64,000 bases of DNA from positions 17,040 through 81,039 of the forward strand of contig PEAN01000001.1 of the NCBI GenBank assembly GCA_002753735.1. Reading direction: 5' to 3'. Below the pieces are notes generated by a model. The model had not been told where the DNA came from. It did no database searches and worked only from the letters and a program-made list of their open reading frames with translations. How positions within the stretch are numbered: the stretch's first letter is position 1; each line of letters starts with the position of its first letter. This DNA comes from Magnetococcales bacterium DCbin4. GTDB lineage: Bacteria > Pseudomonadota > Magnetococcia > Magnetococcales > UBA8363. Positions 1 through 64,000 of the stretch are shown piece after piece. Position numbers and translations under genes: made by a program.

Positions 1-557
1 TATTAAAATGGTCCAAAACCTATAATCTGATCGGTCCCTGTACCCGGGAAGTGTTGTTCAACCGACATTTTCTAGATGGTGTCCTCCTGCTGGATCAGGT
101 CGCAACGATCAAAACATTGGCCGACATCGGGTCCGGGGCAGGGTTGCCGGGGATCGTGGTGGCCCTGCTTGCGCAACACATTGAAACTATTTGTCTGATC
201 GAACCCAGAAAAAAACGGGTACGCTTTCTCAATCATGTGGTGCAATTGCTTCAACTGAACAAAGTGACGGTATTTCATGGCCTGGCCAAGGAGGCGGCAA
301 AACGGTGGAACGGCACCTTTGATACCGTGGTCAGTCGTGGCCTGGGTGACCTGATCCTTGGCGCTCGTGAAGCATGGCCACTCCTGGCGCCCGGGGGGAC
401 CCATATTGCATTCAAAGGGTCCAATTATCCCTTGGAGCAACAACAGTTCACGCATCATCAAATTTCTGCCTGCTATGATGCACCCAAAATTTTGTATGAA
501 TCGATGGAAACGGGCAATCGCATGGTGGCATTGATCAAAAAAGAGGTGTGTGCTTGA
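1..557 (+). CDS. rsmG: 16S rRNA (guanine527-N7)-methyltransferase RsmG/GidB; 5' end cut by the window edge
   Basis: ORF 51..557 stays open back to nt 3 (LKWSKTYNLIGP...). SAM-binding motif DIGSGAGLPGIV. Followed by parA-parB, as in the conserved gidB-parAB cluster. Confidence 0.9.
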   Translation, partial: LKWSKTYNLIGPCTREVLFNRHFLDGVLLLDQVATIKTLADIGSGAGLPGIVVALLAQHIETICLIEPRKKRVRFLNHVVQLLQLNKVTVFHGLAKEAAKRWNGTFDTVVSRGLGDLILGAREAWPLLAPGGTHIAFKGSNYPLEQQQFTHHQISACYDAPKILYESMETGNRMVALIKKEVCA

Positions 558-1324
558 CCAGGATATATTCGGTCATCAACCGCAAAGGGGGTGTGGGCAA
601 AACAACCTGCGCCGTCAATATTGCCGTTTGCCTTGCGGCTGCGGGTAAAAACGTGTTGCTGGTGGACATGGATCCTCAAGGCAATGCGACCACGATGCTT
701 GGCGTCCGAAAGGATTTGGGATTGGGAACGGTGTATCATCTGTTGTCGGGAACAAAAACGATTGAATCGGTGGTGATGACGATCCATCTTCCATCATTTC
801 ATTTCATCATGGCCGATACCGATCTGGTGGGGGCGGAGATCGAACTGGTCAACTGCAAGGAACGTGAACGTTTTTTACAACGGGCCATCGGTACATGTGG
901 CGCGGCGTATGATTTCATCATTTTCGATTGTCCGCCATCGTTGGGCCTGTTGACCATCAATGCCCTGGTGGCCAGTGACCGTGTGATCGTCCCGTTGCAA
1001 TGTGAATTTTTTTCCATCGAAGGTTTTATTCAAACCCGGGATACCATCTTCTGGATCAATCGACATTTTGACAAATCCATTACCATGGATGCCATCCTGT
1101 TCAACATGTTCGATGATTCCAGCGAAAAAAGAAACTTTATCCATGAATTCCAAAGCAAATTGGATGAATCTGTTGCAACCTGGACGATACACTACGACCA
1201 CCAGGTCAATATTGCACCAAGTCATTTCAAGCCAGGGGTCTGTTATAACCCCTGGGGGGTGGCGACGCGGGAATTTCAGGACATCGCGCTGCATTTGATC
1301 GAGACAAACAGGAGAACATCATGA
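548..1324 (+). CDS. parA: Chromosome-partitioning ATPase ParA/Soj
   Basis: Deviant Walker A NRKGGVGKTT and the MDPQGNAT motif. Overlaps the rsmG stop and the parB start. Confidence 0.92.
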   Translation: MCLTRIYSVINRKGGVGKTTCAVNIAVCLAAAGKNVLLVDMDPQGNATTMLGVRKDLGLGTVYHLLSGTKTIESVVMTIHLPSFHFIMADTDLVGAEIELVNCKERERFLQRAIGTCGAAYDFIIFDCPPSLGLLTINALVASDRVIVPLQCEFFSIEGFIQTRDTIFWINRHFDKSITMDAILFNMFDDSSEKRNFIHEFQSKLDESVATWTIHYDHQVNIAPSHFKPGVCYNPWGVATREFQDIALHLIETNRRTS

Positions 1325-2307
1325 CAGCATCATCAAACCGGTTGGGACGGGGTTTGAGTTCTCTGCTGGGCGAGGAGGGGATGGGGCTGGGTCGCCCGAA
1401 GGAACTGTTCACCCTTGCCATCGATCGGATCAGCCCGAATGCGCATCAACCACGCCGGTTTTTTGATGAAGATAAATTGAGGGAACTGGCCCACTCCCTG
1501 AAAGAAAAAGGGATGCTGCAACCTGTACTCGTCCGTAAACTGGCGGATGGGACTTATCAGATCATTGCGGGGGAACGTCGTTGGCGGGCGGCACGGATCG
1601 CTGGGTTGTCCGAAATCCCCGTCATCGAAAAAAATTTGGATGATGCGGAAACCCTGGAAATTTCTCTGTTGGAAAACATACAACGCGAAGACCTCAACCC
1701 GGTCGAACAGGCCAGGGCGTTTGAACGTCTGGTCACCGAATACAACTATTCCCACAAACAGATCGGTGAAGCGGTGGGAAAAAGCCGTATGGCGGTGAGC
1801 AACAGCTTGAGAATATTAAAACTTCCCCCCGTCATTCTTCAACATCTTGAACAGGGCCACATCAGTGCCGGACATGCCCGGGCCTTGCTGGCCCGGATTG
1901 AAGATGAATCATTTCTTGCAGAGACCGTTGAAAGGATCATCCGGGAAAATCTTTCGGTGCGTGAAGTTGAAAAAATGGTCGGAAAGCCCATGGAACCCAT
2001 GGAATCCGTGGAACCCGTGCCATCCCCTCCCGCGCCGCCCTCCATGACCGTATCACCCGAACCTGTGCCGGAGGAGGACGTCCCGTCGTATCCATTATCG
2101 CCTGATGAAAATTCCGATCCCCTGCCGGTCGAAACCTTGGCCGATTCCGTTCTGGTTGAATCTCAAAACCATCTCAGTCGCCGATTTGGTATTCCGGTGA
2201 CCATCCAGTGTCGCGGTCGTCAAAGACGCATTGTTTTTGAATGCGACAATGATGATACCCTGCAACAAATCATCAACCTTCTGCAACAGACCAGTCTTCC
2301 CGGATGA
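1321..2307 (+). CDS. parB: Chromosome-partitioning protein ParB/Spo0J
   Basis: LGRGLSSLL N-terminus, GERRWRAA box and an HTH region. ATGA overlap with parA. Pro-rich linker (MEPMESVEPVPSPPAPP). Confidence 0.92.
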   Translation: MTASSNRLGRGLSSLLGEEGMGLGRPKELFTLAIDRISPNAHQPRRFFDEDKLRELAHSLKEKGMLQPVLVRKLADGTYQIIAGERRWRAARIAGLSEIPVIEKNLDDAETLEISLLENIQREDLNPVEQARAFERLVTEYNYSHKQIGEAVGKSRMAVSNSLRILKLPPVILQHLEQGHISAGHARALLARIEDESFLAETVERIIRENLSVREVEKMVGKPMEPMESVEPVPSPPAPPSMTVSPEPVPEEDVPSYPLSPDENSDPLPVETLADSVLVESQNHLSRRFGIPVTIQCRGRQRRIVFECDNDDTLQQIINLLQQTSLPG

Positions 2308-2313
2308 TGTCCA

Positions 2314-3663
2314 ATGGATGAGCAGGATGCCAAACTTGAGCGACTCTTTTCCTTGAGCGTGGAAAAGTCGGTCCTCGGTTCCCTATTGTTGGATAATACC
2401 AATTTTGACACCATTACCGGGGATCTGACCCCCGATGATTTTTTTTCTCCGCTGAATCAGGAACTCTATCGGGAAATTTTTCAGGCCATCGAAAAGGAAA
2501 ATTTCGTTGATCCGGTGACATTGGTCGCCCGGATGGGACGGACAGGGGAAGCGGAAAAGGAATTGAAACTCTATATCCTCAGCCTCATCGAATCGGCCCC
2601 CTCTTCGTACAATGTTCGGTCATATATCAAAATTCTTAAAGAAAAGAGGATTTTGCGCTATCTGACCGATGAACTTAAAGACATCAACGAAAAAATATTC
2701 GCCGGAAAAGTCGATATCGATGAATTTCTCGATGAAATCGAGGCGCGTATTCTCAATGTTGGCGATCATTTTAAATCAAGGCAATCCAGCTATGCCACCA
2801 TGAAGTCGGTGCTCATGCCGTTCATCGCCAAGGTGGAAAAGTTGATGTCGGAAAAAAAAGGGGTGACCGGAGTCTCCACGGGATTCACCCGATTGGATCA
2901 CATGTTGTCCGGGATGCAACCCTCCGATCTGCTCATCCTGGCGGGACGCCCGTCCATGGGAAAGACCGCTTTTGCCATCAACATTGCAGTCAATGCCGCC
3001 ATGTCCGGAGATTGTCCCGTGGGTATTTTTTCCCTGGAAATGTCCCGGGAACAGATTGTTTCCAGGATGATCTCCTCCATCGGTCGCATCGATGCCCATA
3101 ATTTGCGTTCAGGCATGATCAAGGATGAAGAATATGAAAAATTGACTTCGACCGCAGATCTGCTATCCAAAACCAGCATCTACATCGACGATACGCCCGC
3201 ACTTTCCATCCATGCCCTGTTGGCGCGGGCGCGTCGTTTAAAGAAGGAACGCAATATCCAATTGATTGTCCTCGATTATCTGCAACTGATGCGGGGGGAG
3301 GAGGGGATGGAAAACCGGGTGCAGGAAATCACCAATATCTCCCAGGGGTTGAAAAGAATTGCCAAGGAGATCAATATTCCCGTGCTGGCTTTATCGCAAT
3401 TGTCACGCAAAGTCGAAGAACGCCCCGATAAACGACCCATTCTTTCCGATTTGCGCGAATCAGGCTCCATCGAACAGGATGCCGATGTGGTCATGTTCAT
3501 CCATCGCGAGGAATACTACAAAAAGGATGATGTCAATCTGCAAGGATTGGGCGAAGTGATCATCGCCAAACACAGAAATGGTCCGGTAGGAAGCGTCAAG
3601 TTGGCTTTTATCAATAAATTTACCCGTTTTGACAATCTGGAAGACAGGGAATTCAATCTATGA
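2314..3663 (+). CDS. dnaB: Replicative DNA helicase DnaB
   Basis: 449 aa. N-terminal SVEKSVLGSLLLD, Walker A GRPSMGKTAF, and the SQLSR / RESGSIEQDADV motifs. Confidence 0.95.
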   Translation: MDEQDAKLERLFSLSVEKSVLGSLLLDNTNFDTITGDLTPDDFFSPLNQELYREIFQAIEKENFVDPVTLVARMGRTGEAEKELKLYILSLIESAPSSYNVRSYIKILKEKRILRYLTDELKDINEKIFAGKVDIDEFLDEIEARILNVGDHFKSRQSSYATMKSVLMPFIAKVEKLMSEKKGVTGVSTGFTRLDHMLSGMQPSDLLILAGRPSMGKTAFAINIAVNAAMSGDCPVGIFSLEMSREQIVSRMISSIGRIDAHNLRSGMIKDEEYEKLTSTADLLSKTSIYIDDTPALSIHALLARARRLKKERNIQLIVLDYLQLMRGEEGMENRVQEITNISQGLKRIAKEINIPVLALSQLSRKVEERPDKRPILSDLRESGSIEQDADVVMFIHREEYYKKDDVNLQGLGEVIIAKHRNGPVGSVKLAFINKFTRFDNLEDREFNL

Positions 3664-4736
3664 AAAATTTTCGCAAAACCTGTCTGAGGATCGATCTTGA
3701 TGCCATCGTACAAAATTATCAGACCCTCAAAAGAAGAGTGGGAGATGATGTCCGCATGGCGCCTGTCTTGAAGGCAGATGCCTATGGCCTGGGGATCAAA
3801 AAAATCGTCAAGGTCCTGCCAGGATTGCACACCGTCTGCGTCGCCACGATTGAGGAAGGGATTGCGCTGCGTCGGCTGAACTCTGAATTGGAAATCATCA
3901 TCCTTTCCGGTTTGTCGCATAAGGCATTCAAGGTGATTGAAGAACACGGATTGACGCCGGTGGTGTTCGAACCCACGATCATTCCCCATTTGTTGCAATG
4001 GAAGGGTAAACTCAACATTTATCTCAAGATTGATACCGGCATGAACCGTCTGGGGATCAATCGGCGACGGAAAAAGATTGTGCGGCAATTGCGCGATGCA
4101 AAAAATATCCGGCTCATGGGAATCTTCAGCCATTTCAGTTCCGCCAATGACGAAGATGAACTGGAAATGGAGCAACAATTGCGTCGAATCAAAACGTTGG
4201 CCGAATGCCACGAAATATCGATGGCCAACAGTGCTGCGACCATGATTTTCTCAGAGAGCCATTGTGCCATGGTCCGTCCCGGATTGGCTCTGTTCGGGGT
4301 TTCGCCGTTCCAGGAACAGGACAAGGATTTGATCCCTGCGCTGCGTCTTTCCAGTCGCATCATCCACATTAAAAAAATCAAAAAAAATGAGTCAGTTGGT
4401 TATTCCCGCACCTTCCGCAGCGAGGGGGCGATGCGTATTGCTGTCGTGGCCATGGGTTATGCCGATGGTCTGAGTACGCGCATGTCCAACCGGGGCTATT
4501 TTTTGATCAAGGGACAACGTGCCCCCATTGTTGGACGTGTCAGCATGGACATGACCACGGTCGATGTCACTTCGATTGAAGATGTGGCGGTGGGGGACCG
4601 GGTGATCATCATCGGTCGCAGTGGCGATGAGGAAATCCTGGCGGAAGATGTGGCCTGTTGGAGTGAAAAAAGCAATTATGAAATTTTGTGCAATTTGGGA
4701 AATCGGGTCAAGCGGACCTATTTGACCAGTCAGTGA
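3660..4736 (+). CDS. alr: Alanine racemase
   Basis: PLP-lysine region APVLKADAYGLG and C-terminal YEILCNLGNRVKR. 4-nt ATGA overlap with dnaB. Confidence 0.9.
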   Translation: MKNFRKTCLRIDLDAIVQNYQTLKRRVGDDVRMAPVLKADAYGLGIKKIVKVLPGLHTVCVATIEEGIALRRLNSELEIIILSGLSHKAFKVIEEHGLTPVVFEPTIIPHLLQWKGKLNIYLKIDTGMNRLGINRRRKKIVRQLRDAKNIRLMGIFSHFSSANDEDELEMEQQLRRIKTLAECHEISMANSAATMIFSESHCAMVRPGLALFGVSPFQEQDKDLIPALRLSSRIIHIKKIKKNESVGYSRTFRSEGAMRIAVVAMGYADGLSTRMSNRGYFLIKGQRAPIVGRVSMDMTTVDVTSIEDVAVGDRVIIIGRSGDEEILAEDVACWSEKSNYEILCNLGNRVKRTYLTSQ

Positions 4737-4746
4737 ATGAATTCAT

Positions 4747-4902
4747 ATGATTCAAAACATGTTTTCAGTCGAATGGCGGAAAAAAGTCAAACAGGCCATC
4801 TTGCATGCCATCCCCATGATCATTGGAATTTCGGTGATTGGGGGTTTGATCTATGCCGTGATCTATATGTTTAGATTGTGGGTTACGCTGACGCATTTGT
4901 AA
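4747..4902 (+). CDS. Hypothetical 51-aa single-pass membrane peptide (below the ORF-track cutoff)
   Basis: ATG 4747 to TAA 4900-4902. MIQNMFSVEWRKKVKQAILHAIPMIIGISVIGGLIYAVIYMFRLWVTLTHL has one clear hydrophobic helix. Lies 10 nt after alr and before the terminator at 5012-5054. Confidence 0.3.
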   Translation: MIQNMFSVEWRKKVKQAILHAIPMIIGISVIGGLIYAVIYMFRLWVTLTHL

Positions 4903-5011
4903 TTCCATTTCTAAACCGCACCCAGTTTGGGATACGTAAATTTATTGAATATCAATACGCCTGAGAAAATCTGCCACTCAAAAATGTCTTTTTGATATGG
5001 AAATGGAGTAA

Positions 5012-5054
5012 GAAAAAAACAGGTCCCGGGGCTATTCCCCAGACCTGTTTTTTC
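5012..5054. terminator. Bidirectional intrinsic terminator between the alr operon (+) and yidC (-)
   Basis: A7-ACAGGTCCCGGGG-ctatt-CCCCAGACCTGT-T6. Hairpin flanked by an A-run and a T-run. The architecture resembles the MITE-like family termini. Confidence 0.7.
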
Positions 5055-5061
5055 TTGATGA

Positions 5062-6711
5062 TTATGATGATTTTTTGACGATATAGCTTTGCTGGATGAT
5101 CGAAAGGACATTGTTGACCAGCCAATACAGGACCAGCCCCGAAGGAAATGTCAGGAACAGGAAGGTGAAGATCACAGGCAGAAACGACATGATTTTCGCC
5201 TGAATCGGATCGGCAGGGGTTGGATTGAGCCTTGATTGTAAATACATCGAGATGCCCATCAACACAGGCAATACGTAAAAGGGATCCTGTGCCGACAAAT
5301 CCTGAATCCAAAGGAAAAACGGGGCGTGGCGCATCTCCACCGACAAAAACAATACCTTGTACAGGGCAAAAAAGACCGGAATCTGTACCACGATGGGGAG
5401 ACATCCCCCCAACGGGTTCACTTTGTTGTCCTGATACAGCTTCATCATCTCCTGGTTCATGCGCGCCTTGTCGTCGGAAAACCGCTTGCGCAACTCTTCC
5501 ACCTTGGGTTGCAACTTTTTCATTTCGTTCATGGAACGATAGCTTTTGTTGGCCAAGGGAAAGAAAATGGCCTTGATCATCACGGTCAACATAATGATCG
5601 CCAAGCCAAAATTGTGCAAAAACGCATTGAAGATCAGCAGCAGTTCAACCAGGGGAACCGCCAAAAAGTGAAACCAGCCATAGTCGATGGAACGTTCCAG
5701 ATCATGTCCGACCCGCTCCAGGGTGTTGATCTCCTTGGGACCGATATAGAGCAGCAGCGTGCGGGAAAACTGACTCTTGGGGGCAATCGTCTGTTTTTCT
5801 GAAACGTTGCCGACCCTGAACGATGGATTGTCAAAGTCGAAATAAAAACGTTTTTTGCTGGCATCGGTCGTGATGAAGGCTGCCAGAAAATATTTGTCGG
5901 AAAATCCCGCCCATCCCGTGACTGCCGATTCGTGCAGGTCATTTTTGCGCACATCTTCGTAGGAATGTTGAATCCGTGCCCCATCCAAAAATCCCATGGG
6001 TCCCTGGAAATCAGCAACCGCCATGGCATTGCTGTCGATGACCGGTTCGACACGGATGAAATGGGAAAAATGATGGACTCCGACCGGGTTGTCGGTGGTG
6101 TTGACGATGCGGTCCTCGACGGTGAACAGATAGGTTTTTTCATCAATGGAAATCAATTTTTCAAACAACAATCCCTGACCATTGTCCCAAAACAGACGCA
6201 TGGAATGGGGTGGGGCGGAGGCATCGGGTTTGGCCAGGTTCCAAACGGTATTGCGGTCGGGCGTTTGAATCTGGGCCCCTAAAAATCCCGATTCGTTGAA
6301 GAAAAAATCGCGTCCATGGCGGTTGAAAAACTGGATGGGTTGCCCTTCGGGAGGCAAATGGGTCAAATGTTTCAAAAATCTCAGGTCGGAAAAAGAAGCC
6401 CCCTTGAGAGAAATCTTCCCTTCGACCAAATCGGTCTTGAATGGGGCGAAAGGTTCATTGGCATTGTCCTGCTGGCCGGGCATCGCTTCGGGCAGCACCG
6501 GTTGCGATTCCATCACGGGGACGGACGTTCCCGCCGCGGGGGAGGACTGTTTTTCCGGCAACGTTTCCTGACCGGACGCCGATGGTTTTTGTTCCACCGG
6601 AGTCGCAGAGATGGCTGTTTCGTCGGGAGGGAAATAAATTTCCATGACCGATTGGTAGGCAACCACCAAGAACAAGGAAAGTATGATGGCCAGGAGGGTT
6701 CTCTGGTCCAT
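5062..6711 (-). CDS. yidC: Membrane protein insertase YidC
   Basis: 549 aa. N-terminal TM, large periplasmic domain, and the conserved C-terminal core (LPIVVQIPVFFALY, GLVLYWLVNNVLSIIQQ). Confidence 0.95.
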   Translation of the reverse strand: MDQRTLLAIILSLFLVVAYQSVMEIYFPPDETAISATPVEQKPSASGQETLPEKQSSPAAGTSVPVMESQPVLPEAMPGQQDNANEPFAPFKTDLVEGKISLKGASFSDLRFLKHLTHLPPEGQPIQFFNRHGRDFFFNESGFLGAQIQTPDRNTVWNLAKPDASAPPHSMRLFWDNGQGLLFEKLISIDEKTYLFTVEDRIVNTTDNPVGVHHFSHFIRVEPVIDSNAMAVADFQGPMGFLDGARIQHSYEDVRKNDLHESAVTGWAGFSDKYFLAAFITTDASKKRFYFDFDNPSFRVGNVSEKQTIAPKSQFSRTLLLYIGPKEINTLERVGHDLERSIDYGWFHFLAVPLVELLLIFNAFLHNFGLAIIMLTVMIKAIFFPLANKSYRSMNEMKKLQPKVEELRKRFSDDKARMNQEMMKLYQDNKVNPLGGCLPIVVQIPVFFALYKVLFLSVEMRHAPFFLWIQDLSAQDPFYVLPVLMGISMYLQSRLNPTPADPIQAKIMSFLPVIFTFLFLTFPSGLVLYWLVNNVLSIIQQSYIVKKSS

Positions 6712-6735
6712 GAGGCAACCTGCGCTAAAAAAGGG

Positions 6736-6981
6736 TTAGGGTACGGGATCCAGTCCACCAGGATGGAACGGATGGCAACGAAAAATTCTTTTCAAGGATA
6801 GCCAACCACCACGCAAAACACCATACCTGGAGATGGACACCAGGGCATATTCGGAACAGGTGGGCAAAAAGCGACATGATGGGGGCAACATGGGAGACAG
6901 GAACAGCTGGTACAGTCGGATCAGGCCAATCAAAAGAATTTTCAAGGAAATTCCTGTCAATGTTGGTTGATTCCGGATCAA
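6736..6981 (-). CDS. yidD: Membrane protein insertion efficiency factor YidD
   Basis: [23 protein letters not shown] ... [14 protein letters not shown]. Confidence 0.9.
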
Positions 6982-7385
6982 CGGTCCATCCTGGCCCGGG
7001 TCGCCCGGTTCAAGAGACCCTCAAGGGTGCGATCAAATTCATCATGCGCAACCCGGTTGGCCTGGACACGGGCGATCACAACAATGTCCAGATGATCGGA
7101 AACCTTGTGGGTCCAATGCCGAAAATACTCCCGCAGCCACCGTTTGATGCGGTTTCTGGTCACCGCCGGTCCCACCTTTTTGCTGACGGTAACACCAAGT
7201 CTGGAATGATCCAGACCGTTGTTCCGAAGGAAAACCAAAAACAGCGGGGAATGATATTTCTTCCCCCGGTCGGTGATCTGCTTGAACTCGCGACTTTTGA
7301 GCAGTCTGGCCGATTTGGGGAAGGCAAAGGGTCCGGTATTCGCGGCAGGATTGGCGACGGCATTCTGGGTCGGGGGTGCGATCAC
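6978..7385 (-). CDS. rnpA: Ribonuclease P protein component
   Basis: C-terminal part of ORF 6978..7742: [13 protein letters not shown]...[10 protein letters not shown]. There is no ATG. Best start is the GTG at 7385-7383, 53 nt after rpmH. The start is uncertain. Confidence 0.8.
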
Positions 7386-7438
7386 AAGATCACGGGCCGA
7401 TGGTGAGAACAGGCCACGAGCCGGACATTGCCATCCAA

Positions 7439-7576
7439 TCAGGAGTTCACAAGGGTTTTGCGTCCTTTGCAACGTCTGCGGCTCAGGACCTGGCGTCCGG
7501 AACGGGTGGACATTTTTTTGCGAAAACCATGTGTTTTCTTGCGGCGAACGATGCTGGGTTGAAAGGTTCTCTTCAT
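7439..7576 (-). CDS. rpmH: 50S ribosomal protein L34
   Basis: [45 protein letters not shown] (45 aa), at the end of the artefactual ORF 7439..8518. Confidence 0.95.
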
Positions 7577-7786
7577 TTTTTTGCCTGAGGATGGAGAAAT
7601 GAATTGAAAATAGCCCACCAACATAAAAAAAAACAGCCCACGGGTCAAGAGTATTGACGGGTTTCGGTGAAAAAAAAGAGGGTTGTGTTTTGTGAGGGCT
7701 TGAATGATGGATGGAGGTGGAACATCGAAAAATGGTGTACAAGTAACCATGGGGACCGGGTGGCCGTTGTCGGGTGGAGTGTGTGC

Positions 7787-8989
7787 ATGGACATGTATCA
7801 GTGGGAAGCCAAGACCAAGACGGGTGAGAAAAAAAGCGGGGAGATGGAATCGGAGGATTCGGGGGAGGTTGCTGCCGTTTTGCGAAAACGGGGGCTGACC
7901 GCCATCAAGGTCAAAAAGGTGGTGCAGAAAAAGCCCCTTTTTGGTGAACCCAAGATTACCGACATGGAAGTGGTCGTATTTACCCGGCAATTGGCGACCA
8001 TGGTGGGGGCGGGGCTTCCTTTGGTCACCTGCTTTGATCTTTCTTCGCGTGGCGCCGAAAATCCCCAGGTTCGAGAGATCACCTCCCGGGTGAAAAAGGA
8101 TATCGAAGCGGGAACTTCGTTGACCGAGGCCCTGCTCAAGGAACCCAAAATGTTTGATGAACTGTTCGTCAATCTGGTGTCGGCAGGGGAGCAGTCGGGT
8201 ATTCTGGAAGCGGTGTTGGAGCGGCTTTCGATCTACAAGGAAAAAGCGGCTGCACTCAGGGCCAAGGTCAAGTCGGCCATGACCTATCCCATCGCGGTGA
8301 TTTCGATTGCCTTCATCATTACCGGCGTTTTGATGATTTTCGTCGTTCCAACCTTTGGCGAACTGTTCAAGGATTTTGGTGCGGAACTTCCCGCTCCGAC
8401 CCGGGTGGTCATTGCCCTTTCCGAATGGACCCAGACCAACTGGTGGATCGTTGTGTTTGGCATTGGGGGTTCCATTCGCGCTTTTTCTTATTTTTATAAA
8501 AATAATAAAAGATTCCACTATTTGGCCGATAAAATGTCACTTAACCTTCCGGTGTTTGGCATGATTTTGCGTAAATCGGCCATTGCCCGGTTTGCCAGAA
8601 CCTTTGGCACCATGATTGCCGCAGGCACCCCCATCCTGGAAAGTCTCGACAATGTGGCCAAGACTGCGGGTAACATGGTGGTGGAGGAGGTCATTTCCCT
8701 GTCGAAAAATTCCATTTCCCAGGGGCTTTCCTTGACTGAGCCGTTGAGTGAGAGTGATATTTTCCCCCCCATGGTGATTCAGATGATCAATATTGGTGAA
8801 TCGACGGGTAATTTGGAGATCATGTTGAGTAAGATCGCCGATTTTTATGAAGCGGAGGTGGATCGGGCGGTTGATAATCTGACGGCGTTGTTGGAACCGA
8901 TGATCCTGGTGATTCTTGGGGTATTGATCGGTGGCTTGGTGGTTGCCATGTACATGCCGATTTTTCAGATGGGTGCCGTGGTGGGTTGA
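7787..8989 (+). CDS. pilC: Type IV pilus assembly / type II secretion platform protein (PilC/GspF family)
   Basis: Two GspF-type repeats ([15 protein letters not shown]... and [15 protein letters not shown]...) and three TM segments. Start moved to the ATG at 7787 (MDMYQWEAK), preceded by GGTGGAG. Confidence 0.85.
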
Positions 8990-9000
8990 ACAAATCATTG

Positions 9001-9168
9001 AAAAAAAAGGGGTCTCAAGGGACTGCCCCCAGGGTTTTGACTTTGGTTTTTAATTTGATTCAGATCAAAAAGAAAAACCTTGGGGGACTTTGTCCCCCAA
9101 ACCCCCTGTGGGGGATGGAAAACCAAAATCAAAACCCTGGGGGCAATCCCTTGAGACCCCTTTTTTTT
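9001..9168. mobile_element. MITE-like inverted-repeat element, copy A (168 bp)
   Basis: A8-GGGGTCTCAAGGGACTGCCCCCAGGGTTTTGACTTTGGTTTT ... AAAACCAAAATCAAAACCCTGGGGGCAATCCCTTGAGACCCC-T8, giving roughly 50-bp terminal inverted repeats. No plausible ORF. Confidence 0.65.
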
Positions 9169-9188
9169 CTTAATAATAGGGAAGGGAC

Positions 9189-10478
9189 ATGGAAAAGTCG
9201 GTATTGATGATCGCCTATCATTATCCACCCGCCCAAGCCAGTGGTACCCACAGAACCCTTGGATTTTCCAAGCACCTGCCCAGATTTGGTTGGCATCCCC
9301 TGATCCTGTCGGCCCACCCCATGGCCTTCGAACAACGGGATTCCTCCACCTTGAGCCAAACATCCCCGGACATCCCCGTCATCCGTGCCTTCGCCCTGGA
9401 TACCGCACGCCACCTGGCCATCAAAGGCCGTTATGCAAGAATCCTCGCCTTGCCCGACCGCTGGTCGTCATGGTTGTTGAGCGCCATTCCGGCAGGATTG
9501 TGGATGATCCACCGCCATCGACCCAAGGTCATATGGAGTACCTATCCGATTGCCACCTCCCTGATGATCGGACGGATTCTTTCCCGTTGGTCAGGGCTTC
9601 CCTGGATTGTCGATCTGCGCGATCCCATGGTGATCGGTCGGCATCCCGTGGACCCACGGATTCGCAATCTGTTCGTCACCCTTGAAAAAAAAGTGGTGCA
9701 TGAGTGTGACCGGATGGTCGTCACAACCGTTGGCCTCAAAAATCTGATGACCCAAAGATATCCCCAATTGCCCGAAGACAAATGGCAGGTCATCGCCAAT
9801 GGCTACGAGGACGATCTGTTCAACGAACCTGACATCGCCCATGCCATGGCATGTTCCGCTTCCCGTGAGCAACGGAACAATAAAATCACCCTGCTGCACA
9901 GCGGAACCCTTTATACCGGACACGAAGAACGCAATCCGGCAAGCTTTCTCGATGCCCTGGTCGATTTGATCGGGCTGGGGGTCATTCGCCATCCGCATGA
10001 GGTATCGACCTCCGGAATCGATCTTCGGGTGATCTTTCGGGCAACCGGCCATGACGCGGAAATCAATGCCATGATCCGCACTCGCCACCTTGAAGAAATG
10101 GTCCTCCTGCAACCGACCCTTCCCTACAAGGAAAGCCTCATGGAAATGATGACGGTAGAGGGTCTGTTGTTGTTCCAGGGGGCGGCATTCGATCGCATGA
10201 TCCCTGCAAAATTGTTTGAATATCTGCGTTCAGGGCGTCCCGTGTTCGCCTTGGTGGGGGAGGGGGGGGATTCCAGGAAAATACTCGATGATTGTGGTGC
10301 ATCCCATTGTGTCCCCCTGGAAGATCGCGTTGCCATCCGGACAGGACTCGCTTCCTTCCTGAAAGCCTTTGCGGCGGGACACATACTTCAAACACCTTTG
10401 GAACGGGTGCAAAAATATTCCCGGCGTGAAGGGGCCAGGGCGTTGGCCGAGGTGTTGGATCAATTCCAGACCCGTTGA
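9189..10478 (+). CDS. Putative glycosyltransferase (GT-B fold, family 4-like)
   Basis: 429 aa. N-terminus VLMIAYHYPPAQASGTHRTLGFSKHLPRFGWHPLIL is typical of GT4 N-domains. C-terminal FEYLRSGRPV region. GGGAAGGGA Shine-Dalgarno. Confidence 0.55.
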   Translation: MEKSVLMIAYHYPPAQASGTHRTLGFSKHLPRFGWHPLILSAHPMAFEQRDSSTLSQTSPDIPVIRAFALDTARHLAIKGRYARILALPDRWSSWLLSAIPAGLWMIHRHRPKVIWSTYPIATSLMIGRILSRWSGLPWIVDLRDPMVIGRHPVDPRIRNLFVTLEKKVVHECDRMVVTTVGLKNLMTQRYPQLPEDKWQVIANGYEDDLFNEPDIAHAMACSASREQRNNKITLLHSGTLYTGHEERNPASFLDALVDLIGLGVIRHPHEVSTSGIDLRVIFRATGHDAEINAMIRTRHLEEMVLLQPTLPYKESLMEMMTVEGLLLFQGAAFDRMIPAKLFEYLRSGRPVFALVGEGGDSRKILDDCGASHCVPLEDRVAIRTGLASFLKAFAAGHILQTPLERVQKYSRREGARALAEVLDQFQTR

Positions 10479-10496
10479 TTCAACCCCCTTCAATCG

Positions 10497-10928
10497 TCAA
10501 GGGGTCTGGGCGTTGGGACAATGGGGGTTGGTACATTCGACATACAAATAAAGCAGGTGATCAACCAGTTTGAAACCCGCCGCTTCTGCCGCCAGTCTTT
10601 TCCGTTCTTCAAGGATCGGATCGGAAAATTCAAAAATTTTATTACATTGCAGACAGACCATGTGGTCATGGTGTTCCAAGGAGGCGAGTTCATAAATGGC
10701 TTTGCTGTCCTGATACTTGTGCCGTAACAGAATTCCCGCGTGCTCAAACTGGGTCAAAATCCGGTAAATGGTGGCCAGTCCCGTTTCATGTCCTTTTTCC
10801 TCCAACAGACGATGAATTGCTTCAGCAGTCAGGTGTTGGTTTGATTCTTTGGAAAAAAGTTCAAGAATGGTCATACGCGACAACGTAGGTCGCAAACCCG
10901 CATCCTTCAATTCTTTGTATTGACTCAT
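10497..10928 (-). CDS. fur: Ferric uptake regulator, Fur family
   Basis: 143 aa. LRPTLSRMTILELF winged helix, HHDHMVCLQC ... C-terminal CxxxxC. Divergent from feoAB. Confidence 0.9.
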   Translation of the reverse strand: MSQYKELKDAGLRPTLSRMTILELFSKESNQHLTAEAIHRLLEEKGHETGLATIYRILTQFEHAGILLRHKYQDSKAIYELASLEHHDHMVCLQCNKIFEFSDPILEERKRLAAEAAGFKLVDHLLYLYVECTNPHCPNAQTP

Positions 10929-11054
10929 CCATCCTTCCTTAATTGGTCAAACCACCCATATGGGAACCCCCTCGTACCGGATGGATGTGAATATTACAGA
11001 AAGATTCAACCATGAACAATCCCCTTGAGGAAGATGGATCCAAGTGAAACATGC

Positions 11055-11075
11055 ACTTGAGAATCATTCTCGAAA
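11055..11075. promoter_or_regulatory. Fur box upstream of feoA
   Basis: The perfect palindrome GAGAATCATTCTC (11059-11071) matches the GATAATCATTATC core of the Fur consensus at 11/13 positions. It lies 67 nt upstream of the feoA ATG. Confidence 0.6.
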
Positions 11076-11137
11076 CGTGTATCGTTTTTCTACTGAGGAT
11101 CGTTCTTTACTTGAACTGTGGCAAACGGTGAGAAACC

Positions 11138-11368
11138 ATGGAATATCGTCTTGTCGATCTGAAACCCGGGGAAACAGGGAAAATCAAGGGGATCTCGGGA
11201 TCCATCAACAACAAGAGACGGTTGACCGCCATGGGAATCGTCCAGGGAAAGGAAATCACCGTGGAAATGATCGCCCCCATGGGTGACCCGAGAATCTATT
11301 CCGTTTTGGGTTATCGATTGAGCATGCGCAATGAAGATGCCCAAACCATCAGCGTCGTTCGCACATGA
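11138..11368 (+). CDS. feoA: Ferrous iron transport protein A
   Basis: 76-aa SH3-like FeoA (LKPGETGKIKGI...RLTAMGIVQGKEITV). ATGA overlap with feoB. Confidence 0.9.
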   Translation: MEYRLVDLKPGETGKIKGISGSINNKRRLTAMGIVQGKEITVEMIAPMGDPRIYSVLGYRLSMRNEDAQTISVVRT

Positions 11369-13545
11369 ACAAAATCAAAGATGAATTCATTGCCGATCCA
11401 AAGAATGGCGGTTCGCCGATCAAAAAAAAGATTACCGTCGTATTGGTAGGGAATCCCAATTGCGGAAAAACAACGCTGTTGAACCGCTTGACCCATTCCA
11501 AAGAGAGCGTGGGCAACTATCCCCGGGTGACCGTGACTTTGGCACGCAAATCATGTGTTCATGATGGGTTACACATCGAATTAATTGATACACCAGGGAT
11601 TTATGCCCTGACTTCACAATCCGGTGAAGAACGGGAAACACGGGAGTTCATTCATTCAGGACAGGCCGACATCATCGTCAATGTTTTGGATGCCGGCAAT
11701 CTGGAGCGGTCATTGTTTTTGACCTCGCAATTGATTGAAATGGGACTGCCGATGCTGTTCGTATTGAACATGTCGGATGAAGCACATTCCAGGCAGTTGA
11801 CCATCGATCATCATGGACTTTCTTCCATGCTTGGGGGACCGGTATACGAAAGCATTGCCACCCGGGGCGAAGGCATCAAGGCTTTGTTGGATGGCATGGT
11901 TCACATGCATCGTCAAAAGGTTTCCCCTGAACCGGTCTTTCTCCCCTATGATGCCCATTTGGAACGGGCGGTGGAAAAAGTACAACGGTTGGTGTTCGAA
12001 CTGCATCCTGGATCCTTTGATCACAATCAAAGTCGGTGGTTGGCCATCAAACTGTTGGAAGGTGATGATCAGATTCTGGTCCAGGAAGGGGAACATGCCC
12101 ATTTGTTGGAGATGGTGCATCGGCAACGGTATGATCTGGCACGGGATCATGGTGAAGAATGTGAATTTTTATTCGCAGCGGCACGCTATGGGTTTGTCCA
12201 TGGAATGGTGACCGAGGCAGTCCATGCGCCAAAAACTGCGACCGGTTTTCTGGATTGGACCAACCGGCTGGATCGAATTTTTTTGCACCGGTTTCTCGGT
12301 ATTCCCCTTTTGTTGGGATTGCTTTGGATCATGTTTCAATCCACTTTTTCCTTGGGGGAAATCCCCATGGGGTGGATCGAGGCGGGGGTGGGATGGATTT
12401 CGGCGACGGTTGCCAGTCATATTCCGGCAGGTCTGGTCCATGATTTGGTGATTGATGGTATCATTGCCGGAGTGGGTGGCACCCTCGTGTTTTTGCCCAA
12501 TATCATCATTCTGTTTTTTTTCATGGCCTTGTTCAGCGAGACCGGTTACCTGGCCCGTGCCGCTTTTCTCATGGATCGCTCCATGCATGCCTTCGGTCTT
12601 CATGGCAAGGCTCTGATTCCATTGATCATGGGTTTTGGCTGCAATGTACCCGCGGTGATGGCAACGCGGACCATCGAAGATCATCGCTCACGGATGATCA
12701 CCATTCTGGTCAGTCCCTTCATGCTGTGTTCCGCAAGATTGCCGGTATTCATTCTTTTTGCCGGGGCTTTTTTTGGTGAACAGGCGGGCTTGATGGTCTT
12801 GTTGATGTATTTTTTGAGCATCGTCATCGCCATGGTGGCGGCGGTTGTGCTCAATCGTTTGATTTTGCGTCGCGATGAAAATCCGTTTGTCATGGAACTG
12901 CCCCCCTATCGTTTGCCGACCTTGCGCGCGGTCATGATTCACATGGGGGATCGGGTGGCTGGTTTTCTGCAAAAGGTTGCCGGAGTGATTTTGGTTGGCT
13001 CCATCGTCATCTGGTATTTGCAGGCGTTTCCCCGGCATGAAATTTTGAACCATGACTATGATGCCGAAATTGCCCGGTTCCAACACATGCCCGAGGCGGT
13101 CATGTATCATGAAACCATCAATGCATTGAAAATGAAGAAATCACAGGAAGAATTGGAACAAAGCTATCTCGGGCGGATCGCTCAAGCCATTGCTCCTGTT
13201 TTTTCTCCGTTGCATTTCACCTGGAAGGATACCGTGGCGGTTTTGACCGGTTTTGTTGCCAAGGAGGTGGTGGTGGCCAGTTATGCGGTACTTTATGCCC
13301 AAAACGACGGGGTGAAGGAACGTTCTGAATCTTTGCGCCGCGCATTGTCGACCACCATGACCCCCTGGGAAGCATTTACATTCATGGTGTTCGCCTTATT
13401 GTATGCCCCCTGCCTGGGAACCATTGCCACCATCCGCAAAGAGGCGGGCGGATGGATCTGGGCAGGATACAGTGTGGTATTTTCTTTGACCTTGGCGTAC
13501 AGCCTTTCGTTGAGTGTCATCTGGATCGGGGGGATGGTGTCATGA
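11365..13545 (+). CDS. feoB: Ferrous iron transporter FeoB
   Basis: 726 aa. N-terminal G-domain GNPNCGKTTLLN / DTPG, followed by a polytopic membrane domain. Confidence 0.95.
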   Translation: MNKIKDEFIADPKNGGSPIKKKITVVLVGNPNCGKTTLLNRLTHSKESVGNYPRVTVTLARKSCVHDGLHIELIDTPGIYALTSQSGEERETREFIHSGQADIIVNVLDAGNLERSLFLTSQLIEMGLPMLFVLNMSDEAHSRQLTIDHHGLSSMLGGPVYESIATRGEGIKALLDGMVHMHRQKVSPEPVFLPYDAHLERAVEKVQRLVFELHPGSFDHNQSRWLAIKLLEGDDQILVQEGEHAHLLEMVHRQRYDLARDHGEECEFLFAAARYGFVHGMVTEAVHAPKTATGFLDWTNRLDRIFLHRFLGIPLLLGLLWIMFQSTFSLGEIPMGWIEAGVGWISATVASHIPAGLVHDLVIDGIIAGVGGTLVFLPNIIILFFFMALFSETGYLARAAFLMDRSMHAFGLHGKALIPLIMGFGCNVPAVMATRTIEDHRSRMITILVSPFMLCSARLPVFILFAGAFFGEQAGLMVLLMYFLSIVIAMVAAVVLNRLILRRDENPFVMELPPYRLPTLRAVMIHMGDRVAGFLQKVAGVILVGSIVIWYLQAFPRHEILNHDYDAEIARFQHMPEAVMYHETINALKMKKSQEELEQSYLGRIAQAIAPVFSPLHFTWKDTVAVLTGFVAKEVVVASYAVLYAQNDGVKERSESLRRALSTTMTPWEAFTFMVFALLYAPCLGTIATIRKEAGGWIWAGYSVVFSLTLAYSLSLSVIWIGGMVS

Positions 13546-13730
13546 GTTGGGCATCGTGGTGGGAACCATTGATCTTGACGGTCGTGTTGTGTGTGACCTT
13601 GGTGTTTATTGGTCGTCGGTTATGGCGGCTGTTCTTTTCGGTGCAGGCTTCGGGGTGTGGGTGTGCGGAAAAGTCTTCCTGCCTCAGTTGTGTGCCGGAG
13701 GAGATGATCAAGAAAAAAAAGGGGTCTTAA
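13542..13730 (+). CDS. FeoB-associated Cys-rich small membrane protein
   Basis: 62 aa, with an ATGA overlap with the feoB stop. One TM helix, then GCGCAEKSSCLSC. The last 6 codons and the stop lie inside MITE copy B. Confidence 0.6.
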   Translation: MSWASWWEPLILTVVLCVTLVFIGRRLWRLFFSVQASGCGCAEKSSCLSCVPEEMIKKKKGS

Positions 13731-13852
13731 AGGATTGCCCCCAGGGTTTCGACTTAAAAAACAAAGTCAAAAGCAGCGCATGGAAACCTTTTTGTTTTAA
13801 TTCAAAAACAAAGTCAACACCCTGGGGGCAGTCCCCCAGACCCCTTTTTTTT
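13713..13852. mobile_element. MITE-like inverted-repeat element, copy B (140 bp)
   Basis: Same termini as copy A. The internal core AAAACAAAGTCAAAAGC..GCATGGAAACCTTTTTGTTT is shared with copies D and F. Lies between the convergent feo and arg operons. Confidence 0.65.
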
Positions 13853-13890
13853 CTCAATAATTTCAATGCAAATGGGGTGCTGAACAGTTA

Positions 13891-15288
13891 TTATTTTTCT
13901 AAAGTCTCGAACGCGGTACGCAAAGCTTTTTGTACCTCCACAAAGGCGGTTCCCCCCGGAGACCTGCGGGCATTGACCGAAGCTTCCACCTGTAGAACCG
14001 CATGAACGTCTTCCTCGATTCGGCCATCGACTTGTTTCATGGTGGCCAAAGGCAAGGTTGCCAGGGTCTGTTGTTCTTCGACACAGATGCGCACGATCCG
14101 CCCGGTGATCTCATGAGCCTCACGAAAAGGGACCCCTTTTCGGACCAGATAATCGGCCAGGTCGGTGGCCGTGGTAAATCCCGCTGCCGCCGCTGCCGCC
14201 ATCTTGTCCTTGCGGATCTGCAAACCGGGGATCAAATCGGCAAACAGGCGTAACGACCCCGTTACCGTGTCCACGACATCGAAAATCGGTTCCTTGTCTT
14301 CCTGCATGTCGCGATTGTACGCCAATGGCAATCCCTTCATCATCATGAGCAATGCCATCAAATGTCCCGTCACCCGGCCACTTTTACCCCGGACCAGCTC
14401 TGGAACGTCAGGGTTTTTTTTCTGCGGCATGATCGATGAACCGGTGCAAAAGGCATCCGGCAATTCGATGAAACCAAAGGTGCTGGAAGACCAAAGGATC
14501 AATTCTTCGGAAAAACGCGACAAATGACCCATGATCACGGATCCGGCGAAGGCAAGTTCCAGGACGAAATCCCGATCCGATACCGCATCCATGGAGTTGC
14601 GGCATACCCCGTCAAACCCGAGTTCCCGGGCGACCCATTCCCGGTCCACCGGAAACGGGGTCCCTGCCAGTGCCGCCGATCCCAATGGCAATTGGTTGAG
14701 GCGGGGACGTAACCCCACCAATCGTTCCCGATCACGGCCAAACATTTCAAAATAGGCGAGCAGATGATGTGCCAAGCGTACCGGCTGGGCATTTTGCAGG
14801 TGGGTGAACCCCGGAAGGATGGTTTCGACATGGTGTCCGGCAAGATCCAAAAGGCTGTGTTGCACCGCCAGGATCGCCTGGATCATCTCATCAACCTCGC
14901 CGCGCAGGTAAAGTCTGAGATCGGTGGCGACCTGATCGTTGCGGGAGCGCGCCGTATGCAACTTGCCCGCCACCGGCCCGATCAATTCCGTGAGCCGGTG
15001 TTCCACATGCATGTGGATGTCTTCCAGGGCCGTGCGGAACGTCATCGTTCCCGCTTCCAGTTCTCCCTTGATCTGTTCAAGTCCCTCAAGAATCTTCAGG
15101 GCATCTTCCCGGGGGATGATCCCCTGACGTGCCAGCATGCGGCAATGGACCGATGAGGCCCGAATATCCTCGCGAAACAGACGGCGATCATAATGGATCG
15201 ATGCGGTGAACCGTTCCACGAAGGCATTGGTGGGTTCACGAAAACGCCCTCCCCACAATTTGCCATGGGCGCCGCGGGCGGTGGTCAT
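13891..15288 (-). CDS. argH: Argininosuccinate lyase
   Basis: Start reset to [16 protein letters not shown] (ATG 15288-15286). [12 protein letters not shown] signature. ATGA overlap with the argG stop. Confidence 0.95.
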
Positions 15289-16502
15289 GAATGTTTCCTC
15301 AAATTGGCGGCGATCCGCATCCGCAGGGCATTGAGTTTGATGAATCCGTTGGCGTCGCCCTGATGATAGGCCCCTTTGTCCTCGTCGAAGGTGGCAATCG
15401 CCGGGTCGAACAGACTGACCTTCGATTTGCGTCCCACAACCGTGACATTGCCTTTGTACAGTTTCAACCGCACGACCCCGTTGACCATCACCTGGGAGGC
15501 ATCGATCATCGTTTGGATCATCTGCCGTTCGGGGGAGAACCAATAGCCATTGTAGATCAGAGCGGCATAACGCGGTGCCAGTTCATCCTTGAGATGGGCG
15601 ACCTCCCGGTCCAGGGTCAACGATTCCATCGCCCGATGGGCGATTCCGAGGATGGTCCCCCCCGGGGTTTCATAAACCCCCCGTGATTTCATTCCCACAT
15701 ACCGGTTTTCCACCAGATCCAGACGACCGACACCATTGATGCCACCCAGTTGGTTGAGTCGGGTCAGAAGATTGGCCGGGGACATCGATTCACCATCGAT
15801 GGCCACCAGATCTCCTTTGACAAATTCCAGTTCTACATAAGTGGCTTTGTCGGGGGCCTTTTCCGGGGAGACCGTCAGGAGGTACATCTCTTCATCCGGT
15901 TCCCGCCAGGGATCTTCCAAAATTTTTCCTTCAAAGGAAAGATGCAGCAGATTGCGGTCCATGGAGTAGGGGGCATCCCCTTTCTTGTCCCGGGGGACTG
16001 AAATGCCATGGGCTTCGGCATAGGCGACCAGTTTGTCCCGACTGGTCAGATCCCATTCCCGCCAGGGGGCGATGACCCGAATCTCGGGTTTCAAGGCATA
16101 ATAGCCCAGTTCAAACCGGACCTGATCGTTCCCTTTACCGGTGGCCCCGTGGGAAACGGCATCTGCCCGGGTCAGGTTGGCGATTTCAATCTGGCGCTTG
16201 GCGATCAGGGGACGGGCGATGGAGGTTCCCAGGTGATAGACCCCTTCATACAGGGCATTGGCCCGATACATGGGGAACACGAAATCGCGGACGAATTCCT
16301 CCTTGAGGTCATCGACGAAAATTTCCCGGACCCCATGTTGTTTGGCCTTGGCACGCGCCTCTTCGAGTTCATCACCCTGACCGAGGTCGGCGGAAAAGGT
16401 GACCACCTCGCATTGATAGGTATCCTGCAACCATTTCAGGATAATGGAGGTATCCAGTCCGCCCGAGTAGGCGAGGACCACTTTTTTTACACGCTCGGTC
16501 AT
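15285..16502 (-). CDS. argG: Argininosuccinate synthase
   Basis: 405 aa. [10 protein letters not shown]-loop and the [13 protein letters not shown] motif. Confidence 0.95.
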
Positions 16503-16541
16503 GTTGCGCTCCCGACGGATGAGGGGTGTGACATTATTAAT

Positions 16542-16583
16542 AAAAAAAAGGGGTCTGGGGGCAATCCCTTAAGACCCTTTTTT
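16542..16583. repeat. Collapsed 42-bp member of the MITE-like family (hairpin only), inside the arg operon
   Basis: A8-GGGGTCTGGGGGCAATCCCTTAAGACCC-T6 between the argF stop (16615) and the argG start (16502). Confidence 0.6.
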
Positions 16584-16614
16584 ATTCTTGATCATCATCG
16601 ATATCGACACGATT

Positions 16615-17565
16615 TCAGATACGTCCAAGCATCAACCATTCAAGGATGGCCTTTTGTACATGCAGTCGGTTTTCCGCCTCATCCCACACCACCGAATGTT
16701 CACCATCCAACACCTCGGAGGTGACCTCCTCTTCCCGGTGGGCCGGCAGGCAATGCATGAACAGGGCATCTTTTTTCGCTAGACGCATCAGGGACATGTC
16801 CACCTGGAAACCATGAAAGGCCCGCAAACGCCGTTGCCGCTCCTGTTCCTGTCCCATCGAGATCCAGGTATCGGTGATGACCAAGTCGGCATCCACTACC
16901 GCTTCACGGGGATCGCGTGTCAGGGTGATCGTACCGACCTTCTCCGGTTGTTGTTGTGCCAGGTTCAATACCCGGGGGTCGGGATCATAGTTGACCGGAC
17001 AAGCCAGGACCAGGTGACATCCAACCTTGGTGCTGGCAAGGATCCATGAATGAGCCATGTTGTTGCCATCGCCGATGAATGCGACCTTGCATCCTGCGAG
17101 TGAACCCCGTTTTTCTTCGTAGGTGAACAGATCGGTCAGGATTTGACATGGGTGGAAATGATCGGACAATCCATTGATGACCGGAACGGTGGCGTATTGT
17201 GCCAGGGTGACCGCATTTTCATGGGCAAAGGTGCGGATCATCAGGGCATCCAGATAACGCGACAACACCCGCGCACTGTCGGAGATGCTTTCACCCCGTC
17301 CCAGTTGAATTTCCTTGGAGGAGAGAAACAGGGCATGACCTCCCAACTGATACATCCCCACCTCGAAGGAAACCCGCGTTCGAGTCGAAGGTTTTTCGAA
17401 GAGCATTCCCAAAGTCCGCCCTGCAAGGGTTTGGGAGGTATGGCCCTCTTTGAGGGATTGCTTGAGTTCGGTGGCTCGCGAAAACAACATCGCGATTTCC
17501 GCAACATCAAGATCGAGAAGGGAAAGAAGATCCCGTTTTTTCTTTGGTGTGGGAGTCATGTTCAA
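16615..17565 (-). CDS. argF: Ornithine carbamoyltransferase
   Basis: STRTRVSFE, DHFHPCQ and HCLPAHREEE motifs. 316 aa. Confidence 0.93.
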   Translation of the reverse strand: MNMTPTPKKKRDLLSLLDLDVAEIAMLFSRATELKQSLKEGHTSQTLAGRTLGMLFEKPSTRTRVSFEVGMYQLGGHALFLSSKEIQLGRGESISDSARVLSRYLDALMIRTFAHENAVTLAQYATVPVINGLSDHFHPCQILTDLFTYEEKRGSLAGCKVAFIGDGNNMAHSWILASTKVGCHLVLACPVNYDPDPRVLNLAQQQPEKVGTITLTRDPREAVVDADLVITDTWISMGQEQERQRRLRAFHGFQVDMSLMRLAKKDALFMHCLPAHREEEVTSEVLDGEHSVVWDEAENRLHVQKAILEWLMLGRI

Positions 17566-18734
17566 AACAGATCGTTCAAGACATCGCCGAAGATGGTCAA
17601 AGCTCTGTCGATGTCTTCCCGTTCAACGATCAGTGGGGGCAACATGCGAACGATGGTACCCATTTGACAGCTGACCAGAAGACCGCGCGACAGACAGATA
17701 CTGACCGTTTCTTCAGCAGGTGAGTTGAGTTGGATGCCCGCCATCAACCCGCAACCGCGCGTGTCGATGACCATTTTGTGTTTTGCGGTGATATGTTTGA
17801 GACCTTGAAGCAGGTATTCGCCCTTGGCGGTGACTGATTGGAGGAATCCGTCGCTGCCGATGACCGAAAGCGTGGCCAGGGCAGCGGAACAGGCCAGGGG
17901 ATTGCCACCGAAGGTGGAACCATGGGAACCGGGACTGAAGGCGGTGGCGACCTTGGCCGTTGTCAGACAGGCCCCCATGGGGATGCCTGAAGCCAATGCC
18001 TTGGCTGAAGTCATGATGTCAGGGGTGATGCCGCTATGTTGATGGCACCAGAAACGACCGGTCCGTCCCATACCGGTCTGGACTTCATCGAAGATCAGCA
18101 ACAGGTCATGACGGTCAGCGATGTCGCGCAGGGCGGGGAGATAGTCCGGGTCGGGAATGACGACTCCCGATTCACCCTGAATGGGTTCAACCAGGATGGC
18201 CGCCGTGTGTTCACCCACCGCCTGTTCGACCGCCTGGGCATTGTTGAACGGGACATATTTGAACCCGGAGGGCAAGGGGGCGAATCCCCGTTGCACCTTG
18301 TCCTGGGCGGTGGCGGTGAGGGTGGCCAGGGTGCGGCCATGAAACCCGTTGTTGGCGGTGATGATTTCATAACGGTGGCTTTGCTTGCGTTCATGCATGG
18401 TTTTGCGGGCAAGCTTGATGGCCGCCTCATTGGCTTCGGCACCGCTGTTGCAGAAAAACACCTGTTCGGCGAAGCAGGATTCGGTCAATGCCTTGGCCAC
18501 CTCTTCCTGCAAGGGAATGCGGTAAAGATTGCAGGTATGGATCAGTTGTCCCACCTGTTCGCGGATGGCGGCCACGACCTTGGGGTGGCAATGTCCAAGG
18601 TTGTTGACGCCGATGCCAGAGAGAAAATCCAGATAGGACTTTCCTTGATCGTCCCACAAGGTGACCCCTTCACCACGCACGAATGTGACGGGGAAACGGG
18701 AATAGCTGGGGATGACATGGGGCATCTTGATCAT
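17562..18734 (-). CDS. argD: Acetylornithine aminotransferase
   Basis: Class-III aminotransferase. LIFDEVQTGMGRTG and the TSAKALASG PLP-lysine region. ATGA overlap with argF. Confidence 0.9.
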   Translation of the reverse strand: MIKMPHVIPSYSRFPVTFVRGEGVTLWDDQGKSYLDFLSGIGVNNLGHCHPKVVAAIREQVGQLIHTCNLYRIPLQEEVAKALTESCFAEQVFFCNSGAEANEAAIKLARKTMHERKQSHRYEIITANNGFHGRTLATLTATAQDKVQRGFAPLPSGFKYVPFNNAQAVEQAVGEHTAAILVEPIQGESGVVIPDPDYLPALRDIADRHDLLLIFDEVQTGMGRTGRFWCHQHSGITPDIMTSAKALASGIPMGACLTTAKVATAFSPGSHGSTFGGNPLACSAALATLSVIGSDGFLQSVTAKGEYLLQGLKHITAKHKMVIDTRGCGLMAGIQLNSPAEETVSICLSRGLLVSCQMGTIVRMLPPLIVEREDIDRALTIFGDVLNDLF

Positions 18735-19046
18735 TGGGAACCTGTCGTGTTCTATCTAAAACGTTCAAAAATTTCTTTTATATCCTCTCAAACAAGATCC
18801 ATGCAAGGACAAAATCATGAGATGGGTAAATCTATTCCAGAAAAAATCGGGTTGAAGTGGGGAACGGATCAAAGCGGGCTTCTTTTTTGTTGCGTCTGCT
18901 GTTTCGGCAATTTTATTGCTTGTCCTATCGGCAACCGCTGTTGCACCCCTTTTGATGAAGGGATCGTTTCGGGTCGGTCAGTGCGGTTTTTTTGGAATCG
19001 ACAGGCTTCAGGATGCAAAACAGCCCGCTTTGCGAGGTGTCAAAAC

Positions 19047-20087
19047 ATGATTTACCGTCATCGTTATGGTTTCAAGGTGTTTGCCATGATCCTTCCGGCC
19101 ATGTTATCGGGATGTTTGACGATTGCTCCGGATGTTCCCGTGGTTTCTTCGGCAGCTCCAGTGAATAATGTCAAGGAACCGCCATTGGAACAGGCGGTGA
19201 TGGCGGAACCCTCGGAGCATATCGCCTCGATGGGTGGGGTTCATTTGGATATGGCGGAATTCAAGGGATTTCTTGACCGTTTACCGGCTCATATCCGAAG
19301 CCGTCTGTTGCAGGATCGTGAGGCGCTTGAATGGCGGGTCCGTTGGGAAGTGACGAAAAAGCAGATCAGCCATCTGGCCATGAACGATGCGCTCATGATC
19401 CGGTCGGGTGCCTTGCGCAAGAAAAAAATGGCGGAAGAGGAATCGTTGCGCAGTCAATATCTGGCGTCCATCACGACGCCTCAGGCCCATTTCCCCGATC
19501 AGGCCACGTTGAAGCGGGTTTATCGGGAACAGTTGGAACAATCCAAATCACCCATGAAGGTTCATCTGCGACAGATTTTTGTTCCCTTTGGTGACAATCG
19601 CGATGCGGCCCGGGTCAAGAGTGGGGCCTTGCTGGCCATGGCGAAAAAACCTCAGGCCGATTTTGCCGCTTTGGCACGCAAACTTTCCATGGATCCGGCG
19701 ACTGCCGCCCAGGGGGGTGATATGGGCTGGAAGGCCGTGGAGTCGTTGCCACCGGCATTCAAGACCGGTTTGAAAGGGGTTTCCGATGGACAGATCATCG
19801 GTCCGGTGGAAACGGATCAGGGCTGTCACATCATTCAAAAGGTGGCGGAGGCTGCCATTGCGCAAAAAAGTTTCGATGAAATGGCAACCACCTTGCGGAA
19901 AAATTTGCGTCAACAGCAAACTGCTGAAAATATGAAAAAAAATCTTGCCCGCTGGACCGAAGAAAATCCCATCATCCTCAACCCCGATGGAATGGTTTTG
20001 CTCAATCATGAATTTTCAAATCATGATGATTCCGACACGATGGACCCCAACCGGATCATGCAACAGAAAATTGCACAAAGCCCATGA
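19047..20087 (+). CDS. PpiC-type peptidyl-prolyl isomerase lipoprotein (SurA/PrsA-like)
   Basis: The real gene is the 3' part of the artefactual ORF 18036..20087. ATG 19047. Lipobox LSGC. Parvulin core AAQGGDMGW...GPVETDQGCHII. Confidence 0.75.
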   Translation: MIYRHRYGFKVFAMILPAMLSGCLTIAPDVPVVSSAAPVNNVKEPPLEQAVMAEPSEHIASMGGVHLDMAEFKGFLDRLPAHIRSRLLQDREALEWRVRWEVTKKQISHLAMNDALMIRSGALRKKKMAEEESLRSQYLASITTPQAHFPDQATLKRVYREQLEQSKSPMKVHLRQIFVPFGDNRDAARVKSGALLAMAKKPQADFAALARKLSMDPATAAQGGDMGWKAVESLPPAFKTGLKGVSDGQIIGPVETDQGCHIIQKVAEAAIAQKSFDEMATTLRKNLRQQQTAENMKKNLARWTEENPIILNPDGMVLLNHEFSNHDDSDTMDPNRIMQQKIAQSP

Positions 20088-20176
20088 ATTATTGTACGTT
20101 GTCTCCGATGTTGCAAAACTGATGGTGGCGTTCGTTCTGGTTTGATACCGGTTACAAAGGAAAAGGAGTTGCGTCC

Positions 20177-21109
20177 ATGCCGTTTGATTTGAATAAAAAA
20201 TACACGGTTGCTCTGATGGTGATGCTGGGCCTGTGTTTCCTGTCACCCCAGGGGGTGGTTGCCAAGGAAGATGCGAGCAAAAAAGCGGCAGATGTTTCGA
20301 GCGATACGGTCATTGCATCCATGGGCAGTGTTAAACTTTACGCTTCGGAATTGAACAAATTGTTCGTCAACAGCGATACCAAAGCCAGGACCAGGGTTTT
20401 GAATAATCCGCAATTGTTGGAACAGACCATTCGGGAAGAATTGTTCAAAAAATTCATTGTGCAACAGGCCAACACCACCGGCTTCGACAAACAACCCCAG
20501 GTGCAATGGGCCATGGCGCGGGCGGGTGAAAACATTTTATTGGAACTGTATCTCAATTCCAAATCGAGACCCGAGGATAATTTTCCCAATGAAACGATGA
20601 TCAAGGATGCGTATCAAGAAAATTTGAGCCATTTCCAGGTTCCGCCCCAGGTTCATGTCGCCCAGATTTTTCTCCCCCTGACGGGTGATGGTAAAAATGA
20701 CAAGGAGACCACCGATCAAGTGAATGACCTGGCCAGCAAGGCGAAAAAGCCCAATGCCGATTTTGCCAGCCTGGCCAAGGAATTTTCCAAACATGCCGAA
20801 AGTTCCAAGGATGGCGGCGACATGGGATGGATTCCCTTGAACCAACTGTTGCCCGAGGTCAGCAAGGTTGTGGAAACCATGAAGGCGGGTGAGATCAAGG
20901 GACCCATTCAAAGTCCCCAGGGATTGCATATCCTCAAGTTGATTGAAACCAAGCCCGCCTCTGTCCGTTCGTTGGATGAGGCCAAACCGGTTTTGATTGC
21001 CGGATTGAAAAAACAACGGATGGAAGCGTTGCGTGCACAGTTCCTCAAGGATTTGTTGGAGAAGACCCCGGCGATCATCGACAGTGCGAATCTGTCCAAA
21101 CTCAAATAA
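20177..21109 (+). CDS. PpiC-type peptidyl-prolyl isomerase, periplasmic (paralogue of 19047..20087)
   Basis: Signal peptide, then parvulin core SSKDGGDMGWIP...GPIQSPQGLHILK. Confidence 0.8.
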   Translation: MPFDLNKKYTVALMVMLGLCFLSPQGVVAKEDASKKAADVSSDTVIASMGSVKLYASELNKLFVNSDTKARTRVLNNPQLLEQTIREELFKKFIVQQANTTGFDKQPQVQWAMARAGENILLELYLNSKSRPEDNFPNETMIKDAYQENLSHFQVPPQVHVAQIFLPLTGDGKNDKETTDQVNDLASKAKKPNADFASLAKEFSKHAESSKDGGDMGWIPLNQLLPEVSKVVETMKAGEIKGPIQSPQGLHILKLIETKPASVRSLDEAKPVLIAGLKKQRMEALRAQFLKDLLEKTPAIIDSANLSKLK

Positions 21110-21129
21110 ACAGCGGAAGGTGATGCGGC

Positions 21130-21867
21130 ATGGCACAACTGCTTTTTTATGAAAAACCGGTTCCCCTCAACAAGGATATTCACAGAACACTGTGCATCAA
21201 GACTGCGGATAATCTTTATGGGTTCAGCCGCGTGACCAATTCGGTTTTATTGGCAGGGGTTGAATTCGCACATGCCGCAAAGGAGTATTGCATTGTCTTC
21301 ACCAAGGCGGGTGATCTGGTGATGCCGGTGGCCTTGCTGGGGTTGCGTAATGATGAAAACCTCTATGTGGACCATGAAAATCGTTGGAACGCCCATTATA
21401 TTCCCGCCTTCATCCGCCGTTATCCCTTCATCCTGGCGGAGTCGGGGCAGGGGGATGCCCAGAAAACGGTATGCATCGATGAAACCTTCATCGGTTTCAA
21501 TGACAAGGAAGGGCGCAGGCTGTTTGATGACACGGGCGAATCAACTGAATTCTTGACCAGTGCCATCAAATTTCTTCAGGATTATCAAGGACAATATCGG
21601 CGTACCGAAGTCTTCGTCAACCGATTGAAGGATTTGGATCTGTTTACCGAACTCAATGCCCAGGCACAATTGCCCAATGGACAAAAGGTGCACATGGGGG
21701 GATTGCTGGGCGTCGATGAAAACAAATTGTTGCAACTGGAGAAGAACAAGGCTTTGGAATTGTTCCGTTCCGGGGAATTAAGCTGGGTTTACGCTCATTT
21801 GTTGTCCATGAGCAACATGCAAAGGCTTGGGGAACGCCTGGTCAAGAAAGAACAATCGAACGCTTGA
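21130..21867 (+). CDS. SapC family protein
   Basis: N-terminus LLFYEKPVPLNKDIH ... YIPAFIRRYPFIL is characteristic of the SapC family. Confidence 0.7.
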   Translation: MAQLLFYEKPVPLNKDIHRTLCIKTADNLYGFSRVTNSVLLAGVEFAHAAKEYCIVFTKAGDLVMPVALLGLRNDENLYVDHENRWNAHYIPAFIRRYPFILAESGQGDAQKTVCIDETFIGFNDKEGRRLFDDTGESTEFLTSAIKFLQDYQGQYRRTEVFVNRLKDLDLFTELNAQAQLPNGQKVHMGGLLGVDENKLLQLEKNKALELFRSGELSWVYAHLLSMSNMQRLGERLVKKEQSNA

Positions 21868-22009
21868 TGCCTCCAGGTGTCAAAGGTTACCAGGTTTTGG
21901 GTGTGAAATGTTTGTCATTGGCCGGTTTGACGGTCTCACCGGGCTGGACAATGACGAACAACCCCTTGTTCATGGCTTACAGGTCCGCATCGGCGTCGAT
22001 GACGATGTG

Positions 22010-22846
22010 TCAGCCACGCGCCAACAACCGTTCCAGCATTCGGAACGATAATGCCCTGCGCAACCATGCGGCAATGTGTGTCGGTACCGTGACGCCATAA
22101 CGCAGGCGGGGTCTGGGACTTTCCAGGGCATGAATGACCTTGTCAACGACCGCCTCTGGCGGAAGGGAAAACCATCCTTCGGATGATTGATCCGTAGTTC
22201 TTTCCTGTAACCATCGGTCGTATCGTTTTGCGTGATGACTGGTGGCCACCGGGATGTGTTCGAGAAAGGCCCGTCGGGCATTGTCCCGGAACGGGGTGTT
22301 GATGGGGCCGGGTTGAATCAGGATGAAATGGATGCCGGTACCCCGCATCTCCAGACGCATGGCCTGGGTCATCCCTTCCAGGGCGAACTTTGTGGCCACA
22401 TAGGCCCCCCGATAGGGGAGGGCTACGAATCCGAGAATGGAACTGTTCTGCAGAACCCGACCGCCCCCCTGCCGTCGCATGACCGGCAGGACGAGGCGGG
22501 TCAGTTCGTGGGTACCGAACAGATTGGTTTCGAATTGTTGGCGCAAGGCTTCCCGGGACAAGTCTTCCATCGCTCCCGGTTGACCATAGGCACCGTTATT
22601 GAACAGGGCATCCAGTCGGCCATGGTTCAATGACAGGATCTGGTCCAATCCTTCCCGGATCGATTGCGAATCATTGAGATCCAAACGGACCGATTCAAAT
22701 CCTTCCTGTCGCAACCGTTCGACATCGGTGTGTTTTCGCGCCGTGGCGAACACCCGCCAGCCTCGGTTTTTGAGGATTCGGGCACTCGCATGGCCAATGC
22801 CCGAGGAACATCCGGTGATCAGTACGGTTTTTCCAGTGACGGTCAT
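22010..22846 (-). CDS. Short-chain dehydrogenase/reductase (SDR) family oxidoreductase
   Basis: TGCSSGIGH cofactor motif and the YVATKFA catalytic YxxxK. Confidence 0.88.
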   Translation of the reverse strand: MTVTGKTVLITGCSSGIGHASARILKNRGWRVFATARKHTDVERLRQEGFESVRLDLNDSQSIREGLDQILSLNHGRLDALFNNGAYGQPGAMEDLSREALRQQFETNLFGTHELTRLVLPVMRRQGGGRVLQNSSILGFVALPYRGAYVATKFALEGMTQAMRLEMRGTGIHFILIQPGPINTPFRDNARRAFLEHIPVATSHHAKRYDRWLQERTTDQSSEGWFSLPPEAVVDKVIHALESPRPRLRYGVTVPTHIAAWLRRALSFRMLERLLARG

Positions 22847-22891
22847 ATTCGATTGCGGTTGGCGGATGGGTGCGGTATGGGTCGAATCATG

Positions 22892-23251
22892 TCAAAGCTG
22901 TCCGCGTTCCACCGCCTTGCTCGCCTCTTCCAACAAGGCATCGAATGATGCTTCTGCGACGACCGCTTCCACCGTTTCAGATTCCTCTTTTTTACTCTCT
23001 GCGTTTTGATCTCCGAACAGGGTATCCATGAAGATACGCGTCATGTTCAGGCGTACCATCTCTTCATTGACCAACAGTTGGGGCATGGCGACCGCCTGTT
23101 GGGTTCCTACCGCTTGCGCCATGGCGGCTGCGGAAAATTCCACCGAATCGTTCCGGTTGACGCTGGAGCTCCCTTGTCGGACGGAGTCCAGATTTTTTTT
23201 TGCATCGAGATAGGACAGAAGCGCCAACTGTCCCGCGCCTTCGATCACCAT
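22892..23251 (-). CDS. Hypothetical acidic 119-aa protein
   Basis: Strong AGGAGG 8 nt upstream of the ATG. Co-directional with the SDR gene and 45 nt upstream of it. No family recognised. Confidence 0.55.
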   Translation of the reverse strand: MVIEGAGQLALLSYLDAKKNLDSVRQGSSSVNRNDSVEFSAAAMAQAVGTQQAVAMPQLLVNEEMVRLNMTRIFMDTLFGDQNAESKKEESETVEAVVAEASFDALLEEASKAVERGQL

Positions 23252-23383
23252 TGAAACCCCTCCTGAAGTTCATTTTTGGATTAAAAGAGCCGTTTACTGC
23301 ACACCCCCGCTTGTCGCGAGGAACAGACCGGTCTAGTATCTTTTTTAACCATGGAATTCTTATCGACAGCCACTTCATAAAGC

Positions 23384-25138
23384 TTGAATGCATTCATGTC
23401 TCAATTTATTCAAAAGCTGGGAATCAACGAACACATCATCCTGTCGATGGTGGCGGTGGCCATTGGTCTCATGGTGGGCTATGGTGCGATTCTGTTTCGT
23501 CTTTTGATCGAATCCTTTCAATTCGTCTTCATGCAGAGCGGGCATGAGAACGTCGTGGAGATCGTGCGCCAACTCCCCTGGTGGCAAGTGTTGATCATGC
23601 CGATCATAGGGGGGGCTGTCATCGGTCCCTTGATTCACTTTTTCTTTCCGGGATCCCGGGGTGACGGTGTCCCGGAGGTGATGTCGGCGGTGGCATTGCG
23701 GGGGGGCAAGCTGGGAATCCGCGAAGGTTTGGGCAAGATGCTTTCCTGCTCGCTTTCCATCGGTTGCGGCGGTTCGGTGGGACGGGAAGGACCCGTCGTT
23801 CACCTGGGCGCGACCTTGGCTTCCTGGTTTGGATCGTTGTTGCCGATGTCGGAAAACCACATGCGCACCATCGTGGGTTGCGGTGCCGCCGCCGGGATCG
23901 CCGCCTCCTTCAATGCCCCCATCGCTGGCGTCATGTTTGCTCTGGAAGTGATCCTCGCCGATTATGGGTTGGCCACCTTTTCCCCCATCGTCCTCTCGTC
24001 CGTCATTTCAACGGTCATCGCCCGTATGCATCTGGGTGATTTTCCTGCGTTTATCGTTCCAAATTATACGCTTGTCTCCGCATGGGAAATCCCCGCCTAT
24101 GTCGGATTGGGTCTCCTTTGTGGATTGACCGGCATTTTGTTCATGGTGACCCTGTTTAAAATGGAAGATCTGTTTGCCCGCATCCGCATTCCCATCTATC
24201 TGAAACCGACCCTCGGGGGTTTGGGTATTGGTCTCATCGCATTGGTATTTCCCGAAGTCATGGGGGTTGGCTATGACGTGATGAATCATGCCTTGCTGGA
24301 AGAAATGGGGGCTTGGATCATGCTCGCCCTCATCGTTGCCAAGATTGTCGCCACTTCCGTCGCCCTGGGGAGTGGTTTTTCCGGTGGGGTCTTTACCCCG
24401 AGCCTGTTTCTGGGGGCCATGGTGGGTGGGAGTTTCGGGACCATTGCCCATTCCATTTTTCCCTCGATTTCCGCCGGTCCGGGGGCCTACACCCTGGTCG
24501 GAATGGGTGCCATGGCGGCGTCGGTCCTGGGTGCGCCCATCGCCTCCATCCTGATCCTGTTCGAATTGACCGGCGATTATCGCATCATGCTTGCCCTCAT
24601 GGTGGCTTCCATTGTTGCCACTTTGTTGATCAATCAAATTTATCGCGAGTCGGTGTATACCAAAACCCTCAAGCGCAAAAAGATCGATCTGCGCCAGGGA
24701 CGCGAAGCCAATCTGTTGCGCAATATTTCCGTGGGTTCCATCATGCGCAAAGATTTTGAAACCGTCATTGAAACCAAAAATTTGCGTCAATTCAAAGACA
24801 AGCTGCGCCAATCCCATCGTGATTGTTTTGTGGTGGTCGATGCGGCGGGTCATTTCAAGGGGATTATTTCCTTTCAGGACATTCGCAAGGTGGCCTTCGA
24901 AGAACGGTGGTCCGACGATCTGGCCCTGATCAAGGATCTCCCCCTGTCCGCTCCGGTCACCATTACCCCCCATGAAAACCTGTACGATGCCCTTTTGCGT
25001 TTTGAGAGCAACAATGTGGAACAAATGACGGTGATTTCTTCCAATGACCCGACTCAGGTGATTGGACTGATTTCCAATCATGACATGATCCGTGCCTATA
25101 ACATGGCCCTGCTCAGTCAATACAATTCTCGCGATTGA
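23384..25138 (+). CDS. ClC-family chloride channel / H+-Cl- antiporter with C-terminal CBS pair
   Basis: GSVGREGP selectivity motif, GVMFALE, about 10 TM segments, and two CBS-like repeats at the C-terminus. Confidence 0.9.
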   Translation: MNAFMSQFIQKLGINEHIILSMVAVAIGLMVGYGAILFRLLIESFQFVFMQSGHENVVEIVRQLPWWQVLIMPIIGGAVIGPLIHFFFPGSRGDGVPEVMSAVALRGGKLGIREGLGKMLSCSLSIGCGGSVGREGPVVHLGATLASWFGSLLPMSENHMRTIVGCGAAAGIAASFNAPIAGVMFALEVILADYGLATFSPIVLSSVISTVIARMHLGDFPAFIVPNYTLVSAWEIPAYVGLGLLCGLTGILFMVTLFKMEDLFARIRIPIYLKPTLGGLGIGLIALVFPEVMGVGYDVMNHALLEEMGAWIMLALIVAKIVATSVALGSGFSGGVFTPSLFLGAMVGGSFGTIAHSIFPSISAGPGAYTLVGMGAMAASVLGAPIASILILFELTGDYRIMLALMVASIVATLLINQIYRESVYTKTLKRKKIDLRQGREANLLRNISVGSIMRKDFETVIETKNLRQFKDKLRQSHRDCFVVVDAAGHFKGIISFQDIRKVAFEERWSDDLALIKDLPLSAPVTITPHENLYDALLRFESNNVEQMTVISSNDPTQVIGLISNHDMIRAYNMALLSQYNSRD

Positions 25139-25145
25139 ACCCTCC

Positions 25146-27125
25146 ATGAACACGCTGCTCGACCATCTCAATCCCCCTCAGATCGCTGCGGTCACTGCCG
25201 CCGCCGGGCCAGTCATGATTTTGGCGGGTGCGGGTTCCGGCAAGACGCGGGTGTTGACGCGGCGTTTGGCCTGGTTGTTGTCGGAACACGGGGTCGCTCC
25301 TGATGAAGTGTTGGCGGTCACCTTTACCAACAAGGCGGCCCGGGAGATGCGCAACCGGGTGACTGAATTGATCCACATGGATGAAGAAGTCGCCAAACGT
25401 CTTTGGATCGGCACCTTTCATGGCATGAGTGCGCGCATCCTGCGGCAGAATGCGGAAAAAATCGGTTTCAACAGCAATTTTCTCATCCTTGATGCCGCCG
25501 ATCAGGAACGGTTGATTCGCAGATTGACCGAGGAACACGAATTTTCCCATGTCTATTGGACCCCGAAACGGCTGGCCAGCACCTTTTCCCGCTGGAAGGA
25601 TGCCGGACTGGGGCCGGAGGACATTACCGAGGAACACGTCCGTTTCCCCCAGGATCGGGTGCGTGTCGGCGCCTTGTTCGTCATGTACCAGGCGGAACTG
25701 CTCAAATCCAATTGCATGGATTTCGGTGACCTTCTGGTCCATTGCCTTAAATTGTGGCAACGTTTTCCGGAAACCTTGGATCGGTATCGTTTTCGTTTCC
25801 GGCATATTTTGGTGGATGAATACCAGGACACCAACAAGGTGCAGTATGATTGGATGCGTGCCCTGGCCAGTCATCACGGCAATCTGTGTGTGGTGGGCGA
25901 TGATGATCAATCCATTTACAGTTGGCGGGGTGCCCGCATCGATAATATTCTTAATTTTGAAAATGATTTTCCCAATACGACGGTCATTCGACTGGAACAG
26001 AATTATCGTTCCACCGGCAACATTCTCAAGGCGGCCAGCCATCTCATTGATCACAATGATGGCCGGATGGGGAAAACTTTGTGGACGGATGGGCCTGTCG
26101 GTCCCAAGGTGGTACGTTATACCGCCGACAATGGTGAGGATGAAGCGCGTTTTGTCGCGTCTGAGATTGGCCGCACATTGGGTTCAGGGGTTTCTTTTGG
26201 CCATGCGGCGATTTTGGTGCGGGCGGCGCATCAGACCCGCATCATTGAGGATGCTTTGAACCGGCATCAAATTCCCTATCAGGTCGTGGGGGGGTTGCGG
26301 TTCATGGAACGGGCCGAAATCAAGGATGCCCTGGCTTATTTGCGTCTGGCCCATTCCCAGGTGGATGATCTGGCCTTTGAGCGGATCATCAACACCCCCA
26401 AAAGAAAATTGGGGGACAAGGCCATGGCCACCATTCAGCAGGCGGCGCGGGAACGTGAAGGCAGTTTGTTCGCCGGGGCCAGGGTGGTGGTTGCAGAAAA
26501 TCGGTTGGGCAAGGCGACGACGGGTCCATTGGCCGAATTCGTGGCCCTGATCGAAAAGGCGGCGGGACTCCTTGATTCAGGATATCTGCCGGGCGAGGTA
26601 TTGGAATTCTTGTTGAAGGAGAGTGGCTATCAGGAATGGGTCCAAACCGGGGATCGGGGTGAGGAACGGTTTGAGAACATTATTGAATTGAAATCTTTTC
26701 TGCAACAGGAAACCGATCTTGCCGGATTCATGGAGCGGGTGGTGCTGGATGCCGATCCGGCGGATGCGGCAAAATCGGTGACCGACAGTGTGGTCCTTTC
26801 GACCTTGCATGCGGCCAAGGGATTGGAATTTCCTTTGGTGTTCCTGGTGGGGATGGAGGAGGGGTTGTTACCGCACAAGCTTGCTTTGAATGATGAGGCT
26901 TCGGGGGTGGAGGAGGAGCGTCGTTTGGCCTATGTGGGGATGACCCGGGCGAAGGAACGGTTGTATTTGTGCCATGCGCGACAACGGTTCATGTTCAATC
27001 GCAACGAACCCGCCCTTCCTTCCCGGTTTCTCAAGGAGATTCCTGCGGAGGTGGTGGAACATCGGGGGTTGCGGGTTGCGGCGCGTTCCGGATTGGGGGG
27101 ATTCCCTCCCCGAAGAAGGTTTTAG
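25146..27125 (+). CDS. uvrD: ATP-dependent DNA helicase, UvrD/PcrA/Rep family
   Basis: Start reset to MNTLLDHLNPPQ (ATG 25146). AGAGSGKT, DEYQDTN, VGDDDQSIYSWRGA, QNYRST and VGMTRAKERL motifs. Confidence 0.9.
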   Translation: MNTLLDHLNPPQIAAVTAAAGPVMILAGAGSGKTRVLTRRLAWLLSEHGVAPDEVLAVTFTNKAAREMRNRVTELIHMDEEVAKRLWIGTFHGMSARILRQNAEKIGFNSNFLILDAADQERLIRRLTEEHEFSHVYWTPKRLASTFSRWKDAGLGPEDITEEHVRFPQDRVRVGALFVMYQAELLKSNCMDFGDLLVHCLKLWQRFPETLDRYRFRFRHILVDEYQDTNKVQYDWMRALASHHGNLCVVGDDDQSIYSWRGARIDNILNFENDFPNTTVIRLEQNYRSTGNILKAASHLIDHNDGRMGKTLWTDGPVGPKVVRYTADNGEDEARFVASEIGRTLGSGVSFGHAAILVRAAHQTRIIEDALNRHQIPYQVVGGLRFMERAEIKDALAYLRLAHSQVDDLAFERIINTPKRKLGDKAMATIQQAAREREGSLFAGARVVVAENRLGKATTGPLAEFVALIEKAAGLLDSGYLPGEVLEFLLKESGYQEWVQTGDRGEERFENIIELKSFLQQETDLAGFMERVVLDADPADAAKSVTDSVVLSTLHAAKGLEFPLVFLVGMEEGLLPHKLALNDEASGVEEERRLAYVGMTRAKERLYLCHARQRFMFNRNEPALPSRFLKEIPAEVVEHRGLRVAARSGLGGFPPRRRF

Positions 27126-27132
27126 GGATCAA

Positions 27133-27261
27133 GAAAAAAAATGGGTCTCAAGGGATTGCCCCCAGGACTTTGATTTTAAATAAAAAGGTTTCCATGCTCC
27201 GCCTTTGACTTTGTTTTTGAAATCACAGTCCTTGGGGTAATCCCTTGAGACCCATTTTTTT
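27133..27261. mobile_element. MITE-like inverted-repeat element, copy D (129 bp), internal core inverted relative to B and F
   Basis: Fills the gap between the convergent uvrD stop (27125) and prfA stop (27266). Family termini present. The internal AAAAAGGTTTCCATGCTC..CTTTGACTTTGTTTTT is the reverse complement of the B/F core. Confidence 0.65.
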
Positions 27262-27265
27262 CTGG

Positions 27266-28366
27266 TCAATTGTTTTCGGCGGGGGCATCGGCAAACGCGG
27301 CAAGCAGCTTTGCCTGATGATCATTGGCCAGGGCGGAAATCACCTCTTCCAAATCGCCTTGCATCACCTGATCCAACCGGTAAATCGTCAGATTGATCCG
27401 ATGATCGGTCAAACGTCCCTGCGGAAAATTGTAGGTACGAATCCGTTCCGACCGATCCCCGCTCCCCACCTGCCCCTTGCGATCACGCGAACGGGCCTCT
27501 TCGGCAGCCTTCAGTTCCATGTCATACAAACGCGCCTTCAAGACCTTCAACGCCTTGGCCTTGTTTTTATGCTGTGATTTTTCATCCTGGCACACGACGA
27601 CCAGCCCCGTCGGCAAATGGGTGATCCGTACCGCCGAATCGGTGGTGTTGACACTCTGTCCCCCCGGTCCCGAGGAACGAAACACATCAATGCGTAAATC
27701 ATCACGCTCATTGATGACCACATCCACCTCTTCCGCCTCGGGCAATACCGCCACCGTACACGCCGAGGTGTGAATCCGTCCCCCCGCCTCGGTGACCGGA
27801 ACCCGCTGCACCCGGTGGACACCCGACTCGAATTTGAGCGATGAAAACACCCCCCTGCCACTCACCATGAGGATGATTTCCTTAAACCCCCCCAAATCGG
27901 TCGCATGGGTGGACAACAATTCCATCCGCCAACCCTGGGATTCGGCAAAACGTTGGTACATGCGCAACATTTCACCCGCAAAGAGGGCTGCCTCTTCCCC
28001 CCCGGTCCCCGCCCGGATTTCCAGAATGGCGTTTTTCTGATCATTGCGATCTTTGGGCAACAACATCAATTGCAATTCCCGCCACGCCTGCTCCCGCCGT
28101 TTCTGCAACAACTCCCGTTCCTCTTTGGCCAGGAGACGTAATTCCTGATCCTCCGCCGATTCCGCCATCAAGGCTTCGGTCGCGGCGATTTCTTCCTCGA
28201 TGGCCTGAAATTCCCTGTAGGCACCCACAACCGGATCCAGACCGGCATATTCGCGGCTGAGGCGGGAATAACGGCCCGAATCGGCCATGACTTCGGCCTG
28301 GGACAAAAGCGCCGCCAATTCGCCATGACGCCGTGTCAGATCATTGAGTTTCGACAAAAAGGACAT
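27266..28366 (-). CDS. prfA: Peptide chain release factor 1
   Basis: SGPGGQSVN (GGQ) and the RF1-type PVT tripeptide in [15 protein letters not shown]. Confidence 0.93.
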
Positions 28367-28386
28367 GATGGATCTACAAGGATGGT

Positions 28387-29682
28387 TTATTGATTCATGG
28401 GTTGAATTTCAGTCTGGGGTTCATCACCCAACCGAAACAGTTTTTTGGCCGCATCGACCAGAAAGGCACCTTCTTCACCCGTACCCTGTTCACGCAATTG
28501 GGTCAAAGGGACATGCAGGATACGGTTGACCAGGATTCGGGCCAGATTGACCACCCGTTCACGGTCTTCCCGGGGCAAATGGGTCCACCCCTTCAATGCT
28601 TTTTCAACTTCCTGGTCGCGGATTTGTTCCAGGGATTGGCGCAAGGCGACCAGCGTGGGGACCACCTCCAGGGAGCGCATCCAACTCATGAATTCGGCGA
28701 CACCATTCTGGACGATGAATTCGGCGGCATCGATTTCCTGGTTGCGGTCTTGGCGATTGTCACGCGAAATTTTTTCCAGATCATCCAGATCGTACAAAAA
28801 CGCATTGTCGATCTGGGCGATTTCGGGGGCCAGGTCACGGGGAACGGCGATATCGATGTAGAATTGCGACCGATACCGCCGCTGGCGCAACGCGGCGCGA
28901 ACCATGTCGGCACTGACAATGGGACGCATCGCCCCGGTGGAGGAAAGGATGATGTCGGCCTCGGCCAGCCGTTGTCCCAGATCTTCCAGGCCAAACGCCG
29001 CCCCATCGAACCGTGCCGCCAGTTCCCGTGCCCGTTCCAGGGTGCGATTGGCGACCAGGATGCGCACCCCTTGCCCCGCCAGATGACGGGCCGCCAGTTC
29101 ACACATTTCACCGGCACCGATGAGCAGACAGACATGCCCTTCCAGGGTTCCGAATATTTTTCGCGCCAGGGCGACCGCCACCGAGGCGATGGAGACCGGA
29201 TTTTTGGCCAGACCCGTGTCGCTGCGAACCTTTTTGGCGACGCGGAACACCTGATGGCAATAACGACCCAGGACCGACCCGCAACTGCCCACTTCCGTCG
29301 CCCGCTGCCAGGCTTGTTTGACCTGGCCCAGAACCTGGGCCTCACCGACGACCAGGGAATCGAGGCTGGCCGCCACCCGGTATCCATGGGCGACCGCCGC
29401 CTCCCCTTCATGGATGTAAAGGTGCGGTTCCAACACTTCGGTGGCCATTTGACTTTTGTGCGCCAACAATCGAATCGTCACCGCCTGGGCATGATCCCCC
29501 TTGCTGCACACCAGCCAGACCTCAAAACGGTTGCAGGTGGAAAGGACCAATCCCTCCTCAACCCCTTCAAGCTCCGTCAATTCCCGCAGCCATTGAGTCA
29601 ATTGCTCCTCGTTGGGCGCAATTTTTTCCCGCACGGCAACCGGCGCGGTCTTATGATTCAAACCGACAATCAAAATCTTCAT
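28387..29682 (-). CDS. hemA: Glutamyl-tRNA reductase
   Basis: [16 protein letters not shown] active-site Cys and GAGEM NADPH motif. hemA-prfA order as in E. coli. Confidence 0.93.
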
Positions 29683-29878
29683 CGACGGCGGATTCCCAAC
29701 CTTCGGTTCGTTTGGTCTCCCCCCCGGTCACACCAGAAGGGTTGATCTCCAGGGAATACTACCTGCTTGAGCCGATGTTCCGAAAGGAGTCAGCGGAAAA
29801 AAATGGCAGCGATCTGTTTGTTGAGGGATTGGGCATCGTCGGACATGGAAATCGTTCCAGGGGGTGTTGACATCATTT

Positions 29879-30378
29879 TCAACGGATGGGTGGGGGGACG
29901 GGGGCGGCGGTTGGAGGGTTGGGCAGACGCATCTCTTGAGTGGCAGGGGCGGGGGGGACGGATTGCACGGGGATTGGCCAAAGACGCAAAAGGCCGAACG
30001 CGGCAAGGAACATGGCACCCAACTTGATGACCATGCGGAGTTCCAATTCTTTCATGTCACGCTTGAGATTGGCTTCCAGCTCTTTGATATCTCGTTTGAG
30101 GTTGGCTTCCACAGTGGCCAGCTTGAGATCCAACTCTTGCCTGGTCGCCAGACCATCCAGATGACCTTTGACCTGTTGTTCGTTGCGGTCCGCCAGGGTG
30201 TCCAGTTTTTCTTCATTCTGCTTGTCGCGTTTGGCCGCGAGATCATCCACACGGGCATCCATCTGCCGCATGAACGTAGCCAATACCTTCACCTGGGCTT
30301 CACCTGGGCGGTGGGAATCCCGGCACGTTCCAGTTCCTTCACAAAGGCCAGTGTGTCAAATGGGATGGCGGTACTCAT
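29879..30378 (-). pseudogene. DUF1640-like coiled-coil membrane-anchored protein, frameshifted by an 11-bp tandem duplication
   Basis: ATG 30378 gives MSTAIPFDTLAFVKELERAGIPTAQVKPR*. ORF 29879..30292 continues as KVLATFMRQ...KRDIKELEANLKRDMKELELRMVIKLGAMFLAAFGLL. CTTCACCTGGG occurs twice in tandem (30287-30297 and 30298-30308), and deleting one copy fuses the two parts in frame. Confidence 0.6.
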
Positions 30379-30752
30379 GGTTCATCGATTAGGAAAAGTG
30401 TCCTTGTTCGTTCGCCAAATTTGGCGAGCGTTGTTGGCAGGTCCAGAATACTGTATCCGACCCCGGCCAACCCCGTCCAACAAATTCCGCTTGACCCCTT
30501 TGACTCCCGGGATGGCCAGGAGTGATGATGAGGGCACGGGGTCGAAAATCCCTCAAAGAGCGGATCCGCACCCATCAGACTATTGCGGACTTTTTGTGCC
30601 TGGTTCCGGCATGCGTTCTGCAGGATTGTTGTTGACAAAATGGCGGATGGAAATGGTACACTTTTCAATGGGTAGCGGTTTCTAAAACCGCACCCTTTCC
30701 GGGGCCTGTGGACTTCTGTCCGCAGGCTTCCGCGTTTTTGAAGGATGATGTT

Positions 30753-31541
30753 ATGCTTCATTTTGTATATCTTGACGAATTTGGACACGATGGACCATTC
30801 ATTTCCCGTACCCACCCCAGATACAACACCAGCCCGGTTTTCGGTTTGGCTGGGTTCATTCTTCCTTATGATAAAGTTCGTTGTTTTGCGACATGGTTCT
30901 ACCAGCTAAAAAATAACCTTCTTGCATGGGAACTGAAACGTTCCGGCAAACATCCAGCACAGTGGGAGAAAAAAGGATCATCTCTTTATACGGTGAAAAA
31001 TATTAGAAAATATCCAGATCTTAGAGCAGCTACCAACCGCTTTATCAACCGAATCCAACGGGATGGTGGCGAATTGTTCTACTCGGGATTGAATAAATAT
31101 CAACCTCCCGCAAATCATGATTCCAAAGCTCTATATCGGGTGGGGTTGACGAAGGCTATTCGTCTTCTCGACCTGAAATTTTCCCGTACCAACGACACAT
31201 TTGTTCTAATGCTGGATCAACACCAGGAACGGACGGCTTTGGTGAAAGCTGCTTCCCAAACCATGTTTGGCGAAGATGGTGTGCGCACCCTTCTTGAACC
31301 TCCATTTCAGTTGGAAAGCCACCTTTATCAAACCCTTCAATGTGCCGATTGGATTTGTGGCCTGATGGGTCGATGGTTATCTCACCAATGCAATCAGCAC
31401 GATTTCAATGATTTTGAATGGGCAGAACATTATTTTGGTGACCGCATCAGAATTGCCGCGCCATCTGGCACTATCGAATCAAGAGGGCGGTCAGAGGAAC
31501 AAAGGAAATCTGGCTACCGTCATAGATTTTTAAATGAATAA
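30753..31541 (+). CDS. DUF3800-like protein
   Basis: Start reset to MLHFVYLDEFGHDG (ATG 30753, AAGGATGA upstream). The N-terminal YxDE(S/F)G-type motif and the length resemble DUF3800. The assignment is tentative. Confidence 0.5.
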   Translation: MLHFVYLDEFGHDGPFISRTHPRYNTSPVFGLAGFILPYDKVRCFATWFYQLKNNLLAWELKRSGKHPAQWEKKGSSLYTVKNIRKYPDLRAATNRFINRIQRDGGELFYSGLNKYQPPANHDSKALYRVGLTKAIRLLDLKFSRTNDTFVLMLDQHQERTALVKAASQTMFGEDGVRTLLEPPFQLESHLYQTLQCADWICGLMGRWLSHQCNQHDFNDFEWAEHYFGDRIRIAAPSGTIESRGRSEEQRKSGYRHRFLNE

Positions 31542-31856
31542 GAACAATGTCTAAAACGAATACCACACCGATTGGGAGCGACGGGTTCAAGAAACGATGA
31601 AGAGATTGACTGTTCCGATGTTCCCGAACTTCCTGAAGCCTTTGTCCAGTGCATCGTCAGACAATTATTCCTAAAAGATTTCCTGATATCTCCACCGTAG
31701 CGCAAATCTTAATTAAAACTATAAATTTTGAAGAATAAAAATACGACCTATCATCCAAGGGCTGCGACGTTTACCTTGCCATTGAAAACGGAAATGGGAA
31801 GATGGTCATGTCGTGATTGAATTGGACCATGAAACGTAACAGGTTACACTTGGGGC

Positions 31857-32135
31857 GTGATCATCCATTTCCGACATCAAGGCATGAAGCTCAATTTTGA
31901 AACTGGCTCAAGGTGCAAGATCAAACCTGAACACGAGGGGAGGCTGCGCCTGATCCTGGCCCGGCTTGAAGCCGGTCATGACCCCTGGGACATGAATCTT
32001 CCGGGATTGAAGCTTCACCAACTGGACGGGGATCTTGGTGGTCACTGGTCGGTTTGGGTTTCTGGAAACTGGCGCGTCACCTTCCGCTTCCAGGGGAATG
32101 ATGTCGTTGACGTTGATGATTTGGACGATCATTGA
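31857..32135 (+). CDS. higB: Type II toxin, HigB / plasmid-maintenance-killer (RelE superfamily)
   Basis: 92 aa, GTG start. LARLEAGHDPWDMNLPGLKLHQLDGDLGGHWSVWVSGNWRVTFRF, ending D-D-H (family DYH tail). Followed by higA. Confidence 0.8.
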   Translation: MIIHFRHQGMKLNFETGSRCKIKPEHEGRLRLILARLEAGHDPWDMNLPGLKLHQLDGDLGGHWSVWVSGNWRVTFRFQGNDVVDVDDLDDH

Positions 32136-32153
32136 GCGGAAAGGAAAAACCCA

Positions 32154-32441
32154 ATGCGTATGCACAATCCACCACATCCGGGTGAAGTGATCCGGGAATT
32201 GTGTCTCGCTCCACTGGGACTTTCAGTGACCAAGGCGGCAGAGGGTTTGGGGGTCACCCGGAAAACGCTTTCCTCTCTTCTGAATGGCCGGTCCGGCATT
32301 TCACCGGAAATGGCGATCCGCCTTTCCAAGTCCTTCGGAGGAAGTCCGGAAAGTTGGTTGTCACAGCAAATGATCTATGATCTTTGGGAAACAGAACACC
32401 GGGTAGGTGAAATCAATGTGACTGTTTTCAATGCTGTTTGA
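32154..32441 (+). CDS. higA: Type II antitoxin HigA (XRE-type HTH)
   Basis: [62 protein letters not shown] is the canonical HigA-family pattern. Confidence 0.85.
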
Positions 32442-32514
32442 TTGGGCTACTCATCCATGGGCCTCTAATGCTTCTGACTCAGGTATCACCGCTTGGACCG
32501 GGCCGCATCCCAAC

Positions 32515-32612
32515 GGTTCTCTGACGAAGTCCCCCAAGGTTCTTCTTTAAATGATTTTGATCGATTACCGAAGCCGAAACCTTGGGGGTAATCCCCCAGA
32601 CCCCTTTTTTTT
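32515..32612. repeat. Degenerate copy E of the MITE-like family (right terminus intact, left terminus decayed)
   Basis: GTCCCCCAAGGTT...AACCTTGGGGGTAATCCCCCAGACCCC-T8. The left outer A-run/GGGGTCT end is missing. Confidence 0.55.
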
Positions 32613-32712
32613 CTTGATCATGAAGTCAATACGCCCTGGTTCGTAAAGCACCGCACCCTTTCATATTTTAAACAACCGCCAATCATCAATCGTATCATTG
32701 CCGCGTAAATCA

Positions 32713-33882
32713 TCATTTTGTTGGAGGCAAACAGTTCGCAGCAATCATTGCTTTCTTTCTGATTGTTCTAAGCGGCTTTTCGATAAAAACAAAAATAAAA
32801 GATAAGGAAAATATAGCGAACACCGCAAATAAAAGGTTCATAAAAGGTTCAAAGTTATATAGCCCGCGAAAACTATAAGCGAGCGGTACATTCAGCAGAT
32901 AAATGGGATATGAAAGATCACCCGCCAGATTGTCAAGATTTCGACCAGAAATGGGGAATTCCAATTTGCTATTAGCCAAATAATAAATAAAAATGCTTGA
33001 AAAACAAAAAAGAACCGTTGAAATAATTCGCGGTTCATCGGTAAGCGATTGATGAGTTCCTACATAGTGCCAATACATTATATTAGATATAATAAAGAAA
33101 AATAAAAGAAAATTTTTAATCTTTTTTCGATAAATTTCCTGCGCCGTGTGGTTTCGTAGAGCAAGAGCCGAACCAAAAAGAAAGAATGGTAAATGGTAAA
33201 GAATTCCTGCCGCATTTGTAACTGGGGAGAAAGCAAGTTCAAAAAATTTGAACATTCCAGCGCTATGAGAGGTAAAAATACTACCCATTAACATCGGCGA
33301 AACAAATACACTTGCAAAATCAATGATTGCCGCAAGAAATATAACACGTATCAACATTGTTAAATTAAGAAATTCACAATAGTTATCCCTAGATCTCCTT
33401 AAAAAAATAACAACAGCGAACATTAGTAAATAAGCACGAAGCTCAACGTCAATCGTCCAAAGAGCAGGATTCCAATCTTTTTCAAAAGCAACGTTTGTAT
33501 TCCGAAAAATCAACAATAAATAAGCCCAAAGAGAACACCAGTAGTTAGCAATCTCGATTAAAAATTGGCGAAATCCATAAACTGAAAATGAGTCGAAGCG
33601 TATTATTTGATAATTTAAAAAGTGGATTTTAACTACAGGCAGGATAGAGAAAAAAACGAGTGTTAGATAATAAGTTGGAAAAATGCGTAATGCCCTATTG
33701 ATCAAGAACCGAGTTGGATTTTTTATTAGAATTTTATTACTGACAACCATATTGGTGACAAAAAATCCGGAAACGACAAAAAATAGAGAGACTCCAAAAA
33801 AACCAGCACCATATTTTCTAAAAATATTTTGATCAGAAACTATGAGCGAAGAAAAATGAAAAGCTGCAACTACCGAAGCCAA
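32713..33882 (-). CDS. Acyltransferase family 3 (membrane O-acyltransferase); the true 5' end is probably upstream, through the G19 tract
   Basis: Polytopic. VSLFFVVSGFF and RALRIFPTYY motifs. Visibly AT-rich compared with its neighbours. The listed TTG start removes the conserved N-terminal helix, which is still encoded in frame upstream. Confidence 0.75.
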   Translation of the reverse strand: MASVVAAFHFSSLIVSDQNIFRKYGAGFFGVSLFFVVSGFFVTNMVVSNKILIKNPTRFLINRALRIFPTYYLTLVFFSILPVVKIHFLNYQIIRFDSFSVYGFRQFLIEIANYWCSLWAYLLLIFRNTNVAFEKDWNPALWTIDVELRAYLLMFAVVIFLRRSRDNYCEFLNLTMLIRVIFLAAIIDFASVFVSPMLMGSIFTSHSAGMFKFFELAFSPVTNAAGILYHLPFFLFGSALALRNHTAQEIYRKKIKNFLLFFFIISNIMYWHYVGTHQSLTDEPRIISTVLFCFSSIFIYYLANSKLEFPISGRNLDNLAGDLSYPIYLLNVPLAYSFRGLYNFEPFMNLLFAVFAIFSLSFIFVFIEKPLRTIRKKAMIAANCLPPTK

Positions 33883-33925
33883 TATGAAGCGTAAAAAACC
33901 AAAACCCTGTATTGAAGACTTATTA

Positions 33926-33944
33926 CCCCCCCCCCCCCCCCCCC
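33926..33944 (-). repeat. Homopolymer: 19 x C on the + strand (G19 on the acyltransferase coding strand)
   Basis: Counted directly: tattaCCCCC CCCCCCCCCC CCCCactt. Confidence 0.95.
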
Positions 33945-34047
33945 ACTTACAACCACAGTTGATGCTTTCGCATCGAATTTTAAATAGTCTTTATCGCTTT
34001 TTAACAAAACGGCGTCCTCCTCTAAGCACTATCAGTCTGCAATAAAT

Positions 34048-34124
34048 TGGGGCGAACGACGGGACTTGAACCCGCGACAACCGGAATCACAATCCGGGGC
34101 TCTACCGACTGAGCTACGTTCGCC
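34048..34124 (-). tRNA. tRNA-His (GTG), with encoded G-1, C73 and CCA
   Basis: GGCGAACGTAGCTCAGTCGGTAGAGCCCCGGATTGTGATTCCGGTTGTCGCGGGTTCAAGTCCCGTCGTTCGCCCCA folds as a cloverleaf with anticodon loop TTGTGAT. Confidence 0.9.
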
Positions 34125-34208
34125 ATGCGAGCGGATCGAGGCGACATCATAACATACCGTGCCCGATCCGATACAGCGTTTGTTACAATGACCAAGGGCA
34201 CCAAAATC

Positions 34209-34285
34209 TGGTGCGCCCGGCAGGATTCGAACCTGCAGCCTACGGCTTAGAAGGCCGTTGCTCTATCCGATTGAGCCACGGGCGC
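34209..34285 (-). tRNA. tRNA-Arg (TCT)
   Basis: GCGCCCGTGGCTCAATCGGATAGAGCAACGGCCTTCTAAGCCGTAGGCTGCAGGTTCGAATCCTGCCGGGCGCACCA. Anticodon loop CTTCTAA. Confidence 0.9.
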
Positions 34286-34349
34286 TGGTGAAACTCTGCC
34301 TGACGTCCCGCGCCTGCCAAGCCATGGGTTGGGCCATGGATCGGGCGAA

Positions 34350-34426
34350 TGGTCGGGGTGAGAGGATTTGAACCTCCGGCCCTCGGCTCCCAAAGCCGAT
34401 GCGCTACCAGACTGCGCTACACCCCG
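34350..34426 (-). tRNA. tRNA-Pro (TGG)
   Basis: CGGGGTGTAGCGCAGTCTGGTAGCGCATCGGCTTTGGGAGCCGAGGGCCGGAGGTTCAAATCCTCTCACCCCGACCA. Anticodon loop TTTGGGA. Confidence 0.9.
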
Positions 34427-34608
34427 GGAAATCCGTTGGGAACTAAGCCTGTTGGATTCAAAGGGGGACAGGAAGGAAAAAGATCATCCTGATCACCAAA
34501 TACCCTTACGAAACCGCCCGGAATCCTACCTCAACTAAGCGTCCCAGGGCAAGCAGGTGCTGTCAACAGACCTCCTTTTTCCGCCGGGAAACGTTGAAGT
34601 CCGTCCAT

Positions 34609-35127
34609 TCACAGCGTCTTGGGTTGCGCTGCCTCTGCTTTCTTTTCGGCTTCCGGAGTGATCATCATGATGGAAAACGTACCCAGATGATCCCATAAAC
34701 CGCCATCGAGCTGATCATACACCTTGAAAAACCACAGCCCCGGAAAAAATGCTCCCGACAATCCACCCGCAGCGGTATACAAAGGCAGGGTGTCATCCTT
34801 GTTGGCCTGGACCGGGGGGAAATCGAGATCGGTGATTTTGTCACCCTTGTGGTCGATGATGTTGACCTTGAAATGGTGCGATCCGGTACTGGTCAACACG
34901 AGATCGAGAATGAAATACCCCGCCACCCCCTGGGATCGGGGTTGCAACGATTTGACGACCGAGGTCGGTTGCACCGCATCGCCCTGTTCCACCATCTTGT
35001 CGGAAAAATAGGCGTTGCTGATATAAGCGGGTTGACGCAATGAAGCTTTTTCATTGCCAGAAGCCGAAACCATCCAGCCAGCGACCCCAAACCACAAGGT
35101 CAACAGCATCAACGAAAAGGTACGCAT
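34609..35127 (-). CDS. Hypothetical secreted protein (172 aa), translationally coupled to the pyrK-like gene
   Basis: Signal peptide MRTFSLMLLTLWFGVAGWMVSASG. TGATG overlap with the upstream stop. No family recognised. Confidence 0.6.
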   Translation of the reverse strand: MRTFSLMLLTLWFGVAGWMVSASGNEKASLRQPAYISNAYFSDKMVEQGDAVQPTSVVKSLQPRSQGVAGYFILDLVLTSTGSHHFKVNIIDHKGDKITDLDFPPVQANKDDTLPLYTAAGGLSGAFFPGLWFFKVYDQLDGGLWDHLGTFSIMMITPEAEKKAEAAQPKTL

Positions 35128-36053
35128 CAGAGACAGGATCTCCTTTCCCCTTCTTTGTTGCAGCTATTGGTATTCACCTCCGGAATGTGCCACAAAATCT
35201 GATCCAAAGGCAAGACCGGCCCTTCGGTACAACTTCGGACAAAACGCCAATCATCCCCATGGTATACCGGAACCGCGCAACCGGCACAACCGCCAAAACC
35301 ACACGCCATCGTCCCTTCCAGCGAAATTTCTCCCTTCAGCTTCCATTGTTTCGCAAGTTCCGTCACGGCCACCATCATCGCCGTCGGACCACAGACATAA
35401 AGATGCACCGGTCCATCCGCACCCCTGGTCCCTTCAAGGACCTGATGCAACAGATCGCTCACCCAACCATGGAAAAAGCCTGGTTTCTTTGTGATCGAGG
35501 CCAACCGGGTGACGATCCCCCGTTGTTCCTCCCGCGCCAGCGCCAAAGGGGATTCAATCACCCCCCCCGGCAGCCCGATCCGTGCTGGAACCGTTGCAAA
35601 AGGGACCGTTTCCGCTTCCAATCCCCACAACAGGGTCACCCCGATCCCCCGCTGCCGCAATCGATCCGCCCAAAAACGCAAGGGGGCCAATCCCACCCCT
35701 CCCGCCACCAACACCGCCCGGCATCCCTCCGGTGGTTCGGTAAAGGAAGATCCCAAAGGCCCCAAAACCCATGGTTGATCGCCGGGACGCCATTGTTCCA
35801 TGTACCCCGTTCCCACCCCCACCACTTTGTAAAAAACTTCCACCATGCCCGTTTCGGGGTCGGTGTTCATGATTGAAAAAGGACGTGGCAACGTCAAGGA
35901 AGGGTGGCAATCCATTTGGAGAAACTGTCCCGGCCGGGCTTGCCTGGCAATCGCCGGGGCGTCAAGCGTCAATCCATGCATGCGACCGCCCAGGGGACGG
36001 TTTTCATGGACTCGGACGCGAATTCGTCGTGGAGGATTGGGGCGTGTTGACAT
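35127..36053 (-). CDS. pyrK: Dihydroorotate dehydrogenase electron-transfer subunit-like flavoprotein (PyrK family, FAD/NAD + 2Fe-2S)
   Basis: RPFSI FAD motif, GGVGLAP, and the C-terminal cluster CGFGGCAGC...C. Confidence 0.75.
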   Translation of the reverse strand: MSTRPNPPRRIRVRVHENRPLGGRMHGLTLDAPAIARQARPGQFLQMDCHPSLTLPRPFSIMNTDPETGMVEVFYKVVGVGTGYMEQWRPGDQPWVLGPLGSSFTEPPEGCRAVLVAGGVGLAPLRFWADRLRQRGIGVTLLWGLEAETVPFATVPARIGLPGGVIESPLALAREEQRGIVTRLASITKKPGFFHGWVSDLLHQVLEGTRGADGPVHLYVCGPTAMMVAVTELAKQWKLKGEISLEGTMACGFGGCAGCAVPVYHGDDWRFVRSCTEGPVLPLDQILWHIPEVNTNSCNKEGERRSCL

Positions 36054-36072
36054 TCGGAAAAATTATTAAAAG

Positions 36073-36249
36073 AAAAAAGGGGTCTGGGGGATTGCCCCCA
36101 GGGTTTTGACTTTAAAAAAGCTCCAATTTTTGCTTTTGATTTTGTTTTCACCTTGAAAACAAAGTCAAAAGCTTGAGCATGGAAACCTTTTTGTTTAAAT
36201 TCAAAAATAAAATCAACACCCCGGGGGCAATCCCCCAGACCCCTTTTTT
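36073..36249. mobile_element. MITE-like inverted-repeat element, copy F (177 bp, the longest)
   Basis: A6-GGGGTCTGGGGGATTGCCCCCAGGGTTTTGACTTT ... AATCAACACCCCGGGGGCAATCCCCCAGACCCC-T6. Lies between pyrC and pyrK on the same strand. Confidence 0.65.
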
Positions 36250-36286
36250 CTTTCACTATAAAGGGCGTGCCGAACAGTTGATTATA

Positions 36287-37579
36287 TTAATATTTTTCTT
36301 CCTCAAACACAATCTTGCCAGAAACCAATGTTTTTTTGACCCGGCCACGCACCTTGCGTCCATGAAACGGGGTGTTGCGGGCACTGCCATGCAATCGTCC
36401 CGAATCAACCTGCCACGCCTCCATCAAATCGAACAAAACCACATCGGCGGGAAAACCAGGGGTCAATACCCCACGCTGAATCCCCAAAAGACGGGCCGGT
36501 TTCCACGTCATGAGCGCAAGGCATTGCGACAACGTCATGATGCCACCGGCAACCAACTCCAGGCTGACGGGGAGCAAGGTTTCCAAACCGACGACCCCGT
36601 TGGCGGCACAACAGAATTCAACTTTTTTGCTGTCCTCGTCATGGGGGGCGTGATCGGTGGCGATGGCCGAAACGGTCCCCCGGGCCAAACCTTCCAACAG
36701 CGCCTTGCGATCAAATTCACTGCGCAACGGAGGGGCCATCTTGGCATAGGTATCATAACCATTGACCGCCTCTTCGGTCAGGGAAAAATGATGCGGTGCC
36801 ACTTCACACGTGACCGGCAACCCCTTGGCCTGGGCACCCGCCACCGCTTCCAATGCCCCGGCGGTGGAAAGATGGGCGACGTGATAACGGCCCCCCGTCA
36901 ACTGCACCAGGCGAATGTCCCGGTCCACCATGATCGATTCCGATTCCGCCGGAATCCCCGGCAATCCCAGACGGCTGGAGGTGACCCCCTCATTCATGCA
37001 CCCTTCGGAAACCAGACTGGGATCTTCGGCATGCTGAATGATCAATGCACCAAAGGCACGCGCATATTCCAACGCCCGCCGCATGACCCCGGCATCGGCG
37101 ACGGTTGCCCCGTCATCGGAAAAAGCGACACATCCCGCTTCGAGCATCAACCCGAATTCGGTCAGTTCCACCCCCTTGAGTCCCTTGGTGATGGCACCGA
37201 CGGGATAAACATTGACAACCCCCCCGACCCGGGCCTTGTCAAGGACATGGCCGACCACGCTGGGATCATCGGTGACCGGACGGGTATTGGGCATCGCCGC
37301 CACCGAGGTCACCCCCCCCGCCGCCGCGGACCGGGTGCCACTGGCGATGGTCCCCTTGTATTCATACCCCGGCTCGCGCAGGTGAACATGCATGTCCACC
37401 AACCCCGGCGCCACCACCAGGCCATCCGCATCAATGATGCGACAATCGCTCGGCACCTCGGGTCGGCCAACGGCACGGATCACCCCGTTTTCGATCAATA
37501 CATCCGCCGTTTCATCCAGGTTGTTGGCCGGATCCACCACGCGGCCACCTTTGATCAAGATACATCCCCCTGGTTCCAT
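36287..37579 (-). CDS. pyrC: Dihydroorotase
   Basis: 430 aa. DMHVHLREPG metal site and DHAPH. Confidence 0.92.
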   Translation of the reverse strand: MEPGGCILIKGGRVVDPANNLDETADVLIENGVIRAVGRPEVPSDCRIIDADGLVVAPGLVDMHVHLREPGYEYKGTIASGTRSAAAGGVTSVAAMPNTRPVTDDPSVVGHVLDKARVGGVVNVYPVGAITKGLKGVELTEFGLMLEAGCVAFSDDGATVADAGVMRRALEYARAFGALIIQHAEDPSLVSEGCMNEGVTSSRLGLPGIPAESESIMVDRDIRLVQLTGGRYHVAHLSTAGALEAVAGAQAKGLPVTCEVAPHHFSLTEEAVNGYDTYAKMAPPLRSEFDRKALLEGLARGTVSAIATDHAPHDEDSKKVEFCCAANGVVGLETLLPVSLELVAGGIMTLSQCLALMTWKPARLLGIQRGVLTPGFPADVVLFDLMEAWQVDSGRLHGSARNTPFHGRKVRGRVKKTLVSGKIVFEEEKY

Positions 37580-37583
37580 GGCC

Positions 37584-38543
37584 TCAACTCCTCGATCCGG
37601 GTGTACACAAACGGTACAATACCGCCATGCGGATGGCCAATCCGTTGGCCACCTGTTTCAAAATGACCGAACGCTCCAGGTCATCCGCCACCTCCGAGGC
37701 GATTTCCACCCCGCGATTCATCGGCCCGGGATGCATGACGATGGCGGTTGCCGAAGCCAGGGCCAAACGTTGTTTCGTCAATCCCCAATAGTGAAAATAT
37801 TCGCGAATGCTGGGGACATAGGCTTTGGCCATCCGTTCCTGCTGCAACCGGAGCATCATCACCACATTGACCCCCGCAATCCCCTCTTCCATGCGGTGGA
37901 ATACCTTGACGTTGAATGCCTCCTCCACCTTGGCCGGAATCAAGGTCGGCGGTCCGACGAAACGAACCTCCGCCCCCATGGTGGCCAACCCCTGGGCATT
38001 GGATCGGGCTACCCGCGAATGCAGGATATCCCCGCAAATGGCGACTTTGAGTCCCTGAAAATCTTCGCGTCCCATGTTGGGCAGGTGATCATGGATGGTC
38101 AGAATGTCCAACAGCGCCTGGGTGGGATGGGCATGACGGCCATCCCCGGCGTTGATGATGGCCGCATTGAGGTTGCGCGCCAAAAATTCCTGTGCCCCCG
38201 ATTCCGAATGACGGACCACAACCACATCCGGATTCATCGCCTGCAAGGTGGCCAGGGTGTCGATCAGCGTTTCACCCTTCTTGACCGAACTGGATGCGAC
38301 GCTCATGTTGATCACATCGGCGCTCATCCGTTTGCCCGCCAGTTCAAATGAGGTCCGGGTCCGGGTCGAATTTTCATAAAACAGATTGATGATGGTCTTT
38401 CCACGCAGGGTGGGTACCTTCTTGATGTCGCGATGATTGACTTCACGAAACGAGGCGGCGGTGTCAAGAATGGAGAGAATCTCTCCCCGACCAATGTCCC
38501 GCATGCTGAGCAGGTGTTTCCGATTCCAATGATTGGCGCTCAT
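37584..38543 (-). CDS. pyrB: Aspartate carbamoyltransferase catalytic subunit
   Basis: STRTRTSFE, HPTQ and HPGPMNRGVEI motifs. Confidence 0.93.
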   Translation of the reverse strand: MSANHWNRKHLLSMRDIGRGEILSILDTAASFREVNHRDIKKVPTLRGKTIINLFYENSTRTRTSFELAGKRMSADVINMSVASSSVKKGETLIDTLATLQAMNPDVVVVRHSESGAQEFLARNLNAAIINAGDGRHAHPTQALLDILTIHDHLPNMGREDFQGLKVAICGDILHSRVARSNAQGLATMGAEVRFVGPPTLIPAKVEEAFNVKVFHRMEEGIAGVNVVMMLRLQQERMAKAYVPSIREYFHYWGLTKQRLALASATAIVMHPGPMNRGVEIASEVADDLERSVILKQVANGLAIRMAVLYRLCTPGSRS

Positions 38544-38592
38544 CGTTGTTGCCGTCCGATTATCTCCGGGGTGCCCATGAAAAGCGTCGGAA

Positions 38593-39165
38593 TCATGACG
38601 CTCGTTTGACCTGTTTCAATACGACCTTCCATCCTTCGGGGCCTGTGACCAGTTTGACCGTCTCGTTGCGGCCCGCATTCATGACCAATCCGGCGAAATC
38701 GGGTTGAATCGGCAGTTGCCGACACCCCCGGTCCACCAATACCAGGAGATCAACCCGCTCCGGCCGTCCATAGTCGAACAGGGCATTCAACCCCGCACGG
38801 ATGGTGCGGCCGGTGAAAAGAACATCGTCCACTAAAACGATCCGCTTGTCGTCGATGTCCATCTCCAGATCGGTCGGTGCCACCACCGGATTGGGACCGA
38901 CCGTGTTCAGATCATCCCGATAAAAGGATATATCGAGAAAACCCAAAGGCAGTTGCCGTCCCAACAGATGATTCAAACGGTCGCGCAGCAATTGCGCAAC
39001 AATCGCCCCTCCCCGGCGAATCCCCACAACCACCCGTTTATCGGGCCGGGTGATGGTCCCGGCCAATCGAGCCGCCAAGGCATCAAGCGTTGATAGCGTC
39101 TCCCGGGCTGATAAAATGGTCGTTTCATGTTCCATGGTCATGATTCCAATCTTCCCCCTGGGCAT
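38593..39165 (-). CDS. pyrR: PyrR: bifunctional pyr regulator / uracil phosphoribosyltransferase
   Basis: PRPP motif VLVDDVLFTGRTIRA and RGGAIVA. The start may be the internal MTMEHE. Confidence 0.85.
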   Translation of the reverse strand: MPRGKIGIMTMEHETTILSARETLSTLDALAARLAGTITRPDKRVVVGIRRGGAIVAQLLRDRLNHLLGRQLPLGFLDISFYRDDLNTVGPNPVVAPTDLEMDIDDKRIVLVDDVLFTGRTIRAGLNALFDYGRPERVDLLVLVDRGCRQLPIQPDFAGLVMNAGRNETVKLVTGPEGWKVVLKQVKRAS

Positions 39166-39535
39166 CTTTGTGCCGATCGTATCATTTTTCGAGTGAACAA
39201 AAAATCGCCTGGACCCGTGGACGATATGTCACATCTCCATCCTACGCCATTTCCTTGGCAAAAGAGAATGGCAGAAAAGCAACATCTCCCGGGGTGTATC
39301 ATGAAAACAAGACAGGGATGCTATTTTGCAACAGGGTGGGTGAATCTTAAAAAATATCATTATTTCAACCAAATATAATATATGCCCGTGCAATTAATCA
39401 AATCTGGCCTCCATGTTGCATTATCCACGGGCAACAGCGGCCATACCCCTGGCGATCACATGGGAAACCAAGAAATTCCTTGATTGAGCAAGCTTCCCGA
39501 TCCTCAGTGGCAAAGGTCATGATAGATTTTTTTTC

Positions 39536-39564
39536 TTGACGAGTTCGTAAAGTTCATCTATAAG
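39536..39564 (+). promoter_or_regulatory. Candidate sigma-70 promoter for the first porin gene
   Basis: TTGACG, 17 nt, TATAAG, about 180 nt upstream of ATG 39742. Pattern match only. Confidence 0.3.
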
Positions 39565-39741
39565 GCATTCCACAGGGTTGTTGCGAATTGGCAACACGGT
39601 GTTGCAAATGAGCATGAGCATTGGTCGGGATCGGGCACGGTGGCCGAGCTGATTTTGGATGCAGACCCATTGATTCAATTGTTGTCACAAACGAAGTTTC
39701 CGGGGCTTCCGGGAGCGGGTTTTCAAACTAAGGAGAGAAGT

Positions 39742-41115
39742 ATGAAGAAGACACTGATTCTTGGTGCGGCCGCGTTGGCCGCCGCTGCCTGGGCTCCCCT
39801 GGCCGATGCTGGTGAAGTCAAACTGGGTGGCTACTACATGGGCCGCTGGCAGATGTATGACTCCAACATGATCGATGAAGTGGCTCCTGCCGACACCGGC
39901 GAGCGTTATGTTCATCGTCTCCAACTGAAAACCGACATGATCGCCTCGGAAAAGAGCCATGCCCACATGGTGGTCCGGGTTCTTGATACCGCAGTGATCG
40001 AAGGTTCCGACCTCGGTTCCGTCTCCTCCGATACCGGAGCGGCGGGCGGCGTTTCCGACACCCAGGTTTCCAATGTGGCCAACCTGGCTGATCCCTGGGA
40101 AATCCGGCAAATGTGGTTGGAAACCGAAGCCTGGGGCATCGGTTTGAAATTTGGTGAAATGCCCATCACCCTCAACGACAAGATCCTCGTCGGTGAAGAT
40201 ACCTCTTCCCATGGTGGATTGTTGCTCTCCAAAACCTTCGGCAATGTGACCGCCGTTGTGGGCAACATTCGTATCAATGAAGACATGAGCACCGGCAGCT
40301 CGATCAATGATCTGACCGCAGCGGGTGCCGCCACCAAGGGTGCCGACAGCGACGACGCCAATCTGTGGGCCATGAGCCTGTTCGGAAAAGCGGGTCTGGC
40401 GGACTATAACTTCACCCTGGCCTATGCCGACCTCCAGGAAGCTTCCGATTTCATGGATGTCCTGGAAACCGTCTGCGGTGCGACCACCCCCTGCACCACC
40501 ACCGACGCCAGCAACATTTGGGCAGCTTTGACCCTGAGCGGCAAACTGGGTTATGTCAACGCCGTCGGTACCATCATTTATGAAGATGGCTATGATTTGT
40601 CCCAGGACACCACCGGTTCCAAGATTTCCAACATGTGGTCCAGCTCCGGACTCCTCGGTGCCCTTCGTCTGAGCGGTAGCCTCAGCTTTGGTGAATGGAA
40701 CGCCTACGGGTTTGTCGCTTCCGAAGACTTCAACAACATCACCAACGACAACATGGTGTGGTCGGCAACCTGGGATCAAAGCGGACCGGGCGGTATCGAC
40801 CTGATGAACACCTTCGCCAACGGCGCAGGGACCAACACCTCCCCCAGCGAAAACATGACGGGTATTGGTGTGGGCCTCAAAGTCAAGGCAGCGGGTTGGA
40901 CCATCAACCCCATGATCGACTATGCCGAAGTGACCGAATCGCAAGCGGGTGGCACTTGGGACTCTGCGGTTGGCGGCAGCTTGCTGCTTTCCACCCAGAT
41001 CCAGAAAGACACCACGCTGTTGCTTGAAACGGCGTTGGTCAATCCCGAAGGGATCAACAGGACCAATGAAGATAATGCCTTCTATGCCCAAGCTGGCATC
41101 AAGATGGCCTTCTGA
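39742..41115 (+). CDS. Putative outer-membrane porin (beta-barrel), paralogue 1
   Basis: Start reset to MKKTLILGAAALAAAAWAPLADA (AAGGAGAG Shine-Dalgarno). Alternating amphipathic strands. C-terminal ...AGIKMAF ends in an aromatic residue. No specific family recognised. Confidence 0.6.
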   Translation: MKKTLILGAAALAAAAWAPLADAGEVKLGGYYMGRWQMYDSNMIDEVAPADTGERYVHRLQLKTDMIASEKSHAHMVVRVLDTAVIEGSDLGSVSSDTGAAGGVSDTQVSNVANLADPWEIRQMWLETEAWGIGLKFGEMPITLNDKILVGEDTSSHGGLLLSKTFGNVTAVVGNIRINEDMSTGSSINDLTAAGAATKGADSDDANLWAMSLFGKAGLADYNFTLAYADLQEASDFMDVLETVCGATTPCTTTDASNIWAALTLSGKLGYVNAVGTIIYEDGYDLSQDTTGSKISNMWSSSGLLGALRLSGSLSFGEWNAYGFVASEDFNNITNDNMVWSATWDQSGPGGIDLMNTFANGAGTNTSPSENMTGIGVGLKVKAAGWTINPMIDYAEVTESQAGGTWDSAVGGSLLLSTQIQKDTTLLLETALVNPEGINRTNEDNAFYAQAGIKMAF

Positions 41116-41153
41116 TTTGACCTGATCGACACGCTGTATCATGTATGAAAGAA

Positions 41154-41188
41154 AGGGGTGGCTCAATTGGGCCGCCCCTTTTTTTTTG
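41154..41188 (+). terminator. Intrinsic terminator after porin 1
   Basis: AGGGGTGGC-tcaattgg-GCCGCCCCT followed by T9. Confidence 0.75.
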
Positions 41189-41675
41189 ATTCTGTTCTGA
41201 TGCGATGATGCAACACTGCTTTTGTGCTTGAAATAATGCGGACAAGGGTTTACCAAATGATTGGATATCATTTGAATTTCAAAAAATTCAATAGATTATC
41301 CACCCTCACCCCTTTCAAACGTTGCCATGAAATGCATCAGTCTGCCCAATATTCAGACGCCGTGTGATCAATTTATGATCCGTTGCTTGCTTGCGGAAGA
41401 GTGTGGCAAAAGCATGACAGGGTGTGTTTTTTGGCAACAGGTGCGCAGCAGATTTTATTTTTGTTTGATTTCAATCAGTTGAGATAAATTTGCCAAGATT
41501 TGCGATTATGGCCTTTTTATTGCGATGATCCAGGGTAAGTTTGAACTGTGATTCATAAGGATGGGCGACATTTTTTTGGAATCGATATCAGGTCATTGCT
41601 GAATCCTGCGGGGATTCCACTGACAATCAATCCGGAATATCCGGAAACAGACTCTTTTCAACAAGGAAAAAGCTG

Positions 41676-43031
41676 ATGAAAAAATCGTTGATTCTTGGTT
41701 TGGCTGCGGTTGCCGCTGCGTGGACTTCTTATGCCGATGCAGGTGAAGTCAAGTTGGGAGGTCAATACATGGGCCGTTGGCAAATGTATGACGCCAACAT
41801 GATTGATGAAGTCGCTCCATCGGATCGGGGTGAGGCTTATGTCCACGAATTGATGTTGAGCACCGACATGATCGCTTCGGAAAAAAGCCATGCGCACATG
41901 CGGGTCCAGGTGCTTGATTCAGCGGTGATCGAAGGTGCTGATCTGGGTTCGGTTTCTTCCGATACCGGTGCGGCCGGTGGGGTATCGAACACCCAGGTTT
42001 CCAATGTCGTCAACCTGGCCGATCCCTGGGAAATCCGGCAAATGTGGTTGGAAACCGAAGCATGGGGCATTGGCGTCAAATTTGGTGAAATGCCCATCAC
42101 CCTTAATGACACCATCCTGGTGGGTGATGACCTTTCTTCCAATGGTGGCCTGTTGCTCTCCAAAACCTTTGGCAACGTGACTGCCGTGGTGGGCAACATT
42201 CGCATCAACGAAGACATGTCCACGGGGGCGTCCTCGGGTAATGATGCGGGCAAGGGTGCCGATAGCGACGACGCCAATTTGTGGGCCATGAGCCTGTTCG
42301 GCAAGGCGGGTCTGGCTGATTACAATTTCACCCTGGCTTATGCCGATCTTCAAGAAGCTTCCGATTTCATGGAAGTGTTGGAAACCGTCTGCGGTGCGAC
42401 GACGCCCTGTGCCACCACTGATGGCAGCAATATTTGGGCTGCTTTGACCTTGAGTGGCAAGCTGGGTTATGTCAATGCGGTGGGTACGGTGATCTATGAG
42501 GATGGCTATGACCTGTCGCAGGACACGACCGGTTCCAAGATTTCCAATCTGTGGTCCAGCTCTGGAATTTTGGGTGCGTTGCGTTTGAATGGCAGCACCG
42601 GATTTGGCGAATGGAATGCCTACGGTTTTGTCGCCTCTGAAGATTTCAACAATATCACCAACGACAACATGGTGTGGTCGGCGACCTGGGACCAAGGCGG
42701 CCCCAATGGAATCGATCTGATGAACAACTTTGCCGTTGGCGCAGGCACCAACACCTCTCCCAGCGAAAATATGACGGGTATTGGTGTGGGCCTCAAAGTC
42801 AAAGCGGCGGGTTGGACCATCAATCCCATGATCGACTATGCGGAAGTGACGGAAGCCCAAGCGGGTGGTACCTGGGATTCCGCGACGGGTGGCAGCCTGC
42901 TCCTCTCTACCGATATCCAAAAAGACACCACGCTCTCTTTGGAAGCGGCAGTGGTCAGCCCGGAGGGGATCAATCGGACCAACGAAGACAACGCCTTCTA
43001 TGCTCAGGCGGGGATCAAGATGATTTTCTGA
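41676..43031 (+). CDS. Putative outer-membrane porin, paralogue 2
   Basis: 451 aa, clearly more than 80% identical to paralogue 1 by eye. Signal peptide. C-terminal ...AGIKMIF. Confidence 0.6.
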   Translation: MKKSLILGLAAVAAAWTSYADAGEVKLGGQYMGRWQMYDANMIDEVAPSDRGEAYVHELMLSTDMIASEKSHAHMRVQVLDSAVIEGADLGSVSSDTGAAGGVSNTQVSNVVNLADPWEIRQMWLETEAWGIGVKFGEMPITLNDTILVGDDLSSNGGLLLSKTFGNVTAVVGNIRINEDMSTGASSGNDAGKGADSDDANLWAMSLFGKAGLADYNFTLAYADLQEASDFMEVLETVCGATTPCATTDGSNIWAALTLSGKLGYVNAVGTVIYEDGYDLSQDTTGSKISNLWSSSGILGALRLNGSTGFGEWNAYGFVASEDFNNITNDNMVWSATWDQGGPNGIDLMNNFAVGAGTNTSPSENMTGIGVGLKVKAAGWTINPMIDYAEVTEAQAGGTWDSATGGSLLLSTDIQKDTTLSLEAAVVSPEGINRTNEDNAFYAQAGIKMIF

Positions 43032-43059
43032 TCTGAATGTCTTCAGTGCAGAACCCGAA

Positions 43060-43093
43060 GGGGATGGCTTGAAAGGGCCATCCCCTTTTTCTT
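43060..43093 (+). terminator. Intrinsic terminator after porin 2
   Basis: GGGGATGGC-ttgaaagg-GCCATCCCC followed by TTTTTCTTTT. Confidence 0.7.
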
Positions 43094-43108
43094 TTCGTGG
43101 ACAATGCA

Positions 43109-44113
43109 TCATCCCTGGTGCGAAAAAACATCGTCCAACGATTGGGCGTCAAAAATTTTGAGACTCCATACCTCCAAAGCGGAAGATTCCGCTTGGATGA
43201 TTTTTTTTTCGACCCACTCCGGTACCGGACCAAAGCGACGTTGCAACAGACGGAGCAGTATTTTGGCTTCGCCTTTTTTTTCACCCATCTGCTCGCCCTC
43301 TTTCCGACCTTCCTCCCGACCTTCCTCCCGACCTTCCTCCCGACCTTCCTTCCAACCTTCCTCCCGACCTTCCAGTTTTCCAAGGCCATAGTTTGATTGC
43401 ACCAGGCTGGCCTGATGATGGAGGTCATCCTTGTATCGTTCGTAGGCCCGTCGTTCCGGTTCAGACAGTTTCAATATATCAAGCTGTTCTTTGGCTTTGA
43501 CCAGACCACGGGCGGTGGATCCTTCACGAATTTCCTCGTTTTTCAAAAAATAAATCCATTCATCCAGGGAATCTCGCGCCACATCGTTAAAGCGATTCAC
43601 CTTGATCAAATAATATTCCGGGAAGAGTTCTGGCACCGAGTTGCGATGAAACAACGCCTTTTGTCCTTCACTGAGCGTCAATTCATCGTTTGTATGCAAT
43701 CCTTTGAATGTGGTCGTTCCCTTGTAGACATAATCGGCGCCCTGTCCCAGGTCGAAATACATGATGTTGACGGAAATCACTTTGAGGATGCTGGAATAAG
43801 GTTCATGTTCATTGATATGTTCGGTAATCGCTTTGGCGGTTCCATATAAAAGACGTTGCAGATAGTCCCATTCGCGTTGATATTGCAATTCGATGAGGAT
43901 CAATTCCCCACGCATGTTTTTTACCTTGATGTCCACCCGGTTGTATTTGTCGAGCCTGTCATCCTTGTTGCCTTCACTTTCCAGGATTTCTTGAATACGA
44001 AGATCTTCCTTGAGCAGTTCGCTCAGGAATCCTTCCAAAATTTCAAAGTTTGCCTTGCTGCGCAAAAGACGTTTCAAGGCCCAATCAAAGCTGATCAACC
44101 GGCGTTGTTTCAT
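43109..44113 (-). CDS. Rpn-family recombination-promoting nuclease / putative transposase (PD-(D/E)XK), with a GREE-repeat linker
   Basis: N-terminus ISFDWALKRLLRSKANFEILEGFL...RVDIKVKN..ELILIELQ (D..E.Q core). C-terminal LLRLLQRRFGPVPEWVEKKI helix, typical of this family. Confidence 0.65.
   Translation of the reverse strand: MKQRRLISFDWALKRLLRSKANFEILEGFLSELLKEDLRIQEILESEGNKDDRLDKYNRVDIKVKNMRGELILIELQYQREWDYLQRLLYGTAKAITEHINEHEPYSSILKVISVNIMYFDLGQGADYVYKGTTTFKGLHTNDELTLSEGQKALFHRNSVPELFPEYYLIKVNRFNDVARDSLDEWIYFLKNEEIREGSTARGLVKAKEQLDILKLSEPERRAYERYKDDLHHQASLVQSNYGLGKLEGREEGWKEGREEGREEGREEGRKEGEQMGEKKGEAKILLRLLQRRFGPVPEWVEKKIIQAESSALEVWSLKIFDAQSLDDVFSHQG
43306..43375 (-). repeat. 12-bp coding tandem repeat (GACCTTCCTCCC on the + strand), about 5.8 units
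   Basis: Units at 43306, 43318 and 43330 are perfect. The units at 43342, 43354 and 43366 are degenerate. Encodes EGREEGREEGREEG in the Rpn-like protein. Confidence 0.9.
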
Positions 44114-44200
44114 GATTCATGGCTCCTGAAAACGATCAAGAAATAATGGGAGTTCACCCTTCGCGGGAATGGGGGTGGATGATCGGACCTCTGTAATCGT

Positions 44201-45052
44201 TCAATGTTTCAGAGCATCTCGAGATTTTCGTTCCATGAGATCAAGGATTTCCTGTAACGTCTGCGGAAGGGATTCCCCCACACCCAGCCAACCCAGGCAA
44301 CGTGCCTTCAAGGCCAATTGCAAAAGCATCGGTGGATTCAAATGGGCTCGGCTCAAGGCTTCATCATCCGCCAAAATTTTTTCACTGGGTCCTTTGGCGA
44401 CGACCTTGCCCTCATTGAACAAAGCCACCTCATCCGCAATCGAATAGGCAAGATCGACATCATGGGTGGTGAATACCAGTGTTGTTCCTGCTTCGGAGAT
44501 CTTGCGCAATACCGCAAGCAGATGCGCTGAAGCATGATGATCAAGACCGGAGGTGGGCTCATCCAACAATAACACTTCGGGACGCATGGCAACGATTCCG
44601 GCGATGGCAACACGTTTTTTCTGACCGCCGGAAAGCATGTGAGTCGGACGATCCGCCAAATCGGCAATATTCATGATGCGCAACGCTTCGATCACCCGTT
44701 CCTTGGTTTCAATGTCACCGAGGCCCATGTTCAAAGGGCCAAAGGAGACATCTTCAAATACCGACGCAGCAAACAGTTGATCATCCGCATCCTGTAATGC
44801 CAGTCCCACACGTCTGCGCCATGCAGTCAGTGCACGACGGGAATATCCCACGGGTTGGCCATCCAGAAACACTTGTCCCGAAGAGGGACGCAGCGTGCCA
44901 TTGAGATGCATGAGCAGTGTGGTCTTGCCCGAGCCATTGGGCCCCAGAATGGCCAGTTTACGGCCACGTTTGATGGACAGGTTCAATCCAGAAAGTGCCG
45001 GAACACCCCCGGGAAACGTATAGGTCAGGGCGTCTGCCTTGAGGATCGTCAT
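44201..45052 (-). CDS. cbiO: Cobalt/ECF transporter ATP-binding protein CbiO
   Basis: Walker A GPNGSGKTT, LSGGQKKRVAIA, LLLDEPTSGLD. Confidence 0.88.
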   Translation of the reverse strand: MTILKADALTYTFPGGVPALSGLNLSIKRGRKLAILGPNGSGKTTLLMHLNGTLRPSSGQVFLDGQPVGYSRRALTAWRRRVGLALQDADDQLFAASVFEDVSFGPLNMGLGDIETKERVIEALRIMNIADLADRPTHMLSGGQKKRVAIAGIVAMRPEVLLLDEPTSGLDHHASAHLLAVLRKISEAGTTLVFTTHDVDLAYSIADEVALFNEGKVVAKGPSEKILADDEALSRAHLNPPMLLQLALKARCLGWLGVGESLPQTLQEILDLMERKSRDALKH

Positions 45053-45780
45053 GAAAAATGAACTCCTGCGGCAGCGATGACGAGTTCAATGACGATGACC
45101 AGAATCAGGGTGGGAATCGAAAGAGGGACCGTCCGTGACAATACCCGCATGTTTCCGGTCCAGCCCCGTGCCGCCAGTCCCACTTCCAACCGACGCCCCT
45201 GATCCATGGCACGCGGCAACAGATTGGCGACCAACAATCCCAGGGAACGCAACTGCTGCCATTTGCTCGAATGGCCAAGACGGGACGCCTGTGCACGACT
45301 CATGGAGCGAGAAGTATCCGCCAGGAGGAAAATAAATCGGTACATCAATAATGCAATTTCGACGATTTCCGGAGGAACCCCTGAACGGCGCAATCCGGCA
45401 AGCAGGTCTGTCGTCGGCGTGGTCAGTGCGAGAAACAAAAAACAGGCAAACCCAGCCAAGGCCCGGGTCATCATGTTCCCTGCAATGAACAAACCCTCCG
45501 GAGCCAGGGAAACCCCGGAAGAATCAATCTGAATCGCCAAAAACATGGCACCTGTGAACAGAAATCCCACAGGTCCAATGATGCAGGCCAGCCATACGCG
45601 CACTGGAATGCCAGCCCCGAACAAGGTCGCCGCCATCGTGACCATCAACACGATCACCGCCACCGGATAGGGTGGAAAGACGACCGACAACAACAACATC
45701 CCCAGGGCAAAAACAACCTTCTCGGTGAGGGAACGATGACGCCAACGGTTGCAGTGTGCAACACGATCAATCGCCGTCAT
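45049..45780 (-). CDS. cbiQ: Cobalt ECF transporter transmembrane component CbiQ
   Basis: Polytopic 243 aa, overlapping cbiO and cbiN. Position in the cbiMNQO cluster. Confidence 0.8.
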   Translation of the reverse strand: MTAIDRVAHCNRWRHRSLTEKVVFALGMLLLSVVFPPYPVAVIVLMVTMAATLFGAGIPVRVWLACIIGPVGFLFTGAMFLAIQIDSSGVSLAPEGLFIAGNMMTRALAGFACFLFLALTTPTTDLLAGLRRSGVPPEIVEIALLMYRFIFLLADTSRSMSRAQASRLGHSSKWQQLRSLGLLVANLLPRAMDQGRRLEVGLAARGWTGNMRVLSRTVPLSIPTLILVIVIELVIAAAGVHFS

Positions 45781-46066
45781 GATCGTTACGCTTCAGTGAT
45801 GATCCGTGCCGACGTCCAATGACGTAACCGACAAACCCAGCGCCCAAGGCCGCCTGTATGGCAAACAACATGCTTTCCACTTCGCCACTTGGTGGCGTCC
45901 ACAAGGGTTGAAACCATGGCTGATAGCCGGGACGGGCTTGGATGATCATCTCCACGGCTTGACCGTCGGTACCTTCAAAATCACCTTGAAAAACGGGAAT
46001 GGCCAATGGCAGGAACATGAGTATTGCTGCCGCAACCATCAACCACAGTGAGCGATGGCGATTCAT
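45767..46066 (-). CDS. cbiN: Cobalt transport protein CbiN
   Basis: 99 aa with two TM segments. [32 protein letters not shown] pattern. Confidence 0.8.
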
Positions 46067-46734
46067 CGGTGGACCTCACCACACAATGCCTCAATTTCAT
46101 CGACTTTACCGGCACGACCCGACAAAGCGTTCATGACGACCACGGTCAGCAACCCTTCGACGATGGCCAGGGGAATCTGGGTAAACGCAAAGACACCACC
46201 AAATTTGATGATGGCACCAGGGATTCCCGATGATACATCCGGGTATGCCAGTGCCAACTGCACCGATGTGGTCATATAGGTTGATAAATTGCCCAGTGTT
46301 GCTGCAAGGAATACCGCAATCGCAATGGATGCCCCCAATCTGCTGGCCAAACGCCACACCCCCCAACTGACCCAGGGACCGACAATGGCCATTGAGAATA
46401 CGTTGGCACCCAGGGTTGTAAGTCCGCCGTGGGCAAGCAGAAGCGCTTGAAACAACAACACGATCATTCCGAGAACCGACATGACTGCCGGTCCGAATAC
46501 CACCGCACCCAGACCGGTGCCGGTGGGATGGGAACAGGAACCGGTGACACTGGGCATTTTAAGTGCCGAAAGCATGAAGGTGAAGGCACCTGCGGCTGCC
46601 AGCATCATTTTCGCCTGGGGCCGTTCCCGAACAATGCGTTTTGCGCGAATGACCCCGGCGACAACAAACGGCGCGGAGATGCCAAGCCACCCGATGGCAT
46701 GCTCAATGGGAAGAAATCCCTCCATGATATGCAT
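46063..46734 (-). CDS. cbiM: Cobalt transporter substrate component CbiM
   Basis: Start reset to MHIMEGFLP (ATG 46734, GGAGAAG 6 nt upstream), the conserved CbiM N-terminus. Confidence 0.88.
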
Positions 46735-46899
46735 GTACTCTTCTCCCGGGTACGAAAACAACAAAGGTCAAAATGTCTCCGATCATTCGGCAAGAGACAA
46801 ACTCATGACCACAGCAAGAATAGGGAGGGGAAGGGGGGCGAAAGAACGAAGGGGCGAAGCGTAAGCGGTGGGTCTGCCGGGCGCATCACCCCGGCGCTC

Positions 46900-47085
46900 G
46901 CCCGCACTGCCCTCCGCAGTGCGCACAGGCCATTCCCTGGGCCGGTCTCCGGGCTTACGCAATCAGGCTCCCAACATTGAAGAACCTTTCATGCGCCTAC
47001 CGTTGCGGGGGCAGCACCGGAATCGCCAAGGATTGGCTGACCGGATTTCCCGTTTCAGTTCAAAGGAAGACAACCTTTGGAACAC
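46900..47085 (-). promoter_or_regulatory. Cobalamin (B12) riboswitch in the cbiMNQO leader
   Basis: The minus strand reads ...AACGGGAAATCCGGT..ATTCCGGTGCTGCCCCCGCAACGGTAGG...GGGAGCC...AAGCCCGGAGACCGGCC. This matches the conserved GGGAA/CCGGTG/GCTGCCCCCGCAACTGTA core and the B12 box (AGYCMGGAGACCKGCC). Confidence 0.8.
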
Positions 47086-47214
47086 CCAGAAAGGGATGGT
47101 CAATCCTATGAGATTCCGGGAGAATTTGTCAACCCATATTTTTACATTTTCCAAGCAACATGATCAAACTTCGCTTGGAATGCGAGGGATGCTCCCGAGG
47201 GTTTGATCTTGATT

Positions 47215-49209
47215 TTACATCATTAATTTTCCCGGTCCCGGTTCGCCCCGATCGATCAGGGAGAGGATCGATCCCTGGCCATGGAGACGCAACTGGTAAT
47301 ACACCACACCACCGATCACCAGTTTGACATAATTCTTGGTTTCGTTGAAGGGGATGTTTTCGATGAAGGTCAGGGTCGATTCGGTGCGACGACGATCACT
47401 CCAAGTCTTTCCCCGCCCCGGTCCGGCATTGTAGCCGCACAAGGCCAATACCAGGTCGCCATCGAATGCCTTCAACATTCGTTTCATGTAGGCTTGTCCG
47501 AGGGCGAGGTTGTAGGCGGGGTCATGCAAACGGCCGGGATTGGAGGGGGGGAGTTCACTTTTCCTGGCCTGTTCTTCAGCGGTGGCGGGCATGAGTTGCA
47601 ACAATCCGCGGGCACTGGCGCTGGATTGGGCACGGGGCAGGAACATGCTTTCCTGCCGGGCGATCCCCCAGACCAACGCCGGATCCAATTCCCATCCCCG
47701 CATCGGTTGCCAGTGGGGCAGGGGATATAGCCCCGACCAGTACAACCGTCCGCCACCTTTCATCTCCCGCGCCAGTTTCAGGCCATAATCGTAGGCCCCG
47801 GTCTTGATGGCCAGGCACAGGCGGTCTTCCTGGTTCAGGCGGTAACGTTCGGCAAGGTTGTCGATTTCCGGTCCGTTGTAAAAATTGCGTCCCACTAAAC
47901 GCAACAGGTGCATCCGTTGCATATCTTCCTGGATGCGGGGTTGTTCAAGAATAGCGCAGGCCATTGGTGGATCCTGAAGCCGGGGCAGGTGCCCGTCACG
48001 GGTTTCCAAGGCGATCAGGCCATAGAAATTATCGGGAAACTGGGCCGCCCGGTTGATCCACATCTGTTTGGCTTCCCGGGTGGGTGACAGTTCCGCCGCC
48101 CACCAGGCCCCCTGGGCGCGACGGTGGTCCGATTTGGCTTCGCTTCCAAGCAATTTGAACAATTCCAGCGCCCGTTTTTCTTTTTTCAACCGATGGGCGC
48201 TCCAGGCGGCAAGCCACAGGGAATCTTCCAATTGCGCCCCTTTTTCCAGGACGTTCAGATTCAACAGTTCAAATGCCTCCGACACCCGATCATCATTGTA
48301 GAAACTCCGGGCCAGACGAAAGCGCAAAATACAACGATCATCGACGTTCAGATATGATCCTTCCCGTCCCAGGACCATTTTTTGCACTTTGGACAGGGAT
48401 CCACGGTTGCGTAACCATTCCAGGCGGGCATACCACAGTTCCGGGGCGTTGGCCTCTTTTTTCGACAGCCGGGGGAGGTATTTGGCAAGCATTTTTTGGT
48501 CGCCTGCCGTGGCTGCGTCCAGGGCGAGGAAATAATCGCGGCGGTTTTTGGGGAAGCCTTCGAGAAACTGCTTCAAGGGTTCTCGATTGTTCTTGAGAAT
48601 CATGTTGCGTGCCCGTTTTTCCCGGTCGGCGGTCCCCAATTGCCGTTCAAAATGGGTGGTGATCCGAATCAGATCATCGGGAAAGGAGATCCCCTCAAGG
48701 TACAATTCCCGCCATAAAGGATACGCTTGGGCAGACCGTTGATGTTCGAGCAGCAATTGGATGTAATACACCCGTCCCGCCTTGGTCACCGGGGGATGCC
48801 GGTCATACCAGGCCAGGAGATCATGTTCACCCGCCGTCTGGGTAATGCGGACCTCGACCATCTTTTCGATCCGTTTCCCGTGTGCATGATTGGGCCAACG
48901 TTTGAGAAAATCCATCATCTGCGGCAAGCTGGCACTGTAACGGGGATGAAACAGCAATTCCAGCTCCAGATAAGAGGCTAAACCGTCATCCTTGGGCCAA
49001 TTGGATCGATCAAGGAGTTCATCGATGGGTCCGCCGTTTTCCAAGACGGTAAAATAGTTGCGGAACACGTTGAGTTCCTGATCGGACAAGGATTGTGTCA
49101 GGGCCGGGGATGGAAAGGAAATGCAATAAATGATCGCAAGCCATATCCCCGTCAGGACGATACCCGGTCTGCTGTTCCACAAACCCAAAGATGGATGCTC
49201 GATGTGCAT
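47215..49209 (-). CDS. slt: Soluble lytic murein transglycosylase (Slt70-like)
   Basis: 664 aa. Signal peptide, superhelical N-domain, and C-terminal catalytic GIARQESMF ... GLLQLMP ... YNAGPG. Confidence 0.88.
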   Translation of the reverse strand: MHIEHPSLGLWNSRPGIVLTGIWLAIIYCISFPSPALTQSLSDQELNVFRNYFTVLENGGPIDELLDRSNWPKDDGLASYLELELLFHPRYSASLPQMMDFLKRWPNHAHGKRIEKMVEVRITQTAGEHDLLAWYDRHPPVTKAGRVYYIQLLLEHQRSAQAYPLWRELYLEGISFPDDLIRITTHFERQLGTADREKRARNMILKNNREPLKQFLEGFPKNRRDYFLALDAATAGDQKMLAKYLPRLSKKEANAPELWYARLEWLRNRGSLSKVQKMVLGREGSYLNVDDRCILRFRLARSFYNDDRVSEAFELLNLNVLEKGAQLEDSLWLAAWSAHRLKKEKRALELFKLLGSEAKSDHRRAQGAWWAAELSPTREAKQMWINRAAQFPDNFYGLIALETRDGHLPRLQDPPMACAILEQPRIQEDMQRMHLLRLVGRNFYNGPEIDNLAERYRLNQEDRLCLAIKTGAYDYGLKLAREMKGGGRLYWSGLYPLPHWQPMRGWELDPALVWGIARQESMFLPRAQSSASARGLLQLMPATAEEQARKSELPPSNPGRLHDPAYNLALGQAYMKRMLKAFDGDLVLALCGYNAGPGRGKTWSDRRRTESTLTFIENIPFNETKNYVKLVIGGVVYYQLRLHGQGSILSLIDRGEPGPGKLMM

Positions 49210-49233
49210 GGATCGACCATTGAAAAGTAAGGT

Positions 49234-50133
49234 TTAAAAAAGTGCCTCAACAAATTGATTCGCATCAAACGGACGAAGATCCTCCATGGTTTCCCCCACG
49301 CCGATGAACCGGACCGGCAAACCAAATGTTTTGGCCAAACCGACGACAACCCCCCCCTTGGCGGTACCGTCCAGTTTGGTGATGATCAGTCCGGTGACAC
49401 CCAGGTCGGCATGAAATTTTTTGACCTGACTGTGGGCGTTCTGGCCGATGGTGGCATCAAGGACCAGCCAGACCTCATGGGGGGCGTTGGATCCTTGACG
49501 CGTCAGAACCCTTTTGATTTTTTTCAGTTCTTCCATCAGGTTGACTTTGGTGTGCAACCTTCCGGCAGTATCGGCGATCAGCAGGTCGAAGCCGCGGGAA
49601 ATGGCGGCATTATGGGCATCATGGATGACCGAGGCACTGTCGGCCCCATGCTGTTGGGCGATGACGGGACAATCGCAACGATCTCCCCACAGACGTAACT
49701 GTTCCAGGGCTGCGGCGCGAAAGGTATCCCCCGCCGCCAGCATGACTGAGCGCCCCTGACTGCGATAATGATGCGCCAGCTTGCCGATGGTGGTGGTTTT
49801 CCCCACCCCGTTGACCCCCACGACCAGAATGACATGCGGTTTTTCGGTCCATGGCCGAGGTTCTTCCTGAACCAGAACCAACCATTCCAGAATGACCTGG
49901 CGTAACAACGCACGCAATCCATCAGGGTTCAAGTCGCGATGGTAACGGGTACGGACCTCCTCGATGATCATGACACTGGTTTCGAGGCCGAAATCGGAGG
50001 TGATCAACAATCCCTCCAGATCGTCAAACAAATCCTCATCAACGCCACGTCCTTTGAGCAGGTCATCCAATCCCTTGGAAAAACGCTCCCGGGTTCTGGT
50101 CAGACCGATCTTCAATCGTTCAAACAGTGACAT
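49234..50133 (-). CDS. ftsY: Signal recognition particle receptor FtsY (short form, NG domain only)
   Basis: Start reset to MSLFERLKIGLTRTRERF (ATG 50133). GVNGVGKTTT, DTAGR, TKLDGTAKGG. Confidence 0.92.
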   Translation of the reverse strand: MSLFERLKIGLTRTRERFSKGLDDLLKGRGVDEDLFDDLEGLLITSDFGLETSVMIIEEVRTRYHRDLNPDGLRALLRQVILEWLVLVQEEPRPWTEKPHVILVVGVNGVGKTTTIGKLAHHYRSQGRSVMLAAGDTFRAAALEQLRLWGDRCDCPVIAQQHGADSASVIHDAHNAAISRGFDLLIADTAGRLHTKVNLMEELKKIKRVLTRQGSNAPHEVWLVLDATIGQNAHSQVKKFHADLGVTGLIITKLDGTAKGGVVVGLAKTFGLPVRFIGVGETMEDLRPFDANQFVEALF

Positions 50134-50167
50134 CCCATCTACCCTTGTGTTGAATCGTGAACATGTT

Positions 50168-50542
50168 TCATGGATTGCCCGGTTTGGCTTCCTGGTGAAC
50201 GGCCTTTTCCAGATCCAACCAAAAGGACTCTTCACCCCGGTATCCCCGGAACCGTGCAATTTCCTTTCCATCCCGGTTATAAACCACAAACGTGGGGATG
50301 AAATGAATCTCCCATGCCAGATCGGCATATTCGGCCGGTGGATCGAGCTGGTCAATTTCGGTCAGGGGGAATTGTCTGCCGAGGGCGGTTTTGTGATAGA
50401 ACTTACCCACCGTTTCCCTGAATTCGCGACAATAGGGACACCCTTGAGTCGTCACCACGATCAAACGTCCCAAGGGTGATTCTGCGGCAGAGGCGGTTGC
50501 AAAAAATGTCATGACGAACAGCAAAAACAAAAAATTTTTCAT
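50168..50542 (-). CDS. Periplasmic thioredoxin-fold protein (CPYC)
   Basis: Signal peptide, CPYC redox motif, and IPTFVVY cis-Pro region. Confidence 0.7.
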   Translation of the reverse strand: MKNFLFLLFVMTFFATASAAESPLGRLIVVTTQGCPYCREFRETVGKFYHKTALGRQFPLTEIDQLDPPAEYADLAWEIHFIPTFVVYNRDGKEIARFRGYRGEESFWLDLEKAVHQEAKPGNP

Positions 50543-50601
50543 GGTTCCGTTCCAATCCGGTGGGACATTTTTTTTGTTTTTCCCTTTTGTGGCACCATAG
50601 C

Positions 50602-51642
50602 ATGACCGACATCAAACTCTCAATAATCATTCCAGTTTTAAACGATGCCGTGGTTCTGACCCGATTGCTTGAACAGATCAGCAGTCAAAGATTTGATGGA
50701 CTGGAACTGGTGGTGGCGGATGGGGGTTCCCATGACCATTCGGTGGCAGTGGCACGCGCCGCAGGTGTTTCAGTGGTGGAATCACCTCCCGGCCGGGGCC
50801 GACAAATGAATGCGGCAGCACAGGTGGCTCAGGGTCAACAATGGTTGTTCCTGCATGCCGATTCCTGGTTGCCGCATCCCGGTTTCCTGCAGGATGCTTA
50901 TGCGTGCATGTCTCGCCAATTGGCCATCCAACCGCGCAGCGCCGGTCATTTCCCACTCCAGTTCATCGATGTCCCACCGGGCAGGGGATGGATGTGGCGC
51001 TTTTGGGAAGAAAAAACCCGGTTCAATCGTCCCGAATGCATTCATGGCGATCAAGGATTGTGGATTTCGCGTTCATTTTTTCAGGAACTCGGTGGATTTG
51101 ACACCACCTATCCGTTCCTTGAAGAACGGCATGTCACCCGGGAAGTGGCGCAACGGGGGCAATGGCTTCTCCTTCCAGGTTATCTTGGTACTTCGGCCCG
51201 GCGTTTTGTCCGGGAAGGATTGGCGCGGCGGGCGGTGTTGAATGCCTTGATCATGACCTGTCATGAATTGGGCCACCATGATTTTCTTCAAAGTGCGCCT
51301 GCGTTGTATCGTGAACAGGCAGCGACGGGATTGTTGCCAATGGCGGCGTTTTTTCGACTTTTGCTCATGCTTGATCACGCCGTTCCCAAACACATTCGCC
51401 GTCAACGATGGCGGGCCGCCGGGGTGCTGTTGCGGCAATCCCTCTGGCAGGTGTTCCTGTTCATGGATGTGGTATCGCGGGGGACGGTGTTGCCAGGCCG
51501 TGGTTTATTTCTGACCTTCTACAATCGCTTTCTCGATCCCCTGTTGCCATGGCTGCTGCCCGATTTCCTGGCGGAATGGTGTGCCTGGTTGTTGTTTCAC
51601 GGGGTGCGGTTGGGTTTTCAATGGGGAAAAGAGGTGCCATGA
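50602..51642 (+). CDS. Family-2 glycosyltransferase with a hydrophobic C-terminal extension
   Basis: Start reset to MTDIKLSIIIPVLND (ATG 50602). VVADGGSHD, GRGRQMNAAA, FLHADS, GDQGLW, TSARRF. From memory, this pattern resembles the TIGR04283-type GT2 subfamily. Confidence 0.75.
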   Translation: MTDIKLSIIIPVLNDAVVLTRLLEQISSQRFDGLELVVADGGSHDHSVAVARAAGVSVVESPPGRGRQMNAAAQVAQGQQWLFLHADSWLPHPGFLQDAYACMSRQLAIQPRSAGHFPLQFIDVPPGRGWMWRFWEEKTRFNRPECIHGDQGLWISRSFFQELGGFDTTYPFLEERHVTREVAQRGQWLLLPGYLGTSARRFVREGLARRAVLNALIMTCHELGHHDFLQSAPALYREQAATGLLPMAAFFRLLLMLDHAVPKHIRRQRWRAAGVLLRQSLWQVFLFMDVVSRGTVLPGRGLFLTFYNRFLDPLLPWLLPDFLAEWCAWLLFHGVRLGFQWGKEVP

Positions 51643-53333
51643 GTGCGGTCAAACCTCTTGATGCCCATTACATCCAATGGCATGCACGTCGTTTGGTTGA
51701 GGCGGTGCGTCGTTTTGGCCTGGTTCATCGCGATGAGGATGGCGGTTTCCTGATATTCCTGTTCGCCCGCCATTGGCTCATACGGGAGGTTCATCCCCAC
51801 TATCGTTTACAGGTGGCACGCGCCTTGGACACTCCGGAACGGGATCCACCGGTTTCATCCTGGTTGCTGCACCAGGTGGAGGAGGGGGATGATGCTGCAT
51901 GGATTGGCATGCTTTGGGATCGGTTTGCCCAAAATTCTCAAACAGATACCACGCCAGCCCGTCTCATGCCCCCGCCCGTGGTCCAGGGGATCAAGGAACA
52001 GCGTGTCGGGGAACTCATACGGCGTTGGCGCCAGCTCGGGTTGTTCATGGTGCCGTATCAACAGGAGGTGCGGCGCCTTGGGGCAGTGGAACGGGAAGTC
52101 ATGCGCGATCTGGGGGGGGCCGATGATCGTGAACGGATCGGGTTGATCGATTCATTGCAGGTTGCTGACCAATCGATCCCCTCCTGGGCTAAAATGGCTC
52201 TGATTCCCCGGTTGGCGTGTCCCGAATCCTGCCGTCATTGCATGTTCATCTGGCGGCCACCCATGAAGCATCTCCCCGATCCCGGCCCCTTGTTGGCCAC
52301 CATCAATCAGCGAACCGCCAACCTTCTGTTTACAGGGGGGGATTTGACCGGGGAACTTGATCTGTTCCATCATGCCATTGCGACCATGGACCAGGTCGAA
52401 ACCTTTGCAATCCTTCTCAATGGGCAGTTGGCCCATACCCGGGCGGCCGCAGATGATTTTTTCGCGGCGTTGCATCGCGCCCTGGCCCGTCGGCCCCGTT
52501 CCTTTGCCCGGGCACGGGTTGTAGTGCAGATCAGCCTTGATGAATATCATCAGGAAATTCTCGCCAATCGCAGGGGTGAATTGCGTGAACGCATCCCCGT
52601 CGCCCACGTTGCCCGTCTCCTCATCGCCGGAGCGGGGTGGAACGGGGGAACGGTGGCCCTGGTTCACAAGCAAAACAGCCTCAATTTTTCCACCCTCCTT
52701 TTTCAACACGGGGTGTTGGGCCGTTTGGCCGCCGAATTGGAACTGCGGGGATGGAACATCGGGGATGTTCATTGGCTGACATCGCCTCGATCCAAGGAGC
52801 ATCCCGCCCAGCCGGGACGTCAGGGGGGGGTGATTCGGGAGGCGCAGTTGTCCCTGGTCGGTCCTGCGACTGCGGCGACCGTTCATTTCATCAGTTCATG
52901 CATCGATGCCATGGGGCGGGCCGAACTCATGGATCGCTCCGAATATGTCCATGAACCGCTGCTTCTGGAATCCTGGCTCCAGGGCGCGTCTCCTGTCATG
53001 GATCCCTTCGATACCGATCCCATGTTGTGGCGTAACGGCAATGTGACCCTGTTTGGTGCCATCCATCTTTGGATGGGTCATTTCTTCGAAGAGGGTGACC
53101 GGATCTTCACCCGTTGGCATAAAGATCCGCTGGTGGCGGCGCTGGCTCGGATGGACCTCCGTGTGCTCACTGCACATCAGGCGTGGAATGCCCGAAAACA
53201 TCATGAATTGGTGCAATCGGCAACCAGTCCCCATGGGTTGATGCATGCCATGACGCGTGATTCGGCGGCACGCCTGTTTTTGACCCGATGGTTGTTGACG
53301 CATCCCGCCGAGCGTGTGTTGATTCCATCATGA
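51639..53333 (+). CDS. Hypothetical 564-aa protein with one CxxxCxxC (radical-SAM-like) motif and an unrecognised N-terminal domain
   Basis: ATGA overlap with the GT2 stop (ATG 51639). CPESCRHC is encoded at 52218-52241, followed by LLFTGGDLTGE (a possible SAM-binding GGE-like element). No SPASM-type Cys cluster. Confidence 0.6.
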   Translation: MSAVKPLDAHYIQWHARRLVEAVRRFGLVHRDEDGGFLIFLFARHWLIREVHPHYRLQVARALDTPERDPPVSSWLLHQVEEGDDAAWIGMLWDRFAQNSQTDTTPARLMPPPVVQGIKEQRVGELIRRWRQLGLFMVPYQQEVRRLGAVEREVMRDLGGADDRERIGLIDSLQVADQSIPSWAKMALIPRLACPESCRHCMFIWRPPMKHLPDPGPLLATINQRTANLLFTGGDLTGELDLFHHAIATMDQVETFAILLNGQLAHTRAAADDFFAALHRALARRPRSFARARVVVQISLDEYHQEILANRRGELRERIPVAHVARLLIAGAGWNGGTVALVHKQNSLNFSTLLFQHGVLGRLAAELELRGWNIGDVHWLTSPRSKEHPAQPGRQGGVIREAQLSLVGPATAATVHFISSCIDAMGRAELMDRSEYVHEPLLLESWLQGASPVMDPFDTDPMLWRNGNVTLFGAIHLWMGHFFEEGDRIFTRWHKDPLVAALARMDLRVLTAHQAWNARKHHELVQSATSPHGLMHAMTRDSAARLFLTRWLLTHPAERVLIPS

Positions 53334-53561
53334 TCAATCAATGTCTTCAGCACCACAAAATCCCTTTTTTTTGAACATTTTTTTATCTCAACACTTTCTT
53401 CTCCACGTCAAACCGATGACATGCCGATTTCAATCGCCATGCTTGCGTGGCTGGGAAACACCTTGTTCTGATTGATGGATTGAGGACGGCATGAAGGTTG
53501 CTCCGGGTGGCTGGATTCAAGCATCACCGTAACGTTCAAGTCCACCGAGGAGAAGAACACG

Positions 53562-53750
53562 ATGTTCGTCAGTTCCGATCTGACCCGTTTGAAACTCAAC
53601 CTGCTTAAAGGGATGCCGGGCCTCTACAGCCGTCTGGTGACCCGGCTCAATGTCGAAGGACTCATGGAAAGCGATATCATGGATGATGCCAAACGCAGGC
53701 GCATTGATGGTATCCTCGATTATTTCTACAGCAGGTTCATGCCCTTGTAA
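53562..53750 (+). CDS. Hypothetical 62-aa protein
   Basis: GAGGAG Shine-Dalgarno 8 nt upstream of the ATG. No family recognised. Confidence 0.45.
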   Translation: MFVSSDLTRLKLNLLKGMPGLYSRLVTRLNVEGLMESDIMDDAKRRRIDGILDYFYSRFMPL

Positions 53751-53879
53751 CCCGATTACCTGAAATGATCCCATGATCAATCACAGGGATTGCGCACCCG
53801 CGGGTTTGACGCAGCGTTGTTCTCATGACCCTTTGTTCCCTTGACCCTTCCTTGAAGATCAATGCGTCCAGAAAATTGC

Positions 53880-53907
53880 AAAAAAACGGGGGAATACCGC
53901 TCCCCCG
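53880..53907 (-). terminator. Intrinsic terminator (minus strand) ending the LysR plus small-ORF transcription unit
   Basis: The minus strand reads CGGGGGA-gcggtat-TCCCCCG followed by T7. Confidence 0.7.
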
Positions 53908-54000
53908 GATTTCCGCAATGATCGTTTCACACCTCCATGGATAAATGGTTGCCCCGATATCCCGGGTCGTGGATGCGGGGTGGACCGGTTCCCTCCATGA

Positions 54001-54276
54001 TTACCTTTCCGGGTCACTTCGTCCTTGTTCCTGACCAAACCTTTGCCTGAAATCGGCAACCAAAGCTTCAACGGTTTCCACCAACATGGGCCACATCATT
54101 TCCCGGGAGTGCGCGCTTTGGGCGTTGACAAAGGCAAACAGGCAGTCTTCCACGACCTGCGCCAATTCCAAAGGGGGCAAATGTTCCGGTGCCCATGGAT
54201 TGGTTGCCGTCGCGGCACCCTGTGAAGTTTCAATACACTCTTGTTTCGCATGCATCCGCATTGCAGGACCTTTCAT
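54001..54276 (-). CDS. Hypothetical 91-aa protein downstream of the LysR gene
   Basis: ORF between the LysR stop and the terminator at 53880-53907. Weak Shine-Dalgarno. No family recognised. Confidence 0.35.
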   Translation of the reverse strand: MKGPAMRMHAKQECIETSQGAATATNPWAPEHLPPLELAQVVEDCLFAFVNAQSAHSREMMWPMLVETVEALVADFRQRFGQEQGRSDPER

Positions 54277-54313
54277 GAATCATTTCGGATGCCCCTCGGA
54301 TGCCACAATATCT

Positions 54314-55285
54314 CTATTGGTTTTCGCCTGCAACATGCATGGCTTCTGCTTTTATCCCCGAGTTGTCGGTCGCGGACCCTTTTTCCAAGACCGATAGGAT
54401 CTGTTGCCGCAACCAGATATGTTGGGCGCTGTTTTCAGTCCGTCGATGCCATGCAACTGCAATGCGCAATGGCGGTGTTTCAATGGGGAGTGGGGCAATG
54501 GATAAATTCAAGGGTCCGGCAACAAAGCGTGCAACCCCTTCGGGAACCACCGCCAATAAATCGGAACTTTGAACGATGAATGGAACCAGACTCAAGGAAA
54601 ACATCCGGGCTACGATCCGCCTGGAGGCCCCCATGTGTGCCAGCGCCTCATCGACAACCGTCGTGACCATCCCTTTGGGATAATAATGAACGTGCCCCGC
54701 CTGCAAAAATGCTTCCAAAGTCAGGGTCCCTTCGTGTACCAGTGGATGACCGGGACGATGCAGGCAGACATAGTGCATTTCATACAATCGTTTCAAGGAT
54801 TCCTTGTGCATGATGTTCTGGAAACGACTGAAAATAAGATCCACCTCACCCGATTCCAGGAAACGGGCCTCATCTTCACCGCCGATATCGATCAATTCCA
54901 CAGAGACATGGGGTGATTCCACCTGCAAACACTCAATCAAGGCCGGAATTAATACTGCGGCCGAATAATCGACCACGCCAAGGCGAAAAACCGTGCGCGA
55001 CGTTGCCGGATTAAAATCTTCCACCTCCAAAATCTGGCGCATCTCCCATAAGGCGGCGCTGACTGGACCCGACAATTCCAACGCCAGGGCGGTCGGTTCC
55101 ATCCGGGTTCCATCCTTGACGAATAATGGATCGTTGAAAATGGTTCGCAATCTGCGCAGAGTGTTGCTCATGGCAGCTTGAGTAATCCCCAAAACATTAC
55201 CTGCCCTTGTCACCCCCCGTTCAATGAAAAGAGTTTCAAATGCCAATAGCAGGTTCATGTCAAACTGTTGCAGTTCTACTCTCAT
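54314..55285 (-). CDS. LysR-family transcriptional regulator (DxNLL / NodD-LeuO-like subgroup)
   Basis: FDMNLLLAFETLFIERGVTRAGNVLGITQAAMSNTLRRLR HTH region. AAGGAGG Shine-Dalgarno. Confidence 0.88.
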   Translation of the reverse strand: MRVELQQFDMNLLLAFETLFIERGVTRAGNVLGITQAAMSNTLRRLRTIFNDPLFVKDGTRMEPTALALELSGPVSAALWEMRQILEVEDFNPATSRTVFRLGVVDYSAAVLIPALIECLQVESPHVSVELIDIGGEDEARFLESGEVDLIFSRFQNIMHKESLKRLYEMHYVCLHRPGHPLVHEGTLTLEAFLQAGHVHYYPKGMVTTVVDEALAHMGASRRIVARMFSLSLVPFIVQSSDLLAVVPEGVARFVAGPLNLSIAPLPIETPPLRIAVAWHRRTENSAQHIWLRQQILSVLEKGSATDNSGIKAEAMHVAGENQ

Positions 55286-55830
55286 GCCAACCTCCTTTTA
55301 GAAAATTCCATACATTTATATAATAAATTTGCAATTGTTTCTACTTTTTAATATAATCTTTTCTTCCTTTGGATCCATCAAGGAAAAGTGGTTTGCGAAT
55401 CTTTCCCTTGTGAAATGAAACCAACCCGTTAACGCCACCCGATTGCTGTATCGACGATCTGAATCCGGATGATTCGGTCTGGTTGGATTGTCGGTGCAGA
55501 GCGAATGATGAAAAGCTTCGGCTTTTCATCACGGGGCCGACGGGAGACAGGCCTCCCCCCCCCTCTGAGCTTGTTTCCTGTCGGCCCAACTTCCGCGCAC
55601 CACCTGCACCCATCGACGCAATGAATCGCGCTTCCCCGGCATGCCAATAACCGTTTGTATTTCGTGTGGCCACGTTCATCCAATGCATAATCGTTCTTGA
55701 TCCCGAAATCATGATCGTTTCGTTTCTGGCCGAGGTAAAAGAAAGACGTTCCTCACGTTTTCTTGAGGATGAATCGATTGACGAACAGGAATCGAAAGAT
55801 TCCTGTTCGTCTTCAAAAATGGGCGGATGA

Positions 55831-56769
55831 TCATGGGTTGGAAGCAATGCCAATTTGTTGGATCTGGTCGATGACGATCTTGCGCAGCCAATAATCGGGT
55901 GCGCTTTCATTGCTTCGTGCATGCCACGCCATGGCAATACGTAAGGGCATGACCTCGAAAGGGAGGGGATGGACCTTCAGGTTCAATTGGTTGGCGAAAT
56001 AATGGGCATGTTGATCGGGCAGGACCGTCAGCAGGTCACTTGAAGCGATCAGGTGGGGAATGATCCCTGAATTGTTCAAGCGGCTGATGATTTTTCTGGA
56101 ATGTCCCAGTTGTCGCAGGGCTTCGTCGACAGGGGTGTTGGTCAGTTCAGTTGGAAGGAATTGAATATGATCCGCAGCCAGAAAACCCTCCAGTGACAGG
56201 TGTCCGTTCACATGGGGATTGTCTGGGCGTGCAATACATACGAACTTCATTTCAAACAGGCGGTGCAAATGAAGTTTACCGGCGGTGACCCATTGAAACC
56301 AGGTAATCAAAAGATCTGCTTCCCCACGCTCAAGGATTCTGGCTTGATCCCTACCTCCTGGTTCAATGATCTCAAGATGAATCCGGGGGGCTTTCTGGCG
56401 TAGATGGTTCAATAAGGGTGGTATCAGTACTGAGGATACGCAATCAGAAATTGCGATCCGGAACAGGCGACTGGCCGTGGATGGATCAAATTGTTCCCTT
56501 TTAAGGAGCAATTGCGCATGATCCAAAGCCTTGGTGATGGGGTCGGACAGTTTGAGGGCTAAAGCGGTTGGGGCCATGGTATGGCCATGTTTGATGAATA
56601 ACGGGTCGTTGAACGTTTGCCGAAGGCGTTTCAACGTATTGCTCATGGCGGCCTGGGTGATGCCAAGGACGCGACCCGCCTGGGTGACACTGCGTTCGGT
56701 CATCAATACATCGAACGCCACCAAAAGATTGAGATCAACTTTTTGCAGATTTTTTTTATTGGAGTGCAT
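55831..56769 (-). CDS. LysR-family transcriptional regulator, diverged paralogue of 54314..55285
   Basis: VDLNLLVAFDVLMTERSVTQAGRVLGITQAAMSNTLKRLR. Confidence 0.88.
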   Translation of the reverse strand: MHSNKKNLQKVDLNLLVAFDVLMTERSVTQAGRVLGITQAAMSNTLKRLRQTFNDPLFIKHGHTMAPTALALKLSDPITKALDHAQLLLKREQFDPSTASRLFRIAISDCVSSVLIPPLLNHLRQKAPRIHLEIIEPGGRDQARILERGEADLLITWFQWVTAGKLHLHRLFEMKFVCIARPDNPHVNGHLSLEGFLAADHIQFLPTELTNTPVDEALRQLGHSRKIISRLNNSGIIPHLIASSDLLTVLPDQHAHYFANQLNLKVHPLPFEVMPLRIAMAWHARSNESAPDYWLRKIVIDQIQQIGIASNP

Positions 56770-57022
56770 TGGAGTTACCTGGAAGATCCGGTAGCTCTAT
56801 TGCCCTCCCCCCAACGCCCTTATTCCATGGCGTCATGCAATAGCAGCAGTTGATTGAAAATTTTTTCAAACATGAACAAGAACGTCGTTTTTTGTTATAT
56901 TTATTATTTTATTGACGTTGTTGACGTTCTAAAAAATTGATTGATGTATGTGTGTACCAGGCGGGCATGGAAGCGTTGCCTGGGATGAGGTCTCCTTGAT
57001 TGACTGAAGTTGACTTGGGAAT

Positions 57023-57319
57023 CTAACGAACCCTTCGAAAAAGACGGGCACCGACACCTTTATTGGAGCTACCTGTACGGTCAGGTCGTTCTCTGGCACG
57101 GTCCACCTTGAGCAACCGTCCTTCGAGTTCCCGACCGTTGAACTGGGTGATCATTCGTTCCGGATCGTCGACTTCGACAAAGGCAAAGCCTCGCGAACGA
57201 CCGGTTTCGCGGTCACGGACCACCTTGACGACGCCAACGTCGAGATCAGTTGAAAAAAAATGATGCAATTCAACTTCGGTGGCGTCAAAAGGCAGGTTGC
57301 CTACAAATACCTTACCCAC
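57023..57319 (-). CDS. RNA-binding protein with a single RRM domain
   Basis: RNP2 VFVGNL and RNP1 RGFAFVEV. The start is probably the GTG at 57319-57317 (MGKVFVGNLPF). An upstream ATG at 57403 is an alternative. Confidence 0.8.
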   Translation of the reverse strand: MGKVFVGNLPFDATEVELHHFFSTDLDVGVVKVVRDRETGRSRGFAFVEVDDPERMITQFNGRELEGRLLKVDRARERPDRTGSSNKGVGARLFRRVR

Positions 57320-57529
57320 ATTGTGTCCCCCATCACGCAACAGGTAGAAGGAAATGCCAGCAGAATGTTTCCAGTCCGGCAGATTCCCATTGAACGACGC
57401 CATCGTACACGTATTTTTCCGGTTTGCACAGACTGTTTGTAACCGCTCCATCAATTTTAGAAATGACTAATAAATCATGTGAAACCATTGATTCCGGCAA
57501 AAGGACGATGAGCGCTTGAAAAAAATGTT

Positions 57530-58153
57530 TTAAAAAAGGGAAAAGGATGGCCTTTGGTCCAGGGATTGACGGCACAATCGGAGCTGTTCCTTATAATCAG
57601 CAGCCCGTTGAGCGACTTTATCGGAGACGGCCATGAGCCATGGCTTTTTCAGATAGCTTTTGTTCTTATATCCTTTATGTCCTTCATGATAGGCTAAATA
57701 TTGAGATTTTGCATCCCACTTTGATAATTTAAGGATTTTATGGCTTTGGTCGGAATACCAACCGATAAAGTCGACGGCATCCTCGAATTCATCCCGGTCG
57801 GCCTTCGCGTTGCCCGTTTTGATCTTGTACCATTCCCAGGTATCATCCAGTGCCTGTGCATAGCCAAAGGCGCTGGAAATTCTGGGACCGGGAATGAAAC
57901 CGAGCCATCTTTTGCGGGGAGGTTTGGCATCCGATCTGAATTTGGATTCCTGGTGAATGATGGCCAATTGGACGTGCATGGGGGTTCCCCATTTTTTTTC
58001 GGTCGCACGCAAGCTTCGATACCAATCATCGCGACCATCCAGGAGAATGCAGGCTTGATCAATATTGGCTGGAACCGTGGCACAACTGGTCAGAATGGGG
58101 AGGAGCAACCAGATCGTCTGTCGTAATTTTTGAACCCAACCACCAAAATTCAT
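57530..58153 (-). CDS. Lipoprotein with a lytic-transglycosylase-like motif
   Basis: Start reset to MNFGGWVQKL...LLPILTSC (lipobox). AIIHQESKF (catalytic Glu-Ser) and FGYAQALDDTW. Confidence 0.65.
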   Translation of the reverse strand: MNFGGWVQKLRQTIWLLLPILTSCATVPANIDQACILLDGRDDWYRSLRATEKKWGTPMHVQLAIIHQESKFRSDAKPPRKRWLGFIPGPRISSAFGYAQALDDTWEWYKIKTGNAKADRDEFEDAVDFIGWYSDQSHKILKLSKWDAKSQYLAYHEGHKGYKNKSYLKKPWLMAVSDKVAQRAADYKEQLRLCRQSLDQRPSFSLF

Positions 58154-58890
58154 TGATCTTCCAATCGGGTGATCGATCTTGCCGTACGTGGTGGATTGCG
58201 CCATCATGGCGGGACGGGAATAGAAGTGGACCATGGTTGCAAATGATTGATGGTAACGATTGTTTCGATTCCATCGCCATCAAAAAGAGCCGATCTCCCA
58301 ACCGGGAGATCGACTGAAAAGTGATCTGCCGGATTCAGATTAATGAAATGACCCCATCACTTCAAGTGTATTCATATAGATTTTTTAGATGGACTGGGCT
58401 TCATGGGCCTTTCCGACCCAATATCAACCTACTGTCAACCTTGGGTGAATCATGATGTTATTGAAAAGGAAATCCGAACCTGGATCAAGGGTTGTATCCT
58501 TCGATTCCCCGCTTCATTTTGGATGACGCAATAACTGCGAATTTCAATTTTGACGCAGATGAAACATGAAAAACTCTGGACAGCTATTTCGCATGCCGTT
58601 ATGATCTTTCCAGAATGGTGTCTGTTTTTTCTTTGGGGGGATTGATGAAAGGCCGGTCAAACATGGCTCCATGGCAAGCAAGGCGTGCCAAAGGTCGGTG
58701 GCTGATTGGTTAAATCTGGTTGAACGGTCGCTTTGGTTTTCAACCATCTCCTGTTTTTCTGCATCTCCTCTTTTTTCATTTCCTTCGCGTTTTTGAAAGT
58801 GGTAACGATCATGCCGCGATGGATATCAGGTCGGGAAACGGTTTGCGATTTTTCACTTTTTAACTCAATCAGCACTGGGGAACCTTCATT

Positions 58891-61800
58891 ATGATTAAAA
58901 GCACAAGCATTCTGGCTTTGTCAGCACTCTTTACAATGGGTGTCGCAGCCTGTGGTGGTGGTGGCGGCAGCTCCGATCCAGGGATTGGTGGTCTGGCAGT
59001 CGATGGACCGGTCAAAAGTGGTACGGTCAAGGTGTATAATGCGGGTGGAACCCAGTGTTCTGCGGCGACGGTAACGACGAATTCCGATGCAACCTTCAGC
59101 ATCAGCGGCAGTTCGTGTACCTATCCATTGGTGCTGGAACTGTCGGGCGGTACCGATACCCTGCATTCCGCCGCAGGGGTTACGGTTCCGGTCGGAACCA
59201 TGCGTTCCATCGTGGCCAGCAGTGCTTCGTCCAAGGCCAACATTTCTCCGTTCTCCACCTTGATCTACCATGCCCTGATCAAGGACAAGACCAATCTGAC
59301 CGATGCCGGCGTCACGACCACCAGCGCCTCCAGTGACATTGCTTCCCGGGCCACCTCGGTCATCAATGCCTTTGGCTTTGGTGTCGATGCCAATACCGAC
59401 GGCAGTTCCAACAGCAGCTTCAATCCCATCGCCTATTCGTTGGGCAATACCAATATTGCAACCTTCGTTCAGGCGAGCGAAGCCTTGTCCGAAACCGTCC
59501 GTCGTACCGCCAAGGCCGCGGGTGGTGTCAGTGTCACCAACATTGAGGCGATTCTCAAAACCATCGGCCAGGATCTTTCCGACGACTCCCTGGACGGCAA
59601 CATGAAGAAGGCGGATGGAACTTCGACCACCGTCTCTTCCGGCATCTCCGGTTTCGGCACCGACAGTGTCCGCGCCTGGGCCAGATCCAACGCCCTGTTC
59701 GTCCTCAACGAAATCTATTCCACCGATGGCCTGAGGATTACCGATCAAACCGGATCCCAGGTCAGCGCCCTTACCGCCCTCAAAACAGCGGTCTCCGGGG
59801 TCAGCGGTTCGGCGACCACCAGCTATGACAGCGTCAAGCCGACCTCTGCGGTGGCCACGCAGTGGAGCGATGCCAAGAAAACCGCCCTGGCGCTTCTGGG
59901 TCTTTCCTCCCTTTCGGATCTGGGAATTTCCACGGACTTGACGACGTCGCAATCGGTCAGTTCCCGGGGTGCCAAAGCGGTCAACTCCACCTACGTTTCC
60001 AATGTGGCCGATTCCACCAAGGTTTCGACCTATTCGGCCAACGTCAGTGCCGCGATTTCCGGTTCCTCATCCACCAGTTCTTCGACATCCAGCACCTCGA
60101 CGAGTTCCGCGACCGTAACGGGTACCGCAGTTGAAGGTCCCGTGTCGAGTGCGAGCATCAAGGTGTACAACGCCAATGGAACCGAGTGTTCAGCGGCGGC
60201 AACCACAACCAATTCCAATGCCCAGTTCACCTTGAACATTGGTTCCTGTACCCCTCCGCTCGCTGTTGACCTTTCGGGTGGTACCGACTCGGTACACAGC
60301 ACCACGGGTGGTACGATGCCTCAGACCAACATGCGTTCCATCATTGGAACCGCCAGTCAGAGCATTGCCAATATCTCACCCTTCTCCACACTGATTTATT
60401 ATGCCCTGATCGGGGAGAGCAGTAATCTGGCCGACGCGGGGATCACGACCAGTACCGTTTCGACCCAGCTCAAGACCAAATCGACTGCGGTGTTGGCCGT
60501 TTTTGGATTCGGTGTCGATACGAATACCGACGGTACCTCCACTGATGATTTCAATCCCATCACCGCCAACCTTGGTTCGACCAATCTGGCAACCTTCATT
60601 CAGGCCAGTGAAGCCCTGTCCGAAACGGTCCGGCGTACCGCCAGTTCCGCGGGTAGTGTCAGCAGCTCCAACATTGGCTTGTTATTCCGTTCCCTGGGTC
60701 AGGATCTGTCCGATGACACTTTGGACGGTAGCATGAAGAAGAAGGATGGTTCCACGGGCACCGTCTCTTCCGGAATTACCGGTTTTGACATGTCCAACGT
60801 ACGTGCCTTTGTTCAGACCAATGCCCTGTTCGTCCTCAACGAAGTGTTTTCAACGGGTGGTTTGAAAATTACCGATACGACCGGAACGCAACGTTCCGCC
60901 CTGGATGCCATCAAGTCGGCGGTGCAAGGGGTACGTTCTTCTGCCGTTGCGACCTTTGACAGTGTCAAACCCAGCGGTATCGTTGCGACCCAGTGGCAGT
61001 TGGCCAAAACCACGGCTTTGACCCTGGGTGGTTTCAGCAGCCTTGCACAACTTGGAATTTCCTCCGACATTTCAACTTCGGTTGCGATCAGTGCCCGTCC
61101 TTTCATGGTCAGCAGCACGGTGGCGGCCAACTTTGTTGACGCCAACAAGGTTGCCTCCTTCTCTGCCAACATTACTCAGGCCAATGCGATCTTCGTCAGT
61201 GCTGCCGTTTCCGCTGCCGCTGTTGCCTCGGCCTCGGCTGCTGCAAGGGCTTCTGCTTCTGCCTCAGCTTCTGCCTCAGCTTCTGCTTCTGCCTCTGCCT
61301 CCGGTTCCACTTCGACATCGGCTTCCACGTCCGCCTTCTGGGTACCGCTCAGCTCCATCACGTTGACGGACTATCCGAGCAATACCGCAACGACTTTGAC
61401 GCCCAATCTGACCTCCATTTCCGGAGGCGAGTTGACCGTGTCATTGTCTTCGACCGCGACGGTCAGTGCTTCCAACCTGGCATTGTTGGCCAGTTCGAGT
61501 GTTTCTTCTTCCGCAACCCCGCCGGTGTTGAATTTCCGTTTGACCAACATTCCTTCGGGCAGTGGATCCATTGGTGTGACCATGAACCTGTTGGATGGCA
61601 GCGATTCTTCCAGAACTACCGGAGAACGGATGATTTCCGCCACCTTCAGTCTGCCCTACAGCAGCAACGGCACCACGTTGACCTTGACCAGTCCGTCTTC
61701 TGCCACGGTCAGCTATTACACCAAAACAGCGACTTCGGCGTCCTCTGCCACGTTGTCGAATGTTTCCGTTTCCAACCTGGTGGCGACTTCGTCGGGTTCC

Positions 61801-62025
61801 AATCAGTCCAGTCTGAGTACCGACCTCAAATTGCGGATCGCCACTTTGTTCAATACCGCTTCTTCCAACGGCAATTCGATTCTGGCGCAATCGCTCAATG
61901 GTACGAGCCAGGCAGGCAACTACTATTATTCGGTCGATTTTTCCGGGGTCACCCTTACCGGGATCGATGCCAGCAGCAATGCTTCAAACTTCTCCAAGGT
62001 CAAGGGGACGTTTACCGCACGGTAA
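58891..62025 (+). CDS. Large Ser/Thr/Ala-rich surface lipoprotein with an internal 377-aa duplication
   Basis: Lipobox GVAAC followed by GGGGGSS. Repeat 1 is 58990-60120 and repeat 2 is 60121 to about 61200, each opening GPV.SG.VKVYNA.GT.CSAA. (Ala-Ser)n linker and a distinct C-terminal domain. No family recognised. Confidence 0.8.
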   Translation: MIKSTSILALSALFTMGVAACGGGGGSSDPGIGGLAVDGPVKSGTVKVYNAGGTQCSAATVTTNSDATFSISGSSCTYPLVLELSGGTDTLHSAAGVTVPVGTMRSIVASSASSKANISPFSTLIYHALIKDKTNLTDAGVTTTSASSDIASRATSVINAFGFGVDANTDGSSNSSFNPIAYSLGNTNIATFVQASEALSETVRRTAKAAGGVSVTNIEAILKTIGQDLSDDSLDGNMKKADGTSTTVSSGISGFGTDSVRAWARSNALFVLNEIYSTDGLRITDQTGSQVSALTALKTAVSGVSGSATTSYDSVKPTSAVATQWSDAKKTALALLGLSSLSDLGISTDLTTSQSVSSRGAKAVNSTYVSNVADSTKVSTYSANVSAAISGSSSTSSSTSSTSTSSATVTGTAVEGPVSSASIKVYNANGTECSAAATTTNSNAQFTLNIGSCTPPLAVDLSGGTDSVHSTTGGTMPQTNMRSIIGTASQSIANISPFSTLIYYALIGESSNLADAGITTSTVSTQLKTKSTAVLAVFGFGVDTNTDGTSTDDFNPITANLGSTNLATFIQASEALSETVRRTASSAGSVSSSNIGLLFRSLGQDLSDDTLDGSMKKKDGSTGTVSSGITGFDMSNVRAFVQTNALFVLNEVFSTGGLKITDTTGTQRSALDAIKSAVQGVRSSAVATFDSVKPSGIVATQWQLAKTTALTLGGFSSLAQLGISSDISTSVAISARPFMVSSTVAANFVDANKVASFSANITQANAIFVSAAVSAAAVASASAAARASASASASASASASASASGSTSTSASTSAFWVPLSSITLTDYPSNTATTLTPNLTSISGGELTVSLSSTATVSASNLALLASSSVSSSATPPVLNFRLTNIPSGSGSIGVTMNLLDGSDSSRTTGERMISATFSLPYSSNGTTLTLTSPSSATVSYYTKTATSASSATLSNVSVSNLVATSSGSNQSSLSTDLKLRIATLFNTASSNGNSILAQSLNGTSQAGNYYYSVDFSGVTLTGIDASSNASNFSKVKGTFTAR

Positions 62026-62042
62026 ATGGTTTGTCTGTAATG

Positions 62043-62075
62043 AAAAAAGAGCGCACTTGGTGCGCTCTTTTTTTT
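62043..62075. terminator. Bidirectional intrinsic terminator between the lipoprotein gene (+) and trmL (-)
   Basis: A6-GAGCGCAC-ttg-GTGCGCTC-T8. Confidence 0.8.
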
Positions 62076-62082
62076 GGGTGGG

Positions 62083-62616
62083 TTATTCGGTCACCGTATC
62101 GAGACCCGGAAAGCCGTTTTGCCGCAACGCCTCATAAAGCACAATGCCAACACTCATCGCCAGATTGAGGCTGCGGCAGTCTGGAATCATCGGAATGCGC
62201 AACAGATTGGATCGATATTCTTGCAGAATATGATCTGGCAAACCCCTTCCTTCAGAACCAAACAACAAATGATCTCCTGGACGATAGGACCATGCGTCAT
62301 GATGTTGTGTTCCCTGGGTTGAAATGGCCAGGCATCGATGTCCCTCGGGAAAGGCTTCCCGGTAGTGTTCCCAATCCCGCCACCGGGACACCTGTGCCAG
62401 ATCGCGATAATCCATTCCCGCCCGCCGTAACCCGGGGGCATCGAGCCGGAATCCCAGGGGACCGATCAAATGCAACGGGCTGGCGGTGGCGGCACACAGG
62501 CGAATGATGGTTCCAGTATTTGGCGGAATTTCGGGCTGATAGAGCACGACATGAAACGAACCTTTCGCCATTTTTTCCGCCGCAACCTTTTCGGGATCAA
62601 AAAAATGCGTTTTCAT
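62083..62616 (-). CDS. trmL: tRNA (cytidine/uridine-2'-O)-methyltransferase TrmL (SpoU family)
   Basis: VVLYQPEIPPNTGTIIRLCAAT and SLNLAMSVGIVLYEALRQ. The alternative start at 62571 (MAKGSF) would give the usual length of about 160 aa. Confidence 0.85.
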   Translation of the reverse strand: MKTHFFDPEKVAAEKMAKGSFHVVLYQPEIPPNTGTIIRLCAATASPLHLIGPLGFRLDAPGLRRAGMDYRDLAQVSRWRDWEHYREAFPEGHRCLAISTQGTQHHDAWSYRPGDHLLFGSEGRGLPDHILQEYRSNLLRIPMIPDCRSLNLAMSVGIVLYEALRQNGFPGLDTVTE

Positions 62617-62766
62617 GGGGTCCTTTTTTTAGACGTGGGTTGACAAACCCCGCGCCAAACAGGAACATGGCGCATTCTGACAGCAATTGCATCGTCCGGG
62701 ACCGCCCGGAGATACTTCGAACACATTACGGCAACCATCTTTACGAATACCCCTTGGAGGTCAAAA

Positions 62767-63300
62767 TTGTCCATGGCTATCGAGGCAGAAGAAAACAGGC
62801 GGGATTTTCTCATCCTGGCCACCAGCGCCTTCGGGGTGGCAGGTGTTGCCGCCGCCGCCTGGCCGTTCATCCGTTCATGGAGTCCATCGGCGGACGTTCT
62901 GGCACAGGCGACGACCGAAGTCGATATCAGTGCCCTGCAAAAAGGGCAGATGATCACCATTCCCTGGCAAGGTAAACCCGTCTTCGTCGTTCACCGTACA
63001 CCGGAAATGATCACCTCCGCTCAGAGCGGCGACAAGGAATCCCTTCCCGATCCGGCAAAGGACGCTGATCGGGTGAAAAAACCCGAATACCTTGTCCTCC
63101 TTGCCGTCTGTACGCATTTGGGCTGCGTACCACAACCCATCGGCACGGGCAACTTCGGTGGCTTCCTCTGCCCTTGTCATGGTTCCCATTACGATACTTC
63201 CGGACGCATTCGCCAGGGGCCGGCACCGAGAAATCTTGAGGTCCCCTACTATGATTTCAAGGATGAGAAGACCTTGGTCATTGGCAAGGCCATGGCCTGA
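62767..63300 (+). CDS. petA: Ubiquinol-cytochrome c reductase Rieske iron-sulfur subunit
   Basis: Tat-type RRDFL signal. CTHLGCVP and CPCHGSHYD Rieske boxes. Confidence 0.93.
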
Positions 63301-63353
63301 TCGCCAATCGTATCGGAACCCGGCGTCCTGCCTCAAAGATAGGAGTGTTTGAC

Positions 63354-64000
63354 GTGTCAAAAATCATGGAATGGATAGACGCCCGTCTACCCGTAACCGA
63401 ACTGATCAAAAGTCAGGCAACCGAATATCCCACCCCAAAAAATTTGAACTATTGGTGGAATTTTGGTTCCTTGGCTTTGATGGTCCTCATCATCATGATC
63501 GCCACCGGTCTTTTTCTGGCGATGCATTATAAACCTGATGCCCTGCTGGCCTTCAATTCCGTCGAACACATCATGCGCGATGTGAATTTTGGCTGGTTGT
63601 TGCGGTACATGCATGCCAATGGTGCCACCTTTTTCTTCATCGCGGTGTACATCCACATTTTGCGTGGCATGTATTATGGATCCTATCGCGCCCCGCGGGA
63701 AATCCTGTGGTGGATCGGCATCGTCATTTTCTTCATGCTCATGGGGACCGCCTTCATGGGTTATGTCCTTCCCTGGGGACAGATGTCCTACTGGGGTGCC
63801 GCGGTGATCACCAATCTGATGAGTGCCATCCCGGTGGTCGGTGAAGAGTTGGTGATTTGGATCTGGGGTGGTTTTTCGGTCTCCGACCCCACCCTCAACC
63901 GGTTTTTCGTATTGCACTTCCTCCTGCCGCTGTTGGTGGTCGGAGTGGTGGTGGTTCATCTTTGGGCACTGCATGCGGTTCATTCCAACAACCCGGTGGG
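63354..64000 (+). CDS. petB: Cytochrome b of the bc1 complex; 3' end cut by the window edge
   Basis: Open frame from GTG 63354 (AGGAG 8 nt upstream) to the window end: [12 protein letters not shown]...[12 protein letters not shown]...[14 protein letters not shown]. Absent from the ORF track because it has no stop. Confidence 0.92.

Follow-up and report, generated by a model that had tools for sequence, protein, structure and literature searches.

A Candidate Phase-Variation Switch in the Poly-G Tract of a Strain-Specific Acyltransferase-3 Gene from a Magnetococcales Bacterium

A run of exactly 19 C residues lies on the + strand at positions 33926–33944 of the window, by which we mean the whole 64-kb stretch of Magnetococcales DNA analysed here. 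The run reads as G19 on the coding (−) strand of a gene for an acyltransferase-3 (AT3) protein. We consider it reasonably probable that this tract acts as the hypermutable part of a phase-variation (contingency) switch at the level of translation. The switch would act on a horizontally acquired, AT3-only membrane O-acyltransferase whose predicted role is, most likely, the O-acylation of a surface glycan. The anatomy of the locus makes a switch credible; switching itself is put forward as a candidate activity. The features on which the proposal is built are collected in Table 1.

Table 1. Features of the acyltransferase locus, in window coordinates.
Feature	Coordinates	Strand	Remarks
Homopolymer tract G19 (C19 on +)	33926..33944	−	G14 in JADFWW010000001.1; at least G10 at the end of the JGI contig
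TAATAA abutting the tract	33920..33925	−	Two stop codons in the third frame; AAAAA in JADFWW010000001.1
AT3 (PF01757) frame	32713..33990	−	Open from 33990 via the tract to the stop at 32713; annotated ORF 32713–33882, 389 aa, TTG
Shine–Dalgarno-like AGAGGAGGA	34015..34023	−	8-nt spacer to TTG 34007; read directly
TTG, proposed true start	34005..34007	−	G19: 45-codon frame through the tract; G20 or G17: fused to the AT3 frame
GTG, alternative start of the preliminary description	33954..33956	−	Without Shine–Dalgarno sequence; shares the frame of TTG 34007
Leader frame at G19, 45 codons, putative OFF product	33870..34007	−	TAG end overlaps the annotated AT3 start region
R-X10-H motif, transmembrane helix 1	33856..33891	−	Arg 33891–33889, His 33858–33856; reads LRFILASVVAAFH
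Strain-specific AT-rich cassette with AT3 gene, leader and tract, 1.6 kb	32432..34043	.	Conspecific contigs diverge and have other cargo
tRNA-Pro, tRNA-Arg, tRNA-His cluster	34048..34426	−	Immediately upstream, same strand as the gene

The G tract and the reading frame of the enzyme

The length of the tract, first given in a preliminary description of this DNA, was checked by direct reading of the sequence and is exact. On the − strand, the layout around the tract is AACTGTGGTTGTAAGT-G19-TAATAAGTCTTCAATACAGGG. When all homopolymers of the 64-kb window are counted, the runner-up G/C run has a length of 9, and the tract is therefore not a chance feature. Among the shorter runs are C9 at 55555–55563, C8 at 35561–35568, and G8 at 52112–52119. 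The window contains no second G/C tract longer than 9 and hence gives no indication that the genome has a whole set of loci of this type. Runs of nine or more G are known from Neisseria and Campylobacter to slip often. In the Neisseria phasome, G ≥ 9 is the length at which slippage is frequent (PMC5953494), and the tract exceeds this threshold in all three assemblies in which the site is found (Table 1).

The AT3 frame has its upstream limit at a TAA codon, 33993–33991, and crosses the tract as CKWGGGGGGNKSSIQGFGFLRFILASVVAAFHF. It has 403 codons, is intact, and keeps the R-X10-H and RXXR motifs of the family, in DNA of 34% GC. The first ATG, GTG, or TTG in this frame after the stop at 33993–33991 is TTG 33882, the annotated start, and the frame has no canonical start between the tract and the Arg codon at 33891–33889. 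Non-canonical ATT, ATC, and ATA starts in the current frame were considered and rejected, being without a convincing Shine–Dalgarno (SD) sequence at a proper spacing. The preliminary description had stated that the frame stays open upstream of the TTG and through the tract, and that it holds no ATG, GTG, or TTG from the upstream stop to 33882. Frame translation agrees on both counts.

The assignment of the protein to the AT3 family comes from profile searches, as follows. Pfam PF01757 matches with 69.3 bits against a cut-off of 31 (E = 3.9e-19), over profile positions 5–324 of 326, and PHROG 3333, “O-acetyltransferase”, matches at 7e-25; a search of the NCBIfam profiles with the protein gave no match. 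The PF01757 and PHROG 3333 alignments start 4–9 residues past the tract, that is, upstream of TTG 33882. AT3 proteins have an absolutely conserved R-X10-H in helix 1, in which both residues are essential, and an RXXR at the cytoplasmic face of helix 3 (PMC9833829). In the window, the first of these motifs is R-FILASVVAAF-H, and it is complete only if the frame is extended upstream past TTG 33882. The TTG codon specifies the third residue after the Arg, and the annotated 389-aa product begins without the Arg. Because the Arg precedes TTG 33882, both the 389-aa product and a 345-aa product called in another assembly would miss an essential residue. The second motif is RALR, in NRALRIFP. Both of its Arg residues are invariant in the alignments, and the Arg of R-X10-H is invariant in a 7-sequence alignment of the closest homologues.

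Among 5.8 billion protein clusters, the closest relatives are P0002 and P0003, with 35–41% identity. Their N-terminus, M-I-N/K-G-I-G-L-I-R-F, aligns with S-I-Q-G-F-G-F-L-R-F of the window protein, and their start Met corresponds to the window codon TCA at 33915–33913, which places their beginning 4–5 residues past the tract. The AF2 model of the post-tract protein is all-helical, with a pTM of 0.76 and a mean pLDDT of 73.6. In the model, helix 1 spans residues 8–28 after the tract and includes Arg12 and His23, and the product of TTG 33882 would begin at residue 15. A Foldseek search of the PDB with this model gave no match at E ≤ 0.001 (277 at E ≤ 10, the best at 0.17) and thus yielded no solved AT3 structure for comparison. 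The Arg of R-X10-H lies before the annotated start, as do the starts of the Pfam and PHROG profile matches and of the two closest homologues. These comparisons support the view, put forward at the outset, that the functional N-terminus has to be sought upstream of TTG 33882.

The nearest homologues are located in clusters with NeuB and CTP_transf_3 (CMP-sugar synthetase), i.e., nonulosonic acid clusters. This gene context suggests that the putative substrate is a nonulosonic-acid-containing surface glycan. The viral relatives that were found have an identity of only 24–33%, and the GTDB genomes searched with the protein gave no relative.

The upstream start, the cassette, and its transcription

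Upstream of the tract, we infer TTG 34007 to be the better start, on account of its SD-like sequence, AGAGGAGGA. SD-plus-start pairs of this quality are not very rare, as there are 22 in 128 kb (both strands). By our estimate, a chance pair of this quality within the 60 nt before the tract, on the correct strand and in DNA this rich in AT, has a probability of roughly 1%. The preliminary description had proposed GTG 33956 as the start, out of frame at G19 and in frame at G20 or G17. That arithmetic is right: the frame of the GTG is one base off the AT3 frame and closes at 33870. The choice of codon fares less well, since the GTG has no SD and TTG 34007 has one. The ON and OFF lengths are the same for either codon because both share one frame. 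An ATG-initiated frame had also been described as ending just before the tract, and indeed the frame of ATG 33973 closes at TAA 33949–33947.

The tract thus has the SD and TTG 34007 upstream and R-X10-H downstream so that, with the start codon as proposed, gaining or losing a single nucleotide alters the frame. Since a G run of 14–19 is expected to slip often, the upstream translation start is the decisive step of the argument. The leader that it opens has no homologue because in the relatives a plain ATG directly precedes helix 1.

The proposed switch would work as follows. Transcription would read through from the tRNA-Pro/Arg/His operon into the promoterless cassette. Ribosomes would initiate at TTG 34007, with its strong SD, and would translate a hydrophilic leader of ~20 residues and then the tract, as poly-glycine. 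With a tract of G17, G20, or G23, translation would continue into helix 1 (IQGFGFLRF...H) and give a full enzyme of ~430 aa, in which the hydrophilic leader and the glycine run stand before helix 1. With G19, translation would terminate after 45 codons, giving a peptide that ends at 33870. With G18 or G21, it would stop immediately at TAATAA, 33925–33920. Replication slippage in a G run of 14–19 nt would change the length frequently and would give mixed ON and OFF cells.

The composition and the neighbourhood of the gene both mark it off from the rest of the window. GC is 0.33–0.38 over 32600–33999, against 0.52 for the window, and the GC3 of the AT3 gene is 0.28, against 0.52–0.69 in host genes. 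The tRNA-His gene, on the same strand as the AT3 gene, occupies 34048–34123. Conspecific contigs are 99.7–99.8% identical to the window on the pyr-gene side and diverge 2–4 nt past tRNA-His. At the cassette site, PDZY01000007.1 has a KAP NTPase gene, and JADGCI010000059.1 has a YafQ-like gene as well as a 75-nt repeat array; the latter contig returns to the window sequence at 32431, within the 3′ end of higA. In more distant relatives (76% identity), too, the DNA that follows tRNA-His holds different cargo. The comparison supports the acquisition of the AT3 gene by horizontal transfer, as a strain-specific module beside tRNA-His. The gene had been called foreign-looking and its surroundings an AT-rich segment adjoining a tRNA gene; both descriptions hold, the first through the strain-specific cassette and the GC3, the second through the GC values and the position of tRNA-His.

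Of the ORFs from hemA to tRNA-His, those scanned matched DUF3800, a HigB-like toxin, HTH_3, and AT3, with one ORF that had no match; none matched an integrase family. A search for a direct, att-type repeat of the 3′ end of tRNA-His at the far island border found none, and there is no prophage around the gene. A chimeric-assembly junction at the tract was considered and rejected: the DNA is AT-rich on both sides, and the strain-specific junctions are at 34043/34044 and 32431/32432.

The tRNA operon is the probable source of transcription of the cassette because no terminator-like site is present on this strand between the tRNA cluster and the gene, and the one candidate for an own promoter, a weak sigma-70-like match at 34004–33977, is no better than those in shuffles. 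The distance from tRNA-His to TTG 34007 is about 36 nt. Rfam matches only the three tRNAs here, that is, no known RNA element in the leader.

Tract length among assemblies and competing explanations

The 389-aa protein is also encoded on JADFWW010000001.1 of GCA_015234015.1. Over 21 kb (window positions 22713–43888), the only differences between this contig and the window are two substitutions, at 29957 and 29961, and the tract region, where the contig reads AAGT-G14-AAAAA-GTCTTC and the window reads AAGT-G19-TAATAA-GTCTTC. In a contig of JGI 3300003895, the gene is present with TAATAA as the flank, and the contig breaks off 10 G’s into the tract. A Logan contig of ERR711863 stops just beyond the 3′ end of the gene. 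Three independent assemblies, namely the window, JADFWW010000001.1, and JGI, thus have the tract in the same position.

The spacing from AAGT to GTCTTC is 19 + 6 = 25 nt in the window and 14 + 5 = 19 nt in JADFWW010000001.1. Since the two spacings differ by 6, both complete versions are in the same out-of-frame (OFF) state. An in-frame allele is absent from both of these (n = 2 full versions), and a 15-billion-protein collection holds no in-frame version of the protein; there, the cluster at 90% identity consists only of the 389- and 345-aa calls. By arithmetic, G14 with the TAATAA flank, which is the flank of the two other assemblies, would be in frame. Whether the JADFWW allele is in or out of frame therefore turns on AAAAA, a 5-nt stretch that is itself suspicious.

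All of these sequences are short-read metagenome assemblies, in which the length calls, and perhaps AAAAA versus TAATAA as well, may be technical. The length of 19 is not reliable, and the tract length varies from one assembly of the population to another. Slippage in cells and homopolymer assembly error are indistinguishable from metagenome assemblies alone. The exact locus was sought by DNA patterns with either flank and had no match in GTDB representative genomes, JGI metagenome contigs, or IMG/VR. Searches with the 45-aa leader product and a 406-aa partial product found no further tract-spanning contigs, and the relatives recovered through the neighbouring gene are all Magnetococcales MAGs. 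The preliminary description had interpreted the site as a slipped-strand contingency locus and had proposed a comparison of tract lengths. The anatomy that it described stands, and the lengths do differ between assemblies, in a way that may be technical in origin; on the other side, both complete assemblies are OFF, and the in-frame version was not found.

The shared OFF state, with the lack of an in-frame protein in the collection, is also compatible with a silenced or decaying gene. The cassette would then have brought the tract with it or gained it later, and the tract would be a leftover of mutation that regulates nothing; the gene, fixed out of frame, would be a young pseudogene carried by the population. 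The closest homologues, with a simple ATG and no leader, favour this account, as does the cassette, which is dispensable and missing from conspecific strains. However, the 403-codon frame has all its motifs intact in 34% GC DNA, which argues against a long decay, and a permanent OFF state would be hard to keep with a G14–19 run that is inherently unstable. Also in keeping with a working switch are the SD with its TTG, the open state of the leader, and the off-frame stops. We regard a decaying gene as unlikely.

A second explanation takes the short-read origin of the sequences as its starting point. If the true tract is in frame, e.g., as G20 or as G14 with TAATAA, the gene would be an ordinary expressed acyltransferase with a poly-glycine linker, and the OFF state and the G19/G14 difference would be assembly errors. 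In agreement with this, the three assemblies disagree or break at the tract, one of the two in-frame possibilities needs only the flank seen elsewhere, and the window has two G-for-C/T differences (29957, 29961) beside another G run. Against it, two assemblies would have reached the same wrong frame, with a chance of ~1 in 3. Moreover, an in-frame tract would still switch, so that a mis-assembled length alters the current state and not the mechanism. We think such an error in both assemblies distinctly unlikely.

The agreement of the two alleles in frame might also be functional in itself. If RNA polymerase slipped on the G run, or the ribosome slipped by −1 there, the frame of TTG 34007 would be joined to that of the enzyme, and it is in the frame common to the two alleles that a −1 shift inside the run yields the full protein. 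In a pure G run, any glycine tRNA may be able to re-pair in any frame. Yet agreement in frame between two alleles is a 1 in 3 chance, and G-rich slippery sequences are poor frameshift sites. Downstream of the tract there is no stimulatory RNA structure: the MFE is −6.1 kcal/mol, with z = +1.28, i.e., less structured than shuffles. The structure of the upstream leader RNA is likewise unremarkable (z = −0.19). Recoding is, in our view, very improbable. Finally, the organism might have no long G run at all, with the tract a pure sequencing or assembly artefact. In favour of this, the source is a MAG, and two-colour Illumina chemistry is known to generate spurious poly-G. We find it scarcely credible, however: the run stands inside long contigs, is flanked on either side by coherent, AT-rich coding sequence, and is at the same site in the window, JADFWW010000001.1, and the JGI assembly.

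Implications and comparison with known systems

If the phase-variation switch is real, the public calls of 389 aa (from TTG 33882) and 345 aa stand for a protein that is missing the essential helix-1 Arg, and the true gene begins at 34007 and is readable only at certain tract lengths. Repeat-driven control of surface O-acylation, well known in Neisseria, Haemophilus, and Campylobacter, would then extend to a free-living freshwater magnetotactic bacterium. The likely driver in free-living bacteria would be phage pressure and not immunity. Disagreement over a homopolymer between metagenome assemblies would be, in this case, the mark of a biologically meaningful site and not noise. That is, simple-sequence phase variation of glycan-modifying AT3 enzymes would reach environmental populations, where it would be directly visible in metagenomes.

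A more specific picture can be offered tentatively. It is possible that this is a contingency locus of a free-living, uncultured Magnetococcales in which a strain-specific O-acyltransferase cassette without a promoter of its own, situated behind a tRNA operon, has the 14–19-nt G tract as its sole control and produces stochastic surface-glycan variants, e.g., against phages. Among the papers listed in a literature search, none linked magnetotactic bacteria with phase variation.

The closest parallel to the window gene is Neisseria pglI (NMB1836), which encodes a pilin-glycan O-acetyltransferase. It too combines an AT3 domain with a genic poly-G tract, G(9–15), and it is known to be phase-variable (PMC5953494; PMC9558356). 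There is no close sequence relationship between the two proteins. PglI has a fused periplasmic SGNH domain, whereas the window protein is AT3-only and ~400 aa long. The window tract is longer (14–19) than the pglI tract and is located inside an added N-terminal leader before helix 1. The hosts differ as well: Neisseria is a host-restricted pathogen with many such loci, and the window host is a free-living magnetotactic bacterium.

A second AT3 enzyme under repeat control is the LOS O-acetylase of Haemophilus influenzae, OafA, which is phase variable via a repeat in the 5′ part of the gene (PMC9558356 and its reference 73). The repeat of oafA is a tetranucleotide, in contrast to the homopolymer of the window gene. 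Further, oafA is chromosomal and belongs to the core of a pathogen, whereas the window gene is in a tRNA-linked, strain-specific cassette.

In domain organization, the proposed enzyme resembles Oac of Shigella phage Sf6 and Lag-1 of Legionella, the latter of which acetylates legionaminic acid (PMC9558356). Both are AT3-only, 10-helix proteins and are horizontally acquired modifiers of surface polysaccharides. Unlike the proposed window switch, however, Sf6 Oac and Lag-1 are without simple-sequence-repeat control, and in comparison with genes of their type, the window gene has no surrounding integrase, prophage, or att repeat.

The flagellin glycosylation genes of Campylobacter jejuni, e.g., Cj1295, resemble the window gene in the switch and not in the enzyme. 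There, intragenic G/C homopolymers switch enzymes that modify nonulosonic-acid glycans (PMC3068675; PMC8355987). These enzymes are of other protein families, and C. jejuni has dozens of tracts per genome, whereas the window has one in 64 kb. Taken together, AT3 enzymes switched by repeats are known; the unusual points here are the host, how long the tract is, the extra leader before helix 1, and a promoterless cassette linked to tRNA genes.

The cargo site behind tRNA-His

The position directly after the tRNA-His gene is a hot spot for cargo genes. Three alternative cargos follow the tRNA among conspecific MAG contigs, while the DNA upstream of it is 99.7–99.8% identical. In the more distant relatives L006 and L007 (76% identity), still different genes occupy the tRNA-His site. 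The DNA adjoining the acyltransferase-3 (AT3) cassette carries a toxin/antitoxin pair and, in the same stretch, a DUF3800 protein that matches the phage family phrog_26069 (3.5e-73). The GC content is 41–46% across window 30708–32441, and this segment, like the cassette, was probably acquired too.

Cargo genes at the tRNA-His site and genes flanking the AT3 cassette
Feature	Sequence	Coordinates	Position
AT3 cassette (cargo 1)	window	within 29700-34047	after tRNA-His
KAP-family NTPase + 1044-aa protein (cargo 2)	L021 (PDZY01000007.1)	3583-5519	after tRNA-His
YafQ-like toxin gene + repeat array (cargo 3)	L022 (JADGCI010000059.1)	3585-5108	after tRNA-His
HigB-like toxin + HTH antitoxin pair	window	31857-32135, 32154-32441	adjoins AT3 cassette
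DUF3800 protein	window	30708-31541	near AT3 cassette, same stretch as the pair

The array in the third cargo (L022 4297–4755) consists of about six copies of a 75-nt tandem repeat, three of them at 94% identity; it is not CRISPR-like, because it is without spacers.

Repeats and duplications elsewhere in the window

Two neighboring genes at 39685–41271 and 41655–43036, each encoding about 450 aa without a Pfam family, are 81% identical in DNA over 1.4 kb and appear to have arisen by tandem duplication. The stretch 43304–43373 holds 5.8 copies of a 12-nt tandem repeat (CCGACCTTCCTC, 93% match), and a GCTTCT-type 6/12/18-nt repeat lies at 61249–61301, within a 1044-aa ORF (58891–62025). The unit lengths of both repeats are divisible by three.

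G runs and the leader

Away from the G tract, the window differs from three other assemblies of its population only at 29957 and 29961, where it has G and the others have C and T. Both positions directly adjoin a G6–7 run (GGGGGGGACGGATT in the window versus GGGGGGCACGTATT in the others), and the differences could be true SNPs or G-biased errors of the window's assembly.

Within the leader, the reading frame that runs into the G tract, a small hairpin, GATGC-GAAA-GCATC, is found on the minus strand at window 33959–33976, 15 nt before the tract. Taken as a whole, the leader folds no better than shuffled sequences.

A second mid-length coding-region G tract, this one from a related MAG, is an in-frame G12 run in Magnetococcales bacterium DCbin2 (PEAO01000060.1, 14207–14218), which sits mid-gene in a 279-aa multi-pass membrane protein (...RGKRGGGAETS...).

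Follow-up and report, generated by a model that had tools for sequence, protein, structure and literature searches.

A probable MITE family of the Magnetococcales with palindromic cargo and IS701-type movement

Between the dihydroorotase and PyrK-like genes of this genome lies a long inverted repeat, capped by an A-run on one side and a T-run on the other (copy F), relatives of which are found at several other gene ends within the window, as the whole 64-kb stretch of DNA analysed is called here. Is it a mobile element or part of the regulatory equipment of the host, where does it really end, and what might it do for the genes beside it? An earlier note on this DNA, made from the letters alone, had described six such loci with the same ends and had favoured a mobile, MITE-like family over a conserved operator.

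The repeats in the window and their modular anatomy

Inspection of the sequence finds the described ends at all six loci. The 22-nt arm core GGGAYTGCCCCCAGGGTTTTGA, with up to 3 mismatches allowed, matches the window 7 times where 0.00 matches are expected, and AAAAAGGGGTCT, with up to 1 mismatch, does so 11 times (0.43 expected), these 11 being all ends of all copies save the decayed left end of copy E. The arms of copies A, B, D and F are 42-55 nt long and 76-96% complementary. The internal core that B and F were said to have in common is likewise there in a repeat search (13747-13859 vs 36146-36258, 81%), as is its reverse complement in copy D (13714-13806 of B vs 27169-27261, 82% complementary), though its occurrence in both orientations means no more than that a near-symmetric element was inserted either way round. 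The ORFs inside the copies are nothing but the repeat translated, and the claim that none of the copies encodes a plausible protein stands. As had been noted, a stop codon is found within 40 nt of five of the six copies (11 nt for A, 38 for B, 31 for C, 7 and 4 for D, 37 for F), the exception being E at 73 and 100 nt. A profile built from 107 arms (nhmmer) adds a seventh, collapsed copy, G (5003-5062, E=1e-4), and also detects an arm-like fragment within copy A (9062-9109). Altogether, elements measure 42-250 nt within the window and 88-509 nt elsewhere. No curated Rfam family matches any window copy at its gathering score, the sub-threshold matches being generic long hairpins (plant miRNA precursors; WsnRNA46 at 44.8 vs 65.3 bits), and a literature search found neither a published name for the family nor a paper that describes it; the earlier reader had not recognised it as a named REP, ERIC or MITE family.

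Table 1. Copies of the repeat in the window, and the parts of copy F (gene order from Pfam; arrowheads give direction).
Feature	Positions	Neighbours	Remarks	Gene order
Copy A	8990-9177	between type II secretion protein F stop (8989) and glycosyltransferase start (9189), same direction		type II secretion F > A > glycosyltransferase
Copy B	13704-13889	between FeoB region and ArgH stop (13891), convergent	outer alpha module 13877-13889	FeoB > B < ArgH
Copy C	16520-16613	between OTC stop (16615) and ArgG start (16502)		ArgG < C < OTC
Copy D	27127-27274	between convergent UvrD stop (27125) and release-factor stop (27266)	core opposite to B, F	UvrD > D < release factor
Copy E	32515-32621		right arm intact (profile E=7e-13); left arm cut to inner part GTCCCCCAAGGTT	
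Copy F	36040-36285	between dihydroorotase stop (36287) and PyrK-like start (36053), both on the - strand		PyrK-like < F < dihydroorotase
Copy F, outer gamma terminus GGCGTGTTGACATTC	36041-36055			
Copy F, ATTATTAAAAG plus A-run	36062-36078			
Copy F, left repeat body GGGGTCTGGGGGATTGCCCCCAGGGTTTTGA	36079-36114			
Copy F, palindromic core	36115-36207			
Copy F, right repeat	36208-36243			
Copy F, T-run and outer module	36244-36261			
Copy F, alpha/beta-type module (reverse complement of AACTGTTCGGCAC)	36267-36279			
Copy G	5003-5062	between small ORF and YidC stop (5062), convergent	nhmmer E=1.2e-4	

The copies listed in Table 1 differ in detail. The 51-nt, 96% complementary arms of copy A carry a complementary CAAGGG/CCCTTG variant, and its core is unlike that of the other copies, with two additional hairpins as well as the arm-like fragment; the arms of copy D have a TGGGTCT/AGACCCA variant, again complementary. 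Copy C is a collapsed 42-nt hairpin (16542-16583) that reads A8, GGGGTCTGGGGG, CAAT, CCCTTAAGACCC, T6, and copy G is a similarly collapsed member made up of A7, CAGGTCCCGGGGCTATTCCCCAGACCTG, T6 and CTTGATGAT, with a gamma-like motif nearby at 4948-4961. Copy E lies within a strain-variable island, 32432-34045, that adjoins three tRNA genes. Both arms of copy F are found by the profile search (nhmmer, E=1.9e-20 and 1.6e-16), and over about 200 nt this copy is 84-86% identical to copies in the bins DCbin2 and nWRX3bin6.

When 96 arms from other genomes are aligned on the GGGGTCT anchor, conservation runs from about -20 (AAAATTATTAAAAGAAAAAA) to about +36, with the A- and T-runs conserved like the GC core at about 1.7 bits. 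The inverted repeats described earlier are real, though the conserved repeat extends some 20 nt further out than the A-run at which they had been ended (ATKATYRAG-A6-8). Outside the arm there may be a beta/alpha module (AATTTGCTGACACCCCC or AACCGTTCAGCCCCCC), and outermost of all a gamma module, GGGCGTGTTGACATTCGAT, with TA(G/A) usually next outward; within the window, gamma is present on the left side of copy F and, in degenerate form, on both sides of copy C (16523-16535 and about 16597-16613). In the scheme proposed here, a family member would consist of short termini recognised by a transposase, placed around a long, near-perfect palindromic cargo. That cargo would comprise, in order, the outer module ATTATTAAAAG, the A-run, the GC-rich arm GGGGTCTGGGGGATTGCCCCCAGGGTTTTGA, an AT-rich core carrying 12-nt repeats of the AAAGTCAAAA type, the mirror image of all this, and the T-run.

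Distribution, insertion and turnover among Magnetococcales

The strict 32-nt repeat pattern has no match in the genome contig collection, which implies that the window's own species is absent from that collection. A loosened pattern, by which the suggested search for further copies was extended beyond the window, finds at least 97 stretches there in at least 6 Magnetococcales bins, and the 80 matches listed are all from Magnetococcales (DCbin2, nWRX3bin6, Magnetococcus sp. DMHC-6, nHA5abin3 and C5_bin.1). No copy of the repeat was found in viral contigs. The family is probably specific to Magnetococcales. In the other bins of this order the 36-nt arm core is almost invariant; copies B and F of the window share 84-92% identity with copies in these bins, the orthologous proteins being only 77-84% identical. 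For the species of the window itself there are at least seven assemblies and one JGI metagenome (3300003895) at 99.6-100% identity to the window, and a JGI contig of this species stops exactly at 36072, in copy F. Such breaks are frequent: of 131 exact matches to the repeat, 44 extend past the end of their contig, the element being directed into the gap, which is how a high-copy repeat affects short-read assemblies. (ArgG was tried as a probe for relatives and proved too conserved; the closest among the matches listed in the genome collection, at 80%, was that of Magnetococcus sp. YQC-9, the one Magnetococcales locus among them, the other 79 being irrelevant.)

A comparison of empty and filled orthologous sites, as had been suggested, reveals differences both between strains and between species. 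Strain L183 (GCA_015229035.1) has an ArgH-FeoB spacer that exceeds by 496 bp the one in strain L182 (GCA_015234015.1) and the window, and its positions 12776-13268 hold a 493-bp family member nested in copy B's left arm. A TTAA/TTAA duplication surrounds the insert, whose target was the TTAA at 13727-13730 of the window: the empty site in L182 and the window reads CCTTTAAGACCCC, with a single TTAA, and the filled one reads CCT[TTAA]TTCTACTTTGTCAGATTCATTAA ... TTAATGAATGTGACAAAGTAGAA[TTAA]GACCCC. The insert has 23-nt terminal inverted repeats and holds the A-run/GGGGTCTGGGGGATTGCCCCCAGG arms of the family, and five assemblies of the window's species are filled at this site (L183 and four with the same left junction). 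The nested member shows cut-or-copy DDE transposition, which targets YTAR sites and leaves a 4-bp duplication. A target-site duplication, the other sign of insertion that was to be looked for, can thus be read as 4-bp TTAA in the nested insert, and also in two further elements (L371, TTAA/TTAA; L019, CTAG/CTAG), though it is unreadable for the seven window copies.

Between species, nWRX3bin6 has an element at an orthologous site where C5_bin.1 has none; it is empty between abutting genes (L060) where DCbin2 has at least one element, and the two show the opposite occupancy at a convergent gene pair. The site at the OTC stop codon holds the collapsed copy C in the window, a full arm plus gamma in nWRX3bin6 (L044) and no element in YQC-9 (L098), and is occupied in two genera. 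Differences between strains of the window's species cluster inside elements: one arm of copy D has been converted to the family consensus CCCCCAGACCCC in strain L180, and one arm of copy A has been converted to that consensus (a GGGGG patch) in strain L183, which also has a 12-bp unit duplication there. The copies swap sequence by gene conversion.

Dispersal, variable occupancy and a fresh, TTAA-duplicated insertion among near-identical strains support the earlier preference for mobility over a conserved operator. The possibility that the host's own terminators, or a conserved operator, were multiplied locally through duplication or gene conversion could draw on their terminator-like shape, on the conversion patches between copies and on the OTC-stop site filled in two genera; it is nevertheless highly improbable, given that near-identical copies number in the hundreds and lie in unrelated contexts in six or more bins, and given sites whose occupancy differs between genomes, and one insertion with a clean TTAA duplication and the termini of an insertion sequence. 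Just as little probability attaches to a second idea, namely that these are REP- or REPIN-like palindromes which owe their spread to a transposase of the RAYT kind (Y1, IS200/IS605-like). A small GC palindrome, CTGGGGGATTGCCCCCAG, is indeed contained in each arm, and the elements are intergenic, high-copy doublets with long hairpins; against this, the family has a 4-bp duplication and termini of a DDE-type insertion sequence, its arms are 55-100 nt rather than 20-40 nt long and begin with the A-run and GGGGTCT, having no GTAG or CGTC head, and no RAYT gene was noticed beside any copy in a non-systematic look. The joint mark of a REP, a palindrome head with no duplication, is not found. What is found is that of a MITE: inverted repeats, small size, no coding capacity, dispersed copies, a duplication, and a partner with the same termini, to which we now turn.

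Termini and the IS701 connection

The nested element has the termini TTCTACTTTGTCA(G/C)ATTCAT, which also bound complete insertion sequences of the IS701 family, 1.48-1.54 kb in length. The 20-nt terminus of the nested element has at least 120 matches in metagenome contigs and at least 78 in genome contigs, and as TTCTACYTTGTCASATTCAT it lies, at many of these places, on either side of an element of 1479-1543 bp that contains a 402-447-aa ORF; scored on partners from metagenomes rather than on a Magnetococcales copy, that ORF is an NF033540 IS701 family transposase (346 bits vs a cut-off of 150) with PF13546 DDE_5 (E=1e-57). Identical 4-bp flanks are seen in 12 of 26 elements with both termini, which range from 113-bp MITEs to full-length insertion sequences, and 128 of 176 distinct flanks (73%, vs 1.6% expected by chance) are YTAR (TTAA 65, CTAA 32, TTAG 23, CTAG 8). 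In the published description (De Palmenaer et al., 2008, PMC2266710), IS701 elements measure 1400-1550 bp, end in ---YACT-Y--YR and duplicate exactly 4 bp; their terminal repeats form three clusters, not all of which this consensus covers. TTCTACTTTGTCA matches that consensus at all specified positions, a fit that covers the nested copy and the copies in nHA5abin3 and HA3dbin1.

Because the nested element ends as complete IS701-family insertion sequences do, the A-run/T-run capped repeats are internal palindromic cargo, and the real transposon termini are further out. The earlier view of these repeats as terminal therefore holds in that they are true inverted repeats and fails in that they are not the ends of the transposon, the IS701-type ends lying outside them; body-less mini versions with the same termini exist as well. 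The TTCTAC terminus is found in none of the seven window copies. These are old insertions, whose own termini are decayed or of the gamma type.

The hosts of the terminus are mostly Gammaproteobacteria (Competibacter, Contendobacter, Thiodictyon, Methylococcaceae, Parabeggiatoa), and full insertion sequences with identical 20-nt termini occur in metagenomes and gammaproteobacterial bins. Two Magnetococcales bins also have it. In nHA5abin3 there are both MITEs in which this terminus is fused to the A-run/GGGGTCT cargo and body-less mini-MITEs of 88-106 bp, such as that at L371. In HA3dbin1, 12 or more contigs terminate in 121 nt of the end of an insertion sequence, reading TTCTACTTTGTCACATTCATTAACCAGATG; this end encodes a transposase C-terminus, EVVRQLEERHRKRQISIDLAYIKQRVTQESASG up to the stop, that is 58% identical to an IS701 transposase (E=4e-8). 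Judging from these ends, a matching insertion sequence is apparently present within Magnetococcales, and the search for an autonomous partner with the same termini has thus led to the IS701 family, of which only an end was recovered in this order. The interior of the insertion sequence is absent from the HA3dbin1 bin (all 12 matches are contig ends), and a 42-aa padded query with the C-terminus matched no database protein. Searches with two IS701 transposases (tblastn) found no such gene in about 850 kb of Magnetococcales sequence; no autonomous copy was found between repeats paired at distances of up to 3 kb, where the two pairs at about 1 kb proved spurious; and an all-against-all blastn of the loci for multi-copy coding DNA returned orthologous regions only. 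Two terminus-like matches (L029 1792, L085 5387) were rejected as having no transposase ORF alongside, and the plasmid collection gave only distant matches, to a Bradyrhizobium "IS701 family transposase". In the proposed mechanism, an IS701-family transposase would come in trans from a complete insertion sequence that shares the termini.

The gamma-type ends fit this picture less closely. The scheme would have the window copies end in decayed termini or in gamma (GGCGTGTTGACATTC, flanked by CTAG or TTAG), two of them having collapsed to bare hairpins. In 38 gamma-end flanks, CTAG occurs 9 times and TTAG 6 times, and the one full copy at L019 has CTAG on both sides. Gamma shares the ACATTC..TAAT block with the IS701-type end, the outermost bases being different, and in our own alignment about 14 of 23 positions agree with the TTCTAC terminus; the IS701 consensus ---YACT-Y--YR is not matched by GGCGTGTTGACAT, the gamma end present in F and C. 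Nor did an autonomous element with gamma ends come to light. One reading of this is that the gamma-ended and decayed copies were moved by a different transposase, for example of the IS5 family (which has 4-bp YTAR-like targets and GG...TGTTGA-type ends), and that the IS701-type termini mark a chimeric subfamily with the same cargo. The mismatch of GGCGTGTTGACATTC to the consensus, the limited agreement with the TTCTAC terminus and the lack of TTCTAC ends in the window would all suit it. It is considered unlikely, since the cargo, the outer module and the ACATTC..TAAT block are common to both end types, YTAR-type tetranucleotides flank both, and the published consensus does not span every terminal-repeat cluster of IS701 (PMC2266710). 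The best explanation, and a probable one, is a Magnetococcales MITE family with palindromic cargo and IS701-type movement.

Among known systems, the family resembles IS701 itself in its end consensus, its exact 4-bp duplication and its autonomous 1.48-1.54-kb relatives that score with NF033540 (PMC2266710), but it has no transposase, carries a palindromic, terminator-shaped cargo of 130-400 nt between its ends, and in most copies, those of the window included, shows a gamma end or none recognisable. With the Correia elements of Neisseria (CREE/NEMIS) it has in common that they are MITEs with long inverted repeats near genes and form hairpins in mRNA. Correia elements are 100-160 bp long, are abundant near genes, are reported to affect transcription and termination, and possess 26-bp repeats, a TA duplication and an IHF site; the Magnetococcales family differs in its 4-bp YTAR duplication, its 55-100-nt arms and the lack of any outward sigma-70 promoter seen. 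We know of no transposase partner for Correia elements, nor of one for SPRITE. REPs measure 20-40 nt, begin with GTAG or CGTC, make no target duplication and move by a Y1 transposase. Like the RAYT-mobilised REP, BIME and REPIN sequences, for which a role in termination or mRNA stability has been proposed (PMC2817692, PMC3116915, PMC3733652), the elements described here are high-copy, extragenic, GC-rich palindromes, often in inverted pairs at gene ends, the difference being their DDE-type ends and 4-bp duplication. SPRITE is a repeat of about 100-200 nt, dispersed between genes, and its RNA is predicted to resemble a Rho-independent terminator (PMC3184786); it belongs to an unrelated organism and has no known sequence relationship to the Magnetococcales element, which is symmetric, terminator-like in both directions and of identifiable transposon origin. 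The type of duplication, too, differs from that of SPRITE and Correia elements. The same source mentions a promoter role for Correia elements (PMC3184786). The family is thus new and its kind, the MITE, already known; its notable features are a cargo shaped like a terminator, ends built of modules, and an insertion caught in the act.

The terminator-like fold and its possible consequences

RNA folding of both strands, which had been proposed as a check, predicts one long hairpin on either strand of the full copies, with energies of -63 to -118 kcal/mol and z of -10 to -20 vs shuffles (A, -112 and -118; D, -74 and -63; F, -97 and -103, with z about -16). On both strands of these copies the base of the predicted GC-rich stem abuts U6-8, and in C and G, which have collapsed, nothing beyond A-run, stem and T-run is left. 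A predicted stem plus U-tract, the shape of an intrinsic terminator, is accordingly present 3' of a stop codon in five of the six copies. By a rough count, about 7 of about 12 strong terminator-like hairpins in the window are family members, those outside the family being at 30701, 41147, 43057, 53907 and 58315. Local hairpins inside the arms compete with the long stem, leaving a 5-nt ACCCC spacer before the U-run.

The positions of the elements relative to genes, judged from crude ORF calls, show a modest bias to 3' ends: of 19 elements with both neighbours, 7 are between convergent, 11 between tandem and 1 between divergent genes (vs 74, 255 and 69 in the background), and 86 element sides face the 3' end of a gene and 56 a 5' end. 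Copies A, C and F and the DCbin2 insertion are between same-direction, probably co-transcribed genes, where a strong terminator would be polar. No sigma-70 promoters were called reading out of or into the element ends, and on manual inspection the TTGACA in gamma has no correctly spaced -10 box.

A GC-rich stem that abuts a U-run on either strand would make the copies two-way terminators. That they bring about bidirectional Rho-independent termination downstream of genes, a proposal based on the modelled folds and on position, is given an even chance here; such activity would explain why elements persist at 3' ends and why their decay leaves the A-run, stem and T-run. The family may also be as described and yet functionally neutral, its A/T-run hairpin being just the shape that inverted repeats have and its place at gene ends the result of selection that removes insertions elsewhere; termination by the copies would then be of no useful extent. 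This has somewhat less than an even chance. It is favoured by the many copies whose neighbours run the same way and probably form operons (A, C and F, and that of DCbin2 between overlapping genes), by the modesty of the 3' bias (86 vs 56 sides, 7 convergent vs 1 divergent) and by the competing arm hairpins with their ACCCC spacer. Neutrality sits less well with a minimum-free-energy stem placed directly against U6-8 on both strands of all full copies, with decayed copies C and G that retain exactly the terminator-like minimum, with A/T-runs as conserved as the GC core (about 1.7 bits), and with an OTC-stop site filled in two genera. (Private compensatory changes in the arms were considered as evidence of selection and found unconvincing, in that the shared variants recur in other copies.) More tentative still, and on the whole doubtful, is the stronger proposal that the cargo is a portable two-way terminator taken up by an IS701-type transposon and spread by it through Magnetococcales, the transposon ends decaying after insertion and selection keeping the A-run, stem and T-run. 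If so, a large fraction of these genomes' intrinsic terminators would be descended from the element.

In practical terms, the family accounts for the fragmentation of Magnetococcales bins at one and the same sequence, and it flags spurious small ORFs and start codons that are called inside the repeats. With at least one subfamily currently active, it furnishes a strain marker for uncultured magnetotactic cocci. Should the hairpin indeed terminate, it would be a clear case of a transposon that spreads ready-made bidirectional terminators, the decay products of which are kept at orthologous gene ends, and it would bear on the origin of bacterial terminators.

Separable cargo and its possible relatives

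Among the family members detected in Magnetococcales nHA5abin3 are mini-MITEs of 88-106 bp, one of them at a perfect TTAA/TTAA duplication, which consist of two IS701-type ends (the termini also seen on the nested MITE of a near-identical strain) plus linkers only and do not carry the GC/A-run palindrome. Because these ends thus occur without it, the palindrome is shown to be a cargo separable from them.

GC palindromes with the pattern GGGGTC(C/T)(A/G)GGGGGAT..ATCCCCC, lacking the A- and T-runs, have been observed at three other loci; GGGGTCCAGGGGGATTATCCCCCTGG in Magnetococcus sp. YQC-9 is an example. The cargo arm may be related to these palindromes or derived from them. Another short repeat, TAAACCGCACCC-N6-GGGAT(A/G)CGTA, forms a small imperfect hairpin and lies immediately past stop codons, with one copy in the window and three in YQC-9; it may represent a REP-like family.

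Positions of the features discussed
Feature	Sequence	Position	Strand
Mini-MITE	L371 (nHA5abin3)	4901-5006	
Mini-MITE	L322 (nHA5abin3)	438-525	
GC palindrome without A/T runs	L098 (YQC-9)	1296-1345	
GC palindrome without A/T runs	L077	~1790-1830	
GC palindrome without A/T runs	L061	~400-440	
Second short repeat	window	4912-4938	
Second short repeat	L098 (YQC-9)	1258-1290; 9772-9800; 9800-9830	
Copy A	window	8990-9177	
Copy D	window	27127-27274	
Region with called ORF	window	13452-13730	
Regions with ORFs called in the elements	L183	12620-13021; 13269-13457	
Strain-variable island	window	32432-34045	
Homopolymer G/C tract	window	~33925-33945	
Three tRNA genes	window	34051-34426	-
PyrK-like gene	window	35127-36053	
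Tandem paralogues	window	39640-41115; 41676-43031	
12-nt tandem repeat	window	43284-43379	- (ORF)
cbiM-cbiN-cbiQ-ABC	window	~44201-46764	
Cobalamin riboswitch (70 bits)	window	46923-47104	-

A variable island and other features of the window

The strain-variable island adjoining the three tRNA genes contains an acyltransferase gene and copy E of the family in the window, while the same slot is occupied by a YafQ-toxin region in L180 and by a KAP NTPase gene in L179, both loci from near-identical assemblies; the island resembles an integration hotspot next to tRNA genes. The homopolymer G/C tract there is ~19 long in the window versus ~14 in a further such assembly (L178), with small changes adjacent; either the tract varies in length or an error arose in sequencing or assembly.

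Further along lie two tandem paralogous genes encoding proteins of ~450-490 aa, with ~81% DNA identity; both have signal-peptide-like starts (MKKTLILGAAALAAA), and neither has a recorded match in Pfam. They are followed by about eight units of the 12-nt repeat CCTTCCTCCCGA, within a 334-aa ORF, and by a cobalamin riboswitch upstream of cobalt transport genes.

Gene calls and sequence turnover within the elements

Several gene calls run into the elements themselves: a 133-aa ORF has been called within the nested MITE (the 493-bp member inside copy B in L183), a 62-aa called ORF extends into copy B, and the called start of the PyrK-like gene, ATGTCAACACGCCCC, is copy F's own gamma module, its outermost left terminus. 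Such ORFs and starts are probably annotation artefacts.

Between the window and loci L183 and L180, from strains that are ~99.7% identical, substitutions are concentrated in copies A and D. Here one arm has acquired the family consensus between strains (CAAGGG to GGGGG, and CCCTTGAGACCCA to CCCCCAGACCCC), and copy A has gained the 12-bp unit AAAACCAAAGTC. These arm changes and the added unit look like gene conversion and slippage among the copies.
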